Sequence record: OZ035771.1
Reading direction: 5' to 3' (one strand)
From: Phapecoctavirus DIJ07P2
DNA: 64,000 nucleotides
Shown here: piece after piece, positions 1 through 64,000 of the stretch
Layout: each line of letters starts with the position of its first letter
How positions within the stretch are numbered: the stretch's first letter is position 1
Program-made: the position numbers and the translations under genes
Notes under the pieces: model-generated
What the model was told of the DNA's origin: nothing
The model's input: the letters and a program-made list of their open reading frames with translations, nothing else
The model's database searches: none

Positions 1-49
1 TATTGCCAATAGTAGTGATCGCCGTATCAAAGAACAGAATAGCCGCAAT

Positions 50-265
50 GTGTTTACTATGAGACAAGTTCAAGTGTGGCAGTTCCCCACTGTGAAGCAG
101 TGTAAAAATTCAGAAAAGTATTGCAAAAAGGTGTTAGACACAGAAGCAGTGAGCAAATATGCTATGCCAGACGGCTACACAGAAACAGTGGAGCTATCTT
201 GTCTGGCATCAATACAAAACATTTATAAACTTTATGGTGGAATATTACAGGAGGAAACATGTTAG
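50..265 (+). CDS. hypothetical protein (weak; start unclear)
   Basis: 71-aa track ORF, no recognisable motif, overlaps next ORF. Confidence 0.3.
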   Translation: MFTMRQVQVWQFPTVKQCKNSEKYCKKVLDTEAVSKYAMPDGYTETVELSCLASIQNIYKLYGGILQEETC

Positions 266-624
266 TTGACGTTCAAATTATGCGCAACGAAAGAATGGAC
301 TTCTTTGAAGCAGTAGAGAAACATCTGATCAGATGGGACTATGAATTTGTTCCTGCTGGATGTGGACCAGTAGAGCATTTAGCGGAAGACGACGATGTAT
401 ACATGATCATTCGTCAAGTGTACCAGACAGACCAGTGTGAAGAAACTCCCGAACTGATTTTGTTTGAGTGTAAAGATCTTGCAAAATATTTTGACTATGG
501 CGGAAAAGAGGGTCATAATCTCTCCAGATACAATAAACGTCTACTTATCTTAGACTACATGCGGAACAATAAACACAAACTCATCGACGCAGACGCAGTT
601 TATGGCTACTGGTGGATGGATTAA
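259..624 (+). CDS. hypothetical protein
   Basis: 121-aa ORF; AGGAGG upstream of ATG. Confidence 0.55.
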   Translation: MLVDVQIMRNERMDFFEAVEKHLIRWDYEFVPAGCGPVEHLAEDDDVYMIIRQVYQTDQCEETPELILFECKDLAKYFDYGGKEGHNLSRYNKRLLILDYMRNNKHKLIDADAVYGYWWMD

Positions 625-637
625 CAAAGGAGAAACT

Positions 638-817
638 ATGGCACGTTTAGCAGACCATGAAATCTTTAAACCTATTCTGAACCACTATGATGAACTTAAA
701 GCAGTGTTGGATTGTTATAGAGAGGATGAAGAACGTTTGGAAGTCAATCTTAAGATAGTTCTGATGAAAGCTTTTCAAGACGGGCAAGCTAAAGTTTTAG
801 AAGGCATGAAAAAATGA
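638..817 (+). CDS. hypothetical small protein (59 aa)
   Basis: track ORF 602..817 trimmed to ATG 638 preceded by AAGGAG; stop overlaps next start. Confidence 0.5.
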   Translation: MARLADHEIFKPILNHYDELKAVLDCYREDEERLEVNLKIVLMKAFQDGQAKVLEGMKK

Positions 818-1356
818 GAATAACTGATGAATATGTATTCTTCTTTTCACATAAAGATGTGTTTAGTAATTGGTATATTGCACCCTTTACAGAAACTGAA
901 CCAGGTTACAATGAGACTTTCTGTTGTGTTGAGCAATATATGATGTGGCGTAAGGCTTTGCTGTTCAAGGATCATGCGATTGCAGCAGCTATCCTTGATC
1001 ACTCAACTATACGTGACAACGAGAGGAAACAAGCATACTACAAACGTATGGGTCGAGCGGTATCTGGTTTTAATAATGATATGTGGGAAGAGAACCGTGA
1101 GCGTATTGTTATGCGAGGTTTATGCTTGAAATATGTACAGAATCCAGATTTGTATGCAGACTTACACCTTTACCAATACAAAACGTTTGTTGAAGCAAGT
1201 CCTTACGATAAGGTTTACGGTATTGGAATGGGAATGTATGAACCAGGGGTGCTAAATCCGGTCAACTGGAAAGGGCAAAATCTTTTAGGTAAATATCATA
1301 ACAAACTGATCGAAATACTTTTCCCAGACAAAATACCGCAAAGACGATATTTGTGA
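814..1356 (+). CDS. NADAR (YbiA-like) domain protein
   Basis: N-terminal FFFSxxDxFSNWY and EQYMMWRKA motifs plus C-terminal YGIGMG...GQNLLGK resemble YbiA/NADAR proteins. Confidence 0.7.
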   Translation: MRITDEYVFFFSHKDVFSNWYIAPFTETEPGYNETFCCVEQYMMWRKALLFKDHAIAAAILDHSTIRDNERKQAYYKRMGRAVSGFNNDMWEENRERIVMRGLCLKYVQNPDLYADLHLYQYKTFVEASPYDKVYGIGMGMYEPGVLNPVNWKGQNLLGKYHNKLIEILFPDKIPQRRYL

Positions 1357-1412
1357 TATTTTAACTTTTTTCATTTTTAGAACAAAGGTGTCACTTTGTA
1401 GCACAGAAATAA

Positions 1413-1447
1413 GGCTCCTACAGCACCGTAGAGAGCCTATTATTTTG
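1413..1447 (+). terminator. rho-independent terminator after NADAR gene
   Basis: nested hairpin GGCTC-CTAC..GTAG-GAGCC followed by T-rich tract. Confidence 0.5.
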
Positions 1448-1598
1448 TCCTATACAAACCCTTGTCTTTTTCAGTTTGCATCACTAGGATTCGATCTGAG
1501 TGGGTTCCTGAAGGTCTGCCAATAAGATTAAAGGTTATCTCAAATTCCCACTACCTATTATCTCAAAAATCCCTCAAATTATTTAAACTTTTTAAGAA

Positions 1599-1784
1599 TT
1601 TACAAAAGTGAAAGTTGAAAACCAAAATTTAAAGTTTAGGAAAATTATCTTAAAATGTCAGATACAAAACAAAACTCAAAAGTCAAGGAAAATTTTAAAA
1701 ATTTTGCGCGCCCACAGTATTTAAAGTTTTTTTGCTTTTACAAAAATGAAAGTACAAAAGCAAAATTTAAAGTTTACAAAAATT
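1599..1784. repeat. two ~47-bp AT-rich direct repeats
   Basis: TTACAAAAGTGAAAGTTGAAAACCAAAATTTAAAGTTTAGGAAAATT (1599-1646) vs TTACAAAAATGAAAGTACAAAAGCAAAATTTAAAGTTTACAAAAATT (1737-1784). Confidence 0.55.
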
Positions 1785-1796
1785 TATGCAGATGGG

Positions 1797-1899
1797 AATG
1801 AGAAGAGTTCTCATATGGAAATGCAAATGATAATGATTCGCATTTAGGTTTATAAATGAGATTGATTCTTATTTGATAAGGTAAATGATAATCATTCTC
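1797..1899. promoter_or_regulatory. Fur-box-like operator cluster (two 19-mers plus a palindrome)
   Basis: GCAAATGATAATGATTCGC (1823-1841) and GTAAATGATAATCATTCTC (1881-1899) match GATAATGATAATCATTATC at 14/19 and 16/19; palindrome ATGAGAAgagTTCTCAT at ~1797-1814. Confidence 0.4.
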
Positions 1900-2161
1900 A
1901 TTTAGAGAATGACGCGCAGGGGCGGTGTTTGTCTCGCGCTCCCGTGTCCCCTCGCCATGTAATAAGAATAACAGATCCAGCCAGGAAAGCAAGCGATTAT
2001 TTTATCTTTACATTTCTTTACAAATATATAGCGCCCAGCCTACCGGCGATCAACCTTCCAACCAGCGCCCTGGTATGTTAGCCCCGCCTTTACGCCGTGG
2101 GGGTGGCGCTTCCTCTTCTGTATGTAAAACAGTATAAGCCCGATCCCTGGGCTTGTCAAGA

Positions 2162-2428
2162 TTATTTTTTGTTTTCTTGCCAGGTTAGGACACCTAGCCA
2201 AAAATGAATATCACCTTTTCCCCAATGTGGTATATTGCTTTCTTTCCCACCTTCACGCGCCCAGGTAAAACCGCCCGTGTAACTTTGTAATTGATAACTA
2301 TCCTCGACCTTATAATCTGATAGGTTGAGAACTGTTTCAACCTTTAAGCCCGTTGCGCTTGCTACCTGGTGCACCGTGCCGCCTTGCCAGCCCAATGAGT
2401 GCATAAGGTGTAATGTAGTATTTGTCAT
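2162..2428 (-). CDS. hypothetical protein in GC-rich island
   Basis: 88-aa minus ORF with AAGGG RBS-like sequence; local GC content visibly higher than surroundings. Confidence 0.35.
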   Translation of the reverse strand: MTNTTLHLMHSLGWQGGTVHQVASATGLKVETVLNLSDYKVEDSYQLQSYTGGFTWAREGGKESNIPHWGKGDIHFWLGVLTWQENKK

Positions 2429-2537
2429 GGTGTCGCCCTTTCTTTGTTGTGCGCCCTGGTTGGCGCGGTAGAAAGATGATAGCCCTTTCCTTTATATATA
2501 GCAAGCAAAAAGAAAATAAAAAAGATTGAAAAAGTGA

Positions 2538-2595
2538 TTGACGTTCGCCAGGTGGCGGCATAATATTTACCACGTAGGGCGGCAATGGTGCCGCT
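2538..2595 (+). promoter_or_regulatory. early promoter / 5' hairpin cassette 1
   Basis: -35 TTGACG 2538, 17-nt spacer, -10 TAATAT 2561, CACGTAGGGCGG box, stem GCGGC/GCCGC 2578-2595. Confidence 0.6.
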
Positions 2596-2615
2596 CATTA
2601 TTTGGAATTAAGATC

Positions 2616-2813
2616 ATGGCAACATTGCACATTGTGGCGAAAGCTGGACAAATCAACGTAGTAGTAAACGGTTTTACTGAGTTCAGTCATCCCCAGGATG
2701 ATCATGAAACGGTTTTATCTTTCATTGATTCACTGTTAGAAATGGGAGTCATTACAGAAGACCAGCACGCTACAAAATGCAAACGCGTTAATCAGATTGC
2801 AGGAATAGAATAA
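2616..2813 (+). CDS. hypothetical small protein (65 aa)
   Basis: track ORF 2538..2813 trimmed to ATG 2616 downstream of the cassette. Confidence 0.55.
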   Translation: MATLHIVAKAGQINVVVNGFTEFSHPQDDHETVLSFIDSLLEMGVITEDQHATKCKRVNQIAGIE

Positions 2814-2819
2814 AAAGTA

Positions 2820-2878
2820 TTGACAACAACCAACAACCTGATAAGATGTATCACATAAGGCGGGAAATGGTTTCCCGC
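2820..2878 (+). promoter_or_regulatory. early promoter / 5' hairpin cassette 2
   Basis: -35 TTGACA 2820, -10 TAAGAT 2842, CACATAAGGCGGG box, stem GCGGGA/TCCCGC 2860-2878. Confidence 0.6.
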
Positions 2879-2902
2879 TCACAACAGAAGAGAGAAATCA
2901 TC

Positions 2903-3175
2903 ATGGCATCATATAGCGCAACAATGATCGTAGCTGGTACCACTGGTAAACCTATGAGCGGTGGCGGATCTTTCGCTAATATTAATATTGATGGGCGTTT
3001 ATCCCTGGACGCAGCGATCACCGTGGCGCGGGAAACATTTAAGAAAGAATGTGATTTCAACAAGCAAGATTATTTAGGTTTTGCTATTGAAAAAACGGCG
3101 CGTTTTGTTGATTATAAAAGTCCGAAAATGGTTGATACTACACTAAAAGCGCAAGATGTAGCCTTTTTGCTTTAA
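2903..3175 (+). CDS. hypothetical small protein (90 aa)
   Basis: ATG 2903 after conserved ACAACAGAAGAGAGAAATCATC leader; track ORF 2846..3175 trimmed. Confidence 0.6.
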   Translation: MASYSATMIVAGTTGKPMSGGGSFANINIDGRLSLDAAITVARETFKKECDFNKQDYLGFAIEKTARFVDYKSPKMVDTTLKAQDVAFLL

Positions 3176-3178
3176 GGC

Positions 3179-3233
3179 TTGACATTAACGAATAATTTGT
3201 TAATATGTTACATAAAGCGGGAACTATTCCCGC
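3179..3233 (+). promoter_or_regulatory. early promoter / 5' hairpin cassette 3
   Basis: -35 TTGACA 3179, -10 TAATAT 3201, stem GCGGGA/TCCCGC 3217-3233. Confidence 0.55.
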
Positions 3234-3251
3234 TATTTGTAAGGTGGTAGA

Positions 3252-3509
3252 ATGTTTTACATCAAATTAAAAGGTCACGTGATCGCGTTCAAGGATAACG
3301 CTTTTTACAGATTAGCAAAATATGCGTTAATACATCCCCATTATGTTTATATAAGGGGGCGTGATGAAATAAATATCTTTGATCAAACAACATGCGAGAA
3401 CATCGAGATCCGCAAGGTTGGCGTACGTGACTATCGTACATCTTTCTACCCTTGCAAGGATTCAGCAAGTCTTTTTAAAGTATGCCAATTGTTGAAAAAA
3501 GGTGGTTAA
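3252..3509 (+). CDS. hypothetical protein (85 aa)
   Basis: track ORF; GGTGG RBS. Confidence 0.6.
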   Translation: MFYIKLKGHVIAFKDNAFYRLAKYALIHPHYVYIRGRDEINIFDQTTCENIEIRKVGVRDYRTSFYPCKDSASLFKVCQLLKKGG

Positions 3510-3510
3510 T

Positions 3511-4068
3511 ATGGGCCGCGAATATGTGATCCAGTCTTGGGTAAAACATGAAGCAGATGATCCGCGCATCATTCCTGATTATCTTGTCGATGAATCCACG
3601 GGCTATAGCGGGGAGCAAATAGGTAACAGATTAGCACGTAGTAACGGCAACGTAAAAGCGCGTTATGTGCGCCCTGGCTGGCTGGCAAATGGTAACGCTG
3701 ATTTATCCAGTGCGGAAGATGCGAGCGACGGCGCGAAAGATAATCCTTTGTACAAAGTTGATCCGGCTTTTCGTGTCCTGGATGAATACCCCAGCAAGAT
3801 AGCGGCGCTCGATCAGGCCCTGGAAAGTAAGCGCATCACCTGGACCGCTTACAACATGGCAAAAAACGTACTTGATGGTAAATTGATTCAAGCTGAAAGA
3901 AAATTAGCCAAAATTGCAGCCATAGCCCAGGAGGAAGACGAGGAGACAACGGAAGAGGAAGAGTACGAAGAGATCCCGCCGTTGTTGTGTGTTGATGCTT
4001 TTCCTGATTATCAGCCGACAGAGGAAGAAAAAAGGATCGCACTAGAAAACTTTGAAAATAGTCTTTGA
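3511..4068 (+). CDS. hypothetical protein with acidic C-terminus (185 aa)
   Basis: track ORF 3502..4068 trimmed to ATG 3511 (AAGGTGG 5 nt upstream); C-terminal EEDEETTEEEEYEE. Confidence 0.55.
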   Translation: MGREYVIQSWVKHEADDPRIIPDYLVDESTGYSGEQIGNRLARSNGNVKARYVRPGWLANGNADLSSAEDASDGAKDNPLYKVDPAFRVLDEYPSKIAALDQALESKRITWTAYNMAKNVLDGKLIQAERKLAKIAAIAQEEDEETTEEEEYEEIPPLLCVDAFPDYQPTEEEKRIALENFENSL

Positions 4069-4122
4069 CATATCGCCGCCACTGGCATAATATTTACCAC
4101 GTAGGGCGGCAATGGTGCCGCT
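4065..4122 (+). promoter_or_regulatory. early promoter / 5' hairpin cassette 4
   Basis: -35 TTGACA 4065 overlapping previous stop, -10 TAATAT 4088, stem GCGGC/GCCGC. Confidence 0.6.
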
Positions 4123-4150
4123 CATAGTGAAATTATGCAAGAGGCTTACA

Positions 4151-4246
4151 ATGATTAATAAAGGAAATAGCTTGACGGTTGGAACGATTAACGCTATCAT
4201 TCTCGCCGTTCCATTTTGGGTTGTAGTAGCGGCTATTATTTTCTAA
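4151..4246 (+). CDS. hydrophobic micro-protein (31 aa, single TM helix)
   Basis: ATG 4151 after AGAGG; MINKGNSLTVGTINAIILAVPFWVVVAAIIF; below 60-aa track cutoff. Confidence 0.45.
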   Translation: MINKGNSLTVGTINAIILAVPFWVVVAAIIF

Positions 4247-4255
4247 AAAATATTC

Positions 4256-4316
4256 TTGACAACGTTTTTTAATCTGATAAGATGTATCACATAGGGCGGC
4301 GGAATACTTCCCCGCC
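4256..4316 (+). promoter_or_regulatory. early promoter / 5' hairpin cassette 5
   Basis: -35 TTGACA 4256, -10 TAAGAT 4278, stem GGCGGCGG/CCCCGCC. Confidence 0.6.
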
Positions 4317-4337
4317 AAAACAAAAAAGGGTAACACA

Positions 4338-4700
4338 ATGAGCAAGCAAATCAATACTATCATGTTTAATCTGGTATCTTTCCGCGATGATATGAAAAAT
4401 TTACCACGTGAAACGGTTGATATTCATGTTTCAGCTTATCGCGCCCTTATTGACATGTTACCGCTAAAACGTGATCAACATGCCGCTAATATGATGCTTA
4501 ATGCTATGCTTAAAAAGATGATTCAAACGGATCTCACCCTGGCATATGAGTATCAAGGGCGCTTATATGCAAATTACAACAGAGCGGTACCTGGTCTGGG
4601 AAGTACTGAAGAGTTGCACGGCTTAAACCTGGATCAAAACACTTGGGATAGTATGCGCCGCGTTATGGTATGGGCCGAAAGCGGTAAAATTTACGAATAA
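4338..4700 (+). CDS. hypothetical protein (120 aa)
   Basis: track ORF directly downstream of cassette 5. Confidence 0.6.
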   Translation: MSKQINTIMFNLVSFRDDMKNLPRETVDIHVSAYRALIDMLPLKRDQHAANMMLNAMLKKMIQTDLTLAYEYQGRLYANYNRAVPGLGSTEELHGLNLDQNTWDSMRRVMVWAESGKIYE

Positions 4701-4706
4701 AAACGG

Positions 4707-4763
4707 TTGACACTGTTTTTTATTCTGGTATAGTTTATCACGTAGGGCGGCAATGGTGCCGCC
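4707..4763 (+). promoter_or_regulatory. early promoter / 5' hairpin cassette 6
   Basis: -35 TTGACA 4707, -10 TATAGT 4729, stem GCGGC/GCCGC. Confidence 0.6.
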
Positions 4764-4783
4764 AACAATAAAAGGTTAACATC

Positions 4784-4963
4784 ATGACCATCATTGCAAA
4801 AACTGAGATTATAGGTTTAGATTCGATCCTCCTGGCTTATGAGGAAACTTTAAAAATGTATGTAGTGACCTATGGTGATTATGTGCGTGAATACGAATAC
4901 ATTGATCTTGCTTTCGAATGTTACATTCGCCAGGTCAATAAAGCCTATAACGATTATCGTTAA
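4784..4963 (+). CDS. hypothetical micro-protein (59 aa)
   Basis: ATG 4784 after AAAGG; 60 codons; below track cutoff. Confidence 0.5.
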   Translation: MTIIAKTEIIGLDSILLAYEETLKMYVVTYGDYVREYEYIDLAFECYIRQVNKAYNDYR

Positions 4964-4982
4964 AAGTTTTAGTCTTATACTA

Positions 4983-5034
4983 TTGACAATGAGTGATAGT
5001 ATAAGCATAATAACTTTTATCGGGAATACTTCCC
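4983..5034 (+). promoter_or_regulatory. early promoter / weak hairpin cassette 7
   Basis: -35 TTGACA 4983; short stem GGGAA/TTCCC 5021-5034. Confidence 0.45.
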
Positions 5035-5059
5035 ACTAACCAAAAAAGAGAGTAATATC

Positions 5060-5425
5060 ATGGCTATTAATATCAATGTTTCCTCTTATGCTACCCTGGC
5101 TGACACGGCTAAAATTGAATTATCCAGCATTGAGGCGGTGCATATTAGCGCCCGTCGTTGGTTTCAACAGTCCTACGGTAACACATATTTTTCTTTAATG
5201 GTTGACGTTGAGATCGGCGGTAAACTGATCGAGGTGGTTAACGTTCCGTTTCAATATGGTTATGGTGATCATTTTGATACCGTCGCCCTGGAAGAATTTA
5301 GCAAGGTTATTAATATGGAAGGTAAAGAGTTTTCACGCGGCGCGTATCTTTCCCGTTTTTGCCGTGATAATGGGATCACTGTATACAGTCATGCGAGCGA
5401 TGTTAAACGTAAAAAAGATTTATAA
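5060..5425 (+). CDS. hypothetical protein (121 aa)
   Basis: track ORF; conserved leader and ATG-GCT start. Confidence 0.6.
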   Translation: MAININVSSYATLADTAKIELSSIEAVHISARRWFQQSYGNTYFSLMVDVEIGGKLIEVVNVPFQYGYGDHFDTVALEEFSKVINMEGKEFSRGAYLSRFCRDNGITVYSHASDVKRKKDL

Positions 5426-5431
5426 AAAGCA

Positions 5432-5490
5432 TTGACAGCACGAATAAAAAGAGTAAACTGTATTACATAGAGAGCGGGAACACTTCCCGC
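5432..5490 (+). promoter_or_regulatory. early promoter / 5' hairpin cassette 8
   Basis: -35 TTGACA 5432, -10 TAAACT ~5455, stem GCGGGAA/TTCCCGC. Confidence 0.55.
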
Positions 5491-5515
5491 CTCACTGAAA
5501 AAAGAGATTAACATC

Positions 5516-5755
5516 ATGGCTAAATCAAAAATGTTCTTAGGTCACAAAAATAAAACTCATTGGAATGTAAGCCTTTGGATTAATAACGATGAATCGTTAT
5601 ATCGGTTGGCGAAAGAATTTATCGCCGCTAATACTAATCGTAATGATGCTGCCCGTGATATGATGTTATTCCTGGAACAAACTGGACAAGATAAAACTCC
5701 AGACGGTTTCAAGTATAGCACTACAGCGATCCGCGCCGCGATGGTTGGAATGTAA
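5516..5755 (+). CDS. hypothetical protein (79 aa)
   Basis: track ORF. Confidence 0.6.
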   Translation: MAKSKMFLGHKNKTHWNVSLWINNDESLYRLAKEFIAANTNRNDAARDMMLFLEQTGQDKTPDGFKYSTTAIRAAMVGM

Positions 5756-5768
5756 AGGAGATATAAAA

Positions 5769-5849
5769 ATGAAACATCGTTCTACCTATCTAACAAAACG
5801 TTTTAGCTTAGATCATAAATTGGGCTATTACGGAAGAAATAGAAAATAA
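5769..5849 (+). CDS. possible micro-ORF (26 aa)
   Basis: ATG 5769 with strong AAGGAG 7 nt upstream. Confidence 0.3.
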   Translation: MKHRSTYLTKRFSLDHKLGYYGRNRK

Positions 5850-5850
5850 T

Positions 5851-5910
5851 TTGACAACGTTTAAAATTAGTGTAAGATGTATCACATAGGGCGGGAAGTG
5901 GTTTCCCGCC
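5851..5910 (+). promoter_or_regulatory. early promoter / 5' hairpin cassette 9
   Basis: -35 TTGACA 5851, -10 TAAGAT 5873, stem GCGGGAA/TTCCCGC. Confidence 0.6.
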
Positions 5911-5932
5911 AACAACAGAGAGATTAAAGATT

Positions 5933-6160
5933 ATGGCTATCAATATTGTTCGCGTATCCGGCACCGTTGGCACTTCCCAAGTTATTGCAGTTGTAACAAA
6001 CAAAAAGATTAATGATGTATGTGAAAGCTTGAATAAGTGGGCTATTGTTAATTTTGGGGAATATGCAAGCGTCGAGTACATCGAATCCTACCAGGTGCCA
6101 ACCATCAGCCTAACCGATCTCAACGTTGATCGCTTGTTGTGCCTGGATGAATTAATCTGA
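5933..6160 (+). CDS. hypothetical protein (75 aa)
   Basis: track ORF. Confidence 0.6.
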   Translation: MAINIVRVSGTVGTSQVIAVVTNKKINDVCESLNKWAIVNFGEYASVEYIESYQVPTISLTDLNVDRLLCLDELI

Positions 6161-6170
6161 AAAAAGATTG

Positions 6171-6227
6171 TTGACACCGGAAAGAAAAAGAGTAGAATAT
6201 ATTACATAGGGCGGCAATGGTGCCGCT
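6171..6227 (+). promoter_or_regulatory. early promoter / 5' hairpin cassette 10
   Basis: -35 TTGACA 6171, -10 TAGAAT 6194, stem GCGGC/GCCGC. Confidence 0.6.
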
Positions 6228-6251
6228 CACAACAGAAGAGAGATTATCACG

Positions 6252-6467
6252 ATGGCTAATATCCGCACTTTACTGAAAAATGCAAGTCAAGTTTTATTTT
6301 CAGATGATGAGTATTTCAATAAAGACATTACAGGCGTGAAAAATTTAAAAGACGTGAAGGATGTTATCGGTATTCGTGGATCTTTACGTAAAGGTGACTA
6401 CTATGGTAACAAGGTGCAATATAAACTGTCAAAGGATTACAATTTTACTTTGACAATTATTTCATAA
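6252..6467 (+). CDS. hypothetical protein (71 aa)
   Basis: track ORF. Confidence 0.6.
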   Translation: MANIRTLLKNASQVLFSDDEYFNKDITGVKNLKDVKDVIGIRGSLRKGDYYGNKVQYKLSKDYNFTLTIIS

Positions 6468-6473
6468 AACCGC

Positions 6474-6536
6474 TTGCAATACTGCAAAAATAAAGTAAAC
6501 TGTATTCATCAAGGCGGTGGAATAGCCAACCGCCTA
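6474..6536 (+). promoter_or_regulatory. early promoter / 5' hairpin cassette 11
   Basis: -35 TTGCAA 6474, -10 TAAACT ~6497, stem AGGCGGT/ACCGCCT. Confidence 0.5.
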
Positions 6537-6558
6537 ACAAAGAGAAGAGGAAAACATC

Positions 6559-6726
6559 ATGATCACTTTCGCTACCCGTGAAGCCGCTCGCAACGTTGCA
6601 CGTAAAGTTAACGCCGCCAACCTGGGCGCTACGCTTAAAGCTCCGGTAAAAGATGAATCAGGCAAATGGATCTTCCCTGGTCTGCGTCATGCTGACAAGT
6701 TAGGTACTTTAAGCCTTAAAAAATAA
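6559..6726 (+). CDS. hypothetical basic micro-protein (55 aa)
   Basis: ATG 6559 after AGAGGAAAAC leader; below track cutoff. Confidence 0.5.
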   Translation: MITFATREAARNVARKVNAANLGATLKAPVKDESGKWIFPGLRHADKLGTLSLKK

Positions 6727-6729
6727 TCG

Positions 6730-6766
6730 TTGACTTTTCGTTATAGCGCCTTACAATGGGCGCTAT
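6730..6766 (+). promoter_or_regulatory. early promoter / hairpin cassette 12 (-10 inside the loop)
   Basis: -35 TTGACT 6730, -10 TACAAT 6752 lying in the loop of stem TAGCGCC/GGCGCTA. Confidence 0.45.
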
Positions 6767-6801
6767 AGAGAAGAGAAACCACTACTAACAAGGAAACCAT
6801 T

Positions 6802-7023
6802 ATGATCACTTTCGCTATTGTCGCCGTTGTTGCTGGTCAAGTTTACGTAAATGAGACATTTACTACAGAAGACAAGGCAGCAGGAGATATAACCGCCGTT
6901 TACAATGAGTGCAAGGCAGTAGAAAGGATGTTAGCGCCTTGTATGCTAATGAGTGAACGCCAGGACGGAATAACAGTATTTACTAACATTGGAACAGGGT
7001 ACCAAATGGTAGTAACAAAATAA
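6802..7023 (+). CDS. hypothetical protein (73 aa)
   Basis: track ORF. Confidence 0.55.
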   Translation: MITFAIVAVVAGQVYVNETFTTEDKAAGDITAVYNECKAVERMLAPCMLMSERQDGITVFTNIGTGYQMVVTK

Positions 7024-7026
7024 AGC

Positions 7027-7083
7027 TTGACACCGATTTAATTTTTAGTAAACTGTTACACGTAGGGCGGGAATAGTTCCCGC
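7027..7083 (+). promoter_or_regulatory. early promoter / 5' hairpin cassette 13
   Basis: -35 TTGACA 7027, -10 TAAACT 7049, stem GCGGGA/TCCCGC 7067-7083. Confidence 0.6.
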
Positions 7084-7102
7084 TCAAAAAGAGAGAAAGA
7101 TC

Positions 7103-7456
7103 ATGAAAGCACAAAATGCAATTAAAGAGTACATCCTTGCCGCTATCGGTTTTAATGATTACGGTATTACAACAGAAAAAGAGAAGATCGCGGAATTGAT
7201 GCGCCGTTTTAATTCCGAGTACTGGTACCCTGATAACCAATCACGTTTTAATTATAGTATTGTTAAAGCACTTGCATCATGGTTACAAGGTTTGCCATCA
7301 GATATTAATATCGCTTTCGAATATTGGGAAGTGGATCGCTTGTTAACATCCTGGGGATACATTAAAGAGAATAGCAGCGATGATAAAATCCAACGAGAAA
7401 GGGAAAATTATTGGCTTTATATTGCAGGCGTGATCCTTGCTTGCTCTTATGAATGA
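7103..7456 (+). CDS. hypothetical protein (117 aa)
   Basis: track ORF. Confidence 0.6.
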   Translation: MKAQNAIKEYILAAIGFNDYGITTEKEKIAELMRRFNSEYWYPDNQSRFNYSIVKALASWLQGLPSDINIAFEYWEVDRLLTSWGYIKENSSDDKIQRERENYWLYIAGVILACSYE

Positions 7457-7462
7457 TAAACC

Positions 7463-7516
7463 TTGACAATTTTACAAAACAGTTTAAATTAACAATATAG
7501 CGGCAATGGTGCCGCT
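7463..7516 (+). promoter_or_regulatory. early promoter / 5' hairpin cassette 14
   Basis: -35 TTGACA 7463; stem AGCGGC/GCCGCT 7499-7516. Confidence 0.5.
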
Positions 7517-7535
7517 CATATAAAGAGGAAACAAA

Positions 7536-7682
7536 ATGAATACATCTAATCGCGCAGAAAAAATTCAATCTTCCAAGATCCGCAAGGCCTGGAACGAGGA
7601 AGTGATCCGCAAAGGCGACAAGCGTAATAAAACAAAGCGCGGGAAGAGTGACAAATATAATTGGATGGATTTAGAGGATTAA
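7536..7682 (+). CDS. basic micro-protein (48 aa)
   Basis: ATG 7536 after AAGAGGAAAC; lysine/arginine-rich; below track cutoff. Confidence 0.5.
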   Translation: MNTSNRAEKIQSSKIRKAWNEEVIRKGDKRNKTKRGKSDKYNWMDLED

Positions 7683-7688
7683 CATAAC

Positions 7689-7716
7689 AAGGGCGCACCA
7701 AGCGCCCTTTCTTTTT
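7689..7716 (+). terminator. rho-independent terminator (conserved hairpin type, copy 1)
   Basis: AAGGGCGCACCAAGCGCCCTT followed by TCTTTTT. Confidence 0.6.
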
Positions 7717-7737
7717 ATATGCAGAGGATAAACAAAG

Positions 7738-7923
7738 ATGACTTTAAACGAGCTTAAAACAGCCTACAACGCAACATTAAAAATAGCCGTGCGTTACCGT
7801 GATGCGTATGGTTTTATCGCGCAGGGCGTGATCCTGGGCTTTTCTGACGATGGTTTGATCTATGTTGATGCACATCACAACAAGGTTAAACCTGAAAACG
7901 TCATTAATATAAAATATCTTTAA
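7738..7923 (+). CDS. hypothetical protein (61 aa)
   Basis: track ORF; AGAGGA RBS. Confidence 0.5.
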   Translation: MTLNELKTAYNATLKIAVRYRDAYGFIAQGVILGFSDDGLIYVDAHHNKVKPENVINIKYL

Positions 7924-7929
7924 AAATGG

Positions 7930-7988
7930 TTGACACCATAACCGGACCTGTTAAACTGTATTACATCAGGCGGGGAATAGTTCCCCAC
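7930..7988 (+). promoter_or_regulatory. early promoter / 5' hairpin cassette 15
   Basis: -35 TTGACA 7930, -10 TAAACT 7952, stem GGGG/CCCC. Confidence 0.5.
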
Positions 7989-8008
7989 CATACAAAAAGG
8001 TAAATATT

Positions 8009-8215
8009 ATGATCACCGCAAAACAAGAAAAAATCATTATCGACGTTGCAGCCGTTGCCGCTATCGCTATTATTGGATCTTATTATGATACCCGTTTCCC
8101 GTCGGCTATGCATGAGGTCGCCGCCGTTGCATCAGTTGGCGTACTGTTTTACGTTGGTAAACGCTATTTATCACCAATGATTAACAAGCTGACACCGTGG
8201 AAAAATAAAGGTTGA
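8009..8215 (+). CDS. small membrane protein (68 aa)
   Basis: track ORF; hydrophobic stretches. Confidence 0.55.
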   Translation: MITAKQEKIIIDVAAVAAIAIIGSYYDTRFPSAMHEVAAVASVGVLFYVGKRYLSPMINKLTPWKNKG

Positions 8216-8266
8216 TCCTGTTTTACATTATGTTATAGTTATCGTGTAGGGCGGCAATGGTGCCGC
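8212..8266 (+). promoter_or_regulatory. early promoter / 5' hairpin cassette 16
   Basis: -35 TTGATC 8212, -10 TATAGT 8234, stem GGCGGC/GCCGC. Confidence 0.5.
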
Positions 8267-8286
8267 GCCCCTTTGAGGATGCAATC

Positions 8287-8571
8287 ATGAGTAAAGCTAA
8301 CACCGTGCTAATGTTTTCCCTGATTAATGATCTCGCTTACTTGTCCAACATGACGCAGGAGGGTAACACATTAACGGCAACATTCACCAATAAGCTTGAC
8401 CGAGTGATCATCGTCTCACTGAAAACAGTTAGTAAAGGCTTTTACTTGTTAGCTTATCATTGTATCACTGATACCGATGAGACAAGCCAGGACTATAGCG
8501 CCCCTTTCCCTGAATCAATGGCACGGGAGATCATCGCCGCCGTTGTAAATGATGGTTTGTTTACTGCATAA
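8287..8571 (+). CDS. hypothetical protein (94 aa)
   Basis: track ORF 8257..8571 trimmed to ATG 8287. Confidence 0.55.
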   Translation: MSKANTVLMFSLINDLAYLSNMTQEGNTLTATFTNKLDRVIIVSLKTVSKGFYLLAYHCITDTDETSQDYSAPFPESMAREIIAAVVNDGLFTA

Positions 8572-8589
8572 AATAATTTAGAAAAAGGC

Positions 8590-8646
8590 TTGCAATCATT
8601 TTGAGATAGTGTATATTTAATTCATAGGGCGGCGGGAATAGTTCCC
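8590..8646 (+). promoter_or_regulatory. early promoter / 5' hairpin cassette 17
   Basis: -35 TTGCAA 8590, -10 TATATT 8612, stem GGGAA/TTCCC. Confidence 0.45.
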
Positions 8647-8669
8647 AAAGCAAACGAGAGGATTACACG

Positions 8670-8789
8670 ATGAGCAAGTACACAGTAGAATACACGGTAG
8701 AGAATCCGGCAGTATCCGAAGGTAAAAAGATGACATTTACCATCAGTATAATCGCTTTCGTTGTCACTATCTTATCAATCATCTTATAA
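8670..8789 (+). CDS. hydrophobic micro-protein (39 aa)
   Basis: ATG 8670 after GAGAGG; C-terminal TM segment; below track cutoff. Confidence 0.45.
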   Translation: MSKYTVEYTVENPAVSEGKKMTFTISIIAFVVTILSIIL

Positions 8790-8799
8790 GGTGCACACC

Positions 8800-8961
8800 A
8801 TGAAAACAACAGATATTATCAAAGAGATCGCCCTTGCCGCTGGCGTTGAGATCGAGGAAGTGATCGCGCTCAATCTTACAGAAAACGATCTGCGCAACTA
8901 TGAAGCGGAAAGCGTGAAAGCAAGTGGCGCGGTCCTGGCATATAATCCGGCTAACAAATAG
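8800..8961 (+). CDS. hypothetical micro-protein (53 aa)
   Basis: track ORF 8761..8961 trimmed to ATG 8800. Confidence 0.45.
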   Translation: MKTTDIIKEIALAAGVEIEEVIALNLTENDLRNYEAESVKASGAVLAYNPANK

Positions 8962-8962
8962 T

Positions 8963-9017
8963 TTGACAAGCTGAATCAACCTGATAAGATGTATCACATA
9001 GGGGCGACAAGCGCCCC
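8963..9017 (+). promoter_or_regulatory. early promoter / 5' hairpin cassette 18
   Basis: -35 TTGACA 8963, -10 TAAGAT 8985, stem GGGGCG/CGCCCC. Confidence 0.6.
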
Positions 9018-9038
9018 GCCTAACAGAGAGATAGAATC

Positions 9039-9317
9039 ATGACCATCGCCAAATTATCCGCCGAAGAAATCGAACAAGTGCTAACTACTAACCTGGAACA
9101 ATGGAAACGTGAGGCAGATATACAATCAGCACAATGGCTTAACGAGAAGTTAACACCGGATGATCTGAGTAAGATTATAGATCCTCAATTCTACGAAGAT
9201 ATTCACGACACCGTTTTAAGCGTCGAGGATGTACTTGATAAGCATTATATTGCTACTGATTTGCAGGTTTACGGGCGTAAAAACTTTATTACTATTCACG
9301 ACATTTACAATAACTAA
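9039..9317 (+). CDS. hypothetical protein (92 aa)
   Basis: track ORF. Confidence 0.6.
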   Translation: MTIAKLSAEEIEQVLTTNLEQWKREADIQSAQWLNEKLTPDDLSKIIDPQFYEDIHDTVLSVEDVLDKHYIATDLQVYGRKNFITIHDIYNN

Positions 9318-9325
9318 GGGATAAC

Positions 9326-9454
9326 ATGAATCCGAAAGATATGCAAGCATGGAAAGGGTACGACGATCTAAGCGCCTTGCGCAATAAGTCAAGCCGTAAC
9401 CTTAGACGGTTAGAAGCAAAGAAAAAGAAAAAACAGTTTGACAAGTCCGCTTAA
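9326..9454 (+). CDS. basic micro-protein (42 aa)
   Basis: ATG 9326 after TAAGGGATAAC; end overlaps next promoter; below track cutoff. Confidence 0.4.
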   Translation: MNPKDMQAWKGYDDLSALRNKSSRNLRRLEAKKKKKQFDKSA

Positions 9455-9494
9455 TCTGGTAAAGTGTATCTCGTAGGGCGGCAATGATGCCGCT
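9438..9494 (+). promoter_or_regulatory. early promoter / 5' hairpin cassette 19
   Basis: -35 TTGACA 9438, -10 TAAAGT 9460, stem GGCGGC/GCCGC (loop AATGAT). Confidence 0.55.
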
Positions 9495-9514
9495 CACAAG
9501 AAGAGAGAAAAATC

Positions 9515-9799
9515 ATGAAGATCACAAAAAGCCTAACTAATTATGCAGCACGTCGCGGATTATGCTTAACCGTTGAAAACTCAGGGAAAGAAGACTTTTT
9601 GTGTTTTTGGGAGCTTGAAAATGATTGCGAGTGGATGTTTTCTTATTCTATCTGCGAAGATCAAAACGGTTGTTTGTTAACCTGGCGCGGTAATATCTAT
9701 TTACCGGAAGAAATTAAAGAAGAGTTACCAGGTACGATCATGACAGAGAGACAGCTTAAGGAAGTGATCAATTTTGTAGGGCAAAACATTAAAAAATAA
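9515..9799 (+). CDS. hypothetical protein (94 aa)
   Basis: track ORF. Confidence 0.6.
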   Translation: MKITKSLTNYAARRGLCLTVENSGKEDFLCFWELENDCEWMFSYSICEDQNGCLLTWRGNIYLPEEIKEELPGTIMTERQLKEVINFVGQNIKK

Positions 9800-9800
9800 T

Positions 9801-9862
9801 TTGACAGCACGCAAACAACGTAGTAAAGTTTACCACATAGGGCGGCGGAATGGTCCACCGCT
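9801..9862 (+). promoter_or_regulatory. early promoter / 5' hairpin cassette 20
   Basis: -35 TTGACA 9801; CACATAGGGCGG box; GC stem ~9841-9862. Confidence 0.55.
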
Positions 9863-9884
9863 CACAACAGAAGAGAAACAAATC

Positions 9885-10055
9885 ATGATCCCGACTATGT
9901 TTTATGTATCGCGCAAAGGTCACAATATTTTTTGGTCTGAAGATTTAAATGAAGCCATGACGTTTGCCCGTGATCGTGTTGCTATCGGTGGCGTTAACAT
10001 CACCGTAACCGATGAAAATGGCATTGAATACTATAACGGCGACGATGAAGAGTAA
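9885..10055 (+). CDS. hypothetical micro-protein (56 aa)
   Basis: track ORF 9801..10055 trimmed to ATG 9885. Confidence 0.5.
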   Translation: MIPTMFYVSRKGHNIFWSEDLNEAMTFARDRVAIGGVNITVTDENGIEYYNGDDEE

Positions 10056-10062
10056 TTAATAA

Positions 10063-10082
10063 GGCGGGGAATACTTCCCGCC
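10063..10082 (+). other. orphan GC hairpin of the cassette type, no promoter
   Basis: GGCGGGGAATACTTCCCGCC directly after a stop codon with no -35/-10 upstream. Confidence 0.5.
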
Positions 10083-10121
10083 ACGCAGTGAATTTTCCGT
10101 TTGGGAAGTAAAAAATAAATC

Positions 10122-10182
10122 TTGACGATAATTTGTTATCTGATAGAATGTATTTCGTAGGGCGGGGCAATAAGGCAAGCCC
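10122..10182 (+). promoter_or_regulatory. early promoter / 5' hairpin cassette 21
   Basis: -35 TTGACG 10122, -10 TAGAAT 10144, TCGTAGGGCGG box. Confidence 0.55.
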
Positions 10183-10199
10183 ACAAAGAGGAAAATAAA

Positions 10200-10568
10200 A
10201 TGAGCAAATCAGCAATTAAAGCACTTGAAAAAGCACAAGAAGTGATCGCAACGTCAACCACTGGCGCAAAGGTTAATCTCGTTTGTTATCTGACAGATGA
10301 AACTATCCGTAAAAATTGGCGTAATGCTGATTTACTGGCTTGCTTATTGATTAATAGTGTCGCTAATGCTTTCCAGTGTGAAACAGCCGAGAGCCTGGAG
10401 GAAAACTTGTTTGATAATATGGATCAAGCCATTGAAACCTATATACAATCAAACCTGGATAGCTGGAACAGTAAAACATGGCCCGACAATTTACGCGATA
10501 CAACTGATCAACTGATCCGCCTTGCCCTGATGGTTGAACGCGATAACGTTTACAACAGCACAAAGTAA
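10200..10568 (+). CDS. hypothetical protein (122 aa)
   Basis: track ORF. Confidence 0.6.
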   Translation: MSKSAIKALEKAQEVIATSTTGAKVNLVCYLTDETIRKNWRNADLLACLLINSVANAFQCETAESLEENLFDNMDQAIETYIQSNLDSWNSKTWPDNLRDTTDQLIRLALMVERDNVYNSTK

Positions 10569-10576
10569 GATTATAC

Positions 10577-10598
10577 AAGGGCGCACTAAGCGCCCTTT
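10577..10598 (+). terminator. terminator-like hairpin (conserved type, copy 2)
   Basis: AAGGGCGCACTAAGCGCCCTT; weak T-tract. Confidence 0.4.
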
Positions 10599-10632
10599 AA
10601 CGTAAAGAAATGTAAATAATGCGCTATCCCTA

Positions 10633-10668
10633 TTGACAGGGGATCGGCGTTATATTATATTTAACTTA
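10633..10668 (+). promoter_or_regulatory. sigma70-like promoter without hairpin
   Basis: TTGACA 10633, 17-nt spacer, TATATT. Confidence 0.45.
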
Positions 10669-10706
10669 CTGGCAGCAAACAACGAAACGAAACAAAGGAC
10701 AACATC

Positions 10707-11126
10707 ATGAACATTAAATCAAATAATCCAGCTTACTCCTTCGATAACGCTTTTTGTCACGGTAGCGCCGCCAAAGGCTTCGAAATCGATGGTAAATTGG
10801 TTATCGTGAACGTTGACGGGGAAGAGGTTGCAGTGTATCCGGTAAACGATGTTAAAAGCCGTTTACAATGCCGCATGGATGTTACCGCATATCAGCTTGA
10901 TCCGGTCCGTGTAGTTGCCCTGGTATTAGAGGAAGAGATCAAAGCAATGCATCACAGTAATAAGTTTATTGGTGACGCGCAGGATAATATGAACGTTTGC
11001 CGCCATAAAGTTAATGAAGCATTGAAAGAATGCGGTTTTAAGGATCTGATGATTAAACGTGATGAAAAATTCCGCTTTCGTAATGACCTGGCAAACCGGA
11101 TCTACTCAATCTATGAAGCTTTATAA
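10707..11126 (+). CDS. hypothetical protein (139 aa)
   Basis: track ORF. Confidence 0.6.
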   Translation: MNIKSNNPAYSFDNAFCHGSAAKGFEIDGKLVIVNVDGEEVAVYPVNDVKSRLQCRMDVTAYQLDPVRVVALVLEEEIKAMHHSNKFIGDAQDNMNVCRHKVNEALKECGFKDLMIKRDEKFRFRNDLANRIYSIYEAL

Positions 11127-11139
11127 TCGACAACAAAAC

Positions 11140-11169
11140 AAGGGGCGCACAAAGCGCCCTTTCTTTTTG
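11140..11169 (+). terminator. rho-independent terminator (conserved type, copy 3)
   Basis: AAGGGGCGCACAAAGCGCCCTT followed by TCTTTTTG. Confidence 0.6.
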
Positions 11170-11199
11170 CCCGAACAATGTTGATAGCTTTCGCCTATG

Positions 11200-11680
11200 A
11201 AAAACCGACACAGAACAAAACTGAATAAATCGCGGTATCGAGCTAATCAACCAGCAAACGAATAACCATACCTCCCAGGGTTACAGGCTGTTAGAGAGCC
11301 ATTTAGAGCGGTTAAAATCGATCAACAACCAACAACAAACCATCAAAAACACCCTTTTACCTCCTTTCTAGTGCAATGATAACCATTATCATCTACCCAT
11401 GATTATCTATGCAATATAAGCGCATAATTATAATGTTGATAATAGTTCGCAACAACTAACCAACAAACAACATAAAACAATAAGCAAACTAATCATAATC
11501 AAAGGAATAATAGCAAGATGATTGATAACGACAAACAATCGAACCATGATGAATACTAAGCAAGATAACGATAACACGACAAAACAACCAACTAACGAAC
11601 AATAACAAACGAAACCATTAAAATAATAACTATTAGCAAAATAGTGCCTGAATGAAATCATTACAAAACGAATCATTCAC
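11200..11680. repeat. A+C-rich, strand-asymmetric low-complexity tract
   Basis: plus strand dominated by CAA/ACA/AAC repeats with very few G; no credible ORF. Confidence 0.5.
11372..11390. promoter_or_regulatory. Fur-box-like 19-mer
   Basis: TGCAATGATAACCATTATC; 3' 15 nt match Fur consensus at 14/15. Confidence 0.35.
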
Positions 11681-11699
11681 AGAGTCATCATTAGCACGC

Positions 11700-12060
11700 T
11701 ATGCCGGACACATAGCGAGCTAATAATAAGCCAACTACACCCCAACAATCATAACCATCGGTGACGGTTATTTCTTGTTACTGCGTAGCTTGCAATAATT
11801 GCAAGCGTAATGACGCTTACACTTATTGCGCTGGCTTATTATTAGCATTATATGTAATTACCAAGATCATAACATTAGCGCAATAACAATAGTCATTGTA
11901 ATAATTACATGAGTTATCACTATCGTTCAGTGTGATCATCATTAGCACAGTGAATAATTGCACGTAGCAACATGAGCGAATAGCGACAGGTTGCATAGTG
12001 TGCACATAGTGTATAAACATACAAGAAAATAAAGGCTAATCTTTTGGGGGCGAATACTAT
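11700..12060. repeat. cluster of palindromes and inverted repeats
   Basis: GCTAATAATAAGCC (11718) / GGCTTATTATTAGC (11838); CTTGCAAT-A-ATTGCAAG; AGCGT-AATG-ACGCT; ACAAT-AGTC-ATTGT; ATAGTGT direct repeat. Confidence 0.5.
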
Positions 12061-12150
12061 CGCGTAGCGATATGTTGAGCACCTTCTCTTAAACGTAAAT
12101 AAAATCAGAAAATTCTTGATTTATTTTAGTTTTTATGTTAATAAACGTTT

Positions 12151-12169
12151 AAATAATAATCATTCTCAT
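12151..12169. promoter_or_regulatory. Fur-box-like 19-mer
   Basis: AAATAATAATCATTCTCAT, 14/19 to Fur consensus. Confidence 0.3.
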
Positions 12170-12328
12170 ATAAATAATAGTCTGCTTGTCATGAGCGGGA
12201 TTAGTTGACAATGTTCCGTCATATGATGAAGTTGCCAAGCCATTGATAAATAAGTGTTTGTGTGATTTATAATCAGGTGGCCCACCTTGTCGCTATGTTG
12301 GCATGAGCCTTGCATAAGTCATTGAATA

Positions 12329-12350
12329 CGAATGATAATTATTCTCATTC
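12329..12350. promoter_or_regulatory. Fur-box-like palindrome
   Basis: CGAATGATAATTATTCTCATTC, near-perfect palindrome, 14/19 to Fur consensus. Confidence 0.35.
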
Positions 12351-12690
12351 GCATGATATTTGGGAATTGTCGCTGCGTGGACCTGACGGCCCGAAAATTC
12401 GCGTTAAGCACTTCTTACGTATACGCCATGATTTTTGCCATATGATATTGATTCTATTAGATATTCTTGCCATTATTGCCATGAAACATGGTGTCCCGAA
12501 ATAATCTCTCCCCGTAGATATTTTGGGTTACTTTTTATACAAGAGTGGGGTGTCAAAAATAATCAGTATATATGGGATAATTGATAGGAATCCCCTATGA
12601 TAATTCGATTGTAATTCCCTAAGATTGATCGTATGATGTTGGTGATTGATGATTGCCATGAAAGATGGCTAACGATGAGAGGAGATTGTC

Positions 12691-13065
12691 ATGCAAGAGA
12701 GTAAAAATGTTCCGTTGAGTAGTGCAACATTGCTTCGCTTCTATAAAGCATGGATTGCCAACTATCCTGCAATGAATCGCACAACGAGTGGCTTATGTGG
12801 TTGTCTGGTAGATTATGTAAATGATTTTGTTGGTGAGACAACTAGAGAAGAAGATAGAAGATGGCGGGATAGTTTGTTGGACCGTTTGAAATATGAAATG
12901 AGGAAACAATTTACATGTGCAGGGCTGGACTATAATCTTCCGTTCAATGCAGATTGCATGGATTACCTTTCAGAGTGTATAAACTTGGCGTGTCATACCA
13001 ACACGTTACGTCTTCAGTGGGTGAAAGACAGAATTGAAGATGCAAATAATGCTTGCATTGAATAA
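12691..13065 (+). CDS. hypothetical protein, paralog family A
   Basis: motifs GLCGCL and LRLQWVKDRIEDA shared with 13796, 16543 and 17800 genes. Confidence 0.55.
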   Translation: MQESKNVPLSSATLLRFYKAWIANYPAMNRTTSGLCGCLVDYVNDFVGETTREEDRRWRDSLLDRLKYEMRKQFTCAGLDYNLPFNADCMDYLSECINLACHTNTLRLQWVKDRIEDANNACIE

Positions 13066-13114
13066 AGATGTTTGTATAATGGATGACATAACAGATAGCC
13101 AATGAGGAGATGAA

Positions 13115-13324
13115 ATGAAGAATTTGAAAACTGTCACAATGTTCTTGACTAATCCTACACGTGTGCAAGCACTGGCTAAAGCCAGCCGTGTAGCTGTAGA
13201 ATTCCAAAACTTTAAGCCGTCCGTTGTGACAGGCAGTGAAACGTGTGTTATCGATTTCATTAACGAATACTTCCGAGGGAATCCGGTTGGTCGTTACTTT
13301 ATTAAGGGTCTGAAGGATGCATAA
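13115..13324 (+). CDS. hypothetical protein (69 aa)
   Basis: track ORF; GAGGAG RBS. Confidence 0.5.
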   Translation: MKNLKTVTMFLTNPTRVQALAKASRVAVEFQNFKPSVVTGSETCVIDFINEYFRGNPVGRYFIKGLKDA

Positions 13325-13547
13325 CATGAAACGCATGAAAATTCGTATTGAGAATGATGGTGGTTATAAAGGATTGGCACATGCAAAATTTCCACTTGTG
13401 TTGGAAGCTACGGTGGAATACAGTGGGCTTGCTCATGTGCGATTCTCGAAGATGATGGAAGTGCAGGAATGGTTTTGGGACGAGATAGATGCACGAGAAG
13501 GAGAAGATTATGTTTTCTTTCCTCACGAATATAACATTGTCTATTAA
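13317..13547 (+). CDS. hypothetical protein (76 aa)
   Basis: track ORF, overlapping start/stop. Confidence 0.5.
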   Translation: MHNMKRMKIRIENDGGYKGLAHAKFPLVLEATVEYSGLAHVRFSKMMEVQEWFWDEIDAREGEDYVFFPHEYNIVY

Positions 13548-13550
13548 AGG

Positions 13551-13799
13551 TTGTGTGCAATGATCACACCACAACAGAATGAAGCAGCAATGGATCTTCT
13601 TGATAGTTTGTATTTCGATAATTGGTACTCTGAATGTGAATGGATGAATATGCAAACTCTGAAAGAGAAGACAAAAGCGTTGATTACAGTAGATCAATTT
13701 CTTGCAGAGACGGAAAGAATGAATTATGATATGGCATCTCGCGCACGACGCGTTTCCATTTTCAATAAAATGTTAGCATTATGGGGAGGTAGAAAATGA
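13551..13799 (+). CDS. hypothetical protein (82 aa)
   Basis: track ORF. Confidence 0.5.
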   Translation: MCAMITPQQNEAAMDLLDSLYFDNWYSECEWMNMQTLKEKTKALITVDQFLAETERMNYDMASRARRVSIFNKMLALWGGRK

Positions 13800-14023
13800 G
13801 ACAATTCACTATACTGGAAGCACATGTGCAATGTGTTGCAGATTATGTCAAAGAACATTCAAGTTTGTTGGATGTAACCTGTGCAGTGCAAAATGATGTA
13901 GGTATTGTCTGTGTGCAACATATCCTATCTGAAACTCGTTACGAAGTATTCCGTGCTACCTTGTTTGGATGTGATCGTGTGAACTGGGTAAAAGAACGTG
14001 TAGCAGAAGAAATAATTGGTTGA
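13796..14023 (+). CDS. hypothetical protein, paralog family A (short form)
   Basis: C-terminal CDRVNWVKERVAEE motif. Confidence 0.5.
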   Translation: MRQFTILEAHVQCVADYVKEHSSLLDVTCAVQNDVGIVCVQHILSETRYEVFRATLFGCDRVNWVKERVAEEIIG

Positions 14024-14077
14024 CAGAAGGATCTGTCTTTGTCATAATCATCTCATCGAAACAGAGAGGAGAAAATC

Positions 14078-14491
14078 ATGAAAAAGTTTATTTGCACCCG
14101 TTCCACTAACAGTGATATCCTTGTAGGTAAGGTTATCAAAGGAGAACTCTTCCATGCAAACGGTAAGAAATATATTCTGCTGAAAGATTCTTTCAACGGG
14201 GAATATCCGCGCTGCACTTTCTTCAATTACAACACTCCATTTGCTTTAGAAGGAGATGCTTGGGAATGGGCTGAACTCAATCCTTGTTGTGAGGAAGAAG
14301 AATCTATGTTCTTAGGTTTAAACGTTTACCGTGTAGATTACACCATGTGCGGAGCGGAACATTCTGTTCGCGTAGAAGCCGAATCCAAACTACAAGCACC
14401 TTTCAAGGCAGGATTGACTTTGGGTCATTGTTTGGCAAACATTGAAGATGTTGTGATCCAAAGAGTTGTTTTAGAGAAAGAGGCTATTTGA
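14078..14491 (+). CDS. hypothetical protein (137 aa)
   Basis: track ORF; GAGAGGAG RBS. Confidence 0.55.
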   Translation: MKKFICTRSTNSDILVGKVIKGELFHANGKKYILLKDSFNGEYPRCTFFNYNTPFALEGDAWEWAELNPCCEEEESMFLGLNVYRVDYTMCGAEHSVRVEAESKLQAPFKAGLTLGHCLANIEDVVIQRVVLEKEAI

Positions 14492-14545
14492 CAGAAGACG
14501 GTACAATATTTAAAATATAAAGATTAACCACAAAAGGAGAGAAAC

Positions 14546-14845
14546 ATGCAAGTTGAAGACCTGATCAAGATTCTGAATAAAGCCAAAGAGAAGGGTGCTA
14601 TCAAAGACTGGAAACGTGAAACAAGTGAAGATTTATCTCATTGTTGTCGAGAATTTTACATTGAAGGTATTGCTAACGATCATTATACTATTGAATGGTA
14701 TATTAACTTAATGACTCTTAAACACGGTTCATTTGAGGTTTGGTTTGATGACATTGATGTAAATGGTTTTCATCCTGGCTATAAAATCGCTATGCAGTTA
14801 TCTTATCGTAGAGAAGTTGTAGCACATTTGGGTTTACATAACTAA
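14546..14845 (+). CDS. hypothetical protein (99 aa)
   Basis: track ORF; AAAGGAGAG RBS. Confidence 0.55.
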   Translation: MQVEDLIKILNKAKEKGAIKDWKRETSEDLSHCCREFYIEGIANDHYTIEWYINLMTLKHGSFEVWFDDIDVNGFHPGYKIAMQLSYRREVVAHLGLHN

Positions 14846-14855
14846 GGAGAAAAGA

Positions 14856-15179
14856 ATGCAAGCAGTTGTTAACGAAGCTATTATGAACTTATCCTTCTTG
14901 TTAGCTGGTTTAGGAGGTGTTCTCATAGGTTTGGCTCTTATCTGGTGTATTCGTCGATTAATCGGGTACCGACAAAAAGGTGTTTCATGTTTTGTATCTT
15001 ACAATTTTACAACTGCTTACAGCAATGAGGTTGGATCTGGTAATGCTCAAGCATTTTTACCAACATATCCTCCTACGGTGGAGGATATTCGAAACTTGGA
15101 AGTAGAACTTATGGGACTAAGTGATAACTATACATCTCTCGTTATTCAAAATATTTTTCGACTAAAACAGGAGGCGTGA
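14856..15179 (+). CDS. membrane protein (107 aa)
   Basis: TM helix LSFLLAGLGGVLIGLALIWCI. Confidence 0.5.
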   Translation: MQAVVNEAIMNLSFLLAGLGGVLIGLALIWCIRRLIGYRQKGVSCFVSYNFTTAYSNEVGSGNAQAFLPTYPPTVEDIRNLEVELMGLSDNYTSLVIQNIFRLKQEA

Positions 15180-15392
15180 ATGAAGGCACATTACCCTCAT
15201 CCCTTTGATCCTAAAAACAAAGCCGTAATTCTTCGTCAGTGGCAACGGGTTTGTCGTACTAAATGTCCAATTAATAGCCAACACAATGTGGACAAGGATT
15301 ATCTTGGGACATTTGTTGAATACACTTACATAGACAAAAACAAGCGTAAACAACATGTCGAGGAATACTGCTTAAAAGTAGAATGGCTGTAA
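15180..15392 (+). CDS. hypothetical protein (70 aa)
   Basis: track ORF, ATGA overlap with previous gene. Confidence 0.45.
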   Translation: MKAHYPHPFDPKNKAVILRQWQRVCRTKCPINSQHNVDKDYLGTFVEYTYIDKNKRKQHVEEYCLKVEWL

Positions 15393-15404
15393 ATAATAAA
15401 TACC

Positions 15405-15433
15405 TTGACAAGTGTTTATTCGTTTTGTAAAGT
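15405..15433 (+). promoter_or_regulatory. sigma70-like promoter upstream of recombinase
   Basis: TTGACA 15405, 17-nt spacer, TAAAGT. Confidence 0.4.
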
Positions 15434-15462
15434 GAGAATACAGCAATGGTTTAGGAGTGGTT

Positions 15463-16134
15463 ATGAAAAAGTTTGTTGTTTACAGTCGTCTTTCTAAACA
15501 GAAAAAAGGTGAGGCACAATATGGTATGGAGAGCCAAGAGAACGATATCCGTTACTTCTTAGACTCTGTGCCTGATGCTGAAGTTATTGGTCAATTTTCT
15601 GAATACTATTCGGGTAAGGGCGATTGGAAGCAACGTAAGGAACTGGTTAAAGCGGTTGAAATGTGTAAAGCTACCGGAGCAACTTTATTGGTAGCTAAAG
15701 TTGACCGCTTGGGTCGTAACAACGCATCCGTAGCAACTCTTCTAGAAATGATTGATGTTAAGATAGCCATCATGCCAGACGCAGATAAAATGGTTATACA
15801 GCTTCTGTCTGTTCTGGCTGAACAAGAAGTTAGAGGTATTGCTGATCGTATTAAAAAGGGTCTTGCTGTAGCAAAAAGCAAAGGTGTTTTATTAGGCAGT
15901 GCTAATCCTAAAACTGCTGCTGCACGTAGAAAAGGAAAAATGGAATACAATTCTGTTAAAGCAGACGCTTTTGCAGAGACATTTCGTGAACGCTTGGAGA
16001 TCCTTAGAGATTTAAATACACCTTACAAAACTATTGCTGAAAAATTCAATAGTAAGAAAATAGCAACAGCACGTGGTGGTAAATGGGATGCTAAAACTGT
16101 TTCTCGTTTGTGTGCCAGACTTAACATTAAATAG
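15463..16134 (+). CDS. serine recombinase (resolvase/invertase family)
   Basis: YSRLSK nucleophile context, VDRLGRN motif, VLAEQEVRGIADRIKKG helix; track ORF 15457 trimmed to ATG 15463 after AGGAG. Confidence 0.65.
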   Translation: MKKFVVYSRLSKQKKGEAQYGMESQENDIRYFLDSVPDAEVIGQFSEYYSGKGDWKQRKELVKAVEMCKATGATLLVAKVDRLGRNNASVATLLEMIDVKIAIMPDADKMVIQLLSVLAEQEVRGIADRIKKGLAVAKSKGVLLGSANPKTAAARRKGKMEYNSVKADAFAETFRERLEILRDLNTPYKTIAEKFNSKKIATARGGKWDAKTVSRLCARLNIK

Positions 16135-16142
16135 GAGAGGAT

Positions 16143-16565
16143 ATGAAACAAGAAAATGAATCTGTAGATCACTTAATCATGCTGTCAGCCCTTTTTGCCG
16201 GATGGGACGTATTTTTTGAAAATTTATTCAATTCTGCTACAGATGGTTCCGATTTTATGCGGCAGTTTAAACGACGAACTGTTGAGGACTATGCTTTCTA
16301 TTCAGGTCGGATTGAAAAAGGTTACGAAGATACAAATACAACACTCACCATTAAAGTTTTAGATGTGATGTTTAGTGTTATAGATGCTATCGACGAAAGT
16401 CTTCCGATCCTAGACAATTGTAATACGAAAGCCTATGTTTACAAAATAGCTCGTGCTTATGTGTCTGCAAACAGTTGTCTTCTTTCCACCCAGATTGCCG
16501 TGAACAATCTTGCCAACTTGTTTGACGAAGGAGAAACTTTTTATGACAATCGATTTGAAGTGTAA
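16143..16565 (+). CDS. hypothetical protein (140 aa)
   Basis: track ORF. Confidence 0.5.
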   Translation: MKQENESVDHLIMLSALFAGWDVFFENLFNSATDGSDFMRQFKRRTVEDYAFYSGRIEKGYEDTNTTLTIKVLDVMFSVIDAIDESLPILDNCNTKAYVYKIARAYVSANSCLLSTQIAVNNLANLFDEGETFYDNRFEV

Positions 16566-16908
16566 GAGGATTCTTTTAGATTTCTATAATAATTGGTTAG
16601 AACACCTCCGTCTCTTTCCAAGAGAAAGTGGTTACGCTGATGTTGGCTTATGCCGAGGTCTGCGTATGTATATAAGTGATGAATTTCGGGCCGAGCATTC
16701 TTTAGCATATTCTGTTTATGGTATGCAATTAGCCAGTTTTGAAAACGCTGGCTTAGATACAACTTTCCCATTTAACACAGCAAAATCTTTTGAGCAAGAG
16801 TGTAAGGAAAAACGTTGCATGTTTAATGAAAAACGTGTACAGTGGGTTAAGGATCGAGTTAAACAACTGGAACAAGAGTTGGATTTCTTTTATGACGAGG
16901 CAGAATAA
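16543..16908 (+). CDS. hypothetical protein, paralog family A
   Basis: GLCRGL and EKRVQWVKDRVKQLEQ motifs; track ORF 16510 trimmed to ATG 16543 (GAAGGAG RBS). Confidence 0.5.
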   Translation: MTIDLKCKRILLDFYNNWLEHLRLFPRESGYADVGLCRGLRMYISDEFRAEHSLAYSVYGMQLASFENAGLDTTFPFNTAKSFEQECKEKRCMFNEKRVQWVKDRVKQLEQELDFFYDEAE

Positions 16909-17180
16909 TGGATAGACAAACCTTAAAAACAATGGCAGATGCTACTAATTCCCCGTACTTTGAAAAAGTAAGTAAATTGGTAGTTCAAGCCGCAGAGGAA
17001 GGATATTATAACATAAACATCCACAACCCAAATCTTATACTAGAAATGCCAAGTGATAAGAAGATACAAGAGAGTATCTGTGAAGGTATTGTTAGTTACT
17101 GGCGCGAGCGTGGGTGTGGTGCAAACATGGCTTTAGACAGTGCAAACATTGTAAGATATATAAATATTTCTTGGGGATGA
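16908..17180 (+). CDS. hypothetical protein (90 aa)
   Basis: track ORF. Confidence 0.5.
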   Translation: MDRQTLKTMADATNSPYFEKVSKLVVQAAEEGYYNINIHNPNLILEMPSDKKIQESICEGIVSYWRERGCGANMALDSANIVRYINISWG

Positions 17181-17184
17181 TTTT

Positions 17185-17796
17185 ATGATTCAATGCACTC
17201 ATATCCAAATTACTTGGAGAGATGAACTTTACCATTTGGGACAATTTACTGTAGGGGAAACATACCTTGTCATTAAACATAATCCTAACATCGCAAACTT
17301 TGACAGGATGGTTCTTGTTGAGGACGATCTAGGTCAAACTTATTCTTTAGATCTAAAATATCCGTTTTCTTACGGCTACGATTGGATCGTTACTTTTGAA
17401 GACGTGGAGGAAAATAAAACAATGAACGAAAAAAATTCTTGGTATTATCGTTGTGAACTGCCGCCAGTAGGTGAAAAGGTTATCTTTGTTCCTGATTTGG
17501 AAAGATATTCTTGGGACAGTTCTTATTCTGTTCCTAAAGAAGGCACCGAAGTTGAAGTTATTGCACATCGCACAACTTCGCATGGTAACGATGTAGCAGT
17601 TGTTTTCTGGGATGATGAAGGCGCTGCTTGTGCAGGTGGCTTTGTTGCAGGTAATTTTGAACCGCTGCCAGATCCTTTGAAGGAGGCAATTTTAGGCGTA
17701 GCTTCTTTTGGACTCTCTTACACATCTGCACAAGAGATCGTAGAAGGTATTTTAAACGGTACCGTTCCAAACGAAATTTTTAAACAGATTAAATAA
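17185..17796 (+). CDS. hypothetical protein (203 aa)
   Basis: track ORF. Confidence 0.55.
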   Translation: MIQCTHIQITWRDELYHLGQFTVGETYLVIKHNPNIANFDRMVLVEDDLGQTYSLDLKYPFSYGYDWIVTFEDVEENKTMNEKNSWYYRCELPPVGEKVIFVPDLERYSWDSSYSVPKEGTEVEVIAHRTTSHGNDVAVVFWDDEGAACAGGFVAGNFEPLPDPLKEAILGVASFGLSYTSAQEIVEGILNGTVPNEIFKQIK

Positions 17797-17799
17797 TAG

Positions 17800-18208
17800 T
17801 TGCACCCCGTTCTGCGGGGTGTTATTGTATACGTAAAGGAGGCGCTAATGTATTACACTGAAGACTACATATTGTATAACTTTTTTAAAGGCTGGTTGAA
17901 ATGGGCTGAACAAGCTCCTGTCGGAGATTGTGTTTTTCCTTGGGATTCTCGTCAAGGTTTGTGTCGTTGTTTGGAAGATTGGCTTATAACCACAAACTAC
18001 AACTCAGAAACTAAGAAATCTACATCACAGAGACTAAAAAATGTTATTTGAAGAAGATGGTTTAGATCCGATTTATCCTTTCGGTGAGGAAAGTTTCCAC
18101 AATGGTCTTTTCCTTGGCACTCAACATTATGATAAAGATCGTGTAGATTGGGTAAAAGAAAAGGTAGCACAGTATGAATGGGGGTTAAGAATTATCACCG
18201 CTGGTTAG
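17800..18208 (+). pseudogene. paralog family A member split by a frameshift in an A6 run (or sequencing indel)
   Basis: GLCRCL motif in ORF 17800..18051, LDPIYPFGEE and DRVDWVKEKV motifs in the next frame (18041..18208); junction at CTAAAAAATG 18034-18043. Confidence 0.45.
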
Positions 18209-18378
18209 AAAGCTATCTTAAGAAATGCGAACTTGGTGTTCCAGGTTATACTTACGACACGGACGAGATTCTTGATGAAATGGAAGTTTGGTTTAAAGAG
18301 CCTCGTGAACTATTGGCAAATATTCTAATGGCTTGGGATGGTACGGCACAAAGCATCGAAGGAGGTAGAAATGAGTAA
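18178..18378 (+). CDS. hypothetical protein (66 aa; weak)
   Basis: track ORF overlapping the end of the frameshifted gene. Confidence 0.3.
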   Translation: MGVKNYHRWLESYLKKCELGVPGYTYDTDEILDEMEVWFKEPRELLANILMAWDGTAQSIEGGRNE

Positions 18379-18504
18379 GAAATTGTTTAATATTCGTGAG
18401 AATCGTGATGGATCGTTCTCTGTAGTCAATGAATTTAACGTTTCGGTTGGGACTTTTATTACTAAACGTCAAGCAGAACAAGTAAGAGATACTTTAAACA
18501 AGTA
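18370..18504 (+). CDS. hypothetical micro-protein (44 aa)
   Basis: ATG after GGAGGTAGAA; below track cutoff. Confidence 0.4.
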
Positions 18505-18522
18505 AGTTTTTAAGGGGGACTT

Positions 18523-18942
18523 ATGTTAGGTAAGATCAAAGCTTTTTTCAAACGTGTTATTGAAGGAAGTCCAACAGAAGGTGCATTAGGAAGATCCCTA
18601 ACAGGAGAACCACTTGCCATAATTTCTATCAGTCGGCATGGTGGATATTCCATTCGACAAACACCTTTAGGTATAAAAGGTAGTATGCTTTCTTGGACAA
18701 TATCTCAAGTTGGTGATAACAGGCTTGCAGCTATAGCATTGCTTCGTGGGGAGTATGACTATTGTTTATCAGCATCTTGTAAAAAGCACCTTATAGAGCA
18801 CATTAGAGACAGAGTAGAAAGAGAAGGCGGATACTTCTTCGAAACTAAGAGAAACCAACAAGGGACTCTTGACTTCACTAAGGTTTACTGGGACAATCAT
18901 ACTCGTCAAACTGTTGAACAAATTCTGGAGGAAAGATGTTAA
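18523..18942 (+). CDS. hypothetical protein (139 aa)
   Basis: track ORF; AAGGGGGA RBS. Confidence 0.55.
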   Translation: MLGKIKAFFKRVIEGSPTEGALGRSLTGEPLAIISISRHGGYSIRQTPLGIKGSMLSWTISQVGDNRLAAIALLRGEYDYCLSASCKKHLIEHIRDRVEREGGYFFETKRNQQGTLDFTKVYWDNHTRQTVEQILEERC

Positions 18943-19145
18943 AAGCTTTTGCTATATACTCTACTGTAGGATTCTTTTATTGGATTATAGTTATTGTTGG
19001 ATGTTGGTTAGGTTCTTGTGTTGTAATGGGAGAATGGTTAACATACAATGTATTTGAATGGGATGTAGTTTGTAGATCATTACTTGTTATATGGACTGTT
19101 ATTGTTTGTTGGATAACTGTTAGTCTAACATTGGATCTATACTGA
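18936..19145 (+). CDS. small membrane protein (69 aa)
   Basis: two hydrophobic helices, Cys/Trp-rich. Confidence 0.45.
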   Translation: MLKAFAIYSTVGFFYWIIVIVGCWLGSCVVMGEWLTYNVFEWDVVCRSLLVIWTVIVCWITVSLTLDLY

Positions 19146-19438
19146 TTAATAGATGGTAGATAGATGATCATAGTTTATCTACCTTCACTTACGTTTCATA
19201 CCTCACTATCGTGAGTAACATGAAACATTATTATATAGAAATCTACTACTCGCTATCGCTCGTAAACATATGTTTAGGGTACCATATTTTTTTGAAAAAG
19301 TCAATGCTGATTCACCTATCAATTATCTGTTTAAGATAAGTCTTACCTATCAATCTAAGTCTTAACTAGTATTGCACCTATAGTAAGACTATTCCTATAG
19401 TTATTAACCCTCTTCTTCTGTAGAATGTAATTAGATCC
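19146..19438. repeat. hairpins and iteron-like short repeats upstream of the 19506 operon
   Basis: GGTAGATA..TATCTACC hairpin; GTTTCAT..CCTCAC-tatc-GTGAG..ATGAAAC nested hairpin; ACCTAT(C)AAT x2, CCTATAG x2, AAGTCTTA/TAAGACT inverted. Confidence 0.45.
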
Positions 19439-19467
19439 TTGACAAACTCACAAAACTTGTGTTACAT
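19439..19467 (+). promoter_or_regulatory. sigma70-like promoter
   Basis: TTGACA 19439, 17-nt spacer, TTACAT. Confidence 0.45.
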
Positions 19468-19505
19468 TGTGTCTCACAGGTGAATAATACCGAACAGGAG
19501 GAAGA

Positions 19506-19721
19506 ATGAGTTCCAATTTTCTATACAAAGCAAAAGATTCACGAGATGGAGAGAACCATTGGTGGTTGATCACAGAAGATGGTGTTATCATCCTACCGTG
19601 GGACGGAGAGACGAAAGTTCAAATATTAGAGAAAGTAAAAGGTGTTAGTTTTAATGTTAGTCATGACATAACAACTTTCAAAGCTTTTGCTATGAATCCT
19701 AGTCTTGTTGCTGAATGGTAA
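19506..19721 (+). CDS. hypothetical protein (71 aa)
   Basis: track ORF; AGGAGGAAGA RBS. Confidence 0.55.
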   Translation: MSSNFLYKAKDSRDGENHWWLITEDGVIILPWDGETKVQILEKVKGVSFNVSHDITTFKAFAMNPSLVAEW

Positions 19722-19953
19722 TCCAGGAGAAAATATGACTAAAATGTATGCAGCCGTTGATAAGCTGGATGGGTCTGATTCTGTTTTTATTTTGAATAAA
19801 ATGGGTGTCTTAGTTTATGCCCGAACTTCTCAAAACATAGAACACCAAGTGGAAGCAGCACAAATTTTAGAGCAAATAACCCCTCCATACCTATACTCAA
19901 ATGTTGAGCGTTTTAACGATGCACTTGGTTTGACGTTAATAGCGGAATGGTAA
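19705..19953 (+). CDS. hypothetical protein (82 aa)
   Basis: track ORF. Confidence 0.5.
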   Translation: MLLNGNPGENMTKMYAAVDKLDGSDSVFILNKMGVLVYARTSQNIEHQVEAAQILEQITPPYLYSNVERFNDALGLTLIAEW

Positions 19954-20153
19954 TAATGGCGAAAATGTTGGAAATTGATAATGTCGTAACAATCACTACG
20001 TCCATACCTTGTCCTCCTATGCCTTGCCCCTATTGTGGTGGTGCAGGATATGTTATGGCGGATGTAGGTCAAATTTACGAGTGTAACCCGTGCAAAACCA
20101 CAGGCTATATCGAAATAGAATCAGAGGAGAAACACTATGAGCCAAAACGCTAA
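19947..20153 (+). CDS. zinc-finger micro-protein (68 aa)
   Basis: CPYCGGAGY...CNPCKTTGY, CxxCxGxG-type repeats. Confidence 0.5.
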   Translation: MVIMAKMLEIDNVVTITTSIPCPPMPCPYCGGAGYVMADVGQIYECNPCKTTGYIEIESEEKHYEPKR

Positions 20154-20586
20154 AGAAAAAGAAGTAATCACGGTAATCCGTCAGATGGAAGGTGCCGAAA
20201 ACAATGCTTTTGTTACTAAGATTCTTCTTAATATCTTTGAAGATATTATTTTAAACAATCCTGGTCATAAAGATTATCAGTATGATGTTATGATGGGTGC
20301 TTTGCTTGAGATTAACAAAAACACTTTTGCTGAATATGAGCAACACATGCTTTTACCAGAGGAAGATCAGGATTATTTGTTATCTGGTGCTTTAAGTGCA
20401 CAAGAAAATTTCTACCACGTTCTTAATATGGCTTATGCAGATGAACTTGCTGTTTCCCTTGAAGAGCGTATTCAAATGGTTCGTGATGTGATGAATGAAC
20501 AAATCCAAGAAGTTGAAGACTTGGTAGCAGAACCTTTAGCAGAAATTCGTGCAGCTATTGAAAAACAAAAAGGAACTCAATCATGA
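20137..20586 (+). CDS. hypothetical protein (149 aa)
   Basis: track ORF. Confidence 0.5.
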   Translation: MSQNAKEKEVITVIRQMEGAENNAFVTKILLNIFEDIILNNPGHKDYQYDVMMGALLEINKNTFAEYEQHMLLPEEDQDYLLSGALSAQENFYHVLNMAYADELAVSLEERIQMVRDVMNEQIQEVEDLVAEPLAEIRAAIEKQKGTQS

Positions 20587-20750
20587 TGCAAGTAGGTGAT
20601 GTGGTTTGCCTTAAAGGTGCAAACAAACAAATGACAGTAATAGAAAGTTATGGTGAATCTTGTAAAGTAACTTGGTTCGATGAAAACGGGGAATTGCAAC
20701 ACGCCATATTCGATCAAAAAGCTTTGAGGAAGGTTGAAGAAAAAGAATGA
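20583..20750 (+). CDS. small conserved-type protein (55 aa)
   Basis: ATGA-overlapped ORF MMQVGDVVCLKGANKQMTV...WFDENGELQ; below track cutoff. Confidence 0.45.
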   Translation: MMQVGDVVCLKGANKQMTVIESYGESCKVTWFDENGELQHAIFDQKALRKVEEKE

Positions 20751-21010
20751 GCCATCCGTCAATATTTTTCTGTTTTGTAGATCTTGAAAACGAGTCTTTA
20801 ATCGTTGATAGTGAGGGTTACTTCACTTATTGGGAATCCGAGCACGAAACTATAAGCGTAGTGAAAGAAATTATGCAAACTAATCCAAACCTACCAGCAC
20901 ATAAGTACGGTATTGCAAAAGTGTTTGTTACTAAAACAGAGTACACAAAAGAGCGAAGCACTTTGTATCATAATATTGAAGTGATTCACTATTTCAAAGA
21001 TGTTATTTAG
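20747..21010 (+). CDS. hypothetical protein (87 aa)
   Basis: track ORF. Confidence 0.5.
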   Translation: MSHPSIFFCFVDLENESLIVDSEGYFTYWESEHETISVVKEIMQTNPNLPAHKYGIAKVFVTKTEYTKERSTLYHNIEVIHYFKDVI

Positions 21011-21018
21011 GAGGTTAT

Positions 21019-21627
21019 ATGGAAGAGAAGATTTGGGATGGTAAAGATCCTTTAGAAGTGGGACATGTAGCACGTGTCAAAAAATCTACTACAGGCCCTG
21101 GTTTTTCTGGTTCGTATCATATACCAGAAGAGGGTCAGCACGTTACAATTTTGGCTCGTGACAAACAAAACGGAGCAACGCCTGTGTGGATTGTTCGTTG
21201 GTATGACAAAGATCTTAACATTTGCTTGTCACCTATTATGGCTCATTTGCTGGAAGCCCCTTGCTCTGAAGAAGCTCTCATTTTTGTTTCGGCTTTTCAG
21301 AAAGCCACAGGTTTAACATTAGATGCAAAAGATGTGCAAAAAGCATTTGACATTATTCAGGAAGACAACGATACTACATCTAACGACGAACTGGTTGAAG
21401 TTACAATCTTATCTTCAGCAGATATTCGAGAGATTGATAATTGTGATTTTCCAATCACATTTAAAATGTCACAGAAAGACGTGCAGTCATCTGGAAGTTG
21501 TTTTGGTATACCTCGTTGGTTTTTTGATTCTATCAAAAATTCTACTACAGAGGGATCAGATTATGATCAAGATGACATGCTTTGGTTCTTAAAAAACCGA
21601 GAGATTGTTCTCTCACCACTTAAGTAA
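21019..21627 (+). CDS. hypothetical protein (202 aa)
   Basis: track ORF; GGAGG RBS. Confidence 0.55.
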   Translation: MEEKIWDGKDPLEVGHVARVKKSTTGPGFSGSYHIPEEGQHVTILARDKQNGATPVWIVRWYDKDLNICLSPIMAHLLEAPCSEEALIFVSAFQKATGLTLDAKDVQKAFDIIQEDNDTTSNDELVEVTILSSADIREIDNCDFPITFKMSQKDVQSSGSCFGIPRWFFDSIKNSTTEGSDYDQDDMLWFLKNREIVLSPLK

Positions 21628-21636
21628 GGAGAAATA

Positions 21637-21738
21637 ATGGTTTCATTTATCGTAGGTGTAGTTGTAGGCTATCTTATTAACAAATATCAAGACGTTATCA
21701 CGGCAAAAGTAAAAGACATTTTAGACTCATCTAAATAA
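21637..21738 (+). CDS. hydrophobic micro-protein (33 aa)
   Basis: ATG 21637 after TAAGGAGAAATA; MVSFIVGVVVGYLINKYQ... Confidence 0.4.
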   Translation: MVSFIVGVVVGYLINKYQDVITAKVKDILDSSK

Positions 21739-21747
21739 TCTATCAAA

Positions 21748-21775
21748 GCTGCATCTTCAATAGGTGCAGCCTTTT
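21748..21775 (+). terminator. terminator-like hairpin
   Basis: GCTGCA..TGCAGC stem followed by CTTTT. Confidence 0.4.
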
Positions 21776-21790
21776 AAAAGGAGATACGGC

Positions 21791-21964
21791 ATGACTAAAC
21801 GCACTGATTTTAAATGTATGCATTGTGGGAAATCTTTTGGGGATCATCAAGCTCGCACATTCAATTGTCCACGTAAAGGTCGCGGAAATTTTAAAGGTTT
21901 TAATACCGCACATGTTTATTCTCCAGATTACGATAAACCAGAAGAAGAAAAATTTGTTATTTAA
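21791..21964 (+). CDS. zinc-ribbon micro-protein (57 aa)
   Basis: track ORF 21764 trimmed to ATG 21791 (AAAGGAG RBS); CMHCGK...FNCPRKG. Confidence 0.5.
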   Translation: MTKRTDFKCMHCGKSFGDHQARTFNCPRKGRGNFKGFNTAHVYSPDYDKPEEEKFVI

Positions 21965-21976
21965 TAAGGAGGTAAT

Positions 21977-22258
21977 ATGGAACTCGTTCAAGAACTGTAT
22001 AATGCTTTAGGAGCAAAAGGAAAAGATTGGCCCGAACATGCGCTTATTGCTATAAGAGACTCCGATGGTGAGATTAAGTTTTCAAGCGTAAGTAAAGAGC
22101 ACATTGTACAAACAAAACTGGGTATTTATATGCGTGGAACTTATTGCTTATTCAACACCAGAATGGTAGAAGCCCCTGTTATCGAGGATGGAACAAAAGG
22201 TTGCCCCACAATCGTAACAAAAGCTGAATATGAGAAGTTTTTCTACGCTAAGGCTTGA
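21977..22258 (+). CDS. hypothetical protein (93 aa)
   Basis: track ORF; AAGGAGG RBS. Confidence 0.55.
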   Translation: MELVQELYNALGAKGKDWPEHALIAIRDSDGEIKFSSVSKEHIVQTKLGIYMRGTYCLFNTRMVEAPVIEDGTKGCPTIVTKAEYEKFFYAKA

Positions 22259-22302
22259 CACAGAAACAATACTATAGGATAGTGATTCTATCGTAGCAAT
22301 AG

Positions 22303-22325
22303 AACCCGCTTCGGCGGGTTTTTTC
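22303..22325 (+). terminator. rho-independent terminator
   Basis: AACCCGC-ttcg-GCGGGTT followed by TTTTT. Confidence 0.7.
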
Positions 22326-22349
22326 ATATCTGTAGCAATAGGAGGTCGT

Positions 22350-22580
22350 GTGTTAAATAAAATCGAAGAAGGTTGTATGGCATTTTTGGTAGATAACCCG
22401 TTTCCGTTTATGGTTAAGATCCACATAGGAGAGTATTTAGGTAATGACGAATGGGATTGTAGTATCAATAGTGAAATGCACCACTACCAACCAACAATCC
22501 TTAAGACGGATCAAATGGCGCGTATTACAGTAGAGGATGAATTGATTATTGAGTTATACGAGAGAGCACTACACAAGTAA
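22350..22580 (+). CDS. hypothetical protein (76 aa; GTG start)
   Basis: track ORF; AGGAGG 4 nt upstream of GTG. Confidence 0.4.
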   Translation: MLNKIEEGCMAFLVDNPFPFMVKIHIGEYLGNDEWDCSINSEMHHYQPTILKTDQMARITVEDELIIELYERALHK

Positions 22581-22623
22581 GCTAGAACCCACCTAAATCA
22601 AACAGAGACGCTCTAAAATAGGA

Positions 22624-22650
22624 AAGGCACCCAAGTGGGTGCCTTTATTT
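22624..22650. terminator. bidirectional terminator between convergent modules
   Basis: AAGGCACCC-aagt-GGGTGCCTT with A-tract upstream and T-tract downstream. Confidence 0.65.
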
Positions 22651-22922
22651 TATTCTTCGTTAGATTGCGTTTCAGACGCGTTAAATTCGGTTTCAGTACA
22701 ACTTGCTAGGTAACTTATGTTTTGCATCACTACAACTACAGGTGTTTTAAGTTTATCTTCTAGCCCAGCAGCCACTTGAGCCAAGGCATTATCAATATTT
22801 GATTTCCTAACACCTGTTCCATGCCCTGTTGCCAAGTAAAGATTACCTTCCCCTTTTTGTGTAGCATTAGCAAAGTAGTAAACGTAATGTGCAAGGTAGT
22901 AATCACGGATTTCTTCAGTCAT
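22650..22922 (-). CDS. hypothetical protein (90 aa)
   Basis: track ORF. Confidence 0.45.
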   Translation of the reverse strand: MTEEIRDYYLAHYVYYFANATQKGEGNLYLATGHGTGVRKSNIDNALAQVAAGLEDKLKTPVVVVMQNISYLASCTETEFNASETQSNEE

Positions 22923-22965
22923 TTTATTCTCCTAATAAGAAAGGGGCCGAAGCCCCTTGAGTGGT

Positions 22966-23766
22966 TTATTTGTTTAAATGGTCTTCAACCATTTTGATAA
23001 AGCCTTCATCACTGAAGACTGTTCCTGCTTTCTCTCGGTAGACAAGCACTCCACGTTCTTCGTAGAGAGTTTGTTCTACAAAATTCAAACCTGGGTTAAC
23101 TACAACCATCTTAACCCCAATATTCAGGGCAGGGAAGAGTTCCCAGTTGAAGTTGATTACTTGGTTAGAGCAGCCTACAACGATAACCATATCTTGTGAT
23201 GTTAGTTGATCCAGTTTGTGATACATGTCTGTGTAGAGCGGTGCATTCTCACCAAAAAACACCACATTAGGCTTCACATATTTGTAATCGTCTACATCAA
23301 TAGCTGCGTAACCCACATCTTTGATAATTTTGTTATCAACAACAACTTCTGGCAAGAAACCATGAACGTGCAATATTTCTTCTCTATCGATTCCAGCGCG
23401 TTCTAATAGATCGTCAACGTTAGTAGTGATGTTAATAATCCTTTCTGCACCGTATTTTTCGAACCATTCTCCAATCTGAAGATGTGCTGGATTCGGGTCA
23501 ACTTTCTCTAATTCCACGCGACGTTTATTGTAGAAGTCGTGAGTTTTACGGTAGAGGTTATATCCTTCCACATCTAAGCCACCCATAGCATCAGGAATAC
23601 CCTGTTCTTGCTGATAACCGGCACGGAAGTTGAAAATGTCACAAACCTCAGAAAGATCATAAGAAGACCATAACGCCTCCCCTGAAGAAGTATCTGTTCT
23701 AAAAGCTGGGATACCGCTATCCACAGATAGTCCTGCGCCAGTTATGAATATGACTCTACGCGGCAT
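22966..23766 (-). CDS. Sir2-family protein (no zinc ribbon)
   Basis: GAGLSVDSGIPAFR, TTNVDDL, HG, VVFFGE motifs; no CxxC...CxxC module. Confidence 0.7.
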   Translation of the reverse strand: MPRRVIFITGAGLSVDSGIPAFRTDTSSGEALWSSYDLSEVCDIFNFRAGYQQEQGIPDAMGGLDVEGYNLYRKTHDFYNKRRVELEKVDPNPAHLQIGEWFEKYGAERIINITTNVDDLLERAGIDREEILHVHGFLPEVVVDNKIIKDVGYAAIDVDDYKYVKPNVVFFGENAPLYTDMYHKLDQLTSQDMVIVVGCSNQVINFNWELFPALNIGVKMVVVNPGLNFVEQTLYEERGVLVYREKAGTVFSDEGFIKMVEDHLNK

Positions 23767-24496
23767 AAATCTCCTCCTTATATTTTTCGCAAATGCTTTT
23801 ATTTGCAGGTTTATATTTTTCTTTCATCACCTTCAATCTTAGCTTCTCCAGAGCTATAGCACATCTCTCTGGATCGTTGAAACCATATTTGCAATACGTG
23901 GTCTTGTCAAACACAAACTTGAAAAAGAATGTTCTCTCTCTTGTTGCCACAAACACACAACTTAATCCTGAAGTGTTATCTATACGCTTCTTTTCTTTTT
24001 TGATATAAGATCCTTTCAAAATTTCTTGTTTTGCTAAAGCTCTAGCTACAATAGCTTCCTCTTTAGTTTTGAAACCTGAAACAGAGAAAGTTTCTTGGTT
24101 GTAGTTTATAACCCAAAGAAAAACACCATCCTTTTCATAAATACCTTCTAACCCATCCACATGTCTATTATTATTATTTAATAAATAGTTACTATCTAAT
24201 AAATTACTTTCCGCATTATTAAGTTTATTGCCGTCGTCATGGTCTATAACATCTGGACAGTAATTATGGTACATTTTAAAACAAACTCTGTGCTCCAAGT
24301 ATACAATACCATCTATTTTGACATGAGAGTAACCAACTTTATCAATAGTCCCTGCAATCTTCCCTGCGTATCTGCTATTCCACCTTTTGTTCTCTTTTGT
24401 TGTAGAAGGTTTAGGTTTCCAAACAAGACGACCATTCTCCACACTAAACCTTGATAACAAGTAATCTCTATCTGGTAAGGGTTTTCGTTCTATCAT
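23756..24496 (-). CDS. HNH homing endonuclease with AP2-like DNA-binding domain
   Basis: YLEHRVCFKMYHNYCPDVIDHDDGNKLNNAESNL HNH motif; GFKTKEEAIVARA AP2-like segment. Confidence 0.75.
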   Translation of the reverse strand: MIERKPLPDRDYLLSRFSVENGRLVWKPKPSTTKENKRWNSRYAGKIAGTIDKVGYSHVKIDGIVYLEHRVCFKMYHNYCPDVIDHDDGNKLNNAESNLLDSNYLLNNNNRHVDGLEGIYEKDGVFLWVINYNQETFSVSGFKTKEEAIVARALAKQEILKGSYIKKEKKRIDNTSGLSCVFVATRERTFFFKFVFDKTTYCKYGFNDPERCAIALEKLRLKVMKEKYKPANKSICEKYKEEIYAA

Positions 24497-24981
24497 TCAC
24501 CCTCGTCCTCCTCAAATGGATCATAAGAATCATATTCGTAAGTATCATCTTCTGAAAATTCTACTTCAAAGTAAATATCAAACTCTGCAAACAAACGTAG
24601 AATGTTGGACATGCTGTAATAGTTATCATAAGCTTCCTCTGCTTCATAGTAGAGGCGTAGCAAACGTTCAGCTTCTTCATCTTCTACCCATTTATGATCG
24701 ACATAGACAGAAGCAGCGTAGGTATTGTAGGCTTGTTCCCGAATATCGACAAGATTTCGGCTCAACAGTTCAGGGAAGTCCTTATAATTTACATTCAGTC
24801 TTCCGCATAACCACAAAGCAATATCATGCCAATCTGCATCCATACCACTAAAGCAACTTGCTTCTTCTCCAAAAGAAGCTTCTCCTAAATCACCACTAAT
24901 ACGAACAACATTAGATGAATTATAGCCACACGTTTCACAATCAGAGTAACTATTATGCACATTGATATTTACTTGAAACAT
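24493..24981 (-). CDS. highly acidic hypothetical protein (162 aa)
   Basis: Asp/Glu-rich throughout, C-terminus DDTYEYDSYDPFEEDEGE. Confidence 0.5.
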   Translation of the reverse strand: MFQVNINVHNSYSDCETCGYNSSNVVRISGDLGEASFGEEASCFSGMDADWHDIALWLCGRLNVNYKDFPELLSRNLVDIREQAYNTYAASVYVDHKWVEDEEAERLLRLYYEAEEAYDNYYSMSNILRLFAEFDIYFEVEFSEDDTYEYDSYDPFEEDEGE

Positions 24982-25039
24982 ATTCCCTCCTATAAAAGAA
25001 AAGCCCCCTGAAACAGGAGGCTTTGTTCAGATGTTGGCA

Positions 25040-25690
25040 CTATACCAGACTTTGTAGGTATTTGTCAAGGGCTTCTTGATCACCTTGGCAAACATAGCAA
25101 CGAAAGTCTTTAACAGATGGTACTTTATTCTCATCCCAGTCCCACATTATATTACCTTTGTAACGTGAACTAGGGAAGTCGAAAAATGCTGTATGGGTGA
25201 TGTGGTGTGGACCGCCCCAAACCTCTGTAAAGGTGAACTGCGGATACGCTACCTTCACCGCCTCCATAAACCAAGCTTTACGAATCAAAGCATTGTTGAT
25301 AAAATGCGCGTGACGTTCCATTTCTTCCCAGTTCTTCCACACACTTTTCTCGTCAAGGGAGAATACAAGATCCTCTTCAATATACAAGCCATCTTCGCAT
25401 TCATCAAAATCTGCCTCAAGACCTCCTACAGGTTCGTCGAGTCTAACACCATCAAAAGCAGAATATACCCACCAACCATCTTCCAGTAAGGCTTTGATAG
25501 GGACGAAGCCTTTATCAGCATATTGATCGAATTGTTTGACACGGTGGCTTGTGCAGTCTTCAAACTCACATTCTAAACGATATGCACCTTTTCGACGAGC
25601 CTCAAGACCGTGTGTACTGAAAATAACAACACTTCCTTCACCATCATTACGATCTACTTGATAAGCAACCACTGGTTTTGAATTTGACAT
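25040..25690 (-). CDS. hypothetical protein (216 aa) abutting MTase-like gene
   Basis: track ORF; start overlaps stop of 25690..26373. Confidence 0.5.
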   Translation of the reverse strand: MSNSKPVVAYQVDRNDGEGSVVIFSTHGLEARRKGAYRLECEFEDCTSHRVKQFDQYADKGFVPIKALLEDGWWVYSAFDGVRLDEPVGGLEADFDECEDGLYIEEDLVFSLDEKSVWKNWEEMERHAHFINNALIRKAWFMEAVKVAYPQFTFTEVWGGPHHITHTAFFDFPSSRYKGNIMWDWDENKVPSVKDFRCYVCQGDQEALDKYLQSLV

Positions 25691-26373
25691 TATTTCTCCT
25701 TATCTAGAAGATTGTTAGACAAAAACACTGCACGAGCAAAACCACGTGCGGTTAGTGATCTAAGTTGTTTTGTTTTTGCACTAGCTCCACCTAAGCTTTT
25801 CCAACCCCAGAAGCAGCCTATATGATCTACTGGTTTCTTCACTGGTTGAACAAAACCATTGCCGTGCCAAATACAAGTTTTCTTTGTATACCCATCACGG
25901 GTAGGCATTTTAGGATGAAAGCTTCCTTCCTCTTCAAACAAATACCCACCATACTCATAAGGATCAAAGTAAAAATCTGGTTTACGCCATAAGGTTGAAA
26001 GTTTACCTACTGGGTTCTCAATCATCCAAGGAACATTATATTTGTTACCCAAAGCTTCCACTACACGAATATTAGCTAAAGCTTCATCTAATTCCTCTGT
26101 GCTACGTTCGTGTTTGCTACCACTACCTGCTAACATAGTGCAAGGTGGAAATCCAAAAATAATATCGGGTTTAGGTATTCCATGATCTTCAGGGTTGAAT
26201 GTAGAATCTATCCAAGCATTCACATAGGTTATGTTTGGGTGCTCCATCCTAACCTCGTATTTACCGTGATCCCCTTCATCAGCGTTTACACAAAAACACT
26301 TGTGACCTGCTTCGGCATAACGTAACACCATGATCCCAGATCCGTCAAACATAGACAAAACTGTTTTACTCAT
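25690..26373 (-). CDS. compact C5-cytosine methyltransferase-like protein
   Basis: motif I-like LSMFDGSG, motif IV-like FGFPPC, motif VI-like ENPVG; track ORF trimmed to ATG 26373. Confidence 0.45.
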   Translation of the reverse strand: MSKTVLSMFDGSGIMVLRYAEAGHKCFCVNADEGDHGKYEVRMEHPNITYVNAWIDSTFNPEDHGIPKPDIIFGFPPCTMLAGSGSKHERSTEELDEALANIRVVEALGNKYNVPWMIENPVGKLSTLWRKPDFYFDPYEYGGYLFEEEGSFHPKMPTRDGYTKKTCIWHGNGFVQPVKKPVDHIGCFWGWKSLGGASAKTKQLRSLTARGFARAVFLSNNLLDKEK

Positions 26374-26764
26374 TACCCCTCCATTCAAGACAAGCCATAA
26401 CTTTACGCCAATCACTTTCTGTTAGGAAGATCTGTTCTGAACTGATCCACAAATCTAAATCTTCTACATCTGGAAGGCGGTAGCGTAACTCCAAGAGATC
26501 ATGTTCTTCAGGAGAAATGTATCCCAAATGTTCTGCCATATCGTGGAACCAAGCCCAACCGTGCATATTTTTAACTACATGCTCTCGTTGCGTCATGACT
26601 TTACGTTTCAGTCCAAACCAAGAAGTGATTACCACTTTACTCTCTCGGAGACGTTTGTCAATAGCCACTGTTTCTTTTTCGATACTCAACAACTTCACTC
26701 TTGCTTTGTTGAGATCCGCATGTGTTACTTTGAAGTAACTTTGTGACTGATCACACCAACCCAT
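26366..26764 (-). CDS. hypothetical protein (132 aa)
   Basis: track ORF. Confidence 0.45.
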   Translation of the reverse strand: MGWCDQSQSYFKVTHADLNKARVKLLSIEKETVAIDKRLRESKVVITSWFGLKRKVMTQREHVVKNMHGWAWFHDMAEHLGYISPEEHDLLELRYRLPDVEDLDLWISSEQIFLTESDWRKVMACLEWRGNE

Positions 26765-26765
26765 A

Positions 26766-27437
26766 TCAATAACCTCCTTCGTAAGGTTTCACCTTAGCCC
26801 TATCATAATATAACATCTCTGCCTCCTTCCGTTTACGAATAGCTTCTTCTTTACTGTTACCATAGTATAAACTAATATGCTCTCCATTGACTCGGATGTA
26901 TGCAATCCATTTGCCCCTATCTTTTCTGTATTTTACCCCACAAATACCGGATAGATTATCTTTCCTTAGTTTTTGATCATAAGATTGCATTGCGAGTGAA
27001 GCCCACTCACAGGTTTCTTTGCTATAAACATCAGCAGAATTAATTCTGTTTAAGGTTGTGTTTTGTGGTCTACTACCCATATCCTCAACGAAATTCAAAA
27101 AACCTAAGTCCCCCTTCTCTAACCATCTACAGCATACAGAAACTCCACTACCTCCATACTTAGGATAATTCGGTGAGTTCTCATTGGTGCACCTGTCTAT
27201 CATGGCATTGTAGGAATTATATGTATATCTATCCTCAATGAACTTGTAATGGTAACGCTCACAACCACAAGATTTAGTTTTACCAGATTTTAATCTTTCG
27301 GCTGTAGTAACAAACTTCTCACCGCAATGACAAATACAATTCCATTTTGTAGATCGTCCAGTCTCCTTAATTGCTACATCAAGAACTGTTATACCATTGA
27401 ATACCATTCCAGACAGGTTTTCTAATTTCCTCCCCAT
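26766..27437 (-). CDS. homing-endonuclease-like protein with AP2 domains
   Basis: Cys cluster WNCICHCG..KSCGC, VSVCCRW segment, GVKYRKDRGKWIAYIRVNGEHISLYYGNSKEEA AP2 module; start trimmed to ATG 27437. Confidence 0.55.
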   Translation of the reverse strand: MGRKLENLSGMVFNGITVLDVAIKETGRSTKWNCICHCGEKFVTTAERLKSGKTKSCGCERYHYKFIEDRYTYNSYNAMIDRCTNENSPNYPKYGGSGVSVCCRWLEKGDLGFLNFVEDMGSRPQNTTLNRINSADVYSKETCEWASLAMQSYDQKLRKDNLSGICGVKYRKDRGKWIAYIRVNGEHISLYYGNSKEEAIRKRKEAEMLYYDRAKVKPYEGGY

Positions 27438-27438
27438 A

Positions 27439-28374
27439 CTATTCCTCAAAAGGTTTAAGTAAGTGTTTATTAGCGTGGAATCTTTTGATGTAATCATCTT
27501 CTCCCATACTTTCATAAAGCTTCATCACGACATGGAAGGATTCATAGGCATATTCACGAAACCAACCACTAGTGATAGATGTGCAAACTTTAGATAAAGC
27601 CATCATAAAACTTTGCTTAGGTGTTGGACCTCCGATCTCTTCACCGAAAGGAATTTGTGAACGTTCCAAAGCCAAAACACACGCTTCTTCATAAACACCT
27701 AACAGGCGCACATGTTTTGGTTGAGCAAAAAACTTTTCTTTGCTGGTCATAACTTCACTTCCATCTTTCATATAAGATTTATATGCTGGAGCATCCATTA
27801 CCGCGATTGCTTCATGGATAGAATCATGATCATAAACATACGGAACCTCATCACCTTTAAAGAAGTCTTTACTTTTTACGTTTAAGTTCGGATGAGAGTA
27901 AGTGTATGTTTCTTTCTCACGCAACTCATAAATACTCTTAAGATTTTCTGGGATCTTTGCGCCCAGTGACCGCATGAAATGAATATCTTTCATAGTTTTA
28001 AAGAAGTGAGGACTATCCTTTTTAAAACGATGACTCATTTTAAGAAGGTAGAGCACATCTAAAGGAGCAACAACATGTCCAGCGTAAGTTCGACGAACAT
28101 CATCAGAATCTTCACAATAACTAATCAAAGCTTCTGTGCTATCTCCTTGAGAAGCAATATCGTATTCCAAATGTGCACCAGCTATCATTTTGACGTGGCC
28201 TTTGTTCCCTTTACGTTCTACAAGTTCAACAAACTCGTCTTGAGAGAACATTTTTGATAATTCTTCCCACTCTTGTTCTGTACAGAGATAATCTAAATCT
28301 ACACAAGGGCGATACAAGTCTTTTCCCATGTCCATAGCATGAATTTGTAATGCACGGCTACCAATTAACACCAT
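27439..28374 (-). CDS. hypothetical protein with possible nucleotidyltransferase-like motif
   Basis: N-terminal LIGSRAL...VDLDY resembles hG[GS]...DxD of Pol-beta-type NTases but spacing is atypical. Confidence 0.4.
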   Translation of the reverse strand: MVLIGSRALQIHAMDMGKDLYRPCVDLDYLCTEQEWEELSKMFSQDEFVELVERKGNKGHVKMIAGAHLEYDIASQGDSTEALISYCEDSDDVRRTYAGHVVAPLDVLYLLKMSHRFKKDSPHFFKTMKDIHFMRSLGAKIPENLKSIYELREKETYTYSHPNLNVKSKDFFKGDEVPYVYDHDSIHEAIAVMDAPAYKSYMKDGSEVMTSKEKFFAQPKHVRLLGVYEEACVLALERSQIPFGEEIGGPTPKQSFMMALSKVCTSITSGWFREYAYESFHVVMKLYESMGEDDYIKRFHANKHLLKPFEE

Positions 28375-28464
28375 AATATTTCTCCTCTATTGGTTGATAG
28401 GTTAAGTTTATCAAGCTTCCAGATTTCTGTCAATAAAAAACCCGCCGAAGCGGGTTATTATTTA

Positions 28465-28737
28465 CTAACACATTGAGGAAGAAGAGATCCAAACACCTCT
28501 TGTGGTTAAACCATTTTCATCCAACTCTACACCATAATCTTCACAAATGAAATCAATATAGTGATCTGCGGCTGGCGTTCCTGTAGGGTAATAAGTTTCT
28601 CCGTTACCGTAGTCACCTATCCAAGCTTGTTCCTGAAACTGTTCACAAAGTTCTTCGATTTCCTTACGAAACTTTCTTTGTGCTTGTTCCATCTCTTTAA
28701 CTTTCTTTTTTATCAGCAGTTCGCCTTCAGACTCCAC
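28465..28737 (-). CDS. small acidic protein, paralog family B
   Basis: C-terminus RGVWISSSSMC. Confidence 0.5.
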   Translation of the reverse strand: MESEGELLIKKKVKEMEQAQRKFRKEIEELCEQFQEQAWIGDYGNGETYYPTGTPAADHYIDFICEDYGVELDENGLTTRGVWISSSSMC

Positions 28738-28746
28738 AATCTCTCC

Positions 28747-29007
28747 TTAACAGCTACTACTGTGCCAAACGCCTTGAGAATTAACGACGAAACCATCATC
28801 ACCTTCACCATAACAAGAAGAGGATTGCCAATCTTCAAAACAGATTGCGTTATCTTCTAAACTAAGACCAAAACCAGCATCTTCAGCTTCTTTTGTAAGT
28901 TCGTCCACTAAAGCCATAATAGCTTGGGCTTTTTCAGTTAATTCTTCAACATTACGATCACTCATTAGTATTTCTCCTCCGGTTGGAAAACTGAACGACA
29001 AGCCCAC
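28747..29007 (-). CDS. small acidic protein, paralog family B (two motif copies)
   Basis: internal EDWQSSSC and C-terminal QGVWHSSSC. Confidence 0.5.
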   Translation of the reverse strand: MGLSFSFPTGGEILMSDRNVEELTEKAQAIMALVDELTKEAEDAGFGLSLEDNAICFEDWQSSSCYGEGDDGFVVNSQGVWHSSSC

Positions 29008-29279
29008 ATACTAGCTTCTTTTAAATGTTTAATAGCACAACGGATTTGATCAATACGCTCGTATGCAACATCTAATTCTTTTTCTGTGCCGTCAAAAGAC
29101 CCATGATATGCTTCACAATACTCTTCCTCTAAAGCTTTGAAGATTAAACCTAAACGCTCTTCTGCATCTTTAATAGCGTTAACCTTGCCAATCTTATCGT
29201 CAGTATGCGCCTTATAACCTTTGATATCTTCGATTCCCACTTTACCTCCTATTAACAACTTAAAGAAGATGGATGCCAA
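28965..29279 (-). CDS. hypothetical protein (104 aa)
   Basis: track ORF. Confidence 0.4.
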   Translation of the reverse strand: MASIFFKLLIGGKVGIEDIKGYKAHTDDKIGKVNAIKDAEERLGLIFKALEEEYCEAYHGSFDGTEKELDVAYERIDQIRCAIKHLKEASMWACRSVFQPEEKY

Positions 29280-29449
29280 TTTGTCCCAGTATTCTCATTT
29301 TCATCTTCTGGATCATAATAACCACCCATCCCATATTCAGGGGAGAAACGGAAACCTTCTCCAGTCTCGTCTGCTAACTGCTCTGCTTCCGCTAAAGCAT
29401 CATAAGCTGCTTTTACGGCTTCTTCTACTGTTTTAAACTTGGTCGTCAT
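29252..29449 (-). CDS. small acidic protein, paralog family B
   Basis: C-terminus TNWHPSSLSC. Confidence 0.5.
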   Translation of the reverse strand: MTTKFKTVEEAVKAAYDALAEAEQLADETGEGFRFSPEYGMGGYYDPEDENENTGTNWHPSSLSC

Positions 29450-29723
29450 AAAATTTCTCCTCTCCTAAAGACATGGTGACATGAAATGCACGATATGTAA
29501 ATTCGTTGTCCGTTGTATTTGAATAAAACTCAAATTGAACAACACCGTCTTGAGAAGACAAATACATGCCAATTTGAACTGTACCTTCTGGTACTAGGTA
29601 AGCATACTCTGGGCGTAGTGTTACATTGTAAAAATAAAGTTCACCAACACCCATTTCATCCCAAGCTTCCCAAGCGGTAACGAAGTTACTTTCAAAACTT
29701 GTTACTGATCCGAACTCTGCCAT
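29433..29723 (-). CDS. hypothetical protein (96 aa)
   Basis: track ORF. Confidence 0.45.
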   Translation of the reverse strand: MAEFGSVTSFESNFVTAWEAWDEMGVGELYFYNVTLRPEYAYLVPEGTVQIGMYLSSQDGVVQFEFYSNTTDNEFTYRAFHVTMSLGEEKFYDDQV

Positions 29724-30214
29724 AAAACCTCCTCAATTTTGTAGTTTGACTCCATCTCCAACACATTTCCACGAACGTCTCTCCGAAGAAAGGCATAAGC
29801 TTTATTAGGTATTGTAGACTCATATTTAACCATATCTGGCACAGCAAAAGATACTACTACTCCTGCTGGGCTTCTGTCAAGAGCCTTATTAATATTTCTA
29901 AGGATATCGTTAGCCAAGATTTCTGCCAATTCTCCAAGAACAGTTTCTGTTATATCTTTATATCCCATTAAGTATTTGTTGATATCTTTCATCTCCGTAT
30001 TGTTCAGAGTATAGTCCAAAGGATAGAAATTCAAAGCGGAGTCACTTTTATGTGTCCACATGAAATGCACCCGATCCGAGCAGAATCGTAACCCTCTTTG
30101 AAGAATATCTTCTACAACAGGCAGAATTTCTTTTGTCACATCATTAACCATGTTGTAATCTAAGATTTCTGCCAAGTTTGTTCTTTGTTCACCACGTTTA
30201 CGTTTAGGAATCAC
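29702..30214 (-). CDS. hypothetical protein (170 aa)
   Basis: track ORF. Confidence 0.5.
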   Translation of the reverse strand: MIPKRKRGEQRTNLAEILDYNMVNDVTKEILPVVEDILQRGLRFCSDRVHFMWTHKSDSALNFYPLDYTLNNTEMKDINKYLMGYKDITETVLGELAEILANDILRNINKALDRSPAGVVVSFAVPDMVKYESTIPNKAYAFLRRDVRGNVLEMESNYKIEEVLWQSSDQ

Positions 30215-30809
30215 TTGTTATTGCCCTCATTACCAAAGGTCGTAGAAAATCGTAAATCTCTTGTTTTGTTTTCCCACGAATGTTTAAACAAGGAACATTA
30301 TTGGCTTTAGCTATCTTCCAAGCCGTAGCTGTTCCACCTTTTGCATCTCCATGTTTATCAGTATTAGCACAAGCCAACAAGAAACATGATGGAGCAGGAT
30401 TCTCCAAATCTCTACCTAACACTTGATGCACATTACGTTGGTGCAATTTTCTAGCACCCTGCTTAAGCTTTTCATAGGCTGGGTGAACATCTTTGATCCA
30501 TTGCACAGAGATAGCATAGTTCATTGTATCTGGTTTTGCAAGAACAATAACATCCCCTGGAATCTGATTACCTTTGAAATTTTCCCAAGGAACATAAATC
30601 TCCTTGTTAGTAGGATTTTCAGACTCTTGGACACCTGTTTCAAAAGCAGAATCACTACCCTCTGCCTTCCCAGACCTTAATTTAAACCCAAGGTTTGAAA
30701 GCCATTTCCCTATGCCTACCATCAAAGCCCACTCTTCTTCGGATATGTCTCTACTTCCAACTCCCGTATAGAACAGTTCTGCCATAATCACCTCAACAAG
30801 TAATTTCAA
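30204..30809 (-). CDS. Rossmann-like (DprA/SLOG-type) nucleotide-binding protein
   Basis: GVGSRDIS ... RSGKAEGSDSAFETG pattern resembling the GxGxR / SGxAxGxD signature. Confidence 0.4.
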   Translation of the reverse strand: MKLLVEVIMAELFYTGVGSRDISEEEWALMVGIGKWLSNLGFKLRSGKAEGSDSAFETGVQESENPTNKEIYVPWENFKGNQIPGDVIVLAKPDTMNYAISVQWIKDVHPAYEKLKQGARKLHQRNVHQVLGRDLENPAPSCFLLACANTDKHGDAKGGTATAWKIAKANNVPCLNIRGKTKQEIYDFLRPLVMRAITSDS

Positions 30810-31101
30810 AAGGTGTATAGGGTTCCGTATTTCTCATGATCCAAGGACTGCTAGGATTGCTCGGATCATAAGGACCAAAAGGTTTTATGGTAGGTTGTGT
30901 TTCTTTCTTCTGAATCTCTTCAAAAATACGACGAAGTTCAGAATATTCTTGATCCACCATAAGATTCGGTGCATCTGATTCTACAGCTTGCAGATTATCT
31001 TCCTTAAAAAGAATCTCACGAACAAGATTAACATCTTCTGTTTCTAAGATAACTTCTTTACGGATATTGCCTACACTTTGAATAATTGTAATCTTATACA
31101 T
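30793..31101 (-). CDS. hypothetical protein (102 aa)
   Basis: track ORF. Confidence 0.45.
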   Translation of the reverse strand: MYKITIIQSVGNIRKEVILETEDVNLVREILFKEDNLQAVESDAPNLMVDQEYSELRRIFEEIQKKETQPTIKPFGPYDPSNPSSPWIMRNTEPYTPFEITC

Positions 31102-31844
31102 TAATCCTCCTCAAGAGTTGAATAAAATTGAAGACCACCGTCCATATCGAAATAAGCAAATGTTAAGTTATTATTGAACACAGATCCAGTATCCATATAA
31201 ACACGATTCGCATTGATAATAGGTGTTTTTACATAAGAGTGTCCATGAAACACATAGTCCACACCCATCACAACAGGAAGTTTCATTCCCTCTTTAGCAC
31301 AGTCCACCATATCTCTGTCCCACATAAGTGCTTCAGCAAAACGGTTTTCCTGTGTTTTTGTCATCTTCAAAGTGTATTCTGGAATATCTGTTACAGGGAG
31401 ATATTCCAAAGAAGATGGATACCCACCATGAATAAACGCAAGTTTCATGCCTCTGTAGTTAACAATGAGAACAACAGGTAAATCTTCTGTCATCATTGCT
31501 AAGGCTGTAGCTCCTTCTTCACCACATTCTTCAAGGACTGTATATCCTCCATTTTGATACCAACACTCGAAGTAGCTACGATCTCCTTCCAGCATAGCTT
31601 TAATCATCATGTCTTCATGATTTCCACGAATAGCATAGCGATTGTGTTTACGAGTAAATTCTAAAACACAACGAAAGTTTTGCTTTCCACGGTCAGTAAG
31701 ATCTCCTAAAGATACAACTACATCTGTATCTCGGATACCTAACTTTGCCTTTCCTTTTTCATACAAATTATAACAACCGTGCAGATCTCCAATTATAAAA
31801 AGATCTTGATCGCTTTTAACAGTAATTTCTCTATGTATGATCAC
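31101..31844 (-). CDS. Ser/Thr protein phosphatase (PPP / lambda-phosphatase family)
   Basis: GDLHG, GDLTDRG, GNHE metallophosphatase motifs. Confidence 0.8.
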   Translation of the reverse strand: MIIHREITVKSDQDLFIIGDLHGCYNLYEKGKAKLGIRDTDVVVSLGDLTDRGKQNFRCVLEFTRKHNRYAIRGNHEDMMIKAMLEGDRSYFECWYQNGGYTVLEECGEEGATALAMMTEDLPVVLIVNYRGMKLAFIHGGYPSSLEYLPVTDIPEYTLKMTKTQENRFAEALMWDRDMVDCAKEGMKLPVVMGVDYVFHGHSYVKTPIINANRVYMDTGSVFNNNLTFAYFDMDGGLQFYSTLEED

Positions 31845-32170
31845 TTATCCTCCTCAAAATCTAAGAAAATAAAAATATTCACCTTTCCTTCAATCTTTTG
31901 TTCTAAAACAAGATCGGCAAATTCTGCATAAGCTTTCTCTTCAACTTTTTCAATATGCTCTGCGGCATCTTTAAAAGGTGTATCCCCATCCACCTTTACT
32001 AATAAGAAAAGAGATCGCATTTCGACGCTTTTACTGTTACGAGGAAGGAAATCTACAGCTTCAACAATTCTCCAACCCAAATAGCCAGGAGTTTTATGAA
32101 TCTCCCCTAAATGCTTTTCTAAGATTTTACGACCCTCGTCGATAAGGGCTTGTTCTGTAGTAATTTCCAT
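31841..32170 (-). CDS. hypothetical protein (109 aa)
   Basis: track ORF. Confidence 0.5.
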   Translation of the reverse strand: MEITTEQALIDEGRKILEKHLGEIHKTPGYLGWRIVEAVDFLPRNSKSVEMRSLFLLVKVDGDTPFKDAAEHIEKVEEKAYAEFADLVLEQKIEGKVNIFIFLDFEEDK

Positions 32171-32180
32171 TCCTTCCTCC

Positions 32181-32771
32181 TCAAATTATTAACGAAACCG
32201 CATGACTAAATTTTGGTTCAGATATAACCTCTGCTACAGTCACATATGTATCGTGCAGCCAAAAAGATTCTACTCTACAAACACAAATACCGTTGATAAT
32301 GAAATCTACACAGGCTTTATTATTTTCGCACACTTGTTGTCTATAAACAACCCCTAAAGAGTCATAAAGTGATCTCACTGTTGCTACCATTTCATCTGTT
32401 TCATCTTCGTGCGAAACAAAGAAAACGAATACAGACAAGTTGTTAGCGAAAGTACTGCTATTCTCTACTTCAACCGACTTACAAGGTAAAAAGGAGTAAT
32501 ATTTACCGTTAGGTATCAATTTCGCCTCAACCTGGTTAAGTATGCTTTGAGATGGTTTTGTTACATAAAAAAGATTTTCTGTTGGGTTTTCAACATTACT
32601 CCTTACTATGCAACGAGTGGGGTTCGAAGGATCAAAAACATGATCGAAATCGACACACACAGGTAAGTTAACAACTTTAAACTTTTTGCTAAGAATGCTT
32701 ACTGCGGTAAAAATCAAACCAGCGTTTATTTTGCCAGTGAAAGTTGAACGCATAACTACTCCTCGGATCAT
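32181..32771 (-). CDS. hypothetical protein (196 aa)
   Basis: track ORF. Confidence 0.45.
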   Translation of the reverse strand: MIRGVVMRSTFTGKINAGLIFTAVSILSKKFKVVNLPVCVDFDHVFDPSNPTRCIVRSNVENPTENLFYVTKPSQSILNQVEAKLIPNGKYYSFLPCKSVEVENSSTFANNLSVFVFFVSHEDETDEMVATVRSLYDSLGVVYRQQVCENNKACVDFIINGICVCRVESFWLHDTYVTVAEVISEPKFSHAVSLII

Positions 32772-32962
32772 TCTACCAAAGAGAATTCCGCCTCTTCCAG
32801 GTAGATTACAGACCTTGTTGCATGATATTTAACGCTCCAGAAATTACCTTCGCGCCGTAAAAGTATCTCATTCACATCAAGATTACTTAGAAAAACCATA
32901 TAACTTAAAGCTTGTTGACGCGTTGAGAATTGTTTCTCTAAAAGTTCTTCTCCGCTCTGCAT
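32768..32962 (-). CDS. hypothetical protein (64 aa)
   Basis: track ORF. Confidence 0.4.
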   Translation of the reverse strand: MQSGEELLEKQFSTRQQALSYMVFLSNLDVNEILLRREGNFWSVKYHATRSVIYLEEAEFSLVE

Positions 32963-33210
32963 AATCCCTCCTTAAAAATACTCCCTCCGAGAAGGGAGTA
33001 TAAGTATATCACGTAGTTGTTATGTTGTCTTCTTGGATACCAGAATCCACTTCTGCAAACATATCTTCTGCACTGTAATTATTTCCAGTCCAGCGTGATA
33101 GAAGGATAGCACCAATCTCTTTTGCATGAGATTCAGACTCCGCATAAACGTTAGTCCCAGTGTCACCTTTTTCTTTTCATGTGCATAAATGCAGTAATAA
33201 TTGTAAGCCA

Positions 33211-33447
33211 TTAGTCTTCCCAGTCATTGTTCTCGGTAGAGTGAACCAAAGCTCGCACGATGCCGCCATAGTCTACTGCTTGGTTTGCAGCATGTTCGGC
33301 ATAAACTTCAATAGCTTTTTTGAAGAAAAGAGCAGTAGCTGCTTCAATATTATCCATTTCACCCTCTACATCAGTAGAAAGTGAAAGGTTGAGGCTTTCA
33401 TCTACTTCATCAAAATCAATAGCCACTGTCATAATTAGTTTACCCAT
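33211..33447 (-). CDS. hypothetical acidic protein (78 aa)
   Basis: track ORF. Confidence 0.4.
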   Translation of the reverse strand: MGKLIMTVAIDFDEVDESLNLSLSTDVEGEMDNIEAATALFFKKAIEVYAEHAANQAVDYGGIVRALVHSTENNDWED

Positions 33448-33459
33448 AGTTCACACTCC

Positions 33460-33969
33460 TTAAACAAAATAAAATGGTTGAGAGAGGCCCAAACGATTCT
33501 TTGGGTCGTATACATACCAAGCGTATGCTGTCTTATCTGTTCCACCTGCAACAAACGAAGGCCGTTCTGAAAGAACTATAAGGTTTGTCGGTGGATTCTT
33601 TTGATGGAACTCTCGTCGTTTCTTTGACTCCAAGAAGCCCAACCGAAGAAGATAAATACAAACATCCGCCTCTTTTAAGCTCTTTTCCAAGAACTCCATT
33701 GCTAACTTAAATGGAGGGTTTGTGATTATAATGTCGGGACGATTTTCCCACTCGTGACTAAAATAATCCTTACCTTCTTCAAGTTCACAATATTCTGAAC
33801 CTTCAGGAAAATGGCGATAAATCGCTTCAGCTTCACCTCTGCAAGGTTCTGCAAAAACCCAACCTTCTTCCTTTAGATTTTTGAAATCTATAACACTAAA
33901 CAAACTATTGATTGCTTTTTGCGGTGTAGGATAATAATCGCTCGTTGGGCGATCATAATCTAATGCCAT
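33460..33969 (-). CDS. small methyltransferase-like protein (NPPF motif)
   Basis: DIIITNPPF catalytic-type tetrapeptide as in N6-adenine / amino-MTases. Confidence 0.5.
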   Translation of the reverse strand: MALDYDRPTSDYYPTPQKAINSLFSVIDFKNLKEEGWVFAEPCRGEAEAIYRHFPEGSEYCELEEGKDYFSHEWENRPDIIITNPPFKLAMEFLEKSLKEADVCIYLLRLGFLESKKRREFHQKNPPTNLIVLSERPSFVAGGTDKTAYAWYVYDPKNRLGLSQPFYFV

Positions 33970-34387
33970 CTAAAATCTCCTCTTTTGTAATATTATCCAA
34001 CTCTTTAAAAGATGAAATCTCGTTTAATAATCCTATTTGATCAGCCTCTAGAGGATAAGTGTTTTTATCTGTTTTTCTAGACAAAATATCCTCAACAAAC
34101 TTATCAATAGCCAAAGAAGAATCATAAAATTTTAAAAGTTGGTAATCCATAGGAGATATTTTGTCATCTCTTAGAAATATTTCTAACATGTTTTCAGGAG
34201 TATCGTGGTTTAGTTTATGTTCACCAAAAATATTAACTTCGTAAACATCTTTGCCAAACCAACGTTTCTTCTTTTCAACAGTATAGGTTTTTGCCACCAG
34301 ACCATCTAAACAGTTTCTTGCCCTCTTACATGTTTGACGGTAAGAGTGGATAGCGCCTTCAACAAACTTAGCAGGAACTTGTAACAT
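33953..34387 (-). CDS. hypothetical protein (144 aa)
   Basis: track ORF. Confidence 0.45.
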   Translation of the reverse strand: MLQVPAKFVEGAIHSYRQTCKRARNCLDGLVAKTYTVEKKKRWFGKDVYEVNIFGEHKLNHDTPENMLEIFLRDDKISPMDYQLLKFYDSSLAIDKFVEDILSRKTDKNTYPLEADQIGLLNEISSFKELDNITKEEILDGIRL

Positions 34388-34432
34388 TATTAATCTCCTA
34401 TGTTTAAGAAATGCCCCCGAAGGGGCAGTTTG

Positions 34433-35125
34433 TTAAATAGCGGTTCCTTCGAAATCCGCCACATTTACGAGATTAATATTTTCAGATTTAGAAGTCAAGT
34501 TGTTTTCTGCAACAGATTTTTCTTCAGTATCCGCCTCGTTACCTGCCACGTTACGAGGTTCTTCTTCACCGTAGGGATTACCGAATTTCAAAAGATTGAT
34601 TAATTCTTCTTTGGAGAAGTTTTCTAAATCATCGTCTGTTAATTCAATAATCTCGTCTTGTTCTTCAATAAATGTTTCACCACCAGAAAAAGCATCTCGC
34701 TTTTTAGCTACTTCCATAGCTTGTTCTGGTGTTGCCCCTGCATCAAGAGCAGCTAAAGCAAAGTCTGACCCACTTCCTACTGCATAATATTCTTCATCAA
34801 TCGGATATGCACGTGTTGGATTGTTACCTTCGTGCAGGAAAATACGTCCGTCTGGATGAACAACAAGCGCAATAAACTCTTCATCTTCTTTATCTGGATC
34901 AGAATGAATCATCAAACCAGGGACAGCATCACGTGCTGCTTCGCACTGTAGGTTTTGTTCAAACCATTGAAAGAAAGAAAGCACGGAGGTCAGACGACCA
35001 GCACCACCTACAAGGTAATCTCCAATTTTTCGGACCTTTTTGAAATTAATAGAATCTACACGTCCGCCAAAAGTTACCTTACCATCACTCAAAATCTTAT
35101 TCTTGGTTGCAATAATTGTCGTCAC
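34433..35125 (-). CDS. HslV-like (proteasome beta-type) peptidase with long acidic C-terminal tail
   Basis: N-terminus MTTIIATKN (Thr right after Met), GGAG and GSGSDFALAA motifs; ~70-aa Glu/Asp-rich extension. Confidence 0.65.
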   Translation of the reverse strand: MTTIIATKNKILSDGKVTFGGRVDSINFKKVRKIGDYLVGGAGRLTSVLSFFQWFEQNLQCEAARDAVPGLMIHSDPDKEDEEFIALVVHPDGRIFLHEGNNPTRAYPIDEEYYAVGSGSDFALAALDAGATPEQAMEVAKKRDAFSGGETFIEEQDEIIELTDDDLENFSKEELINLLKFGNPYGEEEPRNVAGNEADTEEKSVAENNLTSKSENINLVNVADFEGTAI

Positions 35126-35628
35126 TATTCTTCCTCCTCTGTTAATGTTTTAAGAACCGCTTTCCCGCCATTCACATATTTGCAGATGTATTCTATCGCA
35201 CGTAGTGTCTCTTTGTCAACAAAAATTTGATCAGACGTTGCGAGCGGGTTATTAAGAAGATCACTGCAATCACGAACAAGCAGTGCTTTCTTATTAAACA
35301 AATTACTTAAGAACAGTAACTTCGCCTCTTCTTCTGTTATGTGCAGAAGGCTAGGATCGGAGCCAGCTATTCCTATTATACAATCAAACAAGCTTTCTTT
35401 ACTATCAGAAAGTTCTTGAAAATGGTTTAAAAGCCAATCTTCTCCTAGACACCAACATTTAAACATTTCCAGTTTATCTCGGAGGGTCATATTCTCTAAA
35501 GTAAGAGCAATCTCTTTTTCAATATGGTTTACACAAATTTGACGAAATTCGTTAGGTTTTACGAGTCCCGTTTGATAGCACTCATCTATACCACTTCTTC
35601 CGATAGCTATTGTTGCTACACCCATCAA
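35125..35628 (-). CDS. hypothetical protein (167 aa)
   Basis: track ORF. Confidence 0.45.
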   Translation of the reverse strand: MMGVATIAIGRSGIDECYQTGLVKPNEFRQICVNHIEKEIALTLENMTLRDKLEMFKCWCLGEDWLLNHFQELSDSKESLFDCIIGIAGSDPSLLHITEEEAKLLFLSNLFNKKALLVRDCSDLLNNPLATSDQIFVDKETLRAIEYICKYVNGGKAVLKTLTEEEE

Positions 35629-35660
35629 TCCTCCTTATAAATGGCTTCCCTGCCACGTTA

Positions 35661-36470
35661 TTAAATAAACACTTCAGTAATCAGTTTAGACAAACGTCCA
35701 CGTTTATTATCGTCCGTTGTCAGTTCAACATATCCAATAAAATCTACAATTGGCTCACGAACACCTTCTTCATTTTCTGGATATAAAAGTTCCAAAATTT
35801 GATGCAGACCATTGCTACGTTTTTTAATTGCATATGTCTGGCGAACATCGCCTAATACAATAACATGCGTATTAATACCTGCACGTTCAATAAGAAGTTT
35901 AAGTGTTTCTGTTGACATAAGTTGTGCTTCGTCAATAATGACAATTGTATTATCCAGGGTAGCTCCCAACAAATAGTTAGGAATATTCAATTCGATCTTA
36001 CCTGATCCAATATCATTTTCCAATTTATTGGCTGTCATGAATTGCTGGAAAATACGTTTTGTAGATTCGTAGTGTGCTGCTAGTTTATCTGTTTTATCCC
36101 CAGACAAGAAACCAATCTGGTCATCTCCGACTTCAGTAGGGTTCTTGATAAAAAGTAGTTTACGGAAGTCTCCTGAACGAAGCATCTGCAAAGCTTTCCA
36201 TAAAGCAACAGAGGTTTTACCAGTCCCTGCCGGAGCATTTACAACAGTCAGATCATTCCAAATCATGCTTTGAACAATCTTATTTTGGTCCCCTTCAGGC
36301 ATAAATTCATCTAAACGGTAATCGTCATTACCTACCGCTTTTGCTGCATAACGGCTTTCAATCTTTGCTGAATTAGCCAGTTTCTGCCGTTGTGTTTTAG
36401 CTGCGGTTTTATTTCCCATAGTAGCACTCCTTTTAGAAGGGGCCGAAGCCCCTTTATTAGTTGTAAGCAT
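35661..36470 (-). CDS. phoH: PhoH-like ATPase
   Basis: Walker A NAPAGTGKTS, Walker B IIDEAQ. Confidence 0.8.
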   Translation of the reverse strand: MLTTNKGASAPSKRSATMGNKTAAKTQRQKLANSAKIESRYAAKAVGNDDYRLDEFMPEGDQNKIVQSMIWNDLTVVNAPAGTGKTSVALWKALQMLRSGDFRKLLFIKNPTEVGDDQIGFLSGDKTDKLAAHYESTKRIFQQFMTANKLENDIGSGKIELNIPNYLLGATLDNTIVIIDEAQLMSTETLKLLIERAGINTHVIVLGDVRQTYAIKKRSNGLHQILELLYPENEEGVREPIVDFIGYVELTTDDNKRGRLSKLITEVFI

Positions 36471-36957
36471 CTAAAGTTCCAGAAGTCAGAACTTTAATTA
36501 CTCGTTCAGCACGGTTTGGCGTCTGGCTATACCATCGGCTTTTACGCATGTTTTTACCTGCTTGAGTATAATATGCATTGCTGATTAAAGTCAAGCTATT
36601 TTTAAACCCTTCAGCACCTTTTAACCCCAACTGGAAAACCATGTTGATTATTCCCAATTTACGAGTATCACTCACCTTATCATAGATTGGTGATAAGATA
36701 GCACTGTTTTTTATGTCTCTCTTCACTTTTGCAACATCGTCAGCAAAGATTTGACGGGCTTCTTTTTCTGTGATAACTCCATTGGTCTTACGACCAAGGA
36801 GATTATCTAAGATTTGAATAGCCTTTGCTTTATCTTTTATTTTAGTCAGAAGGTGTCCTATGCCGACTGTCCAATAACCAAGATGGTCTTGATAAACAGT
36901 AAGCTTCAGTCCTTCATCGACTCGTAGCATATCAAACTCATCTACTACTTTAGCCAT
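36457..36957 (-). CDS. T4-type lysozyme (endolysin)
   Basis: LRVDEGLKLTVYQDHLGYWTVGIGHLL and KSRWYSQTPNRAERVI closely resemble T4 gene e lysozyme. Confidence 0.85.
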   Translation of the reverse strand: MAKVVDEFDMLRVDEGLKLTVYQDHLGYWTVGIGHLLTKIKDKAKAIQILDNLLGRKTNGVITEKEARQIFADDVAKVKRDIKNSAILSPIYDKVSDTRKLGIINMVFQLGLKGAEGFKNSLTLISNAYYTQAGKNMRKSRWYSQTPNRAERVIKVLTSGTLDAYN

Positions 36958-36964
36958 TTACTTC

Positions 36965-37114
36965 CTATTCGTCATCTCCTACTCCGTGATCCAACTCGTT
37001 AAACAACAGGTGTTCTGGAGAAGTTTCACGTTTTGGTTTCGTTTTCTTTATGTTGGACTTCAGCTCATTTGCCAAAGCACGAGAAAAGATCTTACGTTTC
37101 TGTTTACTTTTCAT
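36965..37114 (-). CDS. basic micro-protein (49 aa)
   Basis: ATG 5 nt after glutaredoxin stop, GGAG RBS; MKSKQKRKIFSRALANELK... Confidence 0.4.
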   Translation of the reverse strand: MKSKQKRKIFSRALANELKSNIKKTKPKRETSPEHLLFNELDHGVGDDE

Positions 37115-37119
37115 AATTG

Positions 37120-37380
37120 TTACTCCGCAATTTGAGCCATGAGATCACGCAGTTCGGTAAAACCGCCTACGTATGTTACCTCCCCGTTCACTTCAGACAG
37201 AATTTGTGGAAATGTGCGTGGAGGAACTCCGGTAAGATCAACAACTGTTTTAGTCATTGATTCTAAATCGTAGTCTTGGTCAAGACTTAAATATTCAAAC
37301 TGTTTATTGCGCATGGTTAATAGTTGTTTTGACATTTCGCAAAATTGACAGTTAGGTTTACCAAAAATTACAAATTCCAT
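37120..37380 (-). CDS. glutaredoxin (NrdH/NrdC-like)
   Basis: CQFC active site in an 86-aa thioredoxin-fold-sized protein next to RNR genes. Confidence 0.7.
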   Translation of the reverse strand: MEFVIFGKPNCQFCEMSKQLLTMRNKQFEYLSLDQDYDLESMTKTVVDLTGVPPRTFPQILSEVNGEVTYVGGFTELRDLMAQIAE

Positions 37381-38222
37381 TACCTCTCCTTATTAAGTAA
37401 TACTGCTAAAGACCGTTCAATACCTTTATTTAAATCTGATTTTGTAAGATAGTGACTGGTTACTAATTGTGACTTCACCGGACGTGCTGCTGGAGCATTA
37501 TAGGTTGAAGCTGATACCGCCGATATCTTAACAGGTTCTGGCATCTGTGTCAAGATCTTTTCCGCAAACTCCGCCCAAGAAATAAGATGGCTTCCTGCAA
37601 AATGGTAAGTCTTTACAGATCTTGACCAACCTGTTTTTAATACTTCAAAAATAGCTTCTGCTAAATCTGGGGCATATGTTGGACAAGAGAACTGATCAGC
37701 AACAATAATAAAATCACGTTGTCCATCATTATAGCGAGACAACATGGTTTTTAGAAAGTTATTTCCAAATTCACTATATACAGACGCTGTTCGAATAATA
37801 TATGCGTTTGGGTTAACTCCTCGCACCATTTTTTCACCGAGTTCTTTCGTATACCCATAATTGTTTATCGGGTTAGGTGTAGTGTCTTCAAAAATAGGAT
37901 GAGAATAATTAAAAATATAGTCTGTAGAAATATGCACAAAATCAATTTTAAGTTTGCTGCACACTGCCGCAATATTTGCAGGGCCATAGGCATTAACAGC
38001 CAAAGCAGTAGCAAAATCCTGTTCTGCTTTATCTACAGCCGTATAAGCAGCGCAATTAATAACACCATCTACATAATCTTCAACAATAGCGTTTCGCACA
38101 GCTTCAAAATTTGTAATATCTACACGTTCTTTAGGATAAATTAAAGACACATTTGAAGGAGCCACTTTACGTAAAGCTTGTCCCAGTTGTCCATTACCAC
38201 CCAATACCAGATATGTTAGCAT
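37380..38222 (-). CDS. rmlD: dTDP-4-dehydrorhamnose reductase-like
   Basis: N-terminal LVLGGNGQLG Rossmann motif, 280 aa, translationally coupled to the RmlC-like gene. Confidence 0.7.
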   Translation of the reverse strand: MLTYLVLGGNGQLGQALRKVAPSNVSLIYPKERVDITNFEAVRNAIVEDYVDGVINCAAYTAVDKAEQDFATALAVNAYGPANIAAVCSKLKIDFVHISTDYIFNYSHPIFEDTTPNPINNYGYTKELGEKMVRGVNPNAYIIRTASVYSEFGNNFLKTMLSRYNDGQRDFIIVADQFSCPTYAPDLAEAIFEVLKTGWSRSVKTYHFAGSHLISWAEFAEKILTQMPEPVKISAVSASTYNAPAARPVKSQLVTSHYLTKSDLNKGIERSLAVLLNKER

Positions 38223-38782
38223 ACACCCTCGCTACGTAGCTGTTGAAAAGACTTAGCCATTGCATCTTTTGTTGATAAGATAGGTTTAAAATCTTCGTCA
38301 AAAATCATATCGAAGCCCCAATCAATCCCTATATCAGGATCATCCCAACGTAAACTTTGTTCGCTGGAAGGGTCGTATGGAGTTGTGCATTTGTATTCGA
38401 AGATAGCATCCATACTCAACACTATAAAACCATGCGCCAAACCAGGTGGAAGCCAGAACTGTGTATGGTGTCGTGCACGAAGAACAACACCGTCCCAAGC
38501 ACCGTAAGTAGGACTATCTTTACGTAGGTCTACAGCGAAATCCAATACTTCCCCACTTACACAACGAACAAGCTTACCTTGCGGATTATTTGTTTGAAAG
38601 TGCATTCCTCGCAAAACACCGAAGTTTGATTTAGACATGTTATCTTGAACGAAAGTTTGTCTACCGATGATATCTTCGTATTTTTGTTCATTATATGTTT
38701 CTAAAAAGAAACCACGATCATCTTTATAAACGTCTGGTTTGATAATTACCGCACCTTCAATTTTTGTTTTTTCTACTTTCAT
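38216..38782 (-). CDS. rmlC: dTDP-4-dehydrorhamnose 3,5-epimerase-like
   Basis: RGFFLETY ... VLRGMHFQ ... GKLVRCVSGEVLDFAVDLR ... WLPPGLAHGF; start trimmed to ATG 38782 (GGAGAG RBS). Confidence 0.8.
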   Translation of the reverse strand: MKVEKTKIEGAVIIKPDVYKDDRGFFLETYNEQKYEDIIGRQTFVQDNMSKSNFGVLRGMHFQTNNPQGKLVRCVSGEVLDFAVDLRKDSPTYGAWDGVVLRARHHTQFWLPPGLAHGFIVLSMDAIFEYKCTTPYDPSSEQSLRWDDPDIGIDWGFDMIFDEDFKPILSTKDAMAKSFQQLRSEGVC

Positions 38783-38926
38783 TTTCTCTCCGCTAATTTG
38801 AGTAGGTATTGCCCGTACTCTGTTTTCTTCAGTGAGTTTCCATGATATACCAAAGTCTCTAAAGAAATCCACCCTTTTTTGAAAGCAATTTCTTCCAGGC
38901 ACGCAATCTTCAACCCTTGACGGTTC

Positions 38927-39847
38927 TCAATAGTTTGCACTCCAACCCAGTTCAGACTCTATCTTAGAAGGATTGATTTCATAACGCAAGTCATGCCCTT
39001 TACGATCTTCAACAAAAGTTATCAAGTTGGAAGAAGGGTAGGTTCCTGCTTCTGGATGTACAGCATCCATGTAGTCACAAACCATATAGATGATCTCCAT
39101 ATTGGTTTTGGGATTACGTGTTCCCACATTATACGTTTTACCTGGTTCTCCACCTGTTGCCACTTGAAGAATAGCTCGCGCATGATCCTCAACAAAAAGC
39201 CAGTCTCGCACCTGATCGCCTTTACCATACACCGGAATCTCTTTATTCGTCAAGATACTTGTGATGATTTTTGGGATCAGCTTTTCTGGATGTTGATAGG
39301 GTCCAAAGTTATTGGAGCAGTTGGTTATCACAACAGGCAAATCGTAGGTACGGTGCCAAGCTTTCACAAGATGGTCAGATGCTGCCTTAGACGCACTGTA
39401 TGGGCTTGAAGGGGCATAAGCTGTCTCTTCGGTAAAGGGAACGCCAGAGTCTGCCATATCGCCGTACACTTCGTCTGTGGAGACGTGTACGAACATCTTC
39501 AGTTTATTCTTTGGGAGGAGCCTTGCAGCTTCCAATAAATTGTATGTACCAATAATATTGGAGTCGATGAAAACTCGTGGATTCTTGATAGAATTATCCA
39601 CATGACTCTCTGCCGCTAAGTGAATGATGAAATCGGGATTGCACTCTACTACTAAACTTTTTACTTGGGCTTCGTTTGCCAAATCTGTCATGCTTAGTTT
39701 AACGTGAGTGATATCGCCTACATTCTCAATATCTGCTGCATAGCTCATCTTATCAACGACAAAAACTTCGTTATTAGGATCTTGACAAAGAGAGCGCACC
39801 ACGGCACTCCCAATAAAACCAAGACCACCTGTTACCAGATAGCGCAT
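38927..39847 (-). CDS. rmlB: dTDP-glucose 4,6-dehydratase
   Basis: MRYLVTGGLGFIGSAVV, HLAAESHVD, YAPSSPYSASKAASDHL, YGKGDQVRDWLFVEDHA match RmlB/RffG-type enzymes. Confidence 0.85.
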   Translation of the reverse strand: MRYLVTGGLGFIGSAVVRSLCQDPNNEVFVVDKMSYAADIENVGDITHVKLSMTDLANEAQVKSLVVECNPDFIIHLAAESHVDNSIKNPRVFIDSNIIGTYNLLEAARLLPKNKLKMFVHVSTDEVYGDMADSGVPFTEETAYAPSSPYSASKAASDHLVKAWHRTYDLPVVITNCSNNFGPYQHPEKLIPKIITSILTNKEIPVYGKGDQVRDWLFVEDHARAILQVATGGEPGKTYNVGTRNPKTNMEIIYMVCDYMDAVHPEAGTYPSSNLITFVEDRKGHDLRYEINPSKIESELGWSANY

Positions 39848-39856
39848 CAGTTCTCC

Positions 39857-40183
39857 TTACCAGACGTTTTGTGATACTAATGTTTCAGTTTCAATATTAT
39901 ACTTATTAAGCAGTTCAAAATAGATCTCATTCGCTTTTTTATTTAAGCTTGTGAGGTCTATGGCACAAGCACCACAGCCGCTACACAGCTTGACACCGAA
40001 GACACAATCTTCAGGATCTGCATCGTACCACGGGGAAATGTTTTCCAAGCCCAAACCTTCGCAGAGAAACCAATTAAAGTCCCCATCGAACTGGTCTTCA
40101 ACTTGTGGGTCGTCTCCAAATATTTCTTTCCATTTATCATATGGTGCACCCTGTAACATACGCCATTCGATATCAATACCCAT
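39857..40183 (-). CDS. hypothetical protein (108 aa)
   Basis: track ORF. Confidence 0.45.
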   Translation of the reverse strand: MGIDIEWRMLQGAPYDKWKEIFGDDPQVEDQFDGDFNWFLCEGLGLENISPWYDADPEDCVFGVKLCSGCGACAIDLTSLNKKANEIYFELLNKYNIETETLVSQNVW

Positions 40184-40337
40184 TATTCATCTCCTCCTCT
40201 TCTTGAGCAGCTTTAATAATTGCTTCATAAATATCGTAAGCAATACCTCCACAACATCTAGCTTCGAAAGCTATTGCTTCTGCAATGTGATCTGTTAATT
40301 CTCGTGGAATGCGGACATACTCTTTTTCACTCTCCAT
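40173..40337 (-). CDS. possible micro-protein (54 aa)
   Basis: ATG overlapping neighbours; acidic C-terminus; below track cutoff. Confidence 0.3.
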   Translation of the reverse strand: MESEKEYVRIPRELTDHIAEAIAFEARCCGGIAYDIYEAIIKAAQEEEEMNNGY

Positions 40338-40479
40338 CTTCTACCTCCAACCCTTCTTTTTCAAAGACTACTACTCGCCCCTCACCATGACAATTCAGGC
40401 AAGGAAATGTTACCATAATTTCCACTTCCATTTGTCCAGTCCCACCACACACAGGACAAAAAATAAGTTTTTCAGCCAT
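40327..40479 (-). CDS. zinc-ribbon micro-protein (50 aa)
   Basis: CPVCGG...CLNCHG; TAATG overlap with upstream stop. Confidence 0.4.
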   Translation of the reverse strand: MAEKLIFCPVCGGTGQMEVEIMVTFPCLNCHGEGRVVVFEKEGLEVEDGE

Positions 40480-40688
40480 TATTCCTCCTTAATTATTTCA
40501 AACTTGGCAACACCATTTACAATAATATGACCACAAGACATAACTCCTAGCCAAGGATCGCCGTTTTTCTTCAGGCGTTTACCGAATACATCACAAAAAC
40601 CATTCTTCATTTCAGAGGCTTCATAAGAAGCCCCTTTATCAAAAACGTCTTTGAATGTGTCGATTATACCAACACATTTCAAAATCAT
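40479..40688 (-). CDS. hypothetical protein (69 aa)
   Basis: track ORF. Confidence 0.45.
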   Translation of the reverse strand: MILKCVGIIDTFKDVFDKGASYEASEMKNGFCDVFGKRLKKNGDPWLGVMSCGHIIVNGVAKFEIIKEE

Positions 40689-41773
40689 TCGAAGTCAAGC
40701 TCCTCATCATCAGAGAGATCTTTGTTAGCTGAATTTAATTTGTAGTTAGTTAACTGAATCTCTTGGGCTGCTGACTGAATCAAATCAGGATTCAACCATT
40801 TTTCCATCCAAGCTAAAGGACTATGTTTAGGTGCTTTAAACTTGGCTTTCATTTTCAATCGACGATAAATAGGAGCAGCATTGAAATAAACCCATTGTTT
40901 AGACAATTCGGCGTTAAGACCTACAATAAAACGCCCTTCACTAAACAGGTAGTCACACCACTGTTCCTCTTGTTCAACAACAGTGTCGAGAATCAAAGTC
41001 AACTCTTCGATATTGTCTTCGTAAATTTTACGCCAAATTGGGTCATGCATCAATGCATCAATTACAGCATAATCCATCTTAACATGCAAGATTTCATCTA
41101 GCATAATTTTCTGGATCAGTTTACAAGCTCCAACAAACAGTTGTTGTTCTGCCATAGCAAAAGTAGCAGAGAAGGAAGATATAAACTGAATACCTTCTAA
41201 CCCAATCAGGGCTACCATCCCTTTAAGAATCAGCAGTCGAAGTTCATCGTTAGCTTCAATCAATCCTAGAGCATACTTATGACCAGCTTCTTCCAACTGA
41301 CCCATGATATCAGCAATGATACCCATACGATTGAAAATTTTATCATTAATCATAATCTGATTGATGACTTCGATTGGATCTGGAGTACATTGACGGATTA
41401 TTTCAGAATACGTTAACGCATGGAGAACTTCCATTTCACTCTGCTTCATCATCATAGCACAGGCTTCATTGTTACTCAAGAATGGAGAGAACAAAGTGAT
41501 GATTGATTTTGCAAGAGAATCATTTTCCCATTGGAACGATAAGTTTTTAATCATAACATCATAGTTGTTTTTAGAACAAGCTACGAAATCTTTACGTGTC
41601 TGATCCAAGTTAACTTCGTTTTCATCCCAATCTTGTGCTTTTTGAAGTTTGTAGAGTTTGTGCATTTCTGGATAAGTCACGTTAACAGAATCAAAGATCC
41701 CTAATTGTTCCCCTAAAAATACTGGATATTTTCCTGTTTTGTAAACTTCATTGTGTAAATTAATTGCTGCCAT
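40685..41773 (-). CDS. nrdB: ribonucleotide reductase small (beta) subunit, class I
   Basis: 362 aa, ferritin-like helices with E/H clusters, ATGA-coupled to next gene. Confidence 0.85.
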   Translation of the reverse strand: MAAINLHNEVYKTGKYPVFLGEQLGIFDSVNVTYPEMHKLYKLQKAQDWDENEVNLDQTRKDFVACSKNNYDVMIKNLSFQWENDSLAKSIITLFSPFLSNNEACAMMMKQSEMEVLHALTYSEIIRQCTPDPIEVINQIMINDKIFNRMGIIADIMGQLEEAGHKYALGLIEANDELRLLILKGMVALIGLEGIQFISSFSATFAMAEQQLFVGACKLIQKIMLDEILHVKMDYAVIDALMHDPIWRKIYEDNIEELTLILDTVVEQEEQWCDYLFSEGRFIVGLNAELSKQWVYFNAAPIYRRLKMKAKFKAPKHSPLAWMEKWLNPDLIQSAAQEIQLTNYKLNSANKDLSDDEELDFE

Positions 41774-41818
41774 TTAAAATTCTCCTCGATAAAAAAGGGG
41801 GCCGAAGCCCCTTTATAT

Positions 41819-42475
41819 TTAGCCTCGAAACACTGTTTTTGTTTCAGCCAGATGCCAATAGAAATCCGCCTTGTTTACAAGAGTGTTGTACACCTCTTGA
41901 TAAAAATGTTCTTCCTCTTTGTAACGATCCGCTGTTTCCCTGATTGACTTAGCTTTATCCTTTAGCCAAGCGAAGTGTGCCTCTTCCTCTGTAGCGAAGT
42001 AACCTAAATGCTTACCTTTGCTCCCAGAAGCTTTGGCATAAATCTTACCATCTTTCCTAACATGTGCTCCTAGTAAGTATTTTCTTTCATACCTCTTAGC
42101 ATAACTTAAGAGTGTATTTATGTAAGGAGGAACAAACCTACAATATTCAGGACAGTAAACAGTATTTCCTTCAAGAACAAGATCTTTATCTAAAACAAAG
42201 CCTTCCACGTTATGTTCTTGATACCAGTTATCAAAGTTTGAAAAGGTGAACCAAGCATCACACACGGTAACATCTTTATAACCTGGTCTAATGTTTTCCA
42301 TACGATATGCGCGATTAAACATGCCTTTCCAAGCTGCATAGGAAGGATCTATGAATGTATTAACCCTTTTTCCATTGATAACACCACCTTCCCACAATCT
42401 ACGTTCAACATCCACAATCAAGGGGATTTCTCCCCTCTCTGTGAGAACGGTAACTTTACGTTTACCCTTCTTCAT
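41819..42475 (-). CDS. homing-endonuclease-like protein between nrdA and nrdB
   Basis: VTVCDAWFTFSNFDNWY and LGYFATEEEAHFAW segments shared with the 26766 protein. Confidence 0.5.
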   Translation of the reverse strand: MKKGKRKVTVLTERGEIPLIVDVERRLWEGGVINGKRVNTFIDPSYAAWKGMFNRAYRMENIRPGYKDVTVCDAWFTFSNFDNWYQEHNVEGFVLDKDLVLEGNTVYCPEYCRFVPPYINTLLSYAKRYERKYLLGAHVRKDGKIYAKASGSKGKHLGYFATEEEAHFAWLKDKAKSIRETADRYKEEEHFYQEVYNTLVNKADFYWHLAETKTVFRG

Positions 42476-42486
42476 CTGTTCTCCTA

Positions 42487-44730
42487 CTACATTTTACAGG
42501 CACTACACCCTTCGTCTTCAGAATCTTCTTGTGCTAAAGAATCTGCTGATTTTGTTCTACTGTTAAGATAATACAACGACTTGCCACCCAATCTAGCAAA
42601 ATTCAGAATAAACTGCATCTCGGCTTTCACTGATAAACGTCCACCTACCAATTTAGAATAATCTAGCCAAGAATCACAAGAAATTCCTTGGTCTGTAAAC
42701 TTGGTAAAGATACCATACATTTCTGCAAGGTCTTTAGCCGGAGTATCCCAGGCGGATTGGTAGAACATTTTCAGTTTTTCGTAGTCTGGAACAATAAATA
42801 ATACACTACCTTTCTGACTTTGTTTATACATAATAGTATCACGAACAGGGTACAGAGAGTTAGTAGTATTGCTTACCAAACTGCTGGACTCATTAGGTGC
42901 AATAGCAGCCAAGACACTATTACGGATACCACCTTGTTCAATGATTTCAGCACGTAAACCTTCCCAGTCCATTTTAAGATCAAAGTTACCGACACTATCT
43001 ACTGCTTTAGCATAGGTGTCAATCGGTAGCCAACCTTGAGGCCATTTGGTCTTATCGATCCATTCTGCATTACCTTTTTCCTTAGCCAGACGCAAAGAGG
43101 CTTTTGCCAACCAAAAGTAATGACGTTCTGCAAGTTCATGCATTAATTTTTTAGCATAATCATCTGAATAATTTACAAAATTACTTGCCAAGTAATGTGC
43201 TAAGTTTGTAATGCCTACACCAATAGATCTACGTGCTTTAGCAGTTATTTCGTTATGTTTAAATGGATAATCCATTGTTTCAATAACGTTGTCAATTGTC
43301 AATACAGTGTAGTATGCAACATCCTCATATTCTTCAGGTAATACACGACCAGCAACAATAGAAGATAAGAAACATAAAGCCAATTCTTGATCTTCTGTAT
43401 TTTCACCAGTAAAGAGATCCGGCATACTGTGAAAAGCTTTAGTTGGTAAGAAGATCTCTTGACACAGGTTTGATTGATACACCGTATCCAAGAAAGGTGT
43501 ATGGTTGTTAACGTTGTCAGCAAAGAACATGTAAATACGTCCTGTTTCTGCACGTTGAACAATAATCTCTGTCAGAAGATCACGAGCCTTAACAAATTTT
43601 TTCTTAATGCGACGTCGGCTTACTTTGTCATAAACTGCATCAAACTCTTCTTCACTTTTATACAAAGCTTCATAAAGTTCAGGAGCATCATCACAACTAA
43701 CTAACATCCAGTCTTCGTTTTTTGCTGCTCGACGCAAGAACGAACGGTTAACAACAATAGAATAATCCAGTTTGTCTACTCGTTTATCTATAGGTGTTGT
43801 TGGATTCTTCAGTCGAATCAGATCGTCGAAGTCTGGTTCAAGTATGGTAAAGGTAACTGTAGCACTACCTCCACGGCTTGCTTGCTTCGAAGCTCCAACA
43901 CTATCTTCCATCCATTTCAGATACGGAAGAAGACCACCGTGAATAATACGATTATTCTTAACACCTTGACCTGTGGCACGAGTTTGAAGATTAACACCAA
44001 TACCTGCGTTATTCAATGTATACTCATGAGCTAAGTAATTAGCAATGGCTAAAGATTCTGCCGTATCGTCTGCACGGAATAAACAACAAGACGCACTTCC
44101 TTTGATTGGAGTTCGTAGAGTCGTCAGATACGGCGATGGCAGATTAATCTTAAGATCGCTAACATAAGTATAAAGTTTTTTAATATCTTCTATACGGCGT
44201 TCTTTTGGTTGGATCTCCATAACCTTCATTGCGATACCAATGAAAAGAAACTGTGGAGACTCATGCACCACATCGTTTACTGCATCTCGAATAAGATATT
44301 TATCTACCATCTGACGTAAAACAGAATAACCATAAGTTAGATTTTTATTATGCTTTACAATCTTACCGATTTCTTTGATCTCTTCGTCAGTATAATCCAT
44401 TTTAGCCCAATGTCCACGTTCTACCATATCATGATAAAAGGTATTCAGTGAAGGGATACTGTGGTATCCCCCATGAGCCTGTTTGTAAATCATACCCAGA
44501 AGAAGTCTTCCTGCCATATCACTGTAAGCTTGTGTTTTCTTGTCAATACACGCTGCAATCATTGCTTTATGCAGATCACGTGTAGACACACCGTCATAAC
44601 ACCGCTTCACAGCTTCTAATTCAATTTCAGACCAGTTTAGTTTACCTGCTGCAAATTCAGACCACTTGCGAAGTTTTTCTGGATTAAACTCCTCTGTCTT
44701 ACCGTTAGATTTAGTTACAAAACGAATCAA
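42487..44730 (-). CDS. nrdA: ribonucleotide reductase large (alpha) subunit, class I
   Basis: 747 aa, NLCQEI catalytic region, C-terminal CSAC pair. Confidence 0.9.
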   Translation of the reverse strand: MIRFVTKSNGKTEEFNPEKLRKWSEFAAGKLNWSEIELEAVKRCYDGVSTRDLHKAMIAACIDKKTQAYSDMAGRLLLGMIYKQAHGGYHSIPSLNTFYHDMVERGHWAKMDYTDEEIKEIGKIVKHNKNLTYGYSVLRQMVDKYLIRDAVNDVVHESPQFLFIGIAMKVMEIQPKERRIEDIKKLYTYVSDLKINLPSPYLTTLRTPIKGSASCCLFRADDTAESLAIANYLAHEYTLNNAGIGVNLQTRATGQGVKNNRIIHGGLLPYLKWMEDSVGASKQASRGGSATVTFTILEPDFDDLIRLKNPTTPIDKRVDKLDYSIVVNRSFLRRAAKNEDWMLVSCDDAPELYEALYKSEEEFDAVYDKVSRRRIKKKFVKARDLLTEIIVQRAETGRIYMFFADNVNNHTPFLDTVYQSNLCQEIFLPTKAFHSMPDLFTGENTEDQELALCFLSSIVAGRVLPEEYEDVAYYTVLTIDNVIETMDYPFKHNEITAKARRSIGVGITNLAHYLASNFVNYSDDYAKKLMHELAERHYFWLAKASLRLAKEKGNAEWIDKTKWPQGWLPIDTYAKAVDSVGNFDLKMDWEGLRAEIIEQGGIRNSVLAAIAPNESSSLVSNTTNSLYPVRDTIMYKQSQKGSVLFIVPDYEKLKMFYQSAWDTPAKDLAEMYGIFTKFTDQGISCDSWLDYSKLVGGRLSVKAEMQFILNFARLGGKSLYYLNSRTKSADSLAQEDSEDEGCSACKM

Positions 44731-44746
44731 CTTCTCCTCCCTATTA

Positions 44747-45001
44747 TTAATGCATATTCAAAACATCTACATCATAACCGAACTTCATTTCATTAAAAAG
44801 TCCATTAGCATATAGAAAACCTTCAAAATGAGTTATGTCATCAAACCCTTTTGCTTTTGCTCGACGGTCTGCTTCTTGTCTTTTAGGAGATAAACGTTTT
44901 GAAGTGTCTAGAATTACAGTTACATTACAACCAACAGTTTCATCAAAATAGACTTCGATTTCACAGCCTTCATATTTATTATCAGTCATTGTCCCTCTCA
45001 T
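44747..45001 (-). CDS. hypothetical protein (84 aa)
   Basis: track ORF. Confidence 0.45.
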   Translation of the reverse strand: MRGTMTDNKYEGCEIEVYFDETVGCNVTVILDTSKRLSPKRQEADRRAKAKGFDDITHFEGFLYANGLFNEMKFGYDVDVLNMH

Positions 45002-45408
45002 TGATTAGCATCATCTGCTTTCGCAGGATCATAAGAGTTACCGAAATCATCCATCTTAATATGTGACGCACCCCAACCTGTAAATTCTTCATCACCAAAA
45101 TGAAAAATATCATTTTCTTGATAGATTCGTTTAAAACCACAATTAGGTGAAACAGGGAAAGTGAAAAGCGTTGTATTTGCAAACACTACTCGCTTATCGT
45201 TATTGCTTCGGATATTCACATTACGCTCAACAGAATAGTGTGAATCTTCAGCCATACCCAGCATTACAAGCGACGCTCTAATAATAGCATTTTGTTTCTC
45301 GTGTGGGATATTGCCATTGTGTTTATTTGATTCTAGTTTCCAGATAGGGGTAGACATTACAGTAGACATGCTTACGGTAGCCCAAGTTGTAGTATTTACT
45401 AATGACAT
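44998..45408 (-). CDS. hypothetical protein (136 aa)
   Basis: track ORF 44998..45441 trimmed to second ATG with AAGGAG RBS. Confidence 0.45.
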   Translation of the reverse strand: MSLVNTTTWATVSMSTVMSTPIWKLESNKHNGNIPHEKQNAIIRASLVMLGMAEDSHYSVERNVNIRSNNDKRVVFANTTLFTFPVSPNCGFKRIYQENDIFHFGDEEFTGWGASHIKMDDFGNSYDPAKADDANQ

Positions 45409-45507
45409 ATTTTCTCCTTCATTTTGAATGGGAGGACTCACCTCCTCCCAGTATTGTGCTATATTATACTAAAACTAATACTAAAGTCAATAACTATTTA
45501 AAACAGA

Positions 45508-46506
45508 TCACCATTTAGTATGATTTGTTAAAAGTTGACGATGTTGAATCCAGCCTTTGAAATTGCCAGACCAAAACTTACCATTACGATCTACATGGGT
45601 AATACCTGGCTCCCAAGAGTTAAAATCCCAGGGAGCATTGATAAACCAATCTTCAAAACAATTCTCTCCGTATTGTTCGCATGTTTCTTGCATTGGGGTG
45701 GCTTGATGTTCAAACGGAGAAGCATGAACCTTGCGCCCAGTCAGCAAACGACCATAGATATCTAAAGCTTTATCTTTAGTTGCATTTAAACGACGATAGC
45801 TAACCTGTGCACAACACGACGCTGAAATAGCTTTAGCTTCTTCCAAAGTAAGCATAACAACTTCTCCAGATTCGTCTTGAACACAGTATCCACCAAAAAC
45901 AAAATGATCATCACCTTCTGTGCCAATATTATCGTAGAAATGATCTACATAAGGTGTATGCCATTGTCCTGGTTCCAGCACTTCTGGTGTAGATTCTTCA
46001 TACTCTTTGTGCATCTCTTTAGCCAAAGCTTCGATAGTAGGATCAGCTTCTTTGTCATCACGTAGCCACCAGAAATTTTCATACTCTGTTGCTGTCAGAA
46101 CTGTTTTAATTCGTTGGAAAGGTTCCAGAAGACGGTTTGCAACTTGTTTGTGGTACCCTGCCAAAGAGAATTCTTCTGCGAAACGTGCTGCACTAAGCGC
46201 GGCAAGATCCCACCACTCTTGAGCAGTATAACCTGCATCAATAAGAGCGTCATGATCAACACCTTTATCCTGCATACCAGGTTGGTTAGCCCCAAAACGA
46301 TAAGGACGAGCAGGTTGATTTCGCACCATTTCAATCAGTGTTTTAACAGGTATAGCACGGCTAGAAGCAGCATTACGACTGAACAGGCGGTGAGTCATCA
46401 ATTCTGAATGAATAATACGTGGATATTCCAGTTCAAAAGTTACAATCTCTTTTCCGTCTTCAGTGATGGAATGCGCAATAATACTAGCCGAAATCTGTTT
46501 TGTCAT
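45508..46506 (-). CDS. thyX: flavin-dependent thymidylate synthase
   Basis: ELMTHRLFSRNAASSRAIP carries the RHRxxxxxS ThyX signature. Confidence 0.75.
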   Translation of the reverse strand: MTKQISASIIAHSITEDGKEIVTFELEYPRIIHSELMTHRLFSRNAASSRAIPVKTLIEMVRNQPARPYRFGANQPGMQDKGVDHDALIDAGYTAQEWWDLAALSAARFAEEFSLAGYHKQVANRLLEPFQRIKTVLTATEYENFWWLRDDKEADPTIEALAKEMHKEYEESTPEVLEPGQWHTPYVDHFYDNIGTEGDDHFVFGGYCVQDESGEVVMLTLEEAKAISASCCAQVSYRRLNATKDKALDIYGRLLTGRKVHASPFEHQATPMQETCEQYGENCFEDWFINAPWDFNSWEPGITHVDRNGKFWSGNFKGWIQHRQLLTNHTKW

Positions 46507-46515
46507 TTTTTCTCC

Positions 46516-47124
46516 TTAGTTTTTAAAATTGTTCAAAGTGTTAAAAACGTCCAAACATGTTAGCCACTGATCTTCTAAACCTGTGATCACAACATTTGGT
46601 TTTTTCTTTAGTTCTTCTAGATGGTTATCTTTATAAGGTGTATTAAAATATATTTTAACCACTTCATCTGGAAAATATAGTAGGTTATCAGCCCTGTCAT
46701 CTATTGCTATATCACAAGGCAATAAATATTTTTCTTTTGTAGCAAAAAAGCCGTTACCAGATCCTTTGCTAAAATCAATCGTATCTAATGTTCTTAAAAC
46801 ATGTTTATGCTTGGAACTCAAGTGACCACCTTTTGTCACACTTGCGATCAAAATATTGCTGCCTTTCCTTGAAACACACTTTAAGAAATCTGGCATACCT
46901 GTAACAAAACCCATTGTATCATAGAGATGAGGATTATCCAGGAATCCGTAAGGATCTATATTGAACTCCTCCCTGAAACCAGGGAAGTAGTTGGTAAGAT
47001 CGTAGTCTGCATTTTTTGTGAATGTGTCTATCTTAACACCAAGTCCACTAATCTTATTCAACCATTCTAACCAAGCAACATCTAATGGAGCCACAACTAA
47101 ATCCCAATCACATACGATCTGCAT
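46516..47124 (-). CDS. HAD-family hydrolase, putative 5'-deoxyribonucleotidase
   Basis: DxDxV motif (CDWDLV) near N-terminus and DD motif (IAIDDRADN). Confidence 0.5.
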   Translation of the reverse strand: MQIVCDWDLVVAPLDVAWLEWLNKISGLGVKIDTFTKNADYDLTNYFPGFREEFNIDPYGFLDNPHLYDTMGFVTGMPDFLKCVSRKGSNILIASVTKGGHLSSKHKHVLRTLDTIDFSKGSGNGFFATKEKYLLPCDIAIDDRADNLLYFPDEVVKIYFNTPYKDNHLEELKKKPNVVITGLEDQWLTCLDVFNTLNNFKN

Positions 47125-47160
47125 AAAACCTCCTCTCTCTTTTAGTATAGTTATCTTATA

Positions 47161-47736
47161 CTAACTTTCAATTTCCTGCAATAGGATTTTGACTATTTGT
47201 TTACGGCGTTTCGCTACTGTGCTTTCAGGTTCTATTTTACGCTTCTTCAACCAAGCTTTATCTTTCTTAGCTCTACACAAAGCTATCGCTTCTTTTTCAG
47301 CTTTCGCTTCTTCAAAAGATATACCTTGTTTGTCTGCATAAGCAAGAATAGAGTTGCACAATTTACAAACCATGCGCAAATCTTCTTCTTTCACATAGAT
47401 TAAACGGAAAACAAAAAGAGGAATATCATCAAAACATTGAAGTTGTTTTGCTGCGTGAATATGATCCACTTGGAAGTCTTTCATTCCTCCTCTATGTCCA
47501 CATATTTCGCACTCACAATTCCAAACTTGTTTTGGTTTTCCAGTTTTCTTGTCTATCATCACATTGCCGTCTTTATCTACTCGATCAACTTTAAAACGCC
47601 TTGCATTGATAACCTTAATTTTATTAGGGTGTCTCATCCATGCTTTTCTAAAACATCCCCTAAGATAAGTATAAAATTCAGCTTGTGTTTTCCAAGGTGT
47701 TCCTTCACCCCACATTATTTTTGGTTCACCTGCCAA
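47161..47736 (-). CDS. HNH endonuclease
   Basis: CECEICGHRGG...QVDHIHA...CKLCN. Confidence 0.7.
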   Translation of the reverse strand: MAGEPKIMWGEGTPWKTQAEFYTYLRGCFRKAWMRHPNKIKVINARRFKVDRVDKDGNVMIDKKTGKPKQVWNCECEICGHRGGMKDFQVDHIHAAKQLQCFDDIPLFVFRLIYVKEEDLRMVCKLCNSILAYADKQGISFEEAKAEKEAIALCRAKKDKAWLKKRKIEPESTVAKRRKQIVKILLQEIES

Positions 47737-47903
47737 TATTGCTCACCTTTTTAGCTGTATATTCCCCTGGTGGGATATTGTGTTTAAAAAACAAAAGGCG
47801 GTCTAACCCCGCCTTGCACATTGTTTCTGGAATAGTCAAAGTTAGTAAAAGTTTATCACCTTTTCGGTTGAATATTTTATAAACTTCTCCTGCTCCATAT
47901 TGT

Positions 47904-48305
47904 TTAGTATTGCTCGCCACTAATACGTTCCTTAAGTTGTTTAATAGCTTCAACTGCATCTACATAAGAAGAGTTATACATGTGTTTCAGTGCCACTCGG
48001 ATTAAAGGATCTTTTGTGAAGAAATCAATAAGAAGCATAGCTTGATCATGTTTAGCTGCATTTGTCATAGATGGATAATTTTCACGAACCATATACGTGC
48101 TATTTTGCATAAGGGTTCTTTCCAGTTCAATACAATGAATAGCTTTATCTAGGTTAATCTGACGTTCACCTTTAATACGTGTTGCGTATTTTGCCAATTT
48201 GCAAAAACAAGGTGTGCCACCAACCAAATAAGCTAGTTCAATAGGTTGCATTGCCATTTTTGTGTAGTGATCACCGTCAACCTGATTATCAAAAGCATTA
48301 GACAT
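47904..48305 (-). CDS. hypothetical protein (133 aa)
   Basis: track ORF. Confidence 0.45.
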   Translation of the reverse strand: MSNAFDNQVDGDHYTKMAMQPIELAYLVGGTPCFCKLAKYATRIKGERQINLDKAIHCIELERTLMQNSTYMVRENYPSMTNAAKHDQAMLLIDFFTKDPLIRVALKHMYNSSYVDAVEAIKQLKERISGEQY

Positions 48306-48570
48306 AATTTTCCTCCTGAATTCCTACTGCACCTTCTTCTGGGTAGTCTGCATAATAAGCTACCCTACCTTGATAGATAATATCACCATCGTCATTATAA
48401 ATTGCTGTATCTTCTTGGATTGTTATTTCAACGTCAAGAAGATCTGGATCTTTATTGATGGTATAGTTCAAACCTAACATTTCAAACAGTTCGAAAATTT
48501 CGTTACCTGTTAATGTAATGCTCATATTTCCTCCTTTTATTGTGGTTAGCAGAGTATACACTAATATCAA
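48298..48570 (-). CDS. hypothetical protein (90 aa)
   Basis: track ORF. Confidence 0.45.
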   Translation of the reverse strand: MILVYTLLTTIKGGNMSITLTGNEIFELFEMLGLNYTINKDPDLLDVEITIQEDTAIYNDDGDIIYQGRVAYYADYPEEGAVGIQEENYV

Positions 48571-48611
48571 ATTTTTGTCAATAAAAAAGGGAGCAAGAAG
48601 CTCCCTTATTA

Positions 48612-49571
48612 TTAGATTCCGATGATAGTTGCTGCTCGTTTATCCTTGGATCTGGTGTTTGCTCTACTACGTGACAAACCTCCGCAAGATTCACAACGAA
48701 TGATATCGAAAGAACTTACCGCAGTGTGGTATTGCTTACCAGTAACAACGTGAACGTGATCACTGCCACAACGAGAACAACGGACCTTCTCATCTGGATA
48801 ATAAGCGGATAAGTTAGGATGTTGTGGAATCCACGGAAGGATTTTCATATACAAATCACGGAGTGAAACAACATCACCATCATTGTAAATCTGCATACGT
48901 TCAAAAGCATCACGATCACCTTCACAACATGCTTTCCATAAAGGGAACCCCTCGTTATCCAGTTTTTCACTTTCTGTTTCGAAATATGCTCCCATTTCTT
49001 TAAGGGAGTTGGAAGGAAGTGCAAATTGTTTCTTAGCTGCCTTCAATGTATCAACAACTACATAGTTAGAAGGAGGAGCCATATCATGATATGCAAATCG
49101 TTGGTTAATATATGCACGGTCAAACTTGTATCCGTTGTGTGCCACAACTACATCTGCCTCATTTAGAAGGTTCCAAAGATCTTGGCAAAGCTCCCAATCA
49201 TCTGTATGATCAATATCAAAAAGAGGATAAGAAGATAAGTTCTTACCTTCCACTTCACCAGTATACAGGTCAGCAGAAGAGTAAGATAACAAATAACCCC
49301 TACGAATTACTTGATCTGGAGAAATGAAGGCTTTGAATCGACGGAAAGTATATGCAATCTCTGGTGCAGTTTCAACATCAATAATTTTAATAACTGGTTG
49401 TTTCTTTTTAACTGGCTCTTGTTTACTTGCTCCGAATCGTGCAAGGAAATCGTTCACTGTGCTTTTTCTTGTTGGACTACCTAAAACAATTGCTGCAATA
49501 TTGCGAGAAGACATACCCTCTGCACTCATACTAAGGATATCTGCTTTCTGCTCTTCTGTTAATCTGCTCAC
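48612..49571 (-). CDS. DnaQ-like 3'-5' exonuclease (DEDDy) with N-terminal HTH and C-terminal zinc ribbon
   Basis: Exo I IIDVETAP, Exo II VAHNGYKFD, Exo III YNDGD; CSRCGSD...CESCGG. Confidence 0.5.
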   Translation of the reverse strand: MSRLTEEQKADILSMSAEGMSSRNIAAIVLGSPTRKSTVNDFLARFGASKQEPVKKKQPVIKIIDVETAPEIAYTFRRFKAFISPDQVIRRGYLLSYSSADLYTGEVEGKNLSSYPLFDIDHTDDWELCQDLWNLLNEADVVVAHNGYKFDRAYINQRFAYHDMAPPSNYVVVDTLKAAKKQFALPSNSLKEMGAYFETESEKLDNEGFPLWKACCEGDRDAFERMQIYNDGDVVSLRDLYMKILPWIPQHPNLSAYYPDEKVRCSRCGSDHVHVVTGKQYHTAVSSFDIIRCESCGGLSRSRANTRSKDKRAATIIGI

Positions 49572-50257
49572 TCTTCCTCCTGTTGCGAGATGTATGACTG
49601 AAGCATACTCTCAAATGTTGTATCGTCATTATCCCAGCGTTTCATGTATACCAACTGGAAAATTGTTTCTATCCATTCGTCTGTTGTCATATGGACTTCT
49701 TCTCCATCCCAAGAAGTAAAATTAACACCATCTGGGAACCATGAGTAGTAAGTATCTTTAACTGTTTGGAAAAGCTCTGCTTGAGTTTTACAAGCTGAAA
49801 GAAGATTAAAACAAGTAATATCTCCAAACTTAATATCAAAATCTTGATAAGGTCGGATACTATCTGTTTTATCTCCCATTAGCATCTGATATGCTAACCA
49901 GTAACTGCCCCAACCTTTAACTTCTTTCTTTTTACCTTTATCTACGATCCATATATCGCCAATAGACTCGTCAATAAGAATTATATCTGGATTTTTAAAT
50001 ACTCCATCCTCTTTGTAGAAATTAAAAAGGATACTAGGAGTATGTAAACTATCTTTATCTATAGACACTACGATATAAGAAAATTTACCCGTCCTTTTAT
50101 AATCTTTATAACCTTGGAAACCATACTTCTCTAACTCATCATCAGCTTCTATTACAGTAACAACATCACCATTGTGGAACTCCACAAGATAATCTTTGGT
50201 TTCTGAAAGCTGAAGTGGTTTGATATCTAATCGTTCAGATTTATATTCTACAGGCAT
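49568..50257 (-). CDS. C-terminal part of an RNase H / 5'-3' exonuclease-like gene
   Basis: in-frame stop-free extension to ~50690 contains TIAAIDYDQIAFQAAS and GVIGVGKTF (H3TH-like); no canonical start in extension. Confidence 0.4.
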   Translation of the reverse strand: MPVEYKSERLDIKPLQLSETKDYLVEFHNGDVVTVIEADDELEKYGFQGYKDYKRTGKFSYIVVSIDKDSLHTPSILFNFYKEDGVFKNPDIILIDESIGDIWIVDKGKKKEVKGWGSYWLAYQMLMGDKTDSIRPYQDFDIKFGDITCFNLLSACKTQAELFQTVKDTYYSWFPDGVNFTSWDGEEVHMTTDEWIETIFQLVYMKRWDNDDTTFESMLQSYISQQEEE

Positions 50258-50698
50258 TTTGAAGGCGTGTCTGAAAGTTTTTCCTACGCCAATAACTCCG
50301 CAATATTTTTCTAAACGTAGATGTTTTAGAATACCTAAGACTTTTGTTTTAGCTGCTTGGAAGGTGTGTCCGATATCTTCTGGCGGGTATTGCTTATCAA
50401 TGATTTCGAACTCTTCCTTTGTGAAGGGACGTTTGTTTTTGGAGGCTCTTTCTGCATTTGTATCTCCTAGCCAACCTCCAATTTTAGTCTTGCTTTTACC
50501 CCAAAACTCTGTCTTATTTTTAAATTCCTTTTGAGCACCTGAAGGGATGTGCTTCGCAATGATTGTTCTTTTCTCTAATGCAGATGCTGCTTGGAAAGCG
50601 ATCTGATCATAATCAATTGCAGCTATTGTTTCTTCGTTGACATATAAATGAAGATCTTCAGGTTTAATTAAAATATAACCGCTAATATTTCCCCCTAA

Positions 50699-50908
50699 TT
50701 ATTCATCGTCATCCTCTGTTGAGAATGTTTTAGTATACGGACATTGACGACTTTTCGGGATTGCTATAACTTCATCTTGGTTAGCGTTAGAATAGTAGCA
50801 ATATTTTGTGTTGCCATTAACTTCAGAATCAGACAAGATTAAAGTAATTTGACCTGCTGCTACTGTGAAACTAAAAGCTAAAAGAACGACTGTCAGAATC
50901 TTTTTCAT
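50699..50908 (-). CDS. small secreted protein (signal peptide, two Cys)
   Basis: MKKILTVVLLAFSFTVAAGQ signal-peptide-like N-terminus; acidic C-terminus. Confidence 0.5.
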   Translation of the reverse strand: MKKILTVVLLAFSFTVAAGQITLILSDSEVNGNTKYCYYSNANQDEVIAIPKSRQCPYTKTFSTEDDDE

Positions 50909-50980
50909 AACGCCTCCTAAAAAGCCTACCTCATTAAGTAGGTAGGCATAATATCATAACTAATCCCGCAAGTCAAGAAC

Positions 50981-51859
50981 TTATTTAAGGATTGTTGCTT
51001 TGGTTAAATCTTCCATCAGACCTCGAATCTCATTGAAGCACAGAAGGACTGAAGCTTCAATACTACCTTCTTCGTCTGCAAAATATTTCGGAAAACGTAG
51101 TTTAGAAAGTTTAAACTCTTTATCCACTACAAAATCTACAACACCGTCATATTCAAGACCGATTGCAACAACATCTTTACCATCTTCTTTTAGTTCGACA
51201 GCTTTAGACTCGTATAGGGATTCTTTACTCCAAACAACAACGCCCTCGCTATCCTCCATTTTGATATAATTTCCGAGAGTAATACGATCTGCTTCGTGAT
51301 TCTCCAGCAATTCACCAAAACCTTTTACAATAGCTTCTTCGTGCACACTAAAACCTACCGAAGGGAAAGTCCCCAGAACGGAACGGAGGAAAGAAGTAAT
51401 CTCTTCTGCAACCTTTTTACTTCCATTAAGAACATAAAGAAGATTCGTAGTTTTATCCAAGACAACATAGTTAAAGAAATCTTCAGGTTCTGTTTCAGGC
51501 AATAGTGCAAATTCAATATCTTCCTTCATTGCTTTGACTACTTCTTTATCGACATAAAACTCTTTACCTTCGCTCTCCATGTCCTGACGCATTTCTTCTA
51601 GCCGTTCATTCAGAATACGTTTAACTTTCTTTTTATCTACCTTCTTCACAGATTGACCTACATTAAGCAGTTCAAGATCTGAGAACTCTTTTACAAATTT
51701 AGAGTCATCTTCGAAACGAACAAGACCGATAGTGTGTGACTGGGAGCCTTCTGCTGTTACAAATTCCAGAGGAATATCTGTAATGCTGTTAAGGGATGCT
51801 ACAGAAGCATTGTCACCAACAACCATAGGCAGAGCGGATTTAAAAGATTTTACAAACAT
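50981..51859 (-). CDS. hypothetical protein (292 aa)
   Basis: track ORF. Confidence 0.5.
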   Translation of the reverse strand: MFVKSFKSALPMVVGDNASVASLNSITDIPLEFVTAEGSQSHTIGLVRFEDDSKFVKEFSDLELLNVGQSVKKVDKKKVKRILNERLEEMRQDMESEGKEFYVDKEVVKAMKEDIEFALLPETEPEDFFNYVVLDKTTNLLYVLNGSKKVAEEITSFLRSVLGTFPSVGFSVHEEAIVKGFGELLENHEADRITLGNYIKMEDSEGVVVWSKESLYESKAVELKEDGKDVVAIGLEYDGVVDFVVDKEFKLSKLRFPKYFADEEGSIEASVLLCFNEIRGLMEDLTKATILK

Positions 51860-51915
51860 GTTTCCTCCTATTTAATACATCTCACATTACCGCCCGTAAA
51901 GGGCGGCTTACAACA

Positions 51916-52641
51916 TTACTTGTTAATAATACCTGCAATATTAGGTTTGACAAAGGTCGATGGTTTCATAATCTTACCTTTATCATCAAAGAACACATAC
52001 ACTTTCTGTTTTTCATTATAAACAGCATGAACACCAGTGTATGCCCCTTCTGGACGATTGGCATTTCGTTCTTCAATTGCAGCGCATTCTTGTGCAATGG
52101 CTGAATTGATATCCGAAGTTTTCCAAGTTTTCAGCAACTGTTGTTTAGTTGGATACTTGGAATCATTACTTTTCAATACCTCTTTAATAACTTTCTTTTC
52201 TGGATATTTTGAACGGATTAGAGTGTCACGAGACATACGCATAATACCAGCAGCCATTAGTGCCATTTGAACTGGCTCTGTAAATGTTTGTTCCAAAGCA
52301 TCGAAATCGGTATACACAGTTGGAGTAAAAACATCGCCTACAGCATAGTCCAAGAAATTCATCGTATGTTCTTCACCAAAGAACATGTAAGTCAGATAAC
52401 TGGATACTACAAAAATATCCGCTGCTGCATCCAAGAGTTCTACATGATCGTTTACTTTCGCGGCTGTTTCATACTCTTTAAGCTCTTCACGAACGAACCC
52501 GATTTGGGACATAAATAGCTCTTGAGTGAATTCAGGTTGTTCACCACCTCGTGCTTTGGCATTCCAATCAATTACGTGCTTTGCTGCATTTTTGAAAAAT
52601 TCAGTATCGAATTTAATATCTTTAAAAAAATTCTCGATCAT
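51916..52641 (-). CDS. hypothetical protein, possibly MazG-like NTP pyrophosphohydrolase
   Basis: REELKEYETAAKVNDHVELLDAAADI loosely resembles MazG acidic helix motifs. Confidence 0.35.
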   Translation of the reverse strand: MIENFFKDIKFDTEFFKNAAKHVIDWNAKARGGEQPEFTQELFMSQIGFVREELKEYETAAKVNDHVELLDAAADIFVVSSYLTYMFFGEEHTMNFLDYAVGDVFTPTVYTDFDALEQTFTEPVQMALMAAGIMRMSRDTLIRSKYPEKKVIKEVLKSNDSKYPTKQQLLKTWKTSDINSAIAQECAAIEERNANRPEGAYTGVHAVYNEKQKVYVFFDDKGKIMKPSTFVKPNIAGIINK

Positions 52642-52650
52642 TATAACTCC

Positions 52651-52911
52651 TTATTTAAAATAGCTTTCTAGAAAGTTGCTAATATTTACTACAGTCTCAC
52701 CCATGTAAATTCCTGCGAAACCGAAAACAAGCATACGTGGAATATTGAAATACCATTTATCCGCCGGAAAATATGCCAGAATTACAATAGCAATTGCTAT
52801 CAACATCATAAGAATTGTTGCTAAAATTATCATAAAAATGCCTCCAGGTATTTTGCACAATGATAAGCTAAGAAACAAGAAACTACCGCATACCCAACTC
52901 CAGACATACAT
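52651..52911 (-). CDS. small membrane protein (86 aa)
   Basis: three hydrophobic segments. Confidence 0.45.
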   Translation of the reverse strand: MYVWSWVCGSFLFLSLSLCKIPGGIFMIILATILMMLIAIAIVILAYFPADKWYFNIPRMLVFGFAGIYMGETVVNISNFLESYFK

Positions 52912-53033
52912 GAATCAATCGCAACACATATGGTTCTTTTCTTTGAATTCTTAGGAAAGTTTTCAGAAGCATTCATACAATAAAAAGAAAGCACACTGAA
53001 AACGATTAAAATGGCTAAGAACATTTTTCCTCC

Positions 53034-54161
53034 TTATTCTGCTGGTTCCCAAGTGCCTGGGATCATTTCTCGAATACGAACACCAACAGGTTTTGTTGGA
53101 ATACCTTCATCTGAAAATTCTTCATACTCTATTTCAACGAACTGATTAATCAAGGTAGAAGCATTCTCTGCTTTACGATAATTGATAGTCTCATGAGCAT
53201 CTTTACGCATTAAGAATTCGACTACTTTACCATTTTCCATCTCACCTGTCAACACTCCATCACCATTTTTATCACTTTTTGAATTTGTTACTTTAACTTC
53301 AAGGGTGTGGCGAGGCTTACGTTTAATAACGTCATAAGAACGTTTATCAAATTCGTAAACTCCGTGAGCATTACGATATACTACACCTTCAGCTTTCTCA
53401 AGTAAAGCTTTTTCATAGAAAGCATCAAACTGTTCTTGGTTTTCAATATACTCTGTATGAACTACGCAAATAAGCTCGTCAAGACCATAATCTTCAACTA
53501 CTGCCTTAAGAGCAGCAAGAACATCAACACGTTTTTCAAACGGTAGATCTGGAACTGGAATATCATATACGTAATAATTCAGCAAAGGTGTATTTGCATT
53601 ATGCTTCTTCCAGGCACTGTTAATTTGTTGCAGACTAAGGACACCTAACCCAGCAAACACTTCACCATCAAGAGGATGACCAACAACTTCACTAATAAAG
53701 TTTGGAATACCTTTCCAATGAGGTGGCAGGTTATACACTTCCCCAGCTTTTGATAAACACTCCCCTTTCATGTTAATCATAGAACGTAACCCGTTCAGTT
53801 TGTATTGTGCATAACCAGGGAACACAACCCTTTCAGGATAATCTTTATAATCCTGGCATTTCATTGGTGTAGAAGGAACATGGTTTTCAGCTTCTTCTTT
53901 TGTTTTATAATAGCCATTCTTTAACTGTTTTGTCCATTTGGCAAAAGCTTCAAGTTCAGCTTGTTCTTCTGGTGTTGTTTCATTGGAACGACCGATGTTT
54001 TTTGCTTCTGCTGTATAAGATTTTTCTGTGATTTTTCCACCTACCCTTCCATGAGCTACAGTAACAACTGCACCATCTGTATACACTGTCCACTGTTTAA
54101 GTTTTCCTTTTGAATCTTTACCATACAGTGTTTGATTTGTTTGTTGCATTAGTCCTCCCAT
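53034..54161 (-). CDS. ATP-dependent DNA ligase
   Basis: motif I KLNGLR, motif III DGEVFA, motif IV EGVVYR, motif V VIKRK. Confidence 0.7.
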   Translation of the reverse strand: MGGLMQQTNQTLYGKDSKGKLKQWTVYTDGAVVTVAHGRVGGKITEKSYTAEAKNIGRSNETTPEEQAELEAFAKWTKQLKNGYYKTKEEAENHVPSTPMKCQDYKDYPERVVFPGYAQYKLNGLRSMINMKGECLSKAGEVYNLPPHWKGIPNFISEVVGHPLDGEVFAGLGVLSLQQINSAWKKHNANTPLLNYYVYDIPVPDLPFEKRVDVLAALKAVVEDYGLDELICVVHTEYIENQEQFDAFYEKALLEKAEGVVYRNAHGVYEFDKRSYDVIKRKPRHTLEVKVTNSKSDKNGDGVLTGEMENGKVVEFLMRKDAHETINYRKAENASTLINQFVEIEYEEFSDEGIPTKPVGVRIREMIPGTWEPAE

Positions 54162-54370
54162 TTAAAAACTGAAATTTTCAATCTGTTACACACTTCATCC
54201 AAATCTGCGTCGAGTAACGTTGTAGATGTTGCCAACATATAATCAATGCTTGTGAAACCTTGCCCTTTGGCATAGTCAAGCATATCTTCATACATATCTT
54301 CAAGATCACCGTCATCAAAAGTAGCTAGAAAATCCTCGTCCCCGCTACGAACATAAAATGCAGTACTCAT
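54149..54370 (-). CDS. hypothetical acidic protein (73 aa)
   Basis: track ORF. Confidence 0.4.
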   Translation of the reverse strand: MSTAFYVRSGDEDFLATFDDGDLEDMYEDMLDYAKGQGFTSIDYMLATSTTLLDADLDEVCNRLKISVFKWED

Positions 54371-54558
54371 TCATCTTCATCCCAAGATTCAAAAGCACAA
54401 CAATCATCGGTTTCTATAATACCGACACGTCCACAGGTATTGCAAGTGATTTTATCCCCGTAGAATAAATAATTTTTATCACCCTCTGTGTTTACAGTTA
54501 TGTCATTACTACCACAAGGGCAAGTCAGCCAACCAACAACAACGATATCTTTTTTCAT
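54367..54558 (-). CDS. zinc-ribbon protein (63 aa)
   Basis: CPCGSND...CNTCGRVG. Confidence 0.45.
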   Translation of the reverse strand: MKKDIVVVGWLTCPCGSNDITVNTEGDKNYLFYGDKITCNTCGRVGIIETDDCCAFESWDEDE

Positions 54559-54567
54559 AATCCCTCC

Positions 54568-54894
54568 TTAAGCATTCAGTTCGTTGTTGAGTTCGTAAAT
54601 CTCTTCTTGAAGAGAATCGATCTCTTCCTCCAAACGGGAGATCTCTTCTTTTAGATATACCATTTCAGATTCTTTCTCTTCTAACTCATTTTCAAATTTT
54701 ACTTTATTCGCCTCATTTTCATAATGGAGTTCAGCGTAATCATCGCGCATTTGTTCAATAAGATGAATCAGAGACAAGATGTAATTATCTCCCGTTTCAT
54801 CACGCCACTCTTCACCGTGGCGGAGAACGGTAATTCGTCCAGTATCTTCATCTAAAATTGTCTCATATTTACGATCATCTGTATAAATCTGCAT
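54568..54894 (-). CDS. coiled-coil protein (108 aa)
   Basis: heptad-like EELEEKESEMVYLKEEISRLEEEIDSLQEEIYEL. Confidence 0.45.
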   Translation of the reverse strand: MQIYTDDRKYETILDEDTGRITVLRHGEEWRDETGDNYILSLIHLIEQMRDDYAELHYENEANKVKFENELEEKESEMVYLKEEISRLEEEIDSLQEEIYELNNELNA

Positions 54895-54903
54895 TATTAC
54901 TCC

Positions 54904-55308
54904 TTATTGAAGTTTAAGTGAACCACGAAGACGTTTCTCTTGCTGATCACGAATATATTGTGGAACCTCGTGAATTGAATCATTACCGTGCCTATTTTCA
55001 ACAACTAAAGAGATAACTTGATAACCAAACTCTTCAGCAAGAGTTAGATAAGGTTTAAGTTCTTTCTCTGTGGTTGAAGTGTTAGAAACAATAATCTTGT
55101 TAAGATTAGATGCCATAGCATCACGAACAATATTCTGACACCATGCGTGTGCTTTACCTACATTTTCTGGCTTCCAATCGTAAACACCACTTTCTGTGTA
55201 ATGATATTGATCTGCCTCACAGATAGGCCAATAACCTTCAGAAATAATTTCTGCTACCGTAGATTTACCAGCACCTGAAACGCCACGTAAAATGATAAGT
55301 TGTTTCAT
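54904..55308 (-). CDS. P-loop kinase (polynucleotide-kinase-like)
   Basis: Walker A GVSGAGKST at N-terminus, 134 aa, adjacent to ligase and phosphoesterase. Confidence 0.55.
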   Translation of the reverse strand: MKQLIILRGVSGAGKSTVAEIISEGYWPICEADQYHYTESGVYDWKPENVGKAHAWCQNIVRDAMASNLNKIIVSNTSTTEKELKPYLTLAEEFGYQVISLVVENRHGNDSIHEVPQYIRDQQEKRLRGSLKLQ

Positions 55309-56241
55309 TTATCCTCCAAAGAAGTTTTCGATTTTTTCACGTCGCTCCTGCTGATTTAAAGCAGCCCATTGAGTCTTCGTAAAATTATTTCGAATCCATT
55401 CTAACAAAGCGTAATATTCTTCGTCAACAATTTGTTTGGCATTTTTTGGATTATCCCAAATCAGATCCCACTTTTTATCTCCACCACGCATAAGAAACTT
55501 CTTAGTAAGATAGTGTGGTGATTTAATTTTTAAAAGTAAGTTGAACGGATAGTTTGTTTCACGAACTACAAACCCTTCGTGTTTACAATGTTTAGACATT
55601 TCAACAACATCTGAAAACTTAACCATTGGATGAACTTCAGGACGCTTAAATTTGGTGACAGAAGCAATTCCATCAAGAGCACCTTCAGGTAACATAAAAC
55701 TTGTCCCATCAGGATTTTGAATTCTGGCACCAATTAAGTATGCACCTGGTTCTTCTTCGACAATATGCGGATCAGAAGGATCACAGATTTCAAACAGGAA
55801 AGTTGCTTTTGCACTCTCTGCCCATTTGATGAAATGTTCTATGTCATCGCACTCTGAAACAATATGATTCTTTGCAATACTTGCAAAATCTGATTCAAGG
55901 CTTCCTGTTGTCGATACAATAAGTTGACCTTTATATACACCTACAGAGGCCATAAAACCATTTACTTTACGAACCACATCTACAAGTTCATCCGCTGGTA
56001 GATCTGTGCCATTCTCAAAACGATTAAAAATCTTAGTGAAAGGCCAAATAACAACATTGTCATCAGCATCAACAACGATTCCGCGACATTCTAGAAGACG
56101 AGAATCAATGTTCCATAGGTTATCCCAGAAAACTTTGTTCTTATACTTAAGAACAGATAGACCAGAATACTCTCCTTCTTTATATGTTTTCTTATGAACT
56201 AAACCTTTTTCAACCAAATCGTCGCAATTAAATTTAGTCAC
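55309..56241 (-). CDS. RNA-ligase-like nucleotidyltransferase
   Basis: motif I KVNG, motif IV EGFVVR, motif V LKIK; second ligase in region, beside kinase and phosphoesterase. Confidence 0.55.
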   Translation of the reverse strand: MTKFNCDDLVEKGLVHKKTYKEGEYSGLSVLKYKNKVFWDNLWNIDSRLLECRGIVVDADDNVVIWPFTKIFNRFENGTDLPADELVDVVRKVNGFMASVGVYKGQLIVSTTGSLESDFASIAKNHIVSECDDIEHFIKWAESAKATFLFEICDPSDPHIVEEEPGAYLIGARIQNPDGTSFMLPEGALDGIASVTKFKRPEVHPMVKFSDVVEMSKHCKHEGFVVRETNYPFNLLLKIKSPHYLTKKFLMRGGDKKWDLIWDNPKNAKQIVDEEYYALLEWIRNNFTKTQWAALNQQERREKIENFFGG

Positions 56242-56242
56242 A

Positions 56243-56794
56243 TTACTCTCCTTTGATTATTTTGTGATGGTCTACAGTTACGATATCTCGTTTACTCATC
56301 ATAGAAATTATCTCATCAAAATGTAAGATTTTTCCGTGTGCATCCCAACCCACATCTAACATTTTACCATAAGCTTCATCAGGGAAAGATCCGTGGGAAT
56401 GCCCGTGTAGCATGATTGATCCACGACCTTGTTTATTCCAGGAGGCTATAGGGTAATGGCTTAAGACGAAGAACAGCTTCTGATATTTCACTTCGTCATA
56501 ATACACCACTTCTCCATACTCTGCAAGCACTTCTCGGTGTTTGCTGTAATCATGGTTCCCAACACAATAAGTGATATCCCCTTGGAGGCGGGAAGCAATC
56601 TTACGGGTATCTTCTTCAGTCCCGAAACAGAAGTCACCCAAATGCCACATCTTGACACCTGGACTCGTAGCGCATTTATTCCATGCTTCGATCAGTGCTT
56701 CTGTCATGTGGTCCATATCTTCCCACGGTCGATATTCAGGAGCAAACTCTCGTATACGTTTGTGCATAAAATGCAAATCACTTGTAATAAACAT
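56243..56794 (-). CDS. calcineurin-like metallophosphoesterase
   Basis: DLHFMH, GDFCFG, GNHD, GHSHG motifs. Confidence 0.75.
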   Translation of the reverse strand: MFITSDLHFMHKRIREFAPEYRPWEDMDHMTEALIEAWNKCATSPGVKMWHLGDFCFGTEEDTRKIASRLQGDITYCVGNHDYSKHREVLAEYGEVVYYDEVKYQKLFFVLSHYPIASWNKQGRGSIMLHGHSHGSFPDEAYGKMLDVGWDAHGKILHFDEIISMMSKRDIVTVDHHKIIKGE

Positions 56795-57150
56795 TAGTAT
56801 AATCCCTCGCTAAATAGGTCACGATCATGACCATTACGTTCGTAGTCAATCTGGTCTGCGTGTTTTGCAATAATGTATGCATCTTCACGACTCCACCAAT
56901 TGTAGTATTGATCAATAAAACCTTGATTGTTTGGAAGACAATGCACTTTATCAAGTACACCTGCTTCTTTCAATACATTCAATTGTGCAGATAATACAGG
57001 ATTTGCATGTCGAACACAAGGAATAATTAACTCTTCACCATTATTCAAAATATACTTATTTGCAGCACAGACGATAACACGTTGCGCATAATGACCCTCA
57101 CCCATCCAGGTAAGAGGTTGGTAACAAATGTTGTTTTCAATACCACTCAT
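56794..57150 (-). CDS. hypothetical protein (118 aa)
   Basis: track ORF. Confidence 0.45.
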   Translation of the reverse strand: MSGIENNICYQPLTWMGEGHYAQRVIVCAANKYILNNGEELIIPCVRHANPVLSAQLNVLKEAGVLDKVHCLPNNQGFIDQYYNWWSREDAYIIAKHADQIDYERNGHDRDLFSEGLY

Positions 57151-57309
57151 TGTTTCCTAATCCTCCTCTCTTAAGTTATCCTCGAAAAAACTAGTATCTG
57201 GAAGTAAAAGATCATTACTTGTGTCGGGCCAATCCTCTTCTTCTCGGTAGATAAAGTAACCTTCGTCCTCTTCTTGTTCCGACCAAACCGAATGATGCAT
57301 GTTCTCTCC

Positions 57310-57666
57310 TTAATAGTGCACACGAATCATTTTAATACCATAACGCAGCATGGATTCTTTTGCAAGCATGAATTTATCCCCAGCGGCGGGATTAGAAGTA
57401 TGCACGAAAATGGTAGGTGAACCAAAGCAAGGTTTACCAAATGCCAGAAGTTCTTCCAGGCACAGGAAAACATCATACCCATCTTGGTCAGAATCTTCAC
57501 CCAAATCGTTGTCAAAATGCCACTCGTCTACAAAACGATAACCCTTCTGCACCTCATTCATGTAGCGAGAGGCAAGAAGTTCCTGTGATGTTTTAAACCA
57601 GATTGCATCTGGACAACCATAATCTTTTGGATCACGTAAATCATCAAGCCAAATAATAGTACCCAT
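57310..57666 (-). CDS. hypothetical protein (118 aa)
   Basis: track ORF. Confidence 0.45.
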   Translation of the reverse strand: MGTIIWLDDLRDPKDYGCPDAIWFKTSQELLASRYMNEVQKGYRFVDEWHFDNDLGEDSDQDGYDVFLCLEELLAFGKPCFGSPTIFVHTSNPAAGDKFMLAKESMLRYGIKMIRVHY

Positions 57667-57676
57667 ATAACCTCCT

Positions 57677-58147
57677 CTAAGCTGGCATGATTAAAAAAGA
57701 ACTCTCCACTTCAAAATGCCAATCATCTACAAGCCCTGATTCCCAATCCTTCTCTTCATGGAAAGAGCAAATCCAACGGTACATACCTGGCGGTGTATTC
57801 TCAACATCTTCTGGCAACCCGTAGTCCAAAGCTGTCAAACCGTTCTCTGTAAAACTAGGATGGAGATTAGGAGCTTTCAATACAGAAACCCTGCCTCCAA
57901 CATCTACAGCCACAATCCACTCTGTCATGTATGGGCTGTCATATTGAGGTTCATCAGAACCTACCTCAACAGCCTCTGTGCGTAAGATGATAATAGCCTG
58001 CTCTGTGATTGGGGCTTTGACAATATACCCGTGATCCTCAAAAAGATCGATAACCTCGAACTCATCGCCGTTTTCGACACCATAACTCTTATTCAAAGAG
58101 ATAAACTTCGGGTTATCATCGTAAGCTTTAGTTACTTTAATTCTCAT
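57677..58147 (-). CDS. hypothetical protein (156 aa)
   Basis: track ORF. Confidence 0.5.
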   Translation of the reverse strand: MRIKVTKAYDDNPKFISLNKSYGVENGDEFEVIDLFEDHGYIVKAPITEQAIIILRTEAVEVGSDEPQYDSPYMTEWIVAVDVGGRVSVLKAPNLHPSFTENGLTALDYGLPEDVENTPPGMYRWICSFHEEKDWESGLVDDWHFEVESSFLIMPA

Positions 58148-58368
58148 TTTTCCTCCTTCACTTTAACCTCAAATTCTACAGGCTTACCCTCAATGTAAAA
58201 ACAATGATACTCTGCCTTATCATCCTCATCACGAGGCCAAGTTACCAAGGAGTTATAGCAATCTTCTGGTGCTTTGAAGATGGTTTTAGTCTCCACAGTA
58301 ACATTCCCATTAAGTGTTGCCAATACCACCCACCCAGCTACAGGGATCATAGTGCCTCCACTTTCCAC
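58144..58368 (-). CDS. hypothetical protein (74 aa)
   Basis: track ORF. Confidence 0.45.
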   Translation of the reverse strand: MESGGTMIPVAGWVVLATLNGNVTVETKTIFKAPEDCYNSLVTWPRDEDDKAEYHCFYIEGKPVEFEVKVKEEK

Positions 58369-58529
58369 GTTTTACCCTTATCAACCAAGGTCTTTGCTAC
58401 AGCATACTCCTTCCCATTAACAAGGAAATAATAAACGATAAAAGATTTCCCGATTGTTACTGTCTTAGTAACCTCTACACGTTTAACACCTTGCATGTAT
58501 TTTGCCTTACCGGAATAGAGTAAAATCAT
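58347..58529 (-). CDS. hypothetical protein (60 aa)
   Basis: track ORF. Confidence 0.4.
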   Translation of the reverse strand: MILLYSGKAKYMQGVKRVEVTKTVTIGKSFIVYYFLVNGKEYAVAKTLVDKGKTWKVEAL

Positions 58530-58807
58530 TTTGCATTCCTCTTGTTGTTGATAACATCCATAGTAGTATATGGTTTATTAGTGCCATGATACTCCAGAAT
58601 CATTGGAGATCCTTCTTGCACTACTTCAAAGATACCATAAACAGAACTTTCAGCAAATACCATTTGCTTCGTACCTTCATCGTTTACAACGAGAGAAAAC
58701 TTCTTGCCTGTTCCGTTGAGGATCTCATATTTCTTTCCAACAGTAAATAATCCAGAGTACCACTCACTATCTGTTGCTTTTACACACTTCAGGAAAGTCT
58801 TGATCAT
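58526..58807 (-). CDS. hypothetical protein (93 aa)
   Basis: track ORF. Confidence 0.45.
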   Translation of the reverse strand: MIKTFLKCVKATDSEWYSGLFTVGKKYEILNGTGKKFSLVVNDEGTKQMVFAESSVYGIFEVVQEGSPMILEYHGTNKPYTTMDVINNKRNAK

Positions 58808-59157
58808 TTCTTTTTGCTCCTCTTTTTAGATTTCTCATACAAACCTAACACAGCAGCTTCTTTTGCACAAGTAGGAACTGAAGTCATTCCTCTTCGTTTT
58901 GCTTCTGGTAGTTGCAAAGTCCATATTCCCCACCAATAAATTTGGTCTGCCGTGAGTGGTTCAGCCATTGGATCTGCCTCCTGCTCCTCAAGACGTTGCA
59001 ACGCTTCTTCAATCTTCTCGATTGGTGTGTCAAAGACGAATGCCTCCGTATCAAATTTATCTTTCTTAGGAACTGATTTGGCTACTTTGAGAACCTCGTT
59101 TTTCGGTTTCTTAGTAACGTTCTTTGGCTTTGATAACTTCTTCGGTGTTTTCGCCAC
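58804..59157 (-). CDS. lysine-rich protein, possibly nucleic-acid-binding
   Basis: N- and C-terminal KK-rich tails (MAKTPKKLSKPKNVTKKPK ... KSKKRSKKK). Confidence 0.45.
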   Translation of the reverse strand: MAKTPKKLSKPKNVTKKPKNEVLKVAKSVPKKDKFDTEAFVFDTPIEKIEEALQRLEEQEADPMAEPLTADQIYWWGIWTLQLPEAKRRGMTSVPTCAKEAAVLGLYEKSKKRSKKK

Positions 59158-59350
59158 TTACTACCTCCATACGATCTAAAAAGTCATTCACAAATCTCCA
59201 GTAACGTTGACCTGTTCTAAGATCTTCATAGATAACCACAGGATCAAACACTTTAGATATTCCGGCAGGTTTTGGAAATTCCACTACCGTATATAAACCA
59301 CCTTTTGCTACACAAGAATAGGTTACGCCTGTAATTGGATAGTTGCTCAT
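59111..59350 (-). CDS. hypothetical protein (79 aa)
   Basis: track ORF. Confidence 0.4.
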   Translation of the reverse strand: MSNYPITGVTYSCVAKGGLYTVVEFPKPAGISKVFDPVVIYEDLRTGQRYWRFVNDFLDRMEVVSGENTEEVIKAKERY

Positions 59351-59541
59351 TTCTTTACGTACTCCATGATTGGGGTATGGTCGCCAGTAAGCGTAACACG
59401 GCTGTAGGACACATCTTGTGTCTTCAATGTATCAATCCACTCTAAGAAGTGTTCTTTCGCTTCTGTGTAGTTCTGTGTGCCTTTAACAACGTGTATACCA
59501 TCTAGCGTTACACGGAATACCATTTGAATAACGTCTTTCAT
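59347..59541 (-). CDS. hypothetical protein (64 aa)
   Basis: track ORF. Confidence 0.45.
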   Translation of the reverse strand: MKDVIQMVFRVTLDGIHVVKGTQNYTEAKEHFLEWIDTLKTQDVSYSRVTLTGDHTPIMEYVKK

Positions 59542-59637
59542 TTCTTACCTCCTTTGTTGTCAAAGTAGCTTACCAGAACATCGTGAACCACACACATGGC
59601 AAAAATCAGAACAATTGTTGCCAGGATTGGGTTCTCA

Positions 59638-59961
59638 CTAATTAGTGCTATCATCTTTAACCACCTCCAATTGCCTTTCGAGTTTAACTTTGTTTGAGAA
59701 CTGATAATGACACAACTTACATTGCATGTCAACAATCTGATCGTGATTTAACCCTACAATTTTAACTTCCTTTGCACCATCCCACTCCAAATACTCAAAA
59801 CCATCCAAATGATTACTCTTGTCCAACAGGAATGCTATCTGCTGCCATTCAATCTGAATATCATTTAAATGATATGCTGCACAGAAGATATCCTCGTAGT
59901 AAAAGACGATCATTGTCATTGCTTCGTCCAGCACAACTACCTCTTGTCTTGTAAATCTCAT
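59638..59961 (-). CDS. hypothetical protein (107 aa), first gene of minus-strand module
   Basis: AGGAGG RBS upstream of ATG 59961. Confidence 0.55.
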   Translation of the reverse strand: MRFTRQEVVVLDEAMTMIVFYYEDIFCAAYHLNDIQIEWQQIAFLLDKSNHLDGFEYLEWDGAKEVKIVGLNHDQIVDMQCKLCHYQFSNKVKLERQLEVVKDDSTN

Positions 59962-60215
59962 TCTAGCCTCCTAAACGCGTCTCTGACGCACTTTTTATAT
60001 ATAAGATGATAAATCACCTTACCTAGTAAGTGAACTTGCTCTACGAGCCTCTTATGAAGCTTATGTTATAGGCTATACTATTGCTACCTATTTAAGCAAG
60101 GTTTTTTGCACAAAGAAAATAATTTTTAATAAAACTCTTGACTTTTGTGTTCGAAGTATGCTACCCTAGAAATCTATTAACGAGCGCAGCGAGTTAAGGT
60201 TTTAGGTTGTTGATG

Positions 60216-60250
60216 TAGTACTCTGTACTCAAGTACTGTACTCCGTACTA
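60216..60250. repeat. GTACT iteron array (5 copies in 35 bp)
   Basis: tAGTACTctGTACTcaAGTACTGTACTccGTACTag. Confidence 0.6.
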
Positions 60251-60297
60251 GATTAATAATTATTAAATATTAATAATAAATAATTATTAGATCTAAC
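60249..60297. repeat. AT-only near-palindrome (~48 bp)
   Basis: TAGATTAATAATTATTAAATATTAATAATAAATAATTATTAGATCTA. Confidence 0.55.
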
Positions 60298-60443
60298 AAA
60301 CAGGTACAGTGTATCAGAACTGGTACGTACAGATCAACTTCTATCAATTAAAAATAAAATAATAAATTATTATAAATAATACTTGATCTATAGATTAGTA
60401 TGAAGTACAGTACGGAACATCTTAACAAGAATGGAGGTGTGCA

Positions 60444-60629
60444 ATGATTAGTGAGAATCCGTGCAAATGGCATCATGTGCCTATTAAAGATTGTATGTCT
60501 TGTAATCCACGTTCTATTTATAACATTGCATCTTATGATGATGACAATGTGTTAGACGATGATGAAGGCTGGGAGGATTTAGATTGGACTGGTTATGAAA
60601 CCAAAAAGGATAAAATTATTCCTAGTTGA
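60444..60629 (+). CDS. hypothetical protein (61 aa)
   Basis: track ORF; GGAGG RBS. Confidence 0.5.
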   Translation: MISENPCKWHHVPIKDCMSCNPRSIYNIASYDDDNVLDDDEGWEDLDWTGYETKKDKIIPS

Positions 60630-60658
60630 CTTAAGATATCCTTCGTGCTAAACTAGAA

Positions 60659-60919
60659 GTGAGGAGATGCCGATCACTCCCCATTTGGGGGTTCGAAGGA
60701 TATATGCAAAATAGCTTTTATTTTAGGTGCCGTGCTTGTAATAGGCATTTGACAAACCACTCCAGACGTGATAAAAATGGAGTCATCAAGGAATCAGACC
60801 TCTGTTCTATTTGCACAGGTTTGGCTTTTGATGATAGTCCCGAAAGGGTTTATCAGCATCAATATATAACAGACGTTCTCGTATCAAACTTGGTAGAGGA
60901 CGAACAACTAACAGATTAG
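60659..60919 (+). CDS. hypothetical Cys-rich protein (86 aa)
   Basis: track ORF; CRACNRH...CSICTG. Confidence 0.45.
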   Translation: MRRCRSLPIWGFEGYMQNSFYFRCRACNRHLTNHSRRDKNGVIKESDLCSICTGLAFDDSPERVYQHQYITDVLVSNLVEDEQLTD

Positions 60920-60927
60920 GAGGAACA

Positions 60928-61176
60928 ATGTCTCTATTAGAAAAACACGTGTTTGAAGATGGTAACGGCAATGCAGTTTTTCTTTTCCATCCAGAAAAAT
61001 ACACATCTGAAAACAATGGTACAACTTCTATTGTAATCACTAAAGATGTTAAAGTTATTGATTTCTTGGCTCTGATGCGAGAGATGGATCTTGAAATTAA
61101 TACTTTTAACGCAGAAGCTTTGGTTGTTGCTCTTCTGGAAAAGAAAGATAGTGAAGAAGTAGCAGAATACGCTTAA
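60928..61176 (+). CDS. hypothetical protein (82 aa)
   Basis: track ORF; AGGAGGAACA RBS. Confidence 0.55.
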   Translation: MSLLEKHVFEDGNGNAVFLFHPEKYTSENNGTTSIVITKDVKVIDFLALMREMDLEINTFNAEALVVALLEKKDSEEVAEYA

Positions 61177-61183
61177 ATAACTA

Positions 61184-61220
61184 TTGACAAACGTATCCTT
61201 CATATGTTAGGATACGTTCA
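61184..61220 (+). promoter_or_regulatory. promoter overlapped by a 9-bp inverted-repeat operator
   Basis: TTGACA 61184 followed by ACGTATCCT-tcatatgtt-AGGATACGT. Confidence 0.45.
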
Positions 61221-61226
61221 TCAAGT

Positions 61227-61417
61227 GTGGTAACAGGGTCGTTGACTTTTGTTAAGAGGGGCTTGCACTGCGGATAGTGTTAGAGACTACTTCTTCAGAG
61301 GTTAGCTACCAAAGAGGAAAAGGAATAGTCTCGGCTCAAGAACTTTTACGCTGAAAGTTGGGCTTGGTCTTAGAGAATGTAGCGGTTCTCTACAATCGTC
61401 AGCGTCTCTGTTACCAC
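61227..61417 (+). ncRNA. candidate structured leader / ncRNA upstream of first tRNA
   Basis: perfect 10-bp terminal inverted repeat GTGGTAACAG (61227) / CTGTTACCAC (61408) enclosing ~170 nt with internal inverted repeats; no ORF. Confidence 0.3.
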
Positions 61418-61423
61418 ATTTAT

Positions 61424-61498
61424 GGCCCTGTAGCTCAATGGGAGAGCTGTCGGCTCATAACCGATAGGTAGCTGGATCGAAACCAGCCAGGGCCACCA
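61424..61498 (+). tRNA. tRNA-Met (CAT) or Ile2
   Basis: acceptor GGCCCTG/CAGGGCC, anticodon loop CTCATAA, T-arm GCTGG-ATCGAAA-CCAGC, A73, CCA encoded. Confidence 0.75.
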
Positions 61499-61500
61499 AC

Positions 61501-61575
61501 GTCTTTATGGTGTAATGGATAGCACAGGAGTCTTCTAAACTCTTAGTCAAGGTTCGATTCCTTGTAAAGACACCA
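61501..61575 (+). tRNA. tRNA-Arg (TCT)
   Basis: acceptor GTCTTTA/TAAAGAC, anticodon loop CTTCTAA, T-loop TTCGATT. Confidence 0.75.
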
Positions 61576-61771
61576 GAACATTTTAACATGAATTAGCTCA
61601 AGTGATTTGAACCCACTACTGATCATGGTGGCAGAGAATGAGGCAAGTATGTCAGACATTATAAACAAAGGCCACGGTTATATTAGAAGACATAAATGCT
61701 CGAAGAGCACTGTTCGTGGAGAACGGGGGTTGGTGGAGTCACCATTCATGGTAAAATGTTTTAAAAAACTA

Positions 61772-61800
61772 TTGACAACAAGCATTATTTTATGTTAGAT
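61772..61800 (+). promoter_or_regulatory. sigma70-like promoter for downstream tRNAs
   Basis: TTGACA 61772, 17-nt spacer, TTAGAT. Confidence 0.45.
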
Positions 61801-61809
61801 TATAAGTAT

Positions 61810-61900
61810 GGAAGGGCAAATCGACGTGGCGACGAAAACGGTCTTGAAAACCGCCGAGCTTGAAAGAGCCTTGGGAGTTCGACTCTCCCTCCTTCCGCCA
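61810..61900 (+). tRNA. tRNA-Ser (TGA)
   Basis: anticodon arm CGGTCTTGAAAACCG identical to enterobacterial tRNA-Ser(UGA); long variable arm; T-arm GGGAG-TTCGACT-CTCCC. Confidence 0.75.
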
Positions 61901-61905
61901 GATTA

Positions 61906-61991
61906 GGTAGATTGGTGAAATGGTAGCCACGACAGTTTGCTAAACTGTAGTCGGAAACGGCGTGTAGGTTCGAGTCCTACATCTACCGCCA
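61906..61991 (+). tRNA. tRNA-Ser (GCT)
   Basis: acceptor GGTAGAT/ATCTACC, anticodon loop TTGCTAA, long variable arm. Confidence 0.7.
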
Positions 61992-62121
61992 AGTTCTTTT
62001 TAATGTAGCTTACTTTAGCAGAGTAAATCTTCGGCAAGTGGCGGTAACCACTTTACCGATAACTCATAGTTAGTGGTGTGAACACTGGCTATTTTAAAAA
62101 GAATTTAAATATTAGTATTTA

Positions 62122-62209
62122 GGTGAGTTAATTCCGTAGGGGTAGCGGGGCAGACTGTAAATCTGTTATCATTGCGATTCGGGTGGTTCGACTCCATCAC
62201 TCACCACCA
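62122..62209 (+). tRNA. tRNA-Tyr (GTA)
   Basis: acceptor GGTGAGT/ACTCACC, anticodon arm GCAGA-CTGTAAA-TCTGT, long variable arm, A73. Confidence 0.7.
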
Positions 62210-62215
62210 AATTAA

Positions 62216-62301
62216 GATGAGTTGGCTGAATGGTTTAAGCGGCGGACTGTTAATCCGTGTTCGAAAGAACAATATAGGTTCGAATCCTATACTCATCGCC
62301 A
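62216..62301 (+). tRNA. type-II tRNA with Asn anticodon GTT
   Basis: acceptor GATGAGT/ACTCATC, anticodon arm GCGGA-CTGTTAA-TCCGT, 15-nt variable region, G73. Confidence 0.55.
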
Positions 62302-62308
62302 GAATTAT

Positions 62309-62385
62309 GGACTTGTAGAGTTAAGGTAAACCCCCAGTCGCCAATAGGCTTCTGGAATTGCAGGTATCGAATCCTGCCGAGTCCC
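62309..62385 (+). ncRNA. tRNA-like element without canonical anticodon arm
   Basis: acceptor-like GGACTTG/CGAGTCC and T-arm GCAGG-TATCGAAT-CCTGC, but no 5-7-5 anticodon stem-loop and no encoded CCA. Confidence 0.3.
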
Positions 62386-62391
62386 AGCATT

Positions 62392-62466
62392 GCTCCTATA
62401 GTATAATGGCTATTACAACGGTTTTGTAATCCGTGGATCTCTGTTCGATTCAGTGTGGGAGCACCA
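62392..62466 (+). tRNA. tRNA-Thr (TGT)
   Basis: acceptor GCTCCTA/TGGGAGC, anticodon loop TTTGTAA, T-loop TTCGATT, A73. Confidence 0.7.
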
Positions 62467-62741
62467 ACACAACATTAAGAGCACTGTGATTGATCGTCGT
62501 ATCCTGTGCACAAGGTCTGCTCGAAAGACAGTGTTCTTAGTATTGTGTTGATCACAAAAAGAGTCACCCGAAACTTGACCGGAGTAGGGTTGGATGGGGC
62601 AAAATGAGAAGCGGCTCTCCCATCGACAGCAACGAAGAATAATATTTGACTTTGGTTTTGTATTATTTTAAGTTAGCTTACCGAACGTAGGGCTAGTCAC
62701 CCAAAGGGATACTCGTCACTGTCCCACCTATTAAATAACTA

Positions 62742-62771
62742 TTGACATTCGATAGTAAAATGTAGTATAGT
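62742..62771 (+). promoter_or_regulatory. sigma70-like promoter for downstream tRNAs
   Basis: TTGACA 62742, 18-nt spacer, TATAGT. Confidence 0.45.
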
Positions 62772-62788
62772 AAATATATATATACAAA

Positions 62789-62865
62789 GCGTTATTAGTG
62801 TTAGCGGTTCAGCATCCCGTCCTTCCAAGTCGGTGGCATCGGTTCGAATCCGATATAACGCTCCA
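62789..62865 (+). tRNA. tRNA-Gly (TCC)
   Basis: acceptor GCGTTAT/ATAACGC, anticodon loop CTTCCAA, T-arm ATCGG-TTCGAAT-CCGAT, U73. Confidence 0.7.
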
Positions 62866-62963
62866 AATTATTTAATAAAGGGTTGCCAGAAAACTTTCTC
62901 TTTTACTAATGGTTTTCTCTTTCTCTCACACCTCTTCTGGTTGCCCTTCATTAAATGATTTAT

Positions 62964-63039
62964 TGGTTTGTAGTGTAGTCCGGTAGCACACGACACTTTG
63001 ACTGTCGTAGGTTTGGTTCAAATCCAGACAGACCAGCCA
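62964..63039 (+). tRNA. tRNA-Gln (TTG)
   Basis: anticodon arm CGACA-CTTTGAC-TGTCG, T-loop TTCAAAT, G73. Confidence 0.7.
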
Positions 63040-63083
63040 TATAACAAAGGTGAGTCACTACCTTAAGTGCGAAGTTAAAATAT

Positions 63084-63160
63084 ACAGCCTTTAGCTCAAC
63101 CTGGTAGAGTGCATCGTTTGGGGCGATGAAGTTAAAAGTTCGAATCTTTTAAGGCTGACC
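63084..63160 (+). tRNA. tRNA-Pro (TGG)
   Basis: C1:G72 acceptor CAGCCTT/AAGGCTG, anticodon arm CATCG-TTTGGGG-CGATG, T-loop TTCGAAT, A73. Confidence 0.75.
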
Positions 63161-63235
63161 AAATTACAATTCCATGCGTCTGACAAAAGGTTAGTCGGTA
63201 TAAGACGTGGGATTTAATACTTATAAGGAGGACTT

Positions 63236-63577
63236 ATGTATAAATGTAGCCATTGTGGTGAAGAAGATCCGCAAAAGTTCTACGGTCATAAGAAATCTAT
63301 TTGTGGTTATTGTCATAATAAGTATACAATAGACTTAGGACAACAGAAAAAGAAGTATGCTCGTGATAAGTTAGGTGGTAAGTGTGTTTCCTGCGGTTAC
63401 GATAAATATCAGGAAGCTTTAGATATACACCATCTTGATCCGACAATAAAAGACCGGAGTTTCGCATCCATGCGTGGGTGGTCGCTTAAGAGGATTGATA
63501 AAGAGATAGAGAACTGCATCTTACTATGTAAGAACTGTCATTCAGCTTTCCATTCTGGTCATGATATTACTTGGTAG
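63236..63577 (+). CDS. HNH endonuclease within tRNA cluster
   Basis: CSHCG...CGYCH...DIHHLDP...CKNCH; AAGGAGG RBS. Confidence 0.75.
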   Translation: MYKCSHCGEEDPQKFYGHKKSICGYCHNKYTIDLGQQKKKYARDKLGGKCVSCGYDKYQEALDIHHLDPTIKDRSFASMRGWSLKRIDKEIENCILLCKNCHSAFHSGHDITW

Positions 63578-63591
63578 TAATACTAATTAAA

Positions 63592-63665
63592 TGTTTCGTA
63601 GTTCAATGGTAGAACCCACGACTGATAATCGTGAGACACAAGTTCGATTCTTGTCGAAACAACCA
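63592..63665 (+). tRNA. tRNA-Ile (GAT)
   Basis: acceptor TGTTTCG/CGAAACA, anticodon arm CACGA-CTGATAA-TCGTG, T-loop TTCGATT, A73. Confidence 0.7.
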
Positions 63666-63667
63666 GT

Positions 63668-63737
63668 TTCCCGTTAGACTTACAGGATAAGAGATCCACA
63701 ATTTATTGTGACGCTGGTTCGAATCCAGCACGGGATA
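63668..63737 (+). ncRNA. tRNA-like element with degenerate anticodon arm
   Basis: T-arm GCTGG-TTCGAAT-CCAGC and acceptor-like TTCCCGT/ACGGGAT (1-72 mismatch), middle forms CACAA-ttta-TTGTG instead of an anticodon arm. Confidence 0.3.
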
Positions 63738-63742
63738 CATAA

Positions 63743-63821
63743 TAGCGGGATAGAGGAGTCTGGTCGTCCTCGCCAGTTTCATATGCTGGAGATCATTGGT
63801 TCAAATCCAATTCCCGCCTCC
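63743..63821 (+). tRNA. tRNA with CAT anticodon (second Met/Ile2-type)
   Basis: anticodon arm CCAGT-TTCATAT-GCTGG, T-arm ATTGG-TTCAAAT-CCAAT, A1-C72 mismatch, U73. Confidence 0.6.
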
Positions 63822-63936
63822 AAATATCGCTTGCCAGCGGTATCTTTGAAGACCTTGCCTGGTTCCTTCTAAGATGGAGGGGTGCGACTCCTTAACGCAC
63901 AATCATAATAAAACATTTCAAATTAACAGTATTTAT

Positions 63937-63960
63937 TGGCCTCCTTATTGGAGGCTTTTT
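63937..63960 (+). terminator. rho-independent terminator
   Basis: GGCCTCC-ttatt-GGAGGC followed by TTTTT. Confidence 0.7.
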
Positions 63961-64000
63961 GCTATCTATTGAATAAAACTTGACTTATTATTTTTTATAT

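What the first reader, a model, noticed from the sequence alone, without database searches (positions are those of the whole stretch)
18030..18052. Family-A paralog interrupted by a frameshift in an A6 homopolymer
ORF 17800-18051 contains the GLCRCL motif and ends at TGA; the C-terminal family motifs (LDPIYPFGEE, DRVDWVKEKV) continue in a different frame from 18041 to 18208. Removing one A from CTAAAAAATG (18034-18043) would fuse them into a protein of about 135 aa, matching the 124-132 aa of the intact paralogs. This is a sequencing indel, a recent pseudogenisation, or slippage-dependent expression.
Basis: seen in the sequence. Interest (0 to 1): 0.5.

Follow-up and report, generated by a model that had tools for sequence, protein, structure and literature searches.

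The report
One-base frameshift in a phage gene
A small phage gene of unknown function is split in two by one extra A found only in this isolate; it is most likely an ordinary recent gene-killing mutation, not a programmed frameshift.

Summary
The window is a Phapecoctavirus (phAPEC8-like) genome, very probably phage DIJ07_P2. ORF1 (17848-18051, 67 aa) and ORF2 (18041-18208, 55 aa, +1 frame) are the two halves of one phrog_2510 gene. They match profile positions 5-64 and 65-111. The split lies in the A6 run at 18036-18041.

All 64 related phage records and one metagenome contig have one base fewer there (A5 where read directly), and where annotated the gene is intact at 112 aa. Removing one A and one G gives a protein identical to the ESCO13 orthologue.

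The split products occur on only two public contigs. One is an independent Logan re-assembly of run ERR12949680, identical to the window over 20,168 bases. If the window is DIJ07_P2, the data are Illumina, so an assembly error is unlikely.

There is no slippage signal. The shift is not conserved, A6 is below the run length E. coli RNA polymerase needs, and no RNA structure or SD-like element flanks it.

The best reading is a recent isolate-specific inactivating insertion in one of three paralogues. The family's function remains unknown. The same genome carries other unique homopolymer indels, including a second broken small gene at 33168-33172. Interest is low.

The parts
17802..17822 (+). Terminator-like hairpin after the upstream gene.
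   Evidence: 9-pair stem, 6 GC pairs. Conserved in relatives.
17837..17842 (+). Shine-Dalgarno AGGAGG, 5 nt before the true start ATG 17848.
   Evidence: Read from the sequence. ESCO13 annotates a ribosome-binding site at the same place.
17848..18051 (+). ORF1: N-terminal half of the phrog_2510 gene (67 aa). Residues 1-64 are native, followed by NVI and a stop.
   Evidence: profile positions 5-64, E 2.3e-9.
18036..18041 (+). A6 run. One A more than in every relative. This is the frameshift site, at codons K64/M65.
18041..18208 (+). ORF2: C-terminal half of the same gene in the +1 frame (55 aa). It starts at the native Met65 and ends with a 7-aa extension caused by the G5 run.
   Evidence: profile positions 65-111, E 1.6e-11.
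18180..18184 (+). G5 run. A second one-base insertion relative to 58 of 60 listed relatives (G4). Phage AV125 also has G5.
18178..18378 (+). Next gene (phrog_19887, 66 aa). Because of G5 it starts at ATG 18178 (MGVK...) instead of ATG 18174 (MNGVK...).
16543..16908 (+). Intact paralogue of the same family (121 aa).
12691..13065 (+). Intact paralogue of the same family (124 aa).

Best explanation
A single A was inserted into an A5 run (A5 to A6, 18036-18041) in the lineage or laboratory stock of this one phage isolate, most probably Phapecoctavirus DIJ07_P2. Replication slippage is the likely mechanism. The insertion shifts the reading frame at codon 64/65 of a 112-aa early gene of the phrog_2510 family.

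Translation from ATG 17848 now ends after 67 residues. The truncated product lacks the conserved C-terminal half of a single compact helical domain. The gene is therefore most likely inactivated, a recent pseudogene. Two intact paralogues remain at 12691-13065 and 16543-16908.

The event is recent, because no other change has accumulated. Any full-length protein could arise only from low-level, unprogrammed slippage. A +1 re-pairing of tRNA-Lys on A-AAA-A, or an A6-to-A5 transcript error, would each recreate the exact wild-type sequence.

Shown: the split, its uniqueness to this isolate, its reproducibility in a second assembly, and the position of the break inside a helix. Inferred: that the base is real in the DNA, that the truncated protein is inactive, and that the loss is tolerated because the gene is accessory.
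For: The two halves abut on one family profile.

All 64 related phage records are one base shorter across 17985-18100. One search lists 60 of them. The other four are covered. Where aligned they show A5. A metagenome contig also has A5.

Orthologues are annotated as one 112-aa gene. Deleting one A and one G gives 100% identity to the ESCO13 protein.

By exact-sequence look-up, the 67-aa and 55-aa products lie on only two contigs. The two commonest intact 112-aa sequences lie on 83 and 177 contigs.

One of the two contigs is the Logan re-assembly of run ERR12949680. Its 20,168 bases are an exact substring of the window, including the A6 and G5 runs. The other contig is 144,811 bp. That is the length listed for DIJ07_P2 in the Guelin collection, which was sequenced with Illumina MiniSeq and assembled with SPAdes.

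The seven window-unique one-base indels avoid large genes. Four of seven lie outside protein-coding sequence (three intergenic, one in a tRNA), against about 17% of homopolymer runs (P about 0.02). That is the pattern expected of real mutations filtered by selection.

The AlphaFold model (pLDDT 96) places residues 64/65 in the middle of helix 3 of a one-domain five-helix fold.
Against: No reads were inspected, so the base count rests on two assemblies of what is probably the same read set.

The identification as DIJ07_P2, and hence as Illumina data, rests on a length match and on the style of the run accession. It is not a direct record.

This genome has 6-7 unique homopolymer indels in about 45 kb, somewhat more than the 2-5 seen in each comparison genome. 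That could hint at a technical component.

Loss of function of the truncated protein is inferred, not tested.
Confidence: 0.7

Rival explanations
1. Sequencing or assembly artefact: the phage really has A5 and an intact gene, and the extra A is a homopolymer miscall carried into the consensus.
For: The difference is a single base in a homopolymer, seen in one isolate only. The same genome has a second +1 homopolymer difference 143 bases away and 4-5 more elsewhere, slightly more than the comparison genomes. Both contigs that carry it probably derive from one read set.
Against: A different assembler working from the raw reads gives the identical sequence over 20 kb. The collection this genome appears to belong to was sequenced on Illumina MiniSeq, and by general knowledge consensus errors at 5-6 base runs are rare on that platform. 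The unique indels are not spread at random over the homopolymers but avoid large genes.
Confidence: 0.2
2. The gene survives as a split gene. Ribosomes terminating at UGA 18049-18051 reinitiate at AUG 18041, 8 nt upstream, which is the native Met65. The two halves are made separately and might associate.
For: ORF2 begins exactly at the native Met65 and overlaps ORF1 by 11 nt. By general knowledge, short overlaps of this kind allow termination-reinitiation coupling in phage operons. ORF2 shows no further damage.
Against: There is no SD before ATG 18041. The break lies in the middle of helix 3 of a single compact domain, not at a domain boundary. No relative has this arrangement. The lack of decay is equally explained by a recent event.
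Confidence: 0.05
3. Programmed or regulatory slippage: the A6 run is used for +1 ribosomal frameshifting, transcriptional slippage, or phase-variable switching of the gene.
For: tRNA-Lys could re-pair perfectly one base forward on A-AAA-A, and the product would be the exact wild-type protein (read from the sequence). The ORF1 end AUU-UGA loosely resembles the prfB shift site CUU-UGA. The nearby G run does vary among isolates.
Against: The shift is not conserved. All 64 relatives and one metagenome contig carry the in-frame allele (A5 where read directly). A6 is below the run length at which E. coli RNA polymerase slips, which is at least 7 T and more for A (PMC6260861). Selection against slippery runs appears at about 9 nt (PMC1088944). 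The upstream 52 nt are unstructured and the downstream fold is no better than shuffles (z 0.6 to 1.8). There is no SD-like element upstream. A -1 shift on A_AAA_AAU leads only to ...KKCYLKKMV*.
Confidence: 0.03

Closest known systems
Orthologous intact gene in Phapecoctavirus relatives: ESCO13_00056 (AOQ27196.1), phAPEC8_0054 (AFU62629.1), REC_00113
   Same: Same position between the same neighbours, same SD and start codon. The protein is 100% identical to ESCO13's once one A and one G are removed.
   Different: Those genes have A5 and G4 and encode one 112-aa protein. Here A6 splits the gene into 67 aa and 55 aa, and G5 adds 7 residues at the end.
phrog_2510 (phage protein family of unknown function)
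   Same: The fused protein, both separate halves and the two intact paralogues all match this profile. The family has 1144 representative clusters at E<=0.001, mostly of 100-125 aa.
prfB-type programmed +1 ribosomal frameshift
   Same: A +1 shift is what would be needed, and ORF1 ends in a NUU-UGA context.
   Different: There is no upstream SD-like stimulator, re-pairing of tRNA-Ile on UUU is poor, and the shift is absent from every orthologue.
Transcriptional-slippage genes (Thermus dnaX A9, IS elements with A8-A9; PMC1088944)
   Same: A homopolymeric A run lies at the junction of two overlapping frames.
   Different: The run is only 6 long and is not conserved. The ancestral state is an in-frame A5.

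Membership tests
phrog_2510 protein family | Significant match to the family profile over the ~105-residue domain | tested here: met
   Fused protein E 4.1e-27 at profile positions 5-110. ORF1 matches positions 5-64 and ORF2 positions 65-111.
phrog_2510 protein family | Conserved residues of the family (F12, G37-L-C39, P77-F78, R98, W101-V102) | tested here: met
   These residues are invariant in the 70-sequence alignment A3 and present in the repaired protein. In the window they are divided between ORF1 and ORF2.
Programmed ribosomal frameshift site | Shifted gene arrangement conserved among orthologues | tested here: not met
   All 64 phage records and one metagenome contig carry the unshifted allele.
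Programmed ribosomal frameshift site | Stimulatory element (upstream SD-like sequence or downstream stable structure) | tested here: not met
   The upstream 52 nt fold at 0 kcal/mol. Downstream z-scores are 0.57 and 1.75, no better than shuffles. No SD-like motif is seen in the sequence.
Programmed transcriptional slippage site | A or T run long enough for the host RNA polymerase to slip (about 7-9 or more) | tested here: not met
   The run is 6 A. Thresholds come from PMC6260861 and PMC1088944. Whether the phage uses only host RNA polymerase was not tested.
Phase-variable (contingency) homopolymer locus | Tract length varies among isolates of the lineage | tested here: not met
   The A run differs in length from the window by the same one base in all 64 relatives. 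Only the neighbouring G run varies: one record (AV125) matches the window's length and one (ECML-183-2) is a base shorter than the rest, against 58 of 60 at the common length.
Sequencing or assembly artefact | Not reproduced by an independent assembly of the reads | tested here: not met
   The Logan contig of ERR12949680 is identical to the window at 8041-28208.
Sequencing or assembly artefact | Reads disagree with the consensus at the site | not testable with these tools
   No access to read data.
Recent pseudogene | Single disabling lesion in otherwise orthologue-identical sequence, with intact orthologues in close relatives | tested here: met
   Eight records differ from the window only by the one-base gap over 116 nt. 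The repaired protein is identical to ESCO13's.
Recent pseudogene | Loss of the protein's function | not testable with these tools
   Inferred only, from the truncation in mid-helix of a one-domain fold.

The most novel reading that the evidence does not exclude
Short homopolymer runs in the early accessory-gene region of these phages may act as mutational on/off switches. Examples here are the A run, the G run at 18180 that also differs in two other isolates, and the A run in the gene at 33020-33211. Such switches would let a phage population shed or regain individual paralogues of host-interaction genes. Low-level +1 slippage on A-AAA-A would provide leaky expression of the off allele.
Probability: 0.04. 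Interest if true: 0.5.

Novelty: already known. Interest (0 to 1): 0.1.

Why it matters
It matters mainly for annotation. The two small ORFs should be annotated as one disrupted gene, not as two hypothetical proteins, and the next gene's start should be placed at 18178. It also shows that this paralogue of a widespread, uncharacterised phage family can apparently be lost without stopping the phage from being propagated. That is weak evidence the gene is accessory or redundant. Nothing here opens a new mechanistic question.

Tried and rejected
IMG/VR was searched twice, once with a DNA pattern and once with the protein, and holds no close relative. The GTDB genome scan found none either.

The word-indexed protein search returned only the gene's own cluster. 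The exhaustive profile search was needed to see the wider family.

A -1 frameshift on A_AAA_AAU was considered and rejected because the -1 frame stops after 9 codons. I considered whether the A6 and G5 insertions compensate each other. They do not, because both are +1 insertions.

A test of whether this assembly is unusually rich in homopolymer indels gave 6-7 unique ones, against 2-5 in each of the other genomes. That is suggestive but not decisive.

Full report
What is in the sequence. The region was read directly and its ORFs listed. A gene starts at ATG 17848, five bases after the SD AGGAGG (17837-17842). A terminator-like hairpin lies just upstream at 17802-17822. The reading frame runs to TGA 18049-18051 and gives 67 residues: MYYTEDY...GLCRCL...STSQRLKNVI. 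A second frame, +1 relative to the first, is open from 18038. It has ATG at 18041 and runs to TAG 18208, giving 55 residues: MLFEEDGLDPIYPFGEE...DRVDWVKEKV.... The two frames overlap only between 18038 and 18051, so any shift must occur there. The TTG at 17800 used as a start sits at the foot of the hairpin and is not the start used in any annotated orthologue. The repaired protein is thus 119 aa here, not about 135 aa.

It is one gene, beyond chance. Against PHROGs, ORF1 alone matches phrog_2510 at profile positions 5-64 (E 2.3e-9). ORF2 alone matches the same profile at positions 65-111 (E 1.6e-11). The repaired protein matches at E 4e-27. The two intact paralogues in the window (12691-13065, 124 aa; 16543-16908, 121 aa) match at E 2e-25 and 2e-26.

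What the relatives show. The window is a Phapecoctavirus (phAPEC8-like myovirus, Stephanstirmvirinae), 98-99% identical to many E. coli phages around this gene. In ESCO13, phAPEC8, REC and 3A1_SA_NWU the orthologue is annotated as one 339-nt gene of 112 aa. Alignment shows A5 where the window has A6. Across 17985-18100 all 60 listed records are exactly one base shorter than the window, and eight of them differ by that gap alone. The four unlisted records are three NWU phages and a RefSeq duplicate. They are covered. A 150-kb metagenome contig also has A5. Removing one A and one G from the window gives a protein 100% identical to ESCO13's. The lesion is therefore unique to this genome and recent.

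A second indel close by. The window has G5 at 18180-18184, where 58 of 60 listed relatives have G4. Phage AV125 also has G5, and ECML-183-2 is one base shorter still. G5 adds seven residues (LRIITAG) to the end of the family gene. It also moves the start of the next gene (phrog_19887) from ATG 18174 (MNGVK...) to ATG 18178 (MGVK...), leaving that protein otherwise unchanged.

Real base or artefact. An exact-sequence look-up found the 67-aa and 55-aa products on only two public contigs, and the 66-aa variant of the next gene on the same NCBI contig. One contig is an NCBI record of 144,811 bp. The other is the Logan re-assembly of ENA run ERR12949680 (143,302 bp). The two commonest intact 112-aa sequences occur on 83 and 177 contigs. 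The 20,168 bases fetched from the Logan contig are an exact substring of the window (8041-28208), including both the A6 and G5 runs. A second assembler working from the raw reads therefore reaches the same consensus. The supplementary table of Gaborieau et al. (bioRxiv 10.1101/2023.11.22.567924) lists one Phapecoctavirus of exactly 144,811 bp, DIJ07_P2. The methods state Nextera libraries, Illumina MiniSeq paired-end reads and SPAdes assembly. That the window is DIJ07_P2 is an inference from this length match. If it holds, a consensus error at a six-base run is unlikely, by general knowledge of Illumina error profiles.

A census of one-base indels. I compared the window with six relatives: REC, ESCO13, DIJ07_P1, 536_P1, B15 and MRostami-2023b. 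I then counted one-base indels in which every covering relative disagrees with the window. There are seven:
- A6 at 18036-18041.
- G5 at 18180-18184.
- A5 at 32974-32978.
- T5 at 33168-33172.
- A4 at 45500-45503.
- G5 at 60687-60691.
- An extra T at 62801-62802.

Three are intergenic. One lies in the D-loop of tRNA-Gly. One sits at a gene overlap. Two break small genes: this one and the 67-aa phrog_15892 gene on the minus strand at 33020-33211. None hits a gene larger than 130 aa. Only about 17% of homopolymer runs of four or more are non-coding by a crude gene call, so four of seven in non-coding sequence has P of about 0.02. This looks like variation filtered by selection, not random miscalls. 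The other genomes each carry 2-5 singleton homopolymer indels of their own. Such differences are therefore common in this group, and the window's count is only slightly higher.

No sign of programmed recoding. The shifted arrangement is not conserved. The 52 nt upstream of the run do not fold at all, and the downstream sequence folds no better than shuffled controls (z 0.6 to 1.8). There is no SD-like element before the run. A -1 slip on A_AAA_AAU reaches a stop after nine codons. The +1 shift that is needed could in principle occur by tRNA-Lys re-pairing on A-AAA-A, or by loss of one A during transcription. Either would recreate the wild-type sequence. However, E. coli RNA polymerase needs at least 7 T, and more A, to slip measurably (PMC6260861). 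Selection against slippery runs in bacteria appears at about nine bases (PMC1088944). Any rescue would be an unprogrammed trickle. I did not test whether the phage brings its own RNA polymerase.

Verdict. The finding is real and correctly read. It is an isolate-specific one-base insertion that splits one of three paralogues of an uncharacterised phage gene. Most probably it is a genuine recent inactivating mutation in phage DIJ07_P2 (about 0.7). A homopolymer miscall is the main alternative (about 0.2). Functional split-gene or slippage readings are remote. It is ordinary biology and mainly of annotation value.

Noticed in passing
window 33168-33172 (gene on the minus strand, 33020-33211): A second isolate-specific homopolymer frameshift. 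The minus-strand run is A5 here against A6 in all six relatives. It shifts the 67-aa phrog_15892 gene (orthologue of REC_00148 / ESCO13_00090) out of frame after codon 15.
   Followed up: partly
window 18180-18184: G5 against G4 in 58 of 60 listed relatives. AV125 also has G5 and ECML-183-2 is one base shorter. The run adds 7 aa to the family gene and moves the start of the next gene from ATG 18174 to ATG 18178 with almost no change to its protein. This G run appears to be a recurrent slippage site that is tolerated.
   Followed up: yes
window 62801-62802, inside tRNA-Gly(tcc) 62789-62865: A window-unique extra T near the 5' end of a phage tRNA gene, about 13 nt in (D-arm region). ARAGORN still calls the tRNA.
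   Followed up: no
window 32974-32978, 45500-45503, 60687-60691: Three more window-unique one-base homopolymer insertions, all in intergenic sequence. The first lies between a terminator hairpin and the SD of a minus-strand gene.
   Followed up: partly
window 12691-13065, 16543-16908, 17848-18208: The phrog_2510 family is large (1144 representative clusters), has no Pfam model and no solved structure, and gives a very confident five-helix model. It could be described as a new domain family. Tandem two-domain members exist.
   Followed up: partly
window about 23660-24560 and 26790-27450; also 24563-26792: Stretches with no match, or only about 85% identity, to the closest relatives. They lie next to the Sir2-like gene region and form a variable island between otherwise 97-98% identical blocks.
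   Followed up: no
window 15457-16134: A serine recombinase (Resolvase, PF00239) is encoded among the small early genes of this virulent-type phage. It is variously annotated in relatives as resolvase, DNA invertase or recombinase.
   Followed up: no

What the first reader, a model, noticed from the sequence alone, without database searches (positions are those of the whole stretch)
19146..19467. Iteron-like repeats and nested hairpins upstream of the 19506 operon
This ~300-bp gap inside the plus-strand module contains a GGTAGATA...TATCTACC hairpin, a nested hairpin GTTTCAT/CCTCAC-tatc-GTGAG/ATGAAAC, and short repeats ACCTAT(C)AAT x2, CCTATAG x2 and AAGTCTTA / TAAGACT in inverted orientation, immediately before a TTGACA-17-TTACAT promoter. 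This points to regulated, possibly middle-class, transcription distinct from the cassette promoters.
Basis: seen in the sequence. Interest (0 to 1): 0.4.

Follow-up and report, generated by a model that had tools for sequence, protein, structure and literature searches.

The report
Backward-facing promoter with leader hairpin

Summary
The window is a phAPEC8-like coliphage (Phapecoctavirus). The two hairpins fold better than shuffles; the short repeats are only marginally above chance.

- TTGACT-17-TGgTACCCT at 19304-19276, with a predicted start at A19269.
- A 21-nt hairpin at 19266-19246 with core CGAGCG-AT-AGCGAG, a GCGNNAGC mini-hairpin stacked on tandem G.A pairs.

A covariance model finds two copies in the window (19239-19315 minus; 60127-60203 plus) and three per genome, with nothing in between. 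In five lineages the arrangement is fixed: one unit antisense in the early block (this one), one at a divergent junction, and one co-directional. The stem flanks covary, with 14 G.T pairs and no A.C pairs, so the hairpin forms on the transcript-sense strand.

The same unit heads the operon of integrase-primase islands in Citrobacter, Buttiauxella and Scandinavium.

Best reading: the gap is a divergent promoter region. A leftward non-coding, antisense transcript sets a boundary, and TTGACA-18-TACATT drives the 19506 genes. No transcript has been observed, and function is inferred. There is no evidence for iterons or an origin in this gap.

Rated a new variant of a known kind, of moderate interest.

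The parts
19299..19304 (-). -35 hexamer TTGACT of the leftward unit (unit A)
   Evidence: Conserved as TTGACT/TTGATT/TTTACT in type-A units of five lineages. Lies inside the covariance-model hit 19239-19315, 77.1 bits.
19276..19284 (-). Extended -10 TGgTACCCT (17-nt spacer from the -35); TACCCT invariant in all copies
   Evidence: TG.TACCCTA occurs only at the three units in each whole genome.
19269..19269 (-). Predicted transcription start (A, 7 nt after the -10, preceded by a pyrimidine)
   Evidence: Inferred from spacing. Most units have a pyrimidine followed by a purine at this position. Not measured.
19246..19266 (-). Leader hairpin TTTA-CGAGCG-AT-AGCGAG-TAG. C-G, tandem G.A/A.G, G-C, C-G and a GATA loop, extended by three flanking pairs (TTA/TAG); the outermost T19266 is unpaired.
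   Evidence: Box identical in all type-A units. Flanking pairs covary: 16/18, 13/18 and 18/18 paired, 14 G.T against 0 A.C, 0 of 5000 permutations as good. The GCGNNAGC mini-hairpin class is described in PMC13037366.
19193..19226 (.). Hairpin 2 (GTTTCAT/ATGAAAC enclosing CTCAC-TATC-GTGAG)
   Evidence: The same position carries ATTGC/GCAAT + TTACTC/GAGTAA in phiWec190 and ATAGTGT/ACACTAT in Tr1. Strand of action not settled.
19155..19183 (+). Hairpin 1, 10 nt after the stop codon of the 69-aa gene. 8 bp on either strand, 11 bp with two G.U pairs on the + strand only.
   Evidence: In phiWec190 the + strand fold is much better (z -3.3 against -1.4). No U-tract, and not called as an intrinsic terminator.
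19314..19354 (.). Two ACCTATCAAT copies 31 bp apart (ATTGATAGGT on the minus strand), upstream of the leftward -35
   Evidence: Both kept in phiWec190/PsgM04F. A CTATCAAT/ATTGATAG word recurs upstream of type-A units in VEcB, IMG 3300030441 and Tr1, in either orientation. Function unknown.
19337..19401 (.). TAAGTCTTA x2 plus inverted TAAGACT, and CCTATAGT x2, between the two divergent promoters
   Evidence: Specific to Phapecoctavirus proper beyond 19361. Statistically marginal.
19439..19468 (+). Rightward promoter-like site TTGACA-18-(TG)TACATT for the 19506 operon
   Evidence: 10 of 12 matches, TG present. It lies 37 nt before the ATG, with AGGAGG at 19496-19501. phiWec190 has its own TTGTAA-17-TATACT at the analogous place (read).
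60127..60203 (+). Second copy of the unit in the window (unit B): TTGACT 60138-60143, TACCCT 60162-60167, box CGAGCGCAGCGAG 60181-60193 with a TTAA/TTAA extension
   Evidence: (71.4 bits). Sits at the divergent junction and points into the small genes and the tRNA cluster.

Best explanation
The 360-bp gap is a divergent promoter region embedded in the rightward early gene block.

Its conserved core is a leftward unit on the minus strand. It consists of a sigma70-family extended -10 promoter (TTGACT-17-TGgTACCCT), a predicted start at A19269, and, four nucleotides later, a compact, very stable hairpin. The hairpin core is CGAGCG-AT-AGCGAG, a GCGNNAGC mini-hairpin stacked on a CGAG/GAGC tandem G.A motif, with three covarying flanking pairs.

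This promoter-plus-5'-hairpin unit is a portable module. There are exactly three per genome in Stephanstirmvirinae, and the same module heads the operon of integrase-primase islands in enterobacterial chromosomes.

In this gap the unit fires against the flanking genes and encodes no protein. It would therefore make a non-coding RNA that runs back through hairpins 2 and 1 and into the 3' end of the upstream operon.

The most likely role is a transcriptional boundary. Head-on collision and sense/antisense pairing would limit read-through from the upstream early promoters. The 19506-22258 genes would then depend on their own promoter, TTGACA-18-TACATT. The 5' hairpin would stabilise the RNA, or give one factor a common handle on all three units.

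Shown by computation: the conservation, copy number, arrangement, hairpin covariation and strand, and the absence of an ORF. Inferred: that the promoter fires, the start site, and the boundary and stabiliser functions.
For: - Conservation: intergenic 19155-19361 is 83% identical in phiWec190/PsgM04F, and the core aligns with phi92-like phages and Tr1, where nothing else in the 461-nt query does.
- Discrete family: model R1 scores 77.1 and 71.4 bits for two window sites and 63-78 bits for three sites per whole genome. The next hit scores 17.5 bits. The box and TG.TACCCTA each occur only at those three sites.
- Promoter reading: there is a near-consensus -35, a 17-18 nt spacer, a TG extension, and A at -11 and T at -7. 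In that orientation the unit points into downstream genes in unit B, unit C, the enterobacterial islands and the divergent pairs.
- Fixed arrangement A/B/C in five lineages, with A always antisense.
- Hairpin on the transcript-sense strand: the flanks pair in 16/18, 13/18 and 18/18 contexts, with 14 G.T and 0 A.C, and 0 of 5000 permutations do as well.
- No conserved ORF downstream of unit A on either strand.
- Synteny: the unit lies next to the 19506 gene family in Phapecoctavirus and VEcB.
- Islands: integrase, unit, small ORFs, endonuclease VII-like, DUF5906 primase.
Against: - No transcript data exist for any phage of this group, so promoter activity and the start site are predictions.
- The -10 matches TATAAT at only 3 of 6 positions, and the generic promoter scan does not list it.
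- There is no intrinsic terminator after the hairpins on the minus strand, so the length of the RNA is unknown.
- Hairpins 1 and 2 fold better on the + strand, so they may have nothing to do with the leftward RNA.
- The gene the unit reads into is not conserved, so no specific antisense target can be named.
- In L052 and L046 the box starts so close to the -10 that part of the extended stem would not be transcribed.
- GCGNAGC-type loops are best known as DNA, not RNA, hairpins.
Confidence: 0.5

Rival explanations
1. The three units form a factor-dependent temporal promoter class. A phage-encoded protein, or an alternative sigma such as sigmaS, recognises TGnGCTACCCTA and/or the leader hairpin. 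It could act as an activator or as a nut/put-like processive antitermination handle. It would switch on the long blocks headed by units B and C, and at the same time send antisense transcription from unit A back into the early block. The islands would carry the same unit in order to sense infection.
For: - The CCC in the -10 is invariant and the box is invariant, while the spacing between them varies from 10 to 16 nt. That fits two recognition modules.
- Unit B heads the tRNA and structural block, and unit C lies 1.4 kb inside the head of another block.
- An integrated island should keep its primase operon silent until infection, yet it uses this promoter.
- The -13C, -8C and downstream AA match the sigmaS-type extended -10 consensus TCTATACTTAA.
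- By my own knowledge, lambda nutL/nutR and HK022 putL/putR are likewise hairpins just downstream of early promoters.
Against: - No candidate factor was identified.
- There is no lambda-type boxA next to the hairpin.
- The near-consensus -35 plus the TG extension should work with unmodified sigma70 holoenzyme.
- The islands share nothing else with the phage genomes.
- An HTH repressor-like gene in island L042 could explain island silence without any phage factor.
Confidence: 0.2
2. The units are replication-priming sites. Transcription from the promoter forms an R-loop, and the very stable mini-hairpin on the displaced non-template strand keeps it open or marks a primase or helicase entry site, as at T4 oriF/oriG, the T7 origin, G4 ori or RSF1010 ssiA. 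Under this reading the gap would be one of three origins.
For: - GCGNAGC/GCGNNAGC hairpins are documented at the G4, St-1 and alpha3 origins, at RSF1010 ssiA and at N4 promoters.
- Unit A makes no protein.
- Unit B is followed in all four lineages by AT-only tracts of 13-38 nt.
- The islands that carry the unit encode a primase.
Against: - AT-only tracts follow only type B, not types A or C or the islands, so the origin-like feature is not a property of the unit or of this gap.
- There are no DnaA boxes and no true iterons.
- The units are co-oriented with genes and sit in 5'-leader position.
- Abundant G.T pairs in the stem suit RNA at least as well as DNA.
- There is no N4-like virion RNA polymerase; the largest ORF is 1077 aa.
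Confidence: 0.12
3. The short direct and inverted repeats are operator or iteron sites for a DNA-binding protein that controls the rightward TTGACA-18-TACATT promoter, and the hairpins are part of that control.
For: - The repeats lie between two divergent promoters.
- Both CCTATCAAT copies are kept in phiWec190, and a CTATCAAT word recurs near type-A units elsewhere.
- All window-wide copies of ACCTATCAAT and TAAGTCTTA are in this gap.
Against: - There are only two copies of each word, with P = 0.06-0.25 against shuffles.
- The orientation of the word differs between lineages.
- Repeats right of 19361 are lineage-specific.
- No IHF consensus is present.
- The hairpins lie 210-280 nt upstream of that promoter, beyond the leftward unit.
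- The rightward promoter is not conserved across genera.
Confidence: 0.1
4. The unit is mainly a mobile promoter/stem-loop cassette, like the T4 PeSL elements, that serves as a recombination joint for shuffling small genes. On this reading its antisense position here has no regulatory purpose.
For: - The genome is rich in promoter-stem-loop cassettes.
- The phiWec190 lineage has three extra genes inserted exactly at the right edge of the conserved stretch.
- The same unit occurs in unrelated phage contigs and in islands.
Against: The copy number of three, the antisense orientation of type A and an identical box are all maintained in five diverged lineages. That indicates purifying selection on position and orientation.
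Confidence: 0.08

Closest known systems
Promoter-early stem-loop (PeSL) cassettes of T4-like phages, and this phage's own cassette promoters at window 2.5-10.2 kb
   Same: A sigma70-type early promoter is followed within a few nucleotides of the start by a stable stem-loop. The cassettes are repeated in the genome and associated with small early genes (PeSL from my own knowledge).
   Different: - There are only three copies.
- The -10 (TGnTACCCTA) and the hairpin (tandem G.A plus a GNA/GNNA loop rather than a GC-rich Watson-Crick stem) are different and invariant.
- One copy is always antisense.
- The unit is shared with chromosomal islands.
DNA mini-hairpins GCGNAGC / GCGNNAGC (Hirao) at the G4, St-1 and alpha3 complementary-strand origins, RSF1010 ssiA and N4 virion-RNA-polymerase promoters
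   Same: The core sequence class is identical (GCG-AT-AGC, GCG-C-AGC, GCG-A-AGC) and it sits next to an initiation site.
   Different: - Here the hairpin lies downstream of a sigma70-type promoter on the non-template/RNA strand, with an added CGAG/GAGC tandem G.A motif.
- There is no ssDNA phage stage, no N4-type polymerase and no fixed distance to the start.
Lambda nutL/nutR (boxA + boxB) and HK022 putL/putR leader RNA elements
   Same: Small hairpins with G...A-closed loops lie a few tens of nucleotides downstream of early promoters, in a few copies per genome, at the heads of long operons (my own knowledge).
   Different: - There is no boxA.
- No N-like protein was identified.
- The hairpin is almost at the 5' end.
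- One copy heads no operon.
Lambda oop RNA, P22 sar and similar phage antisense RNAs
   Same: A short non-coding transcript is made against the direction of an early operon and overlaps the 3' end of the upstream gene (my own knowledge).
   Different: - There is no intrinsic terminator defining the RNA.
- The overlapped gene is not conserved.
- The promoter and leader are shared with two mRNA-producing units.
Helper/satellite shared promoters (P2 Ogr- and P4 delta-dependent late promoters)
   Same: The same unusual promoter type is present in a lytic phage group and in integrase-primase islands of related hosts (the P2/P4 comparison is from my own knowledge).
   Different: No activator is known, no other shared sequence was found, and helper dependence is untested.

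Membership tests
Sigma70-type extended -10 promoter | -35 hexamer close to TTGACA, 16-18 nt upstream of the -10 | tested here: met
   TTGACT (5/6) with a 17-nt spacer. The other copies have 17-18 nt.
Sigma70-type extended -10 promoter | TGn immediately upstream of a -10 hexamer with A at position 2 and T at position 6 | tested here: met
   TGgTACCCT. TG.TACCCTA is invariant across 18 distinct copies, but the hexamer matches TATAAT at only 3/6 positions.
Sigma70-type extended -10 promoter | Transcripts start 6-9 nt downstream of the -10 in vivo or in vitro | not testable with these tools
   No transcript data were found in the literature searches. Only the sequence context (pyrimidine then purine at the 7th nt) is favourable.
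Iteron-type replication origin | Three or more regularly spaced direct repeats of about 17-22 bp | tested here: not met
   Only two copies of each 8-10-nt word, and repeat counts are not significant against shuffles.
Iteron-type replication origin | Adjacent AT-rich unwinding element and/or DnaA boxes | tested here: not met
   No AT-only run of 12 nt or more within 450 nt downstream or 300 nt upstream of the unit's -10 element, and no DnaA box.
Intrinsic (rho-independent) terminator | G+C-rich stem-loop followed by a U-tract | tested here: not met
   Neither hairpin is listed by the terminator scan on either strand. The stems are A+T-rich and no T-run follows.
GCGNAGC/GCGNNAGC mini-hairpin | Two G-C pairs closing a G-N(1-2)-A loop with a sheared G.A pair | tested here: met
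   GCG-AT-AGC here. Other copies have GCG-C-AGC, GCG-A-AGC, GCG-AA-AGC, GCG-GG-AGC and GCG-TA-AGC. The class is defined in PMC13037366. The three-dimensional structure was not tested.
N4-type hairpin promoter | Giant virion RNA polymerase, or another T7-like polymerase, encoded by the phage | tested here: not met
   The largest ORF in a complete relative is 1077 aa, and ESCO13's gene table for its first 50 kb annotates no RNA polymerase.
N4-type hairpin promoter | Hairpin on the template strand at a fixed distance upstream of the start | tested here: not met
   The hairpin forms on the sense strand (G.T against A.C asymmetry) and lies at a variable distance from the conserved upstream element.
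Lambda-type nut site | boxA (CGCTCTTA-like) upstream of the boxB hairpin on the transcript | tested here: not met
   No boxA on the unit's strand near either window copy. The single one-mismatch hit is the complement of the box on the other strand, with a chance expectation of about 0.17.
Lambda-type nut site | Cognate N-like RNA-binding antiterminator | not tested
   The first genes downstream of units B and C are not arginine-rich. No systematic search was done.
Type I toxin-antitoxin (small membrane toxin + antisense RNA) | The antisense promoter is consistently paired with a small hydrophobic protein gene | tested here: not met
   A hydrophobic 67-69-aa protein is found only in the Phapecoctavirus/phiWec lineage. 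The convergent genes in Tr1, VEcB and IMG 3300030441 are soluble and unrelated.
Any Rfam family | Covariance-model match | tested here: not met
   No match in 19050-19560 even at E <= 10. Only tRNAs were found in the whole window.

The most novel reading that the evidence does not exclude
The TGnTACCCTA promoter plus the CGAGCG-N-AGCGAG leader hairpin is the recognition site of a still unidentified phage-encoded, or phage-redirected, transcription factor. This factor would define a three-promoter regulon in Stephanstirmvirinae. Integrase-primase islands in Citrobacter, Buttiauxella and Scandinavium would have copied the same site to detect infection by these phages. That would be a new helper-satellite pairing and a new kind of hairpin-dependent promoter control. 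The antisense copy in this gap would serve to shut the early block off.
Probability: 0.15. Interest if true: 0.75.

Novelty: new variant of a known kind. Interest (0 to 1): 0.5.

Why it matters
Phages of this group (phi92, phAPEC8, ESCO13, 536_P1, Mt1B1_P17) are used in therapy and gut-ecology studies, yet nothing is known about how their transcription is organised.

A three-copy promoter-hairpin unit with fixed positions gives a concrete and easily mutated handle on that programme. It defines where long transcription units start, and it suggests how the early block is bounded or silenced.

The hairpin extends the natural repertoire of the 'extraordinarily stable' GCGNAGC mini-hairpins to a leader position behind a host-type promoter.

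Its presence at the head of integrase-primase islands in enterobacterial chromosomes offers a testable lead to satellites of large virulent myoviruses.

In practice, the unit overlaps a spurious annotated ORF (phAPEC8_0059 and its copies in other records).

Tried and rejected
- Rfam, whole window at gathering score and the gap at E <= 10: nothing but tRNAs.
- Protein-coding explanations:
  - The 42-aa + strand ORF (annotated as phAPEC8_0059 in some records) has a stop at codon 3 in phiWec190.
  - The 64-aa minus-strand ORF is antisense junk and is not conserved.
  - phi92 gp208 is unrelated to it.
- Toxin/antisense pairing: rejected, because the convergent gene is not conserved.
- Intrinsic terminator for hairpins 1 and 2: not supported.
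- DnaA boxes, IHF consensus and lambda boxA: absent.
- N4-type polymerase: absent.
- Palindromes at the start site (AAACATATGTTT and others) as an operator: rejected. Their sequences differ between copies, and most reduce to the usual pyrimidine-purine start context (...C|GAAG...).
- Many IMG/VR singleton hits to the composite pattern, such as the RNA-phage contig L028, are probably chance. My own estimate from an assumed collection size is about 20 chance matches. Only loci that also share the TGTGC prefix, a -35 and a stem extension were counted as relatives.
- The marine divergent-pair contigs (L019 type) may be convergent and were not used as evidence.
- Islands compared with phage genomes: nothing is shared except the unit.
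- Packaging site: unlikely. The BME3 terminal repeat maps to window ~12.3 kb, away from all units.
- Literature: no description of these elements or of any transcript map for this phage group.

Full report
**What the window is.** The window is a phAPEC8/ESCO13-like coliphage (Phapecoctavirus, Stephanstirmvirinae). The region 18500-20500 is 98-99% identical to about 60 deposited genomes. The finding lies in a 360-bp gap between two rightward genes. On the left is a 69-aa membrane-like protein ending at 19145. On the right is a 71-aa protein starting at 19506.

**The observation.**
- The stretch carrying the two hairpins folds better than shuffled sequence: z = -3.1 on the + strand and -2.6 on the - strand.
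- The short repeats are weaker. Counts of repeated 8-10-mers in the gap reach only P = 0.06-0.25 against dinucleotide shuffles. However, all window-wide copies of ACCTATCAAT and TAAGTCTTA fall in this gap.
- The promoter-like site reads best as TTGACA-18-TACATT with a TG extension. It ends 37 nt before the ATG, and an AGGAGG ribosome-binding site lies between them.

A sensitive DNA search gave an unexpected result.
- The intergenic stretch 19155-19361 aligns at 83% with the phiWec190/PsgM04F lineage.
- A core at 19212-19308 aligns with phi92-like phages (a different genus) and with Citrobacter phage Tr1.
- The flanking genes do not align at the DNA level, and their proteins are only 49-58% identical.

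The alignment shows a nearly invariant block. Read on the minus strand it is TTGACT (19304-19299), 17 nt, TGgTACCCT (19284-19276), about a dozen variable nucleotides, and then ACGAGCGATAGCGAG (19263-19249).

The small ORFs in the gap are not conserved. One of them is annotated as a gene in some records.

**A discrete three-copy family.**
- The same composite occurs a second time in the window on the plus strand at 60138-60193, at the strand-switch region upstream of the tRNA cluster.
- In two complete genomes, Phapecoctavirus 536P1 and Justusliebigvirus VEcB, there are exactly three copies. Both the box and the word TG.TACCCTA occur only there.
- A covariance model built from 18 distinct copies scores 77.1 and 71.4 bits for the two window sites and 63-78 bits for the three sites in each genome. 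The next best hit scores 17.5 bits.
- Among annotated phages the unit is confined to Stephanstirmvirinae and close relatives, and no record annotates it.

**Fixed arrangement.** The three units keep the same placement in five lineages: the window/536P1, VEcB, and three ~150-kb IMG/VR genomes.
- Type A (the finding) is antisense inside a block of rightward small genes.
- Type B (window 60.1 kb) sits at a divergent junction and points into the small-gene and tRNA side.
- Type C (outside the window) is co-directional, 1.4 kb inside the head of another block; in phi92 it lies just upstream of gp208.

Read as a promoter, the unit points into genes everywhere except in type A. This supports the promoter reading and shows that the antisense placement of type A is itself conserved. 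Unit A is syntenic with the 19506 gene family.

**The hairpin.** The box can fold as follows: C-G, then tandem G.A/A.G (the CGAG/GAGC motif), then G-C and C-G, closing a G-N(1-3)-A loop. This is the GCGNAGC/GCGNNAGC 'mini-hairpin' class reviewed in PMC13037366.
- The three nucleotides on either side extend the stem with different sequences in different copies: TTAA/TTAA, TAC/GTA, TTA/TAG, TATA/TATA, CTCCTAT/ATAGGA.
- In 18 distinct contexts these positions pair in 16, 13 and 18 cases.
- The flanking stem positions scored (six on each side of the box) hold 19 G.T pairs and no A.C pairs; 14 of the G.T pairs fall in the innermost four.
- None of 5000 partner permutations reaches the observed pairing.

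The G.T against A.C asymmetry places the hairpin on the strand drawn, meaning the RNA or the non-template DNA strand of the leftward unit. In nearly all copies the seventh nucleotide after the -10 is a purine preceded by a pyrimidine. In most copies the hairpin would therefore begin about three to six nucleotides from the RNA 5' end.

- Hairpin 1 starts 10 nt after the stop codon of the upstream gene. It gains two G.U pairs on the plus strand only. In phiWec190 the plus-strand fold is clearly better (z = -3.3 against -1.4).
- Hairpin 2 keeps its position with different stems in phiWec190 and Tr1.
- Neither hairpin is followed by a U-tract, and neither is called as a terminator.

I read them as 3'-end structures of the rightward mRNA, which the leftward transcript would cross. 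That assignment is provisional.

They lie between the leftward -35 and the rightward promoter, so the gap is a divergent promoter region.
- The two ACCTATCAAT copies are kept in the phiWec190 lineage. A CTATCAAT/ATTGATAG word recurs near type-A units in other genera, but in either orientation.
- Everything right of 19361 is specific to Phapecoctavirus proper. In phiWec190 three extra genes are inserted there.
- In VEcB the homologous downstream gene starts about 60 bp from the unit, without a convincing promoter of its own.
- The gap has no DnaA box, no IHF consensus and no AT-only tract.

There is therefore no case for iterons or an origin here.

**Beyond these phages.**
- Pattern scans found complete units in a few other viral contigs (L042, L046, L052). 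The units in L042 and L046 have a -35, and all three share the TGTGC prefix, the box and a stem extension.
- Complete units also occur in four enterobacterial assemblies: the Citrobacter sp. OP27 chromosome, and Scandinavium and Buttiauxella (x2) metagenome-assembled genomes.
- In the islands characterised in detail (Citrobacter L072 and IMG/VR contig L042), the unit begins within a few tens of bp of the stop codon of an integrase gene (-35 only 8 nt after it in L072). It heads an operon of small ORFs, an endonuclease VII-like gene and a DUF5906/P4-alpha-type primase.
- These are satellite-like integrative islands. They share nothing else with the phage genomes.
- Many other singleton hits are probably chance, given my rough estimate of the collection's size, and were not used.

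**Mechanism.** The evidence supports a portable promoter-plus-5'-hairpin module. In this gap it would produce a non-coding leftward RNA.
- I favour a boundary function. Antisense transcription and pairing across 19146-19270 would limit read-through from the upstream early promoters, leaving the 19506-22258 genes to their own promoter. The hairpin would act as a 5' stabiliser or as the common handle for a regulator.
- A factor-dependent promoter class is the most interesting alternative. It is favoured by the invariant CCC in the -10, by the sigmaS-like -13C/-8C and by the use of the unit in islands.
- A replication-priming role is suggested by the DNA mini-hairpin precedent. It is weakened because AT-only tracts follow only type B.

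None of these can be settled without transcript or replication data, and no such data exist for this phage group.

**Verdict.**
It points to the wrong strand and the wrong elements.
- The underlying feature is an undescribed variant of the promoter/leader-hairpin theme. It has an unusually strict copy number and arrangement, and a link to chromosomal islands.
- Interest is moderate.

Noticed in passing
window 60138-60400: Unit B is followed by five GTACT repeats (about 60222-60256) and two AT-only tracts (60252-60289 and 60346-60381), with GATCTAACA nearby. An AT-only tract follows the type-B unit in all four lineages examined but never types A or C. This is a candidate promoter-primed replication origin at the divergent junction.
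   Followed up: partly
window 2500-10200: At least 15 copies of a promoter-stem-loop cassette (TTGACA-17-TAAGAT/TATAGT, then GTATCACATAGGGCGG...CCGCC), each in front of a small gene. These are the 'cassette promoters' and resemble T4 PeSL elements.
   Followed up: no
window about 11100-12600: A non-coding stretch with a GC-skew flip matches the flanks and, weakly, the 342-bp direct terminal repeat reported for phi92-like phage BME3. It is probably the physical genome end. If so, the 12.6-22.6 kb block would enter the cell first, and unit A would point toward the left end from about 7 kb inside.
   Followed up: partly
L072 (Citrobacter sp. OP27 chromosome CP191518.1) 238-5332; also L071, L080, L083, L042: Integrative islands with the order integrase, promoter-hairpin unit, small ORFs, endonuclease VII-like, DUF5906 primase, next to host LysE and amidase genes in L072. 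After the unit comes a second covarying hairpin and a conserved GTTACCTTTG.ACAATAG. They are possibly satellites of Stephanstirmvirinae-like phages, but no other similarity to the phages was found.
   Followed up: partly
L075, L077, L082 (Chloroflexota, Terriglobia and Ardenticatenaceae MAGs): The same box occurs with a 5-bp ATTCC/GGAAT extension (..GTCATTCC GAGCGNAGCGAG GAATC..) in unrelated high-GC bacteria. The tandem-G.A mini-hairpin may therefore be a more general repeat motif.
   Followed up: no
L019-type IMG/VR contigs (about 24 loci, e.g. L019 2024-2161): Marine or environmental viral contigs carry two divergent TATACCCTATCCCCCCCAA-CGAGCG-N-AGCGAG copies about 70 bp apart, between a large-terminase gene and small leftward genes. 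It is unclear whether they are related to the coliphage unit or convergent.
   Followed up: partly
window 19211-19339 (+): An ORF annotated as a hypothetical protein in phAPEC8 (phAPEC8_0059), Schickermooser and some other records overlaps the promoter-hairpin unit. It is not conserved (stop at codon 3 in phiWec190) and is probably a spurious gene call.
   Followed up: yes
window 19506-19721 and 19735-19953: The first two genes of the downstream operon are paralogues (71 and 72 aa, both ending ...AEW, 28% identity by tblastn). Their homologues keep their place next to unit A in VEcB. Function unknown.
   Followed up: no
L003 (phiWec190) 1774-2442, against window 19361: Three extra small genes are inserted exactly at the right edge of the conserved intergenic stretch in the phiWec190/PsgM04F lineage. 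The site appears to be a hot spot for gene insertion next to the unit.
   Followed up: partly
window 22303-22324 and 28435-28456: A perfect 22-nt inverted pair of terminator-like hairpins (AACCCGCTTCGGCGGGTTTTTT) lies 6 kb apart. Bidirectional terminator hairpins at 22623-22646 and 22941-22958 mark the convergent junction.
   Followed up: no

What the first reader, a model, noticed from the sequence alone, without database searches (positions are those of the whole stretch)
22966..23766. Sir2-family protein lacking the zinc-ribbon module
Rossmann-type Sir2 motifs are present (GAGLSVDSGIPAFR, TTNVDDL, HG, VVFFGENAP) but no CxxC...CxxC zinc-binding insert is evident. Zinc-less Sir2 domains often act as NAD-consuming enzymes rather than deacetylases. 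In a phage this could manipulate the host NAD pool or counter NAD-depleting defence; it lies beside an HNH endonuclease.
Basis: partly seen in the sequence, partly recalled or inferred. Interest (0 to 1): 0.55.

Follow-up and report, generated by a model that had tools for sequence, protein, structure and literature searches.

The report
Zinc-free phage sirtuin, function untested
This gene is an intact copy of a sirtuin (NAD-using enzyme) family already annotated in about a thousand large phages; it has lost the usual zinc-binding cysteines but otherwise resembles ordinary CobB/SIRT5-type deacylases rather than the NAD-destroying defence enzymes, and what it acts on has never been tested.

Summary
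ORF 22966-23766 (minus strand, 266 aa) is a Sir2-family protein (Pfam PF02146 E=2e-20; phrog_2162 E=2e-96) with all the cited motifs and no cysteine where sirtuins bind zinc.

The window is a Phapecoctavirus coliphage. An identical protein is already deposited, and about 980 phage records carry the family.

The zinc ribbon is degenerate rather than deleted. A shortened Cys-free hairpin remains, and zinc loss co-varies with a Gln-to-Thr change in the Q-N-I-D motif.

- It keeps the catalytic His, the acyl-lysine tunnel residues and the class III Tyr-x-x-Arg pair.

The HNH gene is a mobile insertion, not a partner.

My best guess is a CobB-like lysine deacylase (confidence about 0.4). The main rival is the published, untested idea of a KptA-like RNA 2'-phosphate remover. 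Gene neighbourhoods in rV5-like, T5-like and jumbo phages support that idea, but here the RNA-repair genes lie 28-34 kb away. Low to moderate interest.

The parts
22966..23766 (-). Sir2-family (sirtuin) gene, 266 aa
   Evidence: ORF; PF02146 E=2.2e-20; phrog_2162 E=2e-96; AlphaFold model pLDDT 85, pTM 0.84; top fold matches are canonical sirtuins.
23771..23779 (-). Ribosome-binding site AAGGAGGAG, 4 nt upstream of the ATG
   Evidence: Read directly from the sequence.
23698..23739 (-). NAD-binding motif GAGLSVDSGIPAFR (residues 10-23)
   Evidence: G10, A11, G12, S14, S17, G18, F22 and R23 are invariant in 26 relatives; the motif aligns to GAGISAESGIPTFR of Sir2-Af2.
23518..23535 (-). F78-Y79-N-K-R82-R83: class III sirtuin Tyr-x-x-Arg anion-binding pair
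   Evidence: Aligns to CobB F-Y92-N-A-R95-R and SIRT5 F-Y102-H-Y-R105-R. The CobB Y92A chain shows Ala opposite Y79. Invariant in the family.
23407..23427 (-). TTNVDDL (residues 114-120): variant of the Q-N-I-D nicotinamide-pocket motif, with Thr115 in place of Gln
   Evidence: T115, N116, V117 and D118 are invariant. The CobB I131C chain shows Cys opposite V117. Thr goes with zinc loss: 145 T/no-Zn and 57 Q/Zn against 18 exceptions.
23248..23364 (-). H135-G136 (catalytic His) through the FGE loop (E173): degenerate, Cys-free zinc-ribbon remnant
   Evidence: 39 aa with no Cys. Predicted hairpin strands at residues 140-143 and 146-149, pLDDT 74-84. Zinc-bearing relatives have two CxxC knuckles in a 47-aa segment. 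H135 aligns to CobB H147 and V168 to CobB V187.
22941..22958 (-). Terminator-like hairpin (GGGGC-TTCG-GCCCC plus T-run) just after the Sir2 stop codon
   Evidence: Consensus scan only and direct reading of the sequence.
23756..24496 (-). HNH homing-endonuclease gene inserted at the junction between the upstream gene and Sir2; not a functional partner
   Evidence: phrog_99 E=3e-34 and HNH_3. Only 4 of 78 related records contain it; the others match in two pieces. In phage nieznany the upstream gene abuts Sir2 with a 1-nt overlap.
24493..24981 (-). 162-aa protein (phrog_9509), the lineage-specific upstream neighbour that is translationally coupled to Sir2 in HNH-free relatives; function unknown
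22650..22922 (-). 90-aa protein (phrog_15991), downstream neighbour conserved in the sister genus; function unknown
57310..57666 (-). cREC (cyclic-phosphate-processing receiver) protein. It is a Sir2 neighbour in other lineages (adjacent to Sir2 in rV5-like phages, within the same gene cluster in Mydovirus and jumbo phages) but lies 34 kb away here.
   Evidence: PF20274 E=1.6e-13; orthologues in L003 and L006; jumbo-phage contexts.
54904..56794 (-). AAA_33 kinase, Rnl1-type RNA ligase and calcineurin-like phosphoesterase: an RNA end-healing and sealing module, a candidate functional context that is not linked to Sir2 here
   Evidence: PF13671, PF09511 and PF12850. The orthologues flank Sir2 in rV5-like and Mydovirus loci.

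Best explanation
The gene encodes a catalytically competent sirtuin of a phage-specific clade that descends from CobB/SIRT5-type (class III) sirtuins. In this clade the four zinc cysteines have been lost and the zinc ribbon has shrunk to a Cys-free beta-hairpin. It binds NAD+ in the canonical pocket and cleaves off nicotinamide, so that an oxygen nucleophile of the substrate attacks C1' of the ribose. His135 then helps resolve the ADP-ribosyl intermediate. I think the substrate is most likely an acylated lysine on a host or phage protein, making this a CobB-like lysine deacylase. The retained Tyr79/Arg82 pair suggests a preference for acidic acyl groups such as succinyl or malonyl. Shown here: family membership, zinc-ligand loss, conservation of the catalytic and tunnel residues, and closeness to deacylases. 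Inferred: enzymatic activity and substrate. The confidence of 0.4 refers to the deacylase function. Membership of the phage sirtuin clade is nearly certain.
For: - Family: PF02146 above cut-off, and the NCBIfam hits are all CobB-type deacylase models.
- Best PDB sequence matches are Sir2-Af2, CobB and SIRT5.
- Invariant residues across the family: GAG..S..SG..FR, N116, D118, H135, V168, F170, F171, E173, G198, S200, N224.
- Residue mapping to CobB: H135 = H147, V117 = I131, V168 = V187, Y79/R82 = Y92/R95. These also match SIRT5 Y102/R105. The mapping is confirmed by mutant chains that show the mutated residue at the aligned position.
- The family is uniformly acidic (pI 4.7-5.9, net charge -6 to -20) and has no extra conserved basic residues. 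That fits a protein-directed enzyme better than an RNA-binding one.
- Most Salmonella/T5-like phages carrying this sirtuin have no Rnl1 ligase or cREC. In this window Sir2 is not linked to the RNA-repair genes.
Against: - No biochemical data were found for any member.
- The CobB equivalog cut-offs are missed by a wide margin.
- The clade has lost zinc, replaced the conserved Gln of Q-N-I-D by Thr, and replaced the V-x-P-A loop (near-universal in deacylases, from my own knowledge) by V-I-N-F-N-W. The substrate site may therefore have changed.
- E. coli already has CobB, so the benefit to the phage is unclear.
- In three other lineages the gene sits among RNA-end and ADP-ribose-processing genes: RNA ligase-cREC-Sir2; 2H-Sir2-Nudix-cREC-PIN/PhoH; and Sir2 near HAD_SAK_2. 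A protein deacylase does not explain this.
Confidence: 0.4

Rival explanations
1. RNA 2'-phosphotransferase analogous to KptA/Tpt1, as predicted by Iyer et al. 2022. During repair of tRNA or mRNA cut by host anticodon or other metal-independent nucleases, a 2'-phosphate on the RNA attacks NAD+ in the sirtuin pocket and nicotinamide leaves. His-assisted attack by the ribose 2''-OH then releases ADP-ribose 1''-2'' cyclic phosphate and clean RNA. cREC or 2H and Nudix enzymes then degrade that product.
For: - Published prediction for this clade (PMC9503650).
- I verified the neighbourhoods independently. rV5-like: polynucleotide kinase and phosphoesterase, then RNA ligase-cREC-sirtuin-MazG. Mydovirus KB57: phosphoesterase-RNA ligase-cREC-kinase-x-Sir2-DNA ligase. 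T5-like SP15: HAD_SAK_2 RNA-repair phosphatase two genes away, E=5e-20. Jumbo EJP2 and Erwinia phage 49: 2H-Sir2-Nudix-cREC-PIN/PhoH.
- This window encodes the full module (cREC, phosphoesterase, Rnl1, kinase, MazG) plus 10 tRNAs.
- KptA homologues occur in 98 phage records, from taxa that do not overlap the sirtuin-bearing taxa in the rows shown.
- The Tyr/Arg pair could bind a phosphate.
Against: - In this phage the gene lies 28-34 kb from the module.
- Most T5-like carriers lack Rnl1 and cREC: Salmonella phages number 289 with Sir2, against 15 and 14.
- The narrow hydrophobic acyl-lysine tunnel residues are fully conserved, with no new conserved basic residues, and the protein is strongly acidic.
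- The absence of KptA overlap is statistically weak, since only about 2 shared records are expected by chance.
- No sirtuin is known to act on RNA (my own knowledge).
Confidence: 0.3
2. One reading: an NAD+ glycohydrolase (NADase), or another enzyme acting on the NAD pool or on ADP-ribose-derived defence signals. It would be used to manipulate host metabolism or counter NAD-based immunity.
For: - Zinc cysteines are absent, as in defence SIR2 NADases.
- In other lineages the gene lies near NAD salvage or reconstitution genes: PRPS-like plus NAMPT-like in KB57, NMNAT plus NAMPT in EJP2 and Erwinia phage 49. It also lies near Acb1-like 2H, Nudix and NADAR proteins.
Against: - It has no sensor or partner domain to gate a toxic NADase.
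- Depleting NAD+ would harm the phage itself, and in this window no NAD-salvage gene was found among the ORFs scanned.
- Proximity to NAD salvage is expected for any NAD-consuming enzyme.
Confidence: 0.1
3. A protein (or nucleic-acid) mono-ADP-ribosyltransferase that modifies host targets, functionally like T4 Alt/Mod or the SirTM sirtuins.
For: Sirtuin chemistry allows ADP-ribosyl transfer, and SirTM shows a sirtuin can specialise in it (PMC4518038). These phage groups were not seen to carry an obvious T4-type ADP-ribosyltransferase in the regions examined.
Confidence: 0.08

Closest known systems
Phage sirtuin clade (phrog_2162; 'Sir2-like protein' of T5-like, rV5-like, phAPEC8-like, KVP40-like and jumbo phages; discussed by Iyer, Burroughs, Anantharaman and Aravind 2022, PMC9503650)
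   Same: Same family. An identical protein is already deposited at NCBI. Identity is 95% to phage nieznany, 64% to Justusliebigvirus, 52-59% to T5-like phages, 49% to rV5-like phages and 30-39% to jumbo and KVP40-like phages. All share the Cys-free ribbon remnant and TTNVD.
   Different: In this genus the gene is not embedded in the RNA-repair neighbourhood used to predict the clade's function. It sits 28-34 kb from it, beside lineage-specific orphan genes and an HNH insertion.
Class III sirtuins: E. coli CobB, human SIRT5, Archaeoglobus Sir2-Af1
   Same: Closest solved relatives by sequence and fold. Shared NAD pocket, catalytic His, acyl-lysine tunnel residues and the Tyr-x-x-Arg pair that binds acidic acyl groups.
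   Different: No zinc cysteines, and the ribbon is shortened. Thr replaces the conserved Gln before the catalytic Asn. The V-x-P-A loop is replaced by V-I-N-F-N-W. Identity is only 24-28%. NCBIfam CobB cut-offs are missed.
Defence-associated SIR2 NADases (ThsA, DSR1/DSR2, Sir2-HerA, KomC, Avs5, pAgo-associated SIR2)
   Same: Sirtuin-type Rossmann fold, NAD+ as substrate, no canonical zinc ribbon.
SirTM ADP-ribosylating sirtuins
   Same: Sirtuin fold; a precedent for a sirtuin clade with a non-deacylase activity.
   Different: SirTM keeps the zinc domain, has Gln in place of the catalytic His and is paired with a macrodomain. The query is the opposite on all three points.
KptA/Tpt1 RNA 2'-phosphotransferase
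   Same: Possible functional analogy only: an NAD+-dependent enzyme found with RNA ligase, 2H, cREC and Nudix genes in phages. Its phage distribution is largely complementary to that of the phage sirtuin.
   Different: Unrelated fold (ADP-ribosyltransferase superfamily). The analogy is untested.

Membership tests
Sir2/sirtuin family (Pfam PF02146) | Profile match above the curated threshold | tested here: met
   73.8 bits against a cut-off of 24, covering profile positions 1-178 of 180.
Sir2/sirtuin family (Pfam PF02146) | NAD-binding and catalytic motifs: GAGxS..GIPxFR, (Q)N(I/V)D, HG with the catalytic His, FGE loop, G-x-S, and the N of the adenine-ribose site | tested here: met
   All are present and invariant in the family, with Thr in place of Gln in the second motif.
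Sir2/sirtuin family (Pfam PF02146) | Cys4 zinc ribbon in the small domain | tested here: not met
   No Cys between H135 and E173. None in 120 close relatives.
Sir2/sirtuin family (Pfam PF02146) | Sirtuin fold | tested here: met
Class III sirtuins (CobB/SIRT5 type) | Tyr-x-x-Arg pair in the acyl pocket | tested here: met
   Y79/R82 align to CobB Y92/R95 and SIRT5 Y102/R105 and are invariant.
Class III sirtuins (CobB/SIRT5 type) | Score above the NCBIfam CobB equivalog or subfamily cut-offs | tested here: not met
   Best scores are 95.6 bits against 243 and 84.1 bits against 320.
Class III sirtuins (CobB/SIRT5 type) | NAD-dependent lysine deacylase or desuccinylase activity | not testable with these tools
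   Needs an enzyme assay.
Defence-associated SIR2 NADases | Match to SIR2_2 (PF13289) or to PADLOC models of ThsA, DSR, Sir2-HerA or SPARSA | tested here: not met
   PF13289 scores 14.5 bits against a cut-off of 24.5. PADLOC gives no hits at E<=1.
Defence-associated SIR2 NADases | Fused or adjacent sensor or partner module (SLOG, HerA, pAgo, STAND, tail-tube-binding C-terminal domain) | tested here: not met
   The protein is a single 266-aa domain. Its neighbours are an HNH insertion, orphan proteins and a DNA methyltransferase.
Defence-associated SIR2 NADases | Closest structural neighbours are defence SIR2 proteins | tested here: not met
SirTM ADP-ribosylating sirtuins | Gln replaces the catalytic His, with a conserved partner Arg | tested here: not met
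   His135 is invariant. The SirTM definition comes from PMC4518038.
SirTM ADP-ribosylating sirtuins | Operon or fusion with a macrodomain | tested here: not met
   No macrodomain was found among the neighbours scanned.
Phage sirtuin clade predicted to act in RNA repair (Iyer et al. 2022) | Sequence membership with the rV5, Mydo, SP15 and Serratia-BF-type phage sirtuins | tested here: met
   phrog_2162 E=2e-96. Identity is 49-54% to rV5-like, SP15 and KB57 sirtuins and 39% to an Eneladusvirus BF-species phage.
Phage sirtuin clade predicted to act in RNA repair (Iyer et al. 2022) | Gene neighbourhood with RNA ligase, cREC, kinase, MazG, 2H, Nudix or HAD | tested here: not met
   Not adjacent in this window: the module lies at 51.9-57.7 kb and Sir2 at 23 kb. 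The feature is met in the rV5-like, Mydovirus, T5-like and jumbo loci.
Phage sirtuin clade predicted to act in RNA repair (Iyer et al. 2022) | RNA 2'-phosphate removal activity | not testable with these tools
   It has not been tested by anyone, as far as the searchable literature shows.

The most novel reading that the evidence does not exclude
The phage sirtuin is a sirtuin-fold analogue of KptA/Tpt1. It would use NAD+ to strip 2'-phosphates from nuclease-damaged tRNA or mRNA, producing ADP-ribose cyclic phosphate that cREC, 2H and Nudix enzymes then clear. Loss of the zinc ribbon and the Gln-to-Thr change would be adaptations to an RNA or phosphate substrate. It would be the first sirtuin shown to act on nucleic acid, and a widespread phage counter-measure to tRNA-cleaving immunity. 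The idea has already been published as a prediction, so only its proof would be new.
Probability: 0.3. Interest if true: 0.7.

Novelty: already known. Interest (0 to 1): 0.3.

Why it matters
About a thousand sequenced phages, including T5-like and rV5/phAPEC8-like phages used in therapy cocktails, carry this conserved NAD-consuming enzyme, and nobody has measured what it does. If it is a deacylase, phages rewrite host protein acylation during infection. If it is an RNA 2'-phosphate remover, it adds a new chemistry to the sirtuin family and a new layer to the conflict over tRNA cleavage. For the scan itself, the practical lesson is that 'zinc-less' alone does not place a Sir2 domain among the defence NADases. 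Two small details may be new, because the 2022 survey's text contains none of the terms Zn-ribbon, zinc ribbon or ZnR: zinc loss is clade-wide, and it co-varies with Gln-to-Thr in the nicotinamide-ribose motif.

Tried and rejected
- **SirTM-type:** rejected because the catalytic His is kept, there is no zinc and there is no macrodomain.
- **HNH as a functional partner:** rejected. It is an insertion absent from most relatives.
- **A universal small partner protein:** the ORFs overlapping the Sir2 start belong to different PHROGs in each lineage (phrog_9509, 5827, 343, 13950; in rV5-like phages it is cREC, phrog_1479).
- **The 162-aa upstream protein:**
  - No PDB sequence hit, and only 9 lineage-restricted homologues.
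  - The 'aminoacyl-tRNA synthetase' label in a related record is unsupported.
  - The idea that its CxxC motif supplies zinc in trans is pure speculation, and I dropped it.
- **Precedent for an active zinc-less deacylase (Sir2La):** I recalled this from memory, but the preprint text does not confirm it, so I do not use it.
- **Promoter scan:** the only strong sigma-70-like site lies upstream of a terminator-like hairpin and is uninformative.
- **Literature:** five searches for experimental work on phage sirtuins found none.
- **KptA/sirtuin mutual exclusivity:** no overlap among the taxa shown, but only about 2 shared records are expected by chance, so this is only a hint. It is validated only by the hits being annotated as RNA 2'-phosphotransferase.

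Full report
**Observation.** It matches Pfam SIR2 (PF02146) at 73.8 bits, E=2.2e-20, over almost the whole profile. It also matches the phage family phrog_2162 'Sir2' at E=2e-96. All four cited motifs are present. The protein has only two cysteines, C42 and C199, and neither lies in the region where sirtuins coordinate zinc. In HMMER alignments to Sir2-Af2 and E. coli CobB, their zinc cysteines face a shorter, Cys-free stretch of the query.

**Where the window comes from.** The window is a Phapecoctavirus (Stephanstirmvirinae) myovirus of E. coli. It is 98% identical over 24 kb to phage nepoznato. A protein 100% identical to this one is already held by NCBI. The gene is annotated 'Sir2-like' or 'NAD-dependent deacetylase' in dozens of relatives. 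By tblastn the family occurs in about 980 phage records: Phapecoctavirus and Justusliebigvirus, rV5-like Vequintavirinae and Mydovirus, T5-like Demerecviridae, KVP40-like vibriophages and several jumbo phages. In 909 of those records a single aligned place covers at least 80% of the protein.

**The zinc site is degenerate across the clade, not deleted.**
- None of 26 diverse relatives has a cysteine between the HG and FGE motifs. None of 120 close relatives has three or more cysteines there.
- A search of 1.8 billion representative proteins returned 2065 relatives. I parsed 231 sequences in total. The nearest tier shares a Cys-free HG..FGE segment with a conserved D-(I/V)-G-Y centre. The next tier keeps a segment of almost the same length but with two intact CxxC knuckles.
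- Median segment length is 47 aa with zinc ligands and 44 aa without; the query has 39 aa.
- The AlphaFold model (pLDDT 85, pTM 0.84) predicts a beta-hairpin at residues 140-149.
- Zinc loss co-varies with a change in the Q-N-(I/V)-D motif. There are 145 sequences with Thr and no zinc ligands and 57 with Gln and zinc ligands, against 18 exceptions.
- One zinc-bearing near relative sits in a cellular, Mollicutes-like context beside a lipoate-protein ligase. This suggests the zinc-bearing tier includes cellular sirtuins, though I checked only that one context.

**Which kind of sirtuin it is.**
- Sequence: the best PDB matches are Sir2-Af2, CobB and SIRT5. The NCBIfam hits are all CobB-type deacylase models, although far below their equivalog cut-offs. 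SIR2_2 (PF13289) is below threshold, and PADLOC, which models the defence SIR2 proteins, gives nothing at E<=1.
- Residues:
  - The catalytic His135 aligns to CobB H147.
  - V117 aligns to CobB I131; the I131C mutant chain shows Cys at that column.
  - V168 aligns to CobB V187.
  - F78-Y79-N-K-R82-R83 aligns to CobB F-Y92-N-A-R95-R and SIRT5 F-Y102-H-Y-R105-R; the CobB Y92A chain shows Ala opposite Y79.
  - All of these residues are invariant in the phage family.
- Conclusion: the protein is a class III-derived sirtuin with an intact NAD pocket, acyl-lysine tunnel and anion-binding Tyr/Arg pair. It is not a SirTM, which keeps the zinc domain, replaces the His by Gln and is paired with a macrodomain (PMC4518038).

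**Surroundings in the window.**
- The HNH gene (23756-24496) is a homing-endonuclease insertion. Only 4 of 78 related records contain it.
- In phage nieznany the upstream 157-aa gene abuts Sir2 with a 1-nt overlap.
- That upstream protein (24493-24981 here, phrog_9509) and the downstream 90-aa protein (phrog_15991) are conserved only within this phage subfamily.
- A terminator-like hairpin follows the Sir2 stop codon, and a bidirectional terminator-like hairpin closes the block.
- Among the ORFs of 22.6-36.5 kb that I scanned, none is an NAD-salvage, macrodomain or RNA-repair gene. A calcineurin-like phosphoesterase lies 7 kb away and PhoH 12 kb away.

**The published hypothesis and my test of it.** Iyer et al. 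2022 (PMC9503650) state that most viral sirtuins form a distinct clade in proteobacterial phages. They find that clade linked to RNA ligase, cREC, kinase, MazG, calcineurin-like, HAD, 2H, Nudix and PIN genes. They propose that it removes RNA 2'-phosphates as KptA does. I verified the contexts independently:
- rV5-like HeinrichReichert: polynucleotide kinase and phosphoesterase on one side, then RNA ligase-cREC-sirtuin-MazG-like.
- Mydovirus KB57: phosphoesterase-RNA ligase-cREC-kinase-x-Sir2-DNA ligase. A PRPS-like plus NAMPT-like pair, a MazG-type enzyme and a NADAR protein lie nearby.
- T5-like SP15: a HAD_SAK_2 'RNA repair' phosphatase two genes away, E=5e-20.
- Jumbo phages EJP2 and Erwinia pEa_SNUABM_49: NMNAT, NAMPT, then 2H(Acb1-like)-Sir2-Nudix-cREC, followed in EJP2 by PIN/PhoH. 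The corresponding Erwinia ORF is the same length but I did not scan it.

This window encodes the same module: cREC 57310-57666, phosphoesterase 56243-56794, Rnl1-type ligase 55309-56241, AAA_33 kinase 54904-55308, DNA ligase 53034-54161 and MazG-like 51916-52641. It also carries ten tRNA genes. However, the module lies 28-34 kb from Sir2, so adjacency is not conserved in this lineage.

**Weighing the models.**
- For the RNA-repair model: three or four independent neighbourhood architectures support it. The downstream enzymes (cREC or 2H, Nudix) are what one would need to clear ADP-ribose cyclic phosphate.
- Against the RNA-repair model:
  - The hydrophobic lysine tunnel is fully conserved, and no new conserved basic residues appear.
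  - The family is uniformly acidic (pI 4.7-5.9, net charge -6 to -20).
  - Most T5-like carriers lack Rnl1 and cREC. Salmonella phages number 289 with Sir2, against 15 with Rnl1 and 14 with cREC.
  - In this phage the gene is not linked to the module.
- KptA distribution: KptA homologues occur in 98 phage records, mostly Erwinia, Dickeya and Klebsiella jumbo phages and Clostridioides phages. Their taxa do not overlap the sirtuin carriers in the rows shown. Only about two shared records would be expected by chance, so this is no more than a hint.
- For the NADase or counter-defence model: it rests only on zinc loss and on proximity to NAD-salvage genes in other lineages. Any NAD-consuming enzyme would show that proximity.
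- My estimates: lysine deacylase of CobB/SIRT5 type 0.4, KptA-like RNA 2'-phosphate remover 0.3, NADase or NAD/ADP-ribose signal manipulation 0.1, ADP-ribosyltransferase 0.08, something else the remainder.

**Shown and inferred.**
- Shown: gene integrity; family and clade membership; zinc-ligand loss and its covariation with Gln-to-Thr; conservation of catalytic, tunnel and Tyr/Arg residues; structural closeness to deacylases; the insertion nature of the HNH gene; the gene contexts.
- Inferred: that the enzyme is active, what its substrate is, and any role in infection.
- I found no experimental study of any phage sirtuin in the searchable literature.

**Novelty and verdict.** The gene, its family and the leading unconventional hypothesis are all already in the public record, so the finding is 'already known' with the function unresolved. 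The 2022 survey's text contains none of the terms Zn-ribbon, zinc ribbon or ZnR. The clade-wide zinc loss, the Gln-to-Thr covariation and the retained class III Tyr/Arg pair may therefore be small new descriptive points. Interest is low to moderate (0.3). The gene is ordinary as an annotation, but it is a good and cheap experimental target, because a handful of assays would decide between a conventional deacylase and the first RNA-directed sirtuin.

Noticed in passing
window 51916-57666 (-): A complete RNA end-healing and sealing module: MazG-like pyrophosphohydrolase, ATP-dependent DNA ligase, AAA_33 kinase, T4 Rnl1-type RNA ligase, calcineurin-like phosphoesterase and a cREC 'cyclic-phosphate processing' protein. 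It is orthologous to the block that surrounds Sir2 in rV5-like and Mydovirus phages.
   Followed up: yes
window 814-1356 (+): A NADAR-domain protein (PF08719, E=8e-35), another ADP-ribose-processing enzyme in the same phage. A homologue lies 6 kb from Sir2 in Klebsiella phage KB57.
   Followed up: partly
window 61424-63822 (+): A cluster of 10 tRNA genes: Met, Arg, Ser, Asn, Thr, Gly, Gln, Pro, Ile, Met.
   Followed up: no
window 23756-24496 (-) and 26766-27515 (-): Two HNH/AP2-type homing-endonuclease-like ORFs. The first is an insertion at the junction between the phrog_9509 gene and Sir2, and is present in only about 4 of 78 related records.
   Followed up: yes
window 24493-24981 (-): An orphan 162-aa protein (phrog_9509) that is translationally coupled to Sir2 in HNH-free relatives. 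It has an invariant C-E-T-C-G motif plus a third Cys and an acidic tail. A BASEL phage record labels it 'putative aminoacyl-tRNA synthetase', which neither sequence nor fold supports.
   Followed up: yes
window 27439-28374 (-); L007 3099-3860: A DUF7275+DUF7277 protein lies a few kb upstream of Sir2 both here and in the distantly related KVP40-like vibriophage phi-pp2. This may be a conserved linkage; the function is unknown.
   Followed up: partly
window 32181-32771 (-): A 196-aa ORF matches phrog_4806, labelled 'histidyl tRNA synthetase', but has no Pfam match. The label looks unreliable.
   Followed up: partly
window 34433-35125 (-), 35661-36470 (-), 31101-31844 (-): An HslV/proteasome-like peptidase, a PhoH-like ATPase and a calcineurin-like phosphoesterase lie in the same early-gene block. 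PhoH or PIN-PhoH recurs within a few kb of Sir2 in T5-like and jumbo phages.
   Followed up: partly
L006 (Klebsiella phage KB57) 1-992; L008 (EJP2) 1-2525; L009 812-3978: NAD reconstitution or salvage genes sit within 3-6 kb of the phage sirtuin in other lineages: PRPS-like plus NAMPT-like (resembling NARP1), or NMNAT plus NAMPT. I found none among the window ORFs I scanned.
   Followed up: partly
L008 4523-4954; L009 4281-4727: The 2H phosphoesterase immediately upstream of Sir2 in jumbo phages matches Pfam 'Anti-CBASS protein Acb1' (E about 1e-17). That module could therefore also be read as degrading signalling nucleotides rather than repairing RNA.
   Followed up: no
H97 (Escherichia phage DT57C, T5-like): Only a 14% fragment of the sirtuin matches in this record, which suggests the gene has been lost or disrupted in some T5-like phages and so is accessory.
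   Followed up: no
window 22623-22646: A bidirectional terminator-like hairpin lies between the convergent plus-strand and minus-strand gene blocks.
   Followed up: no
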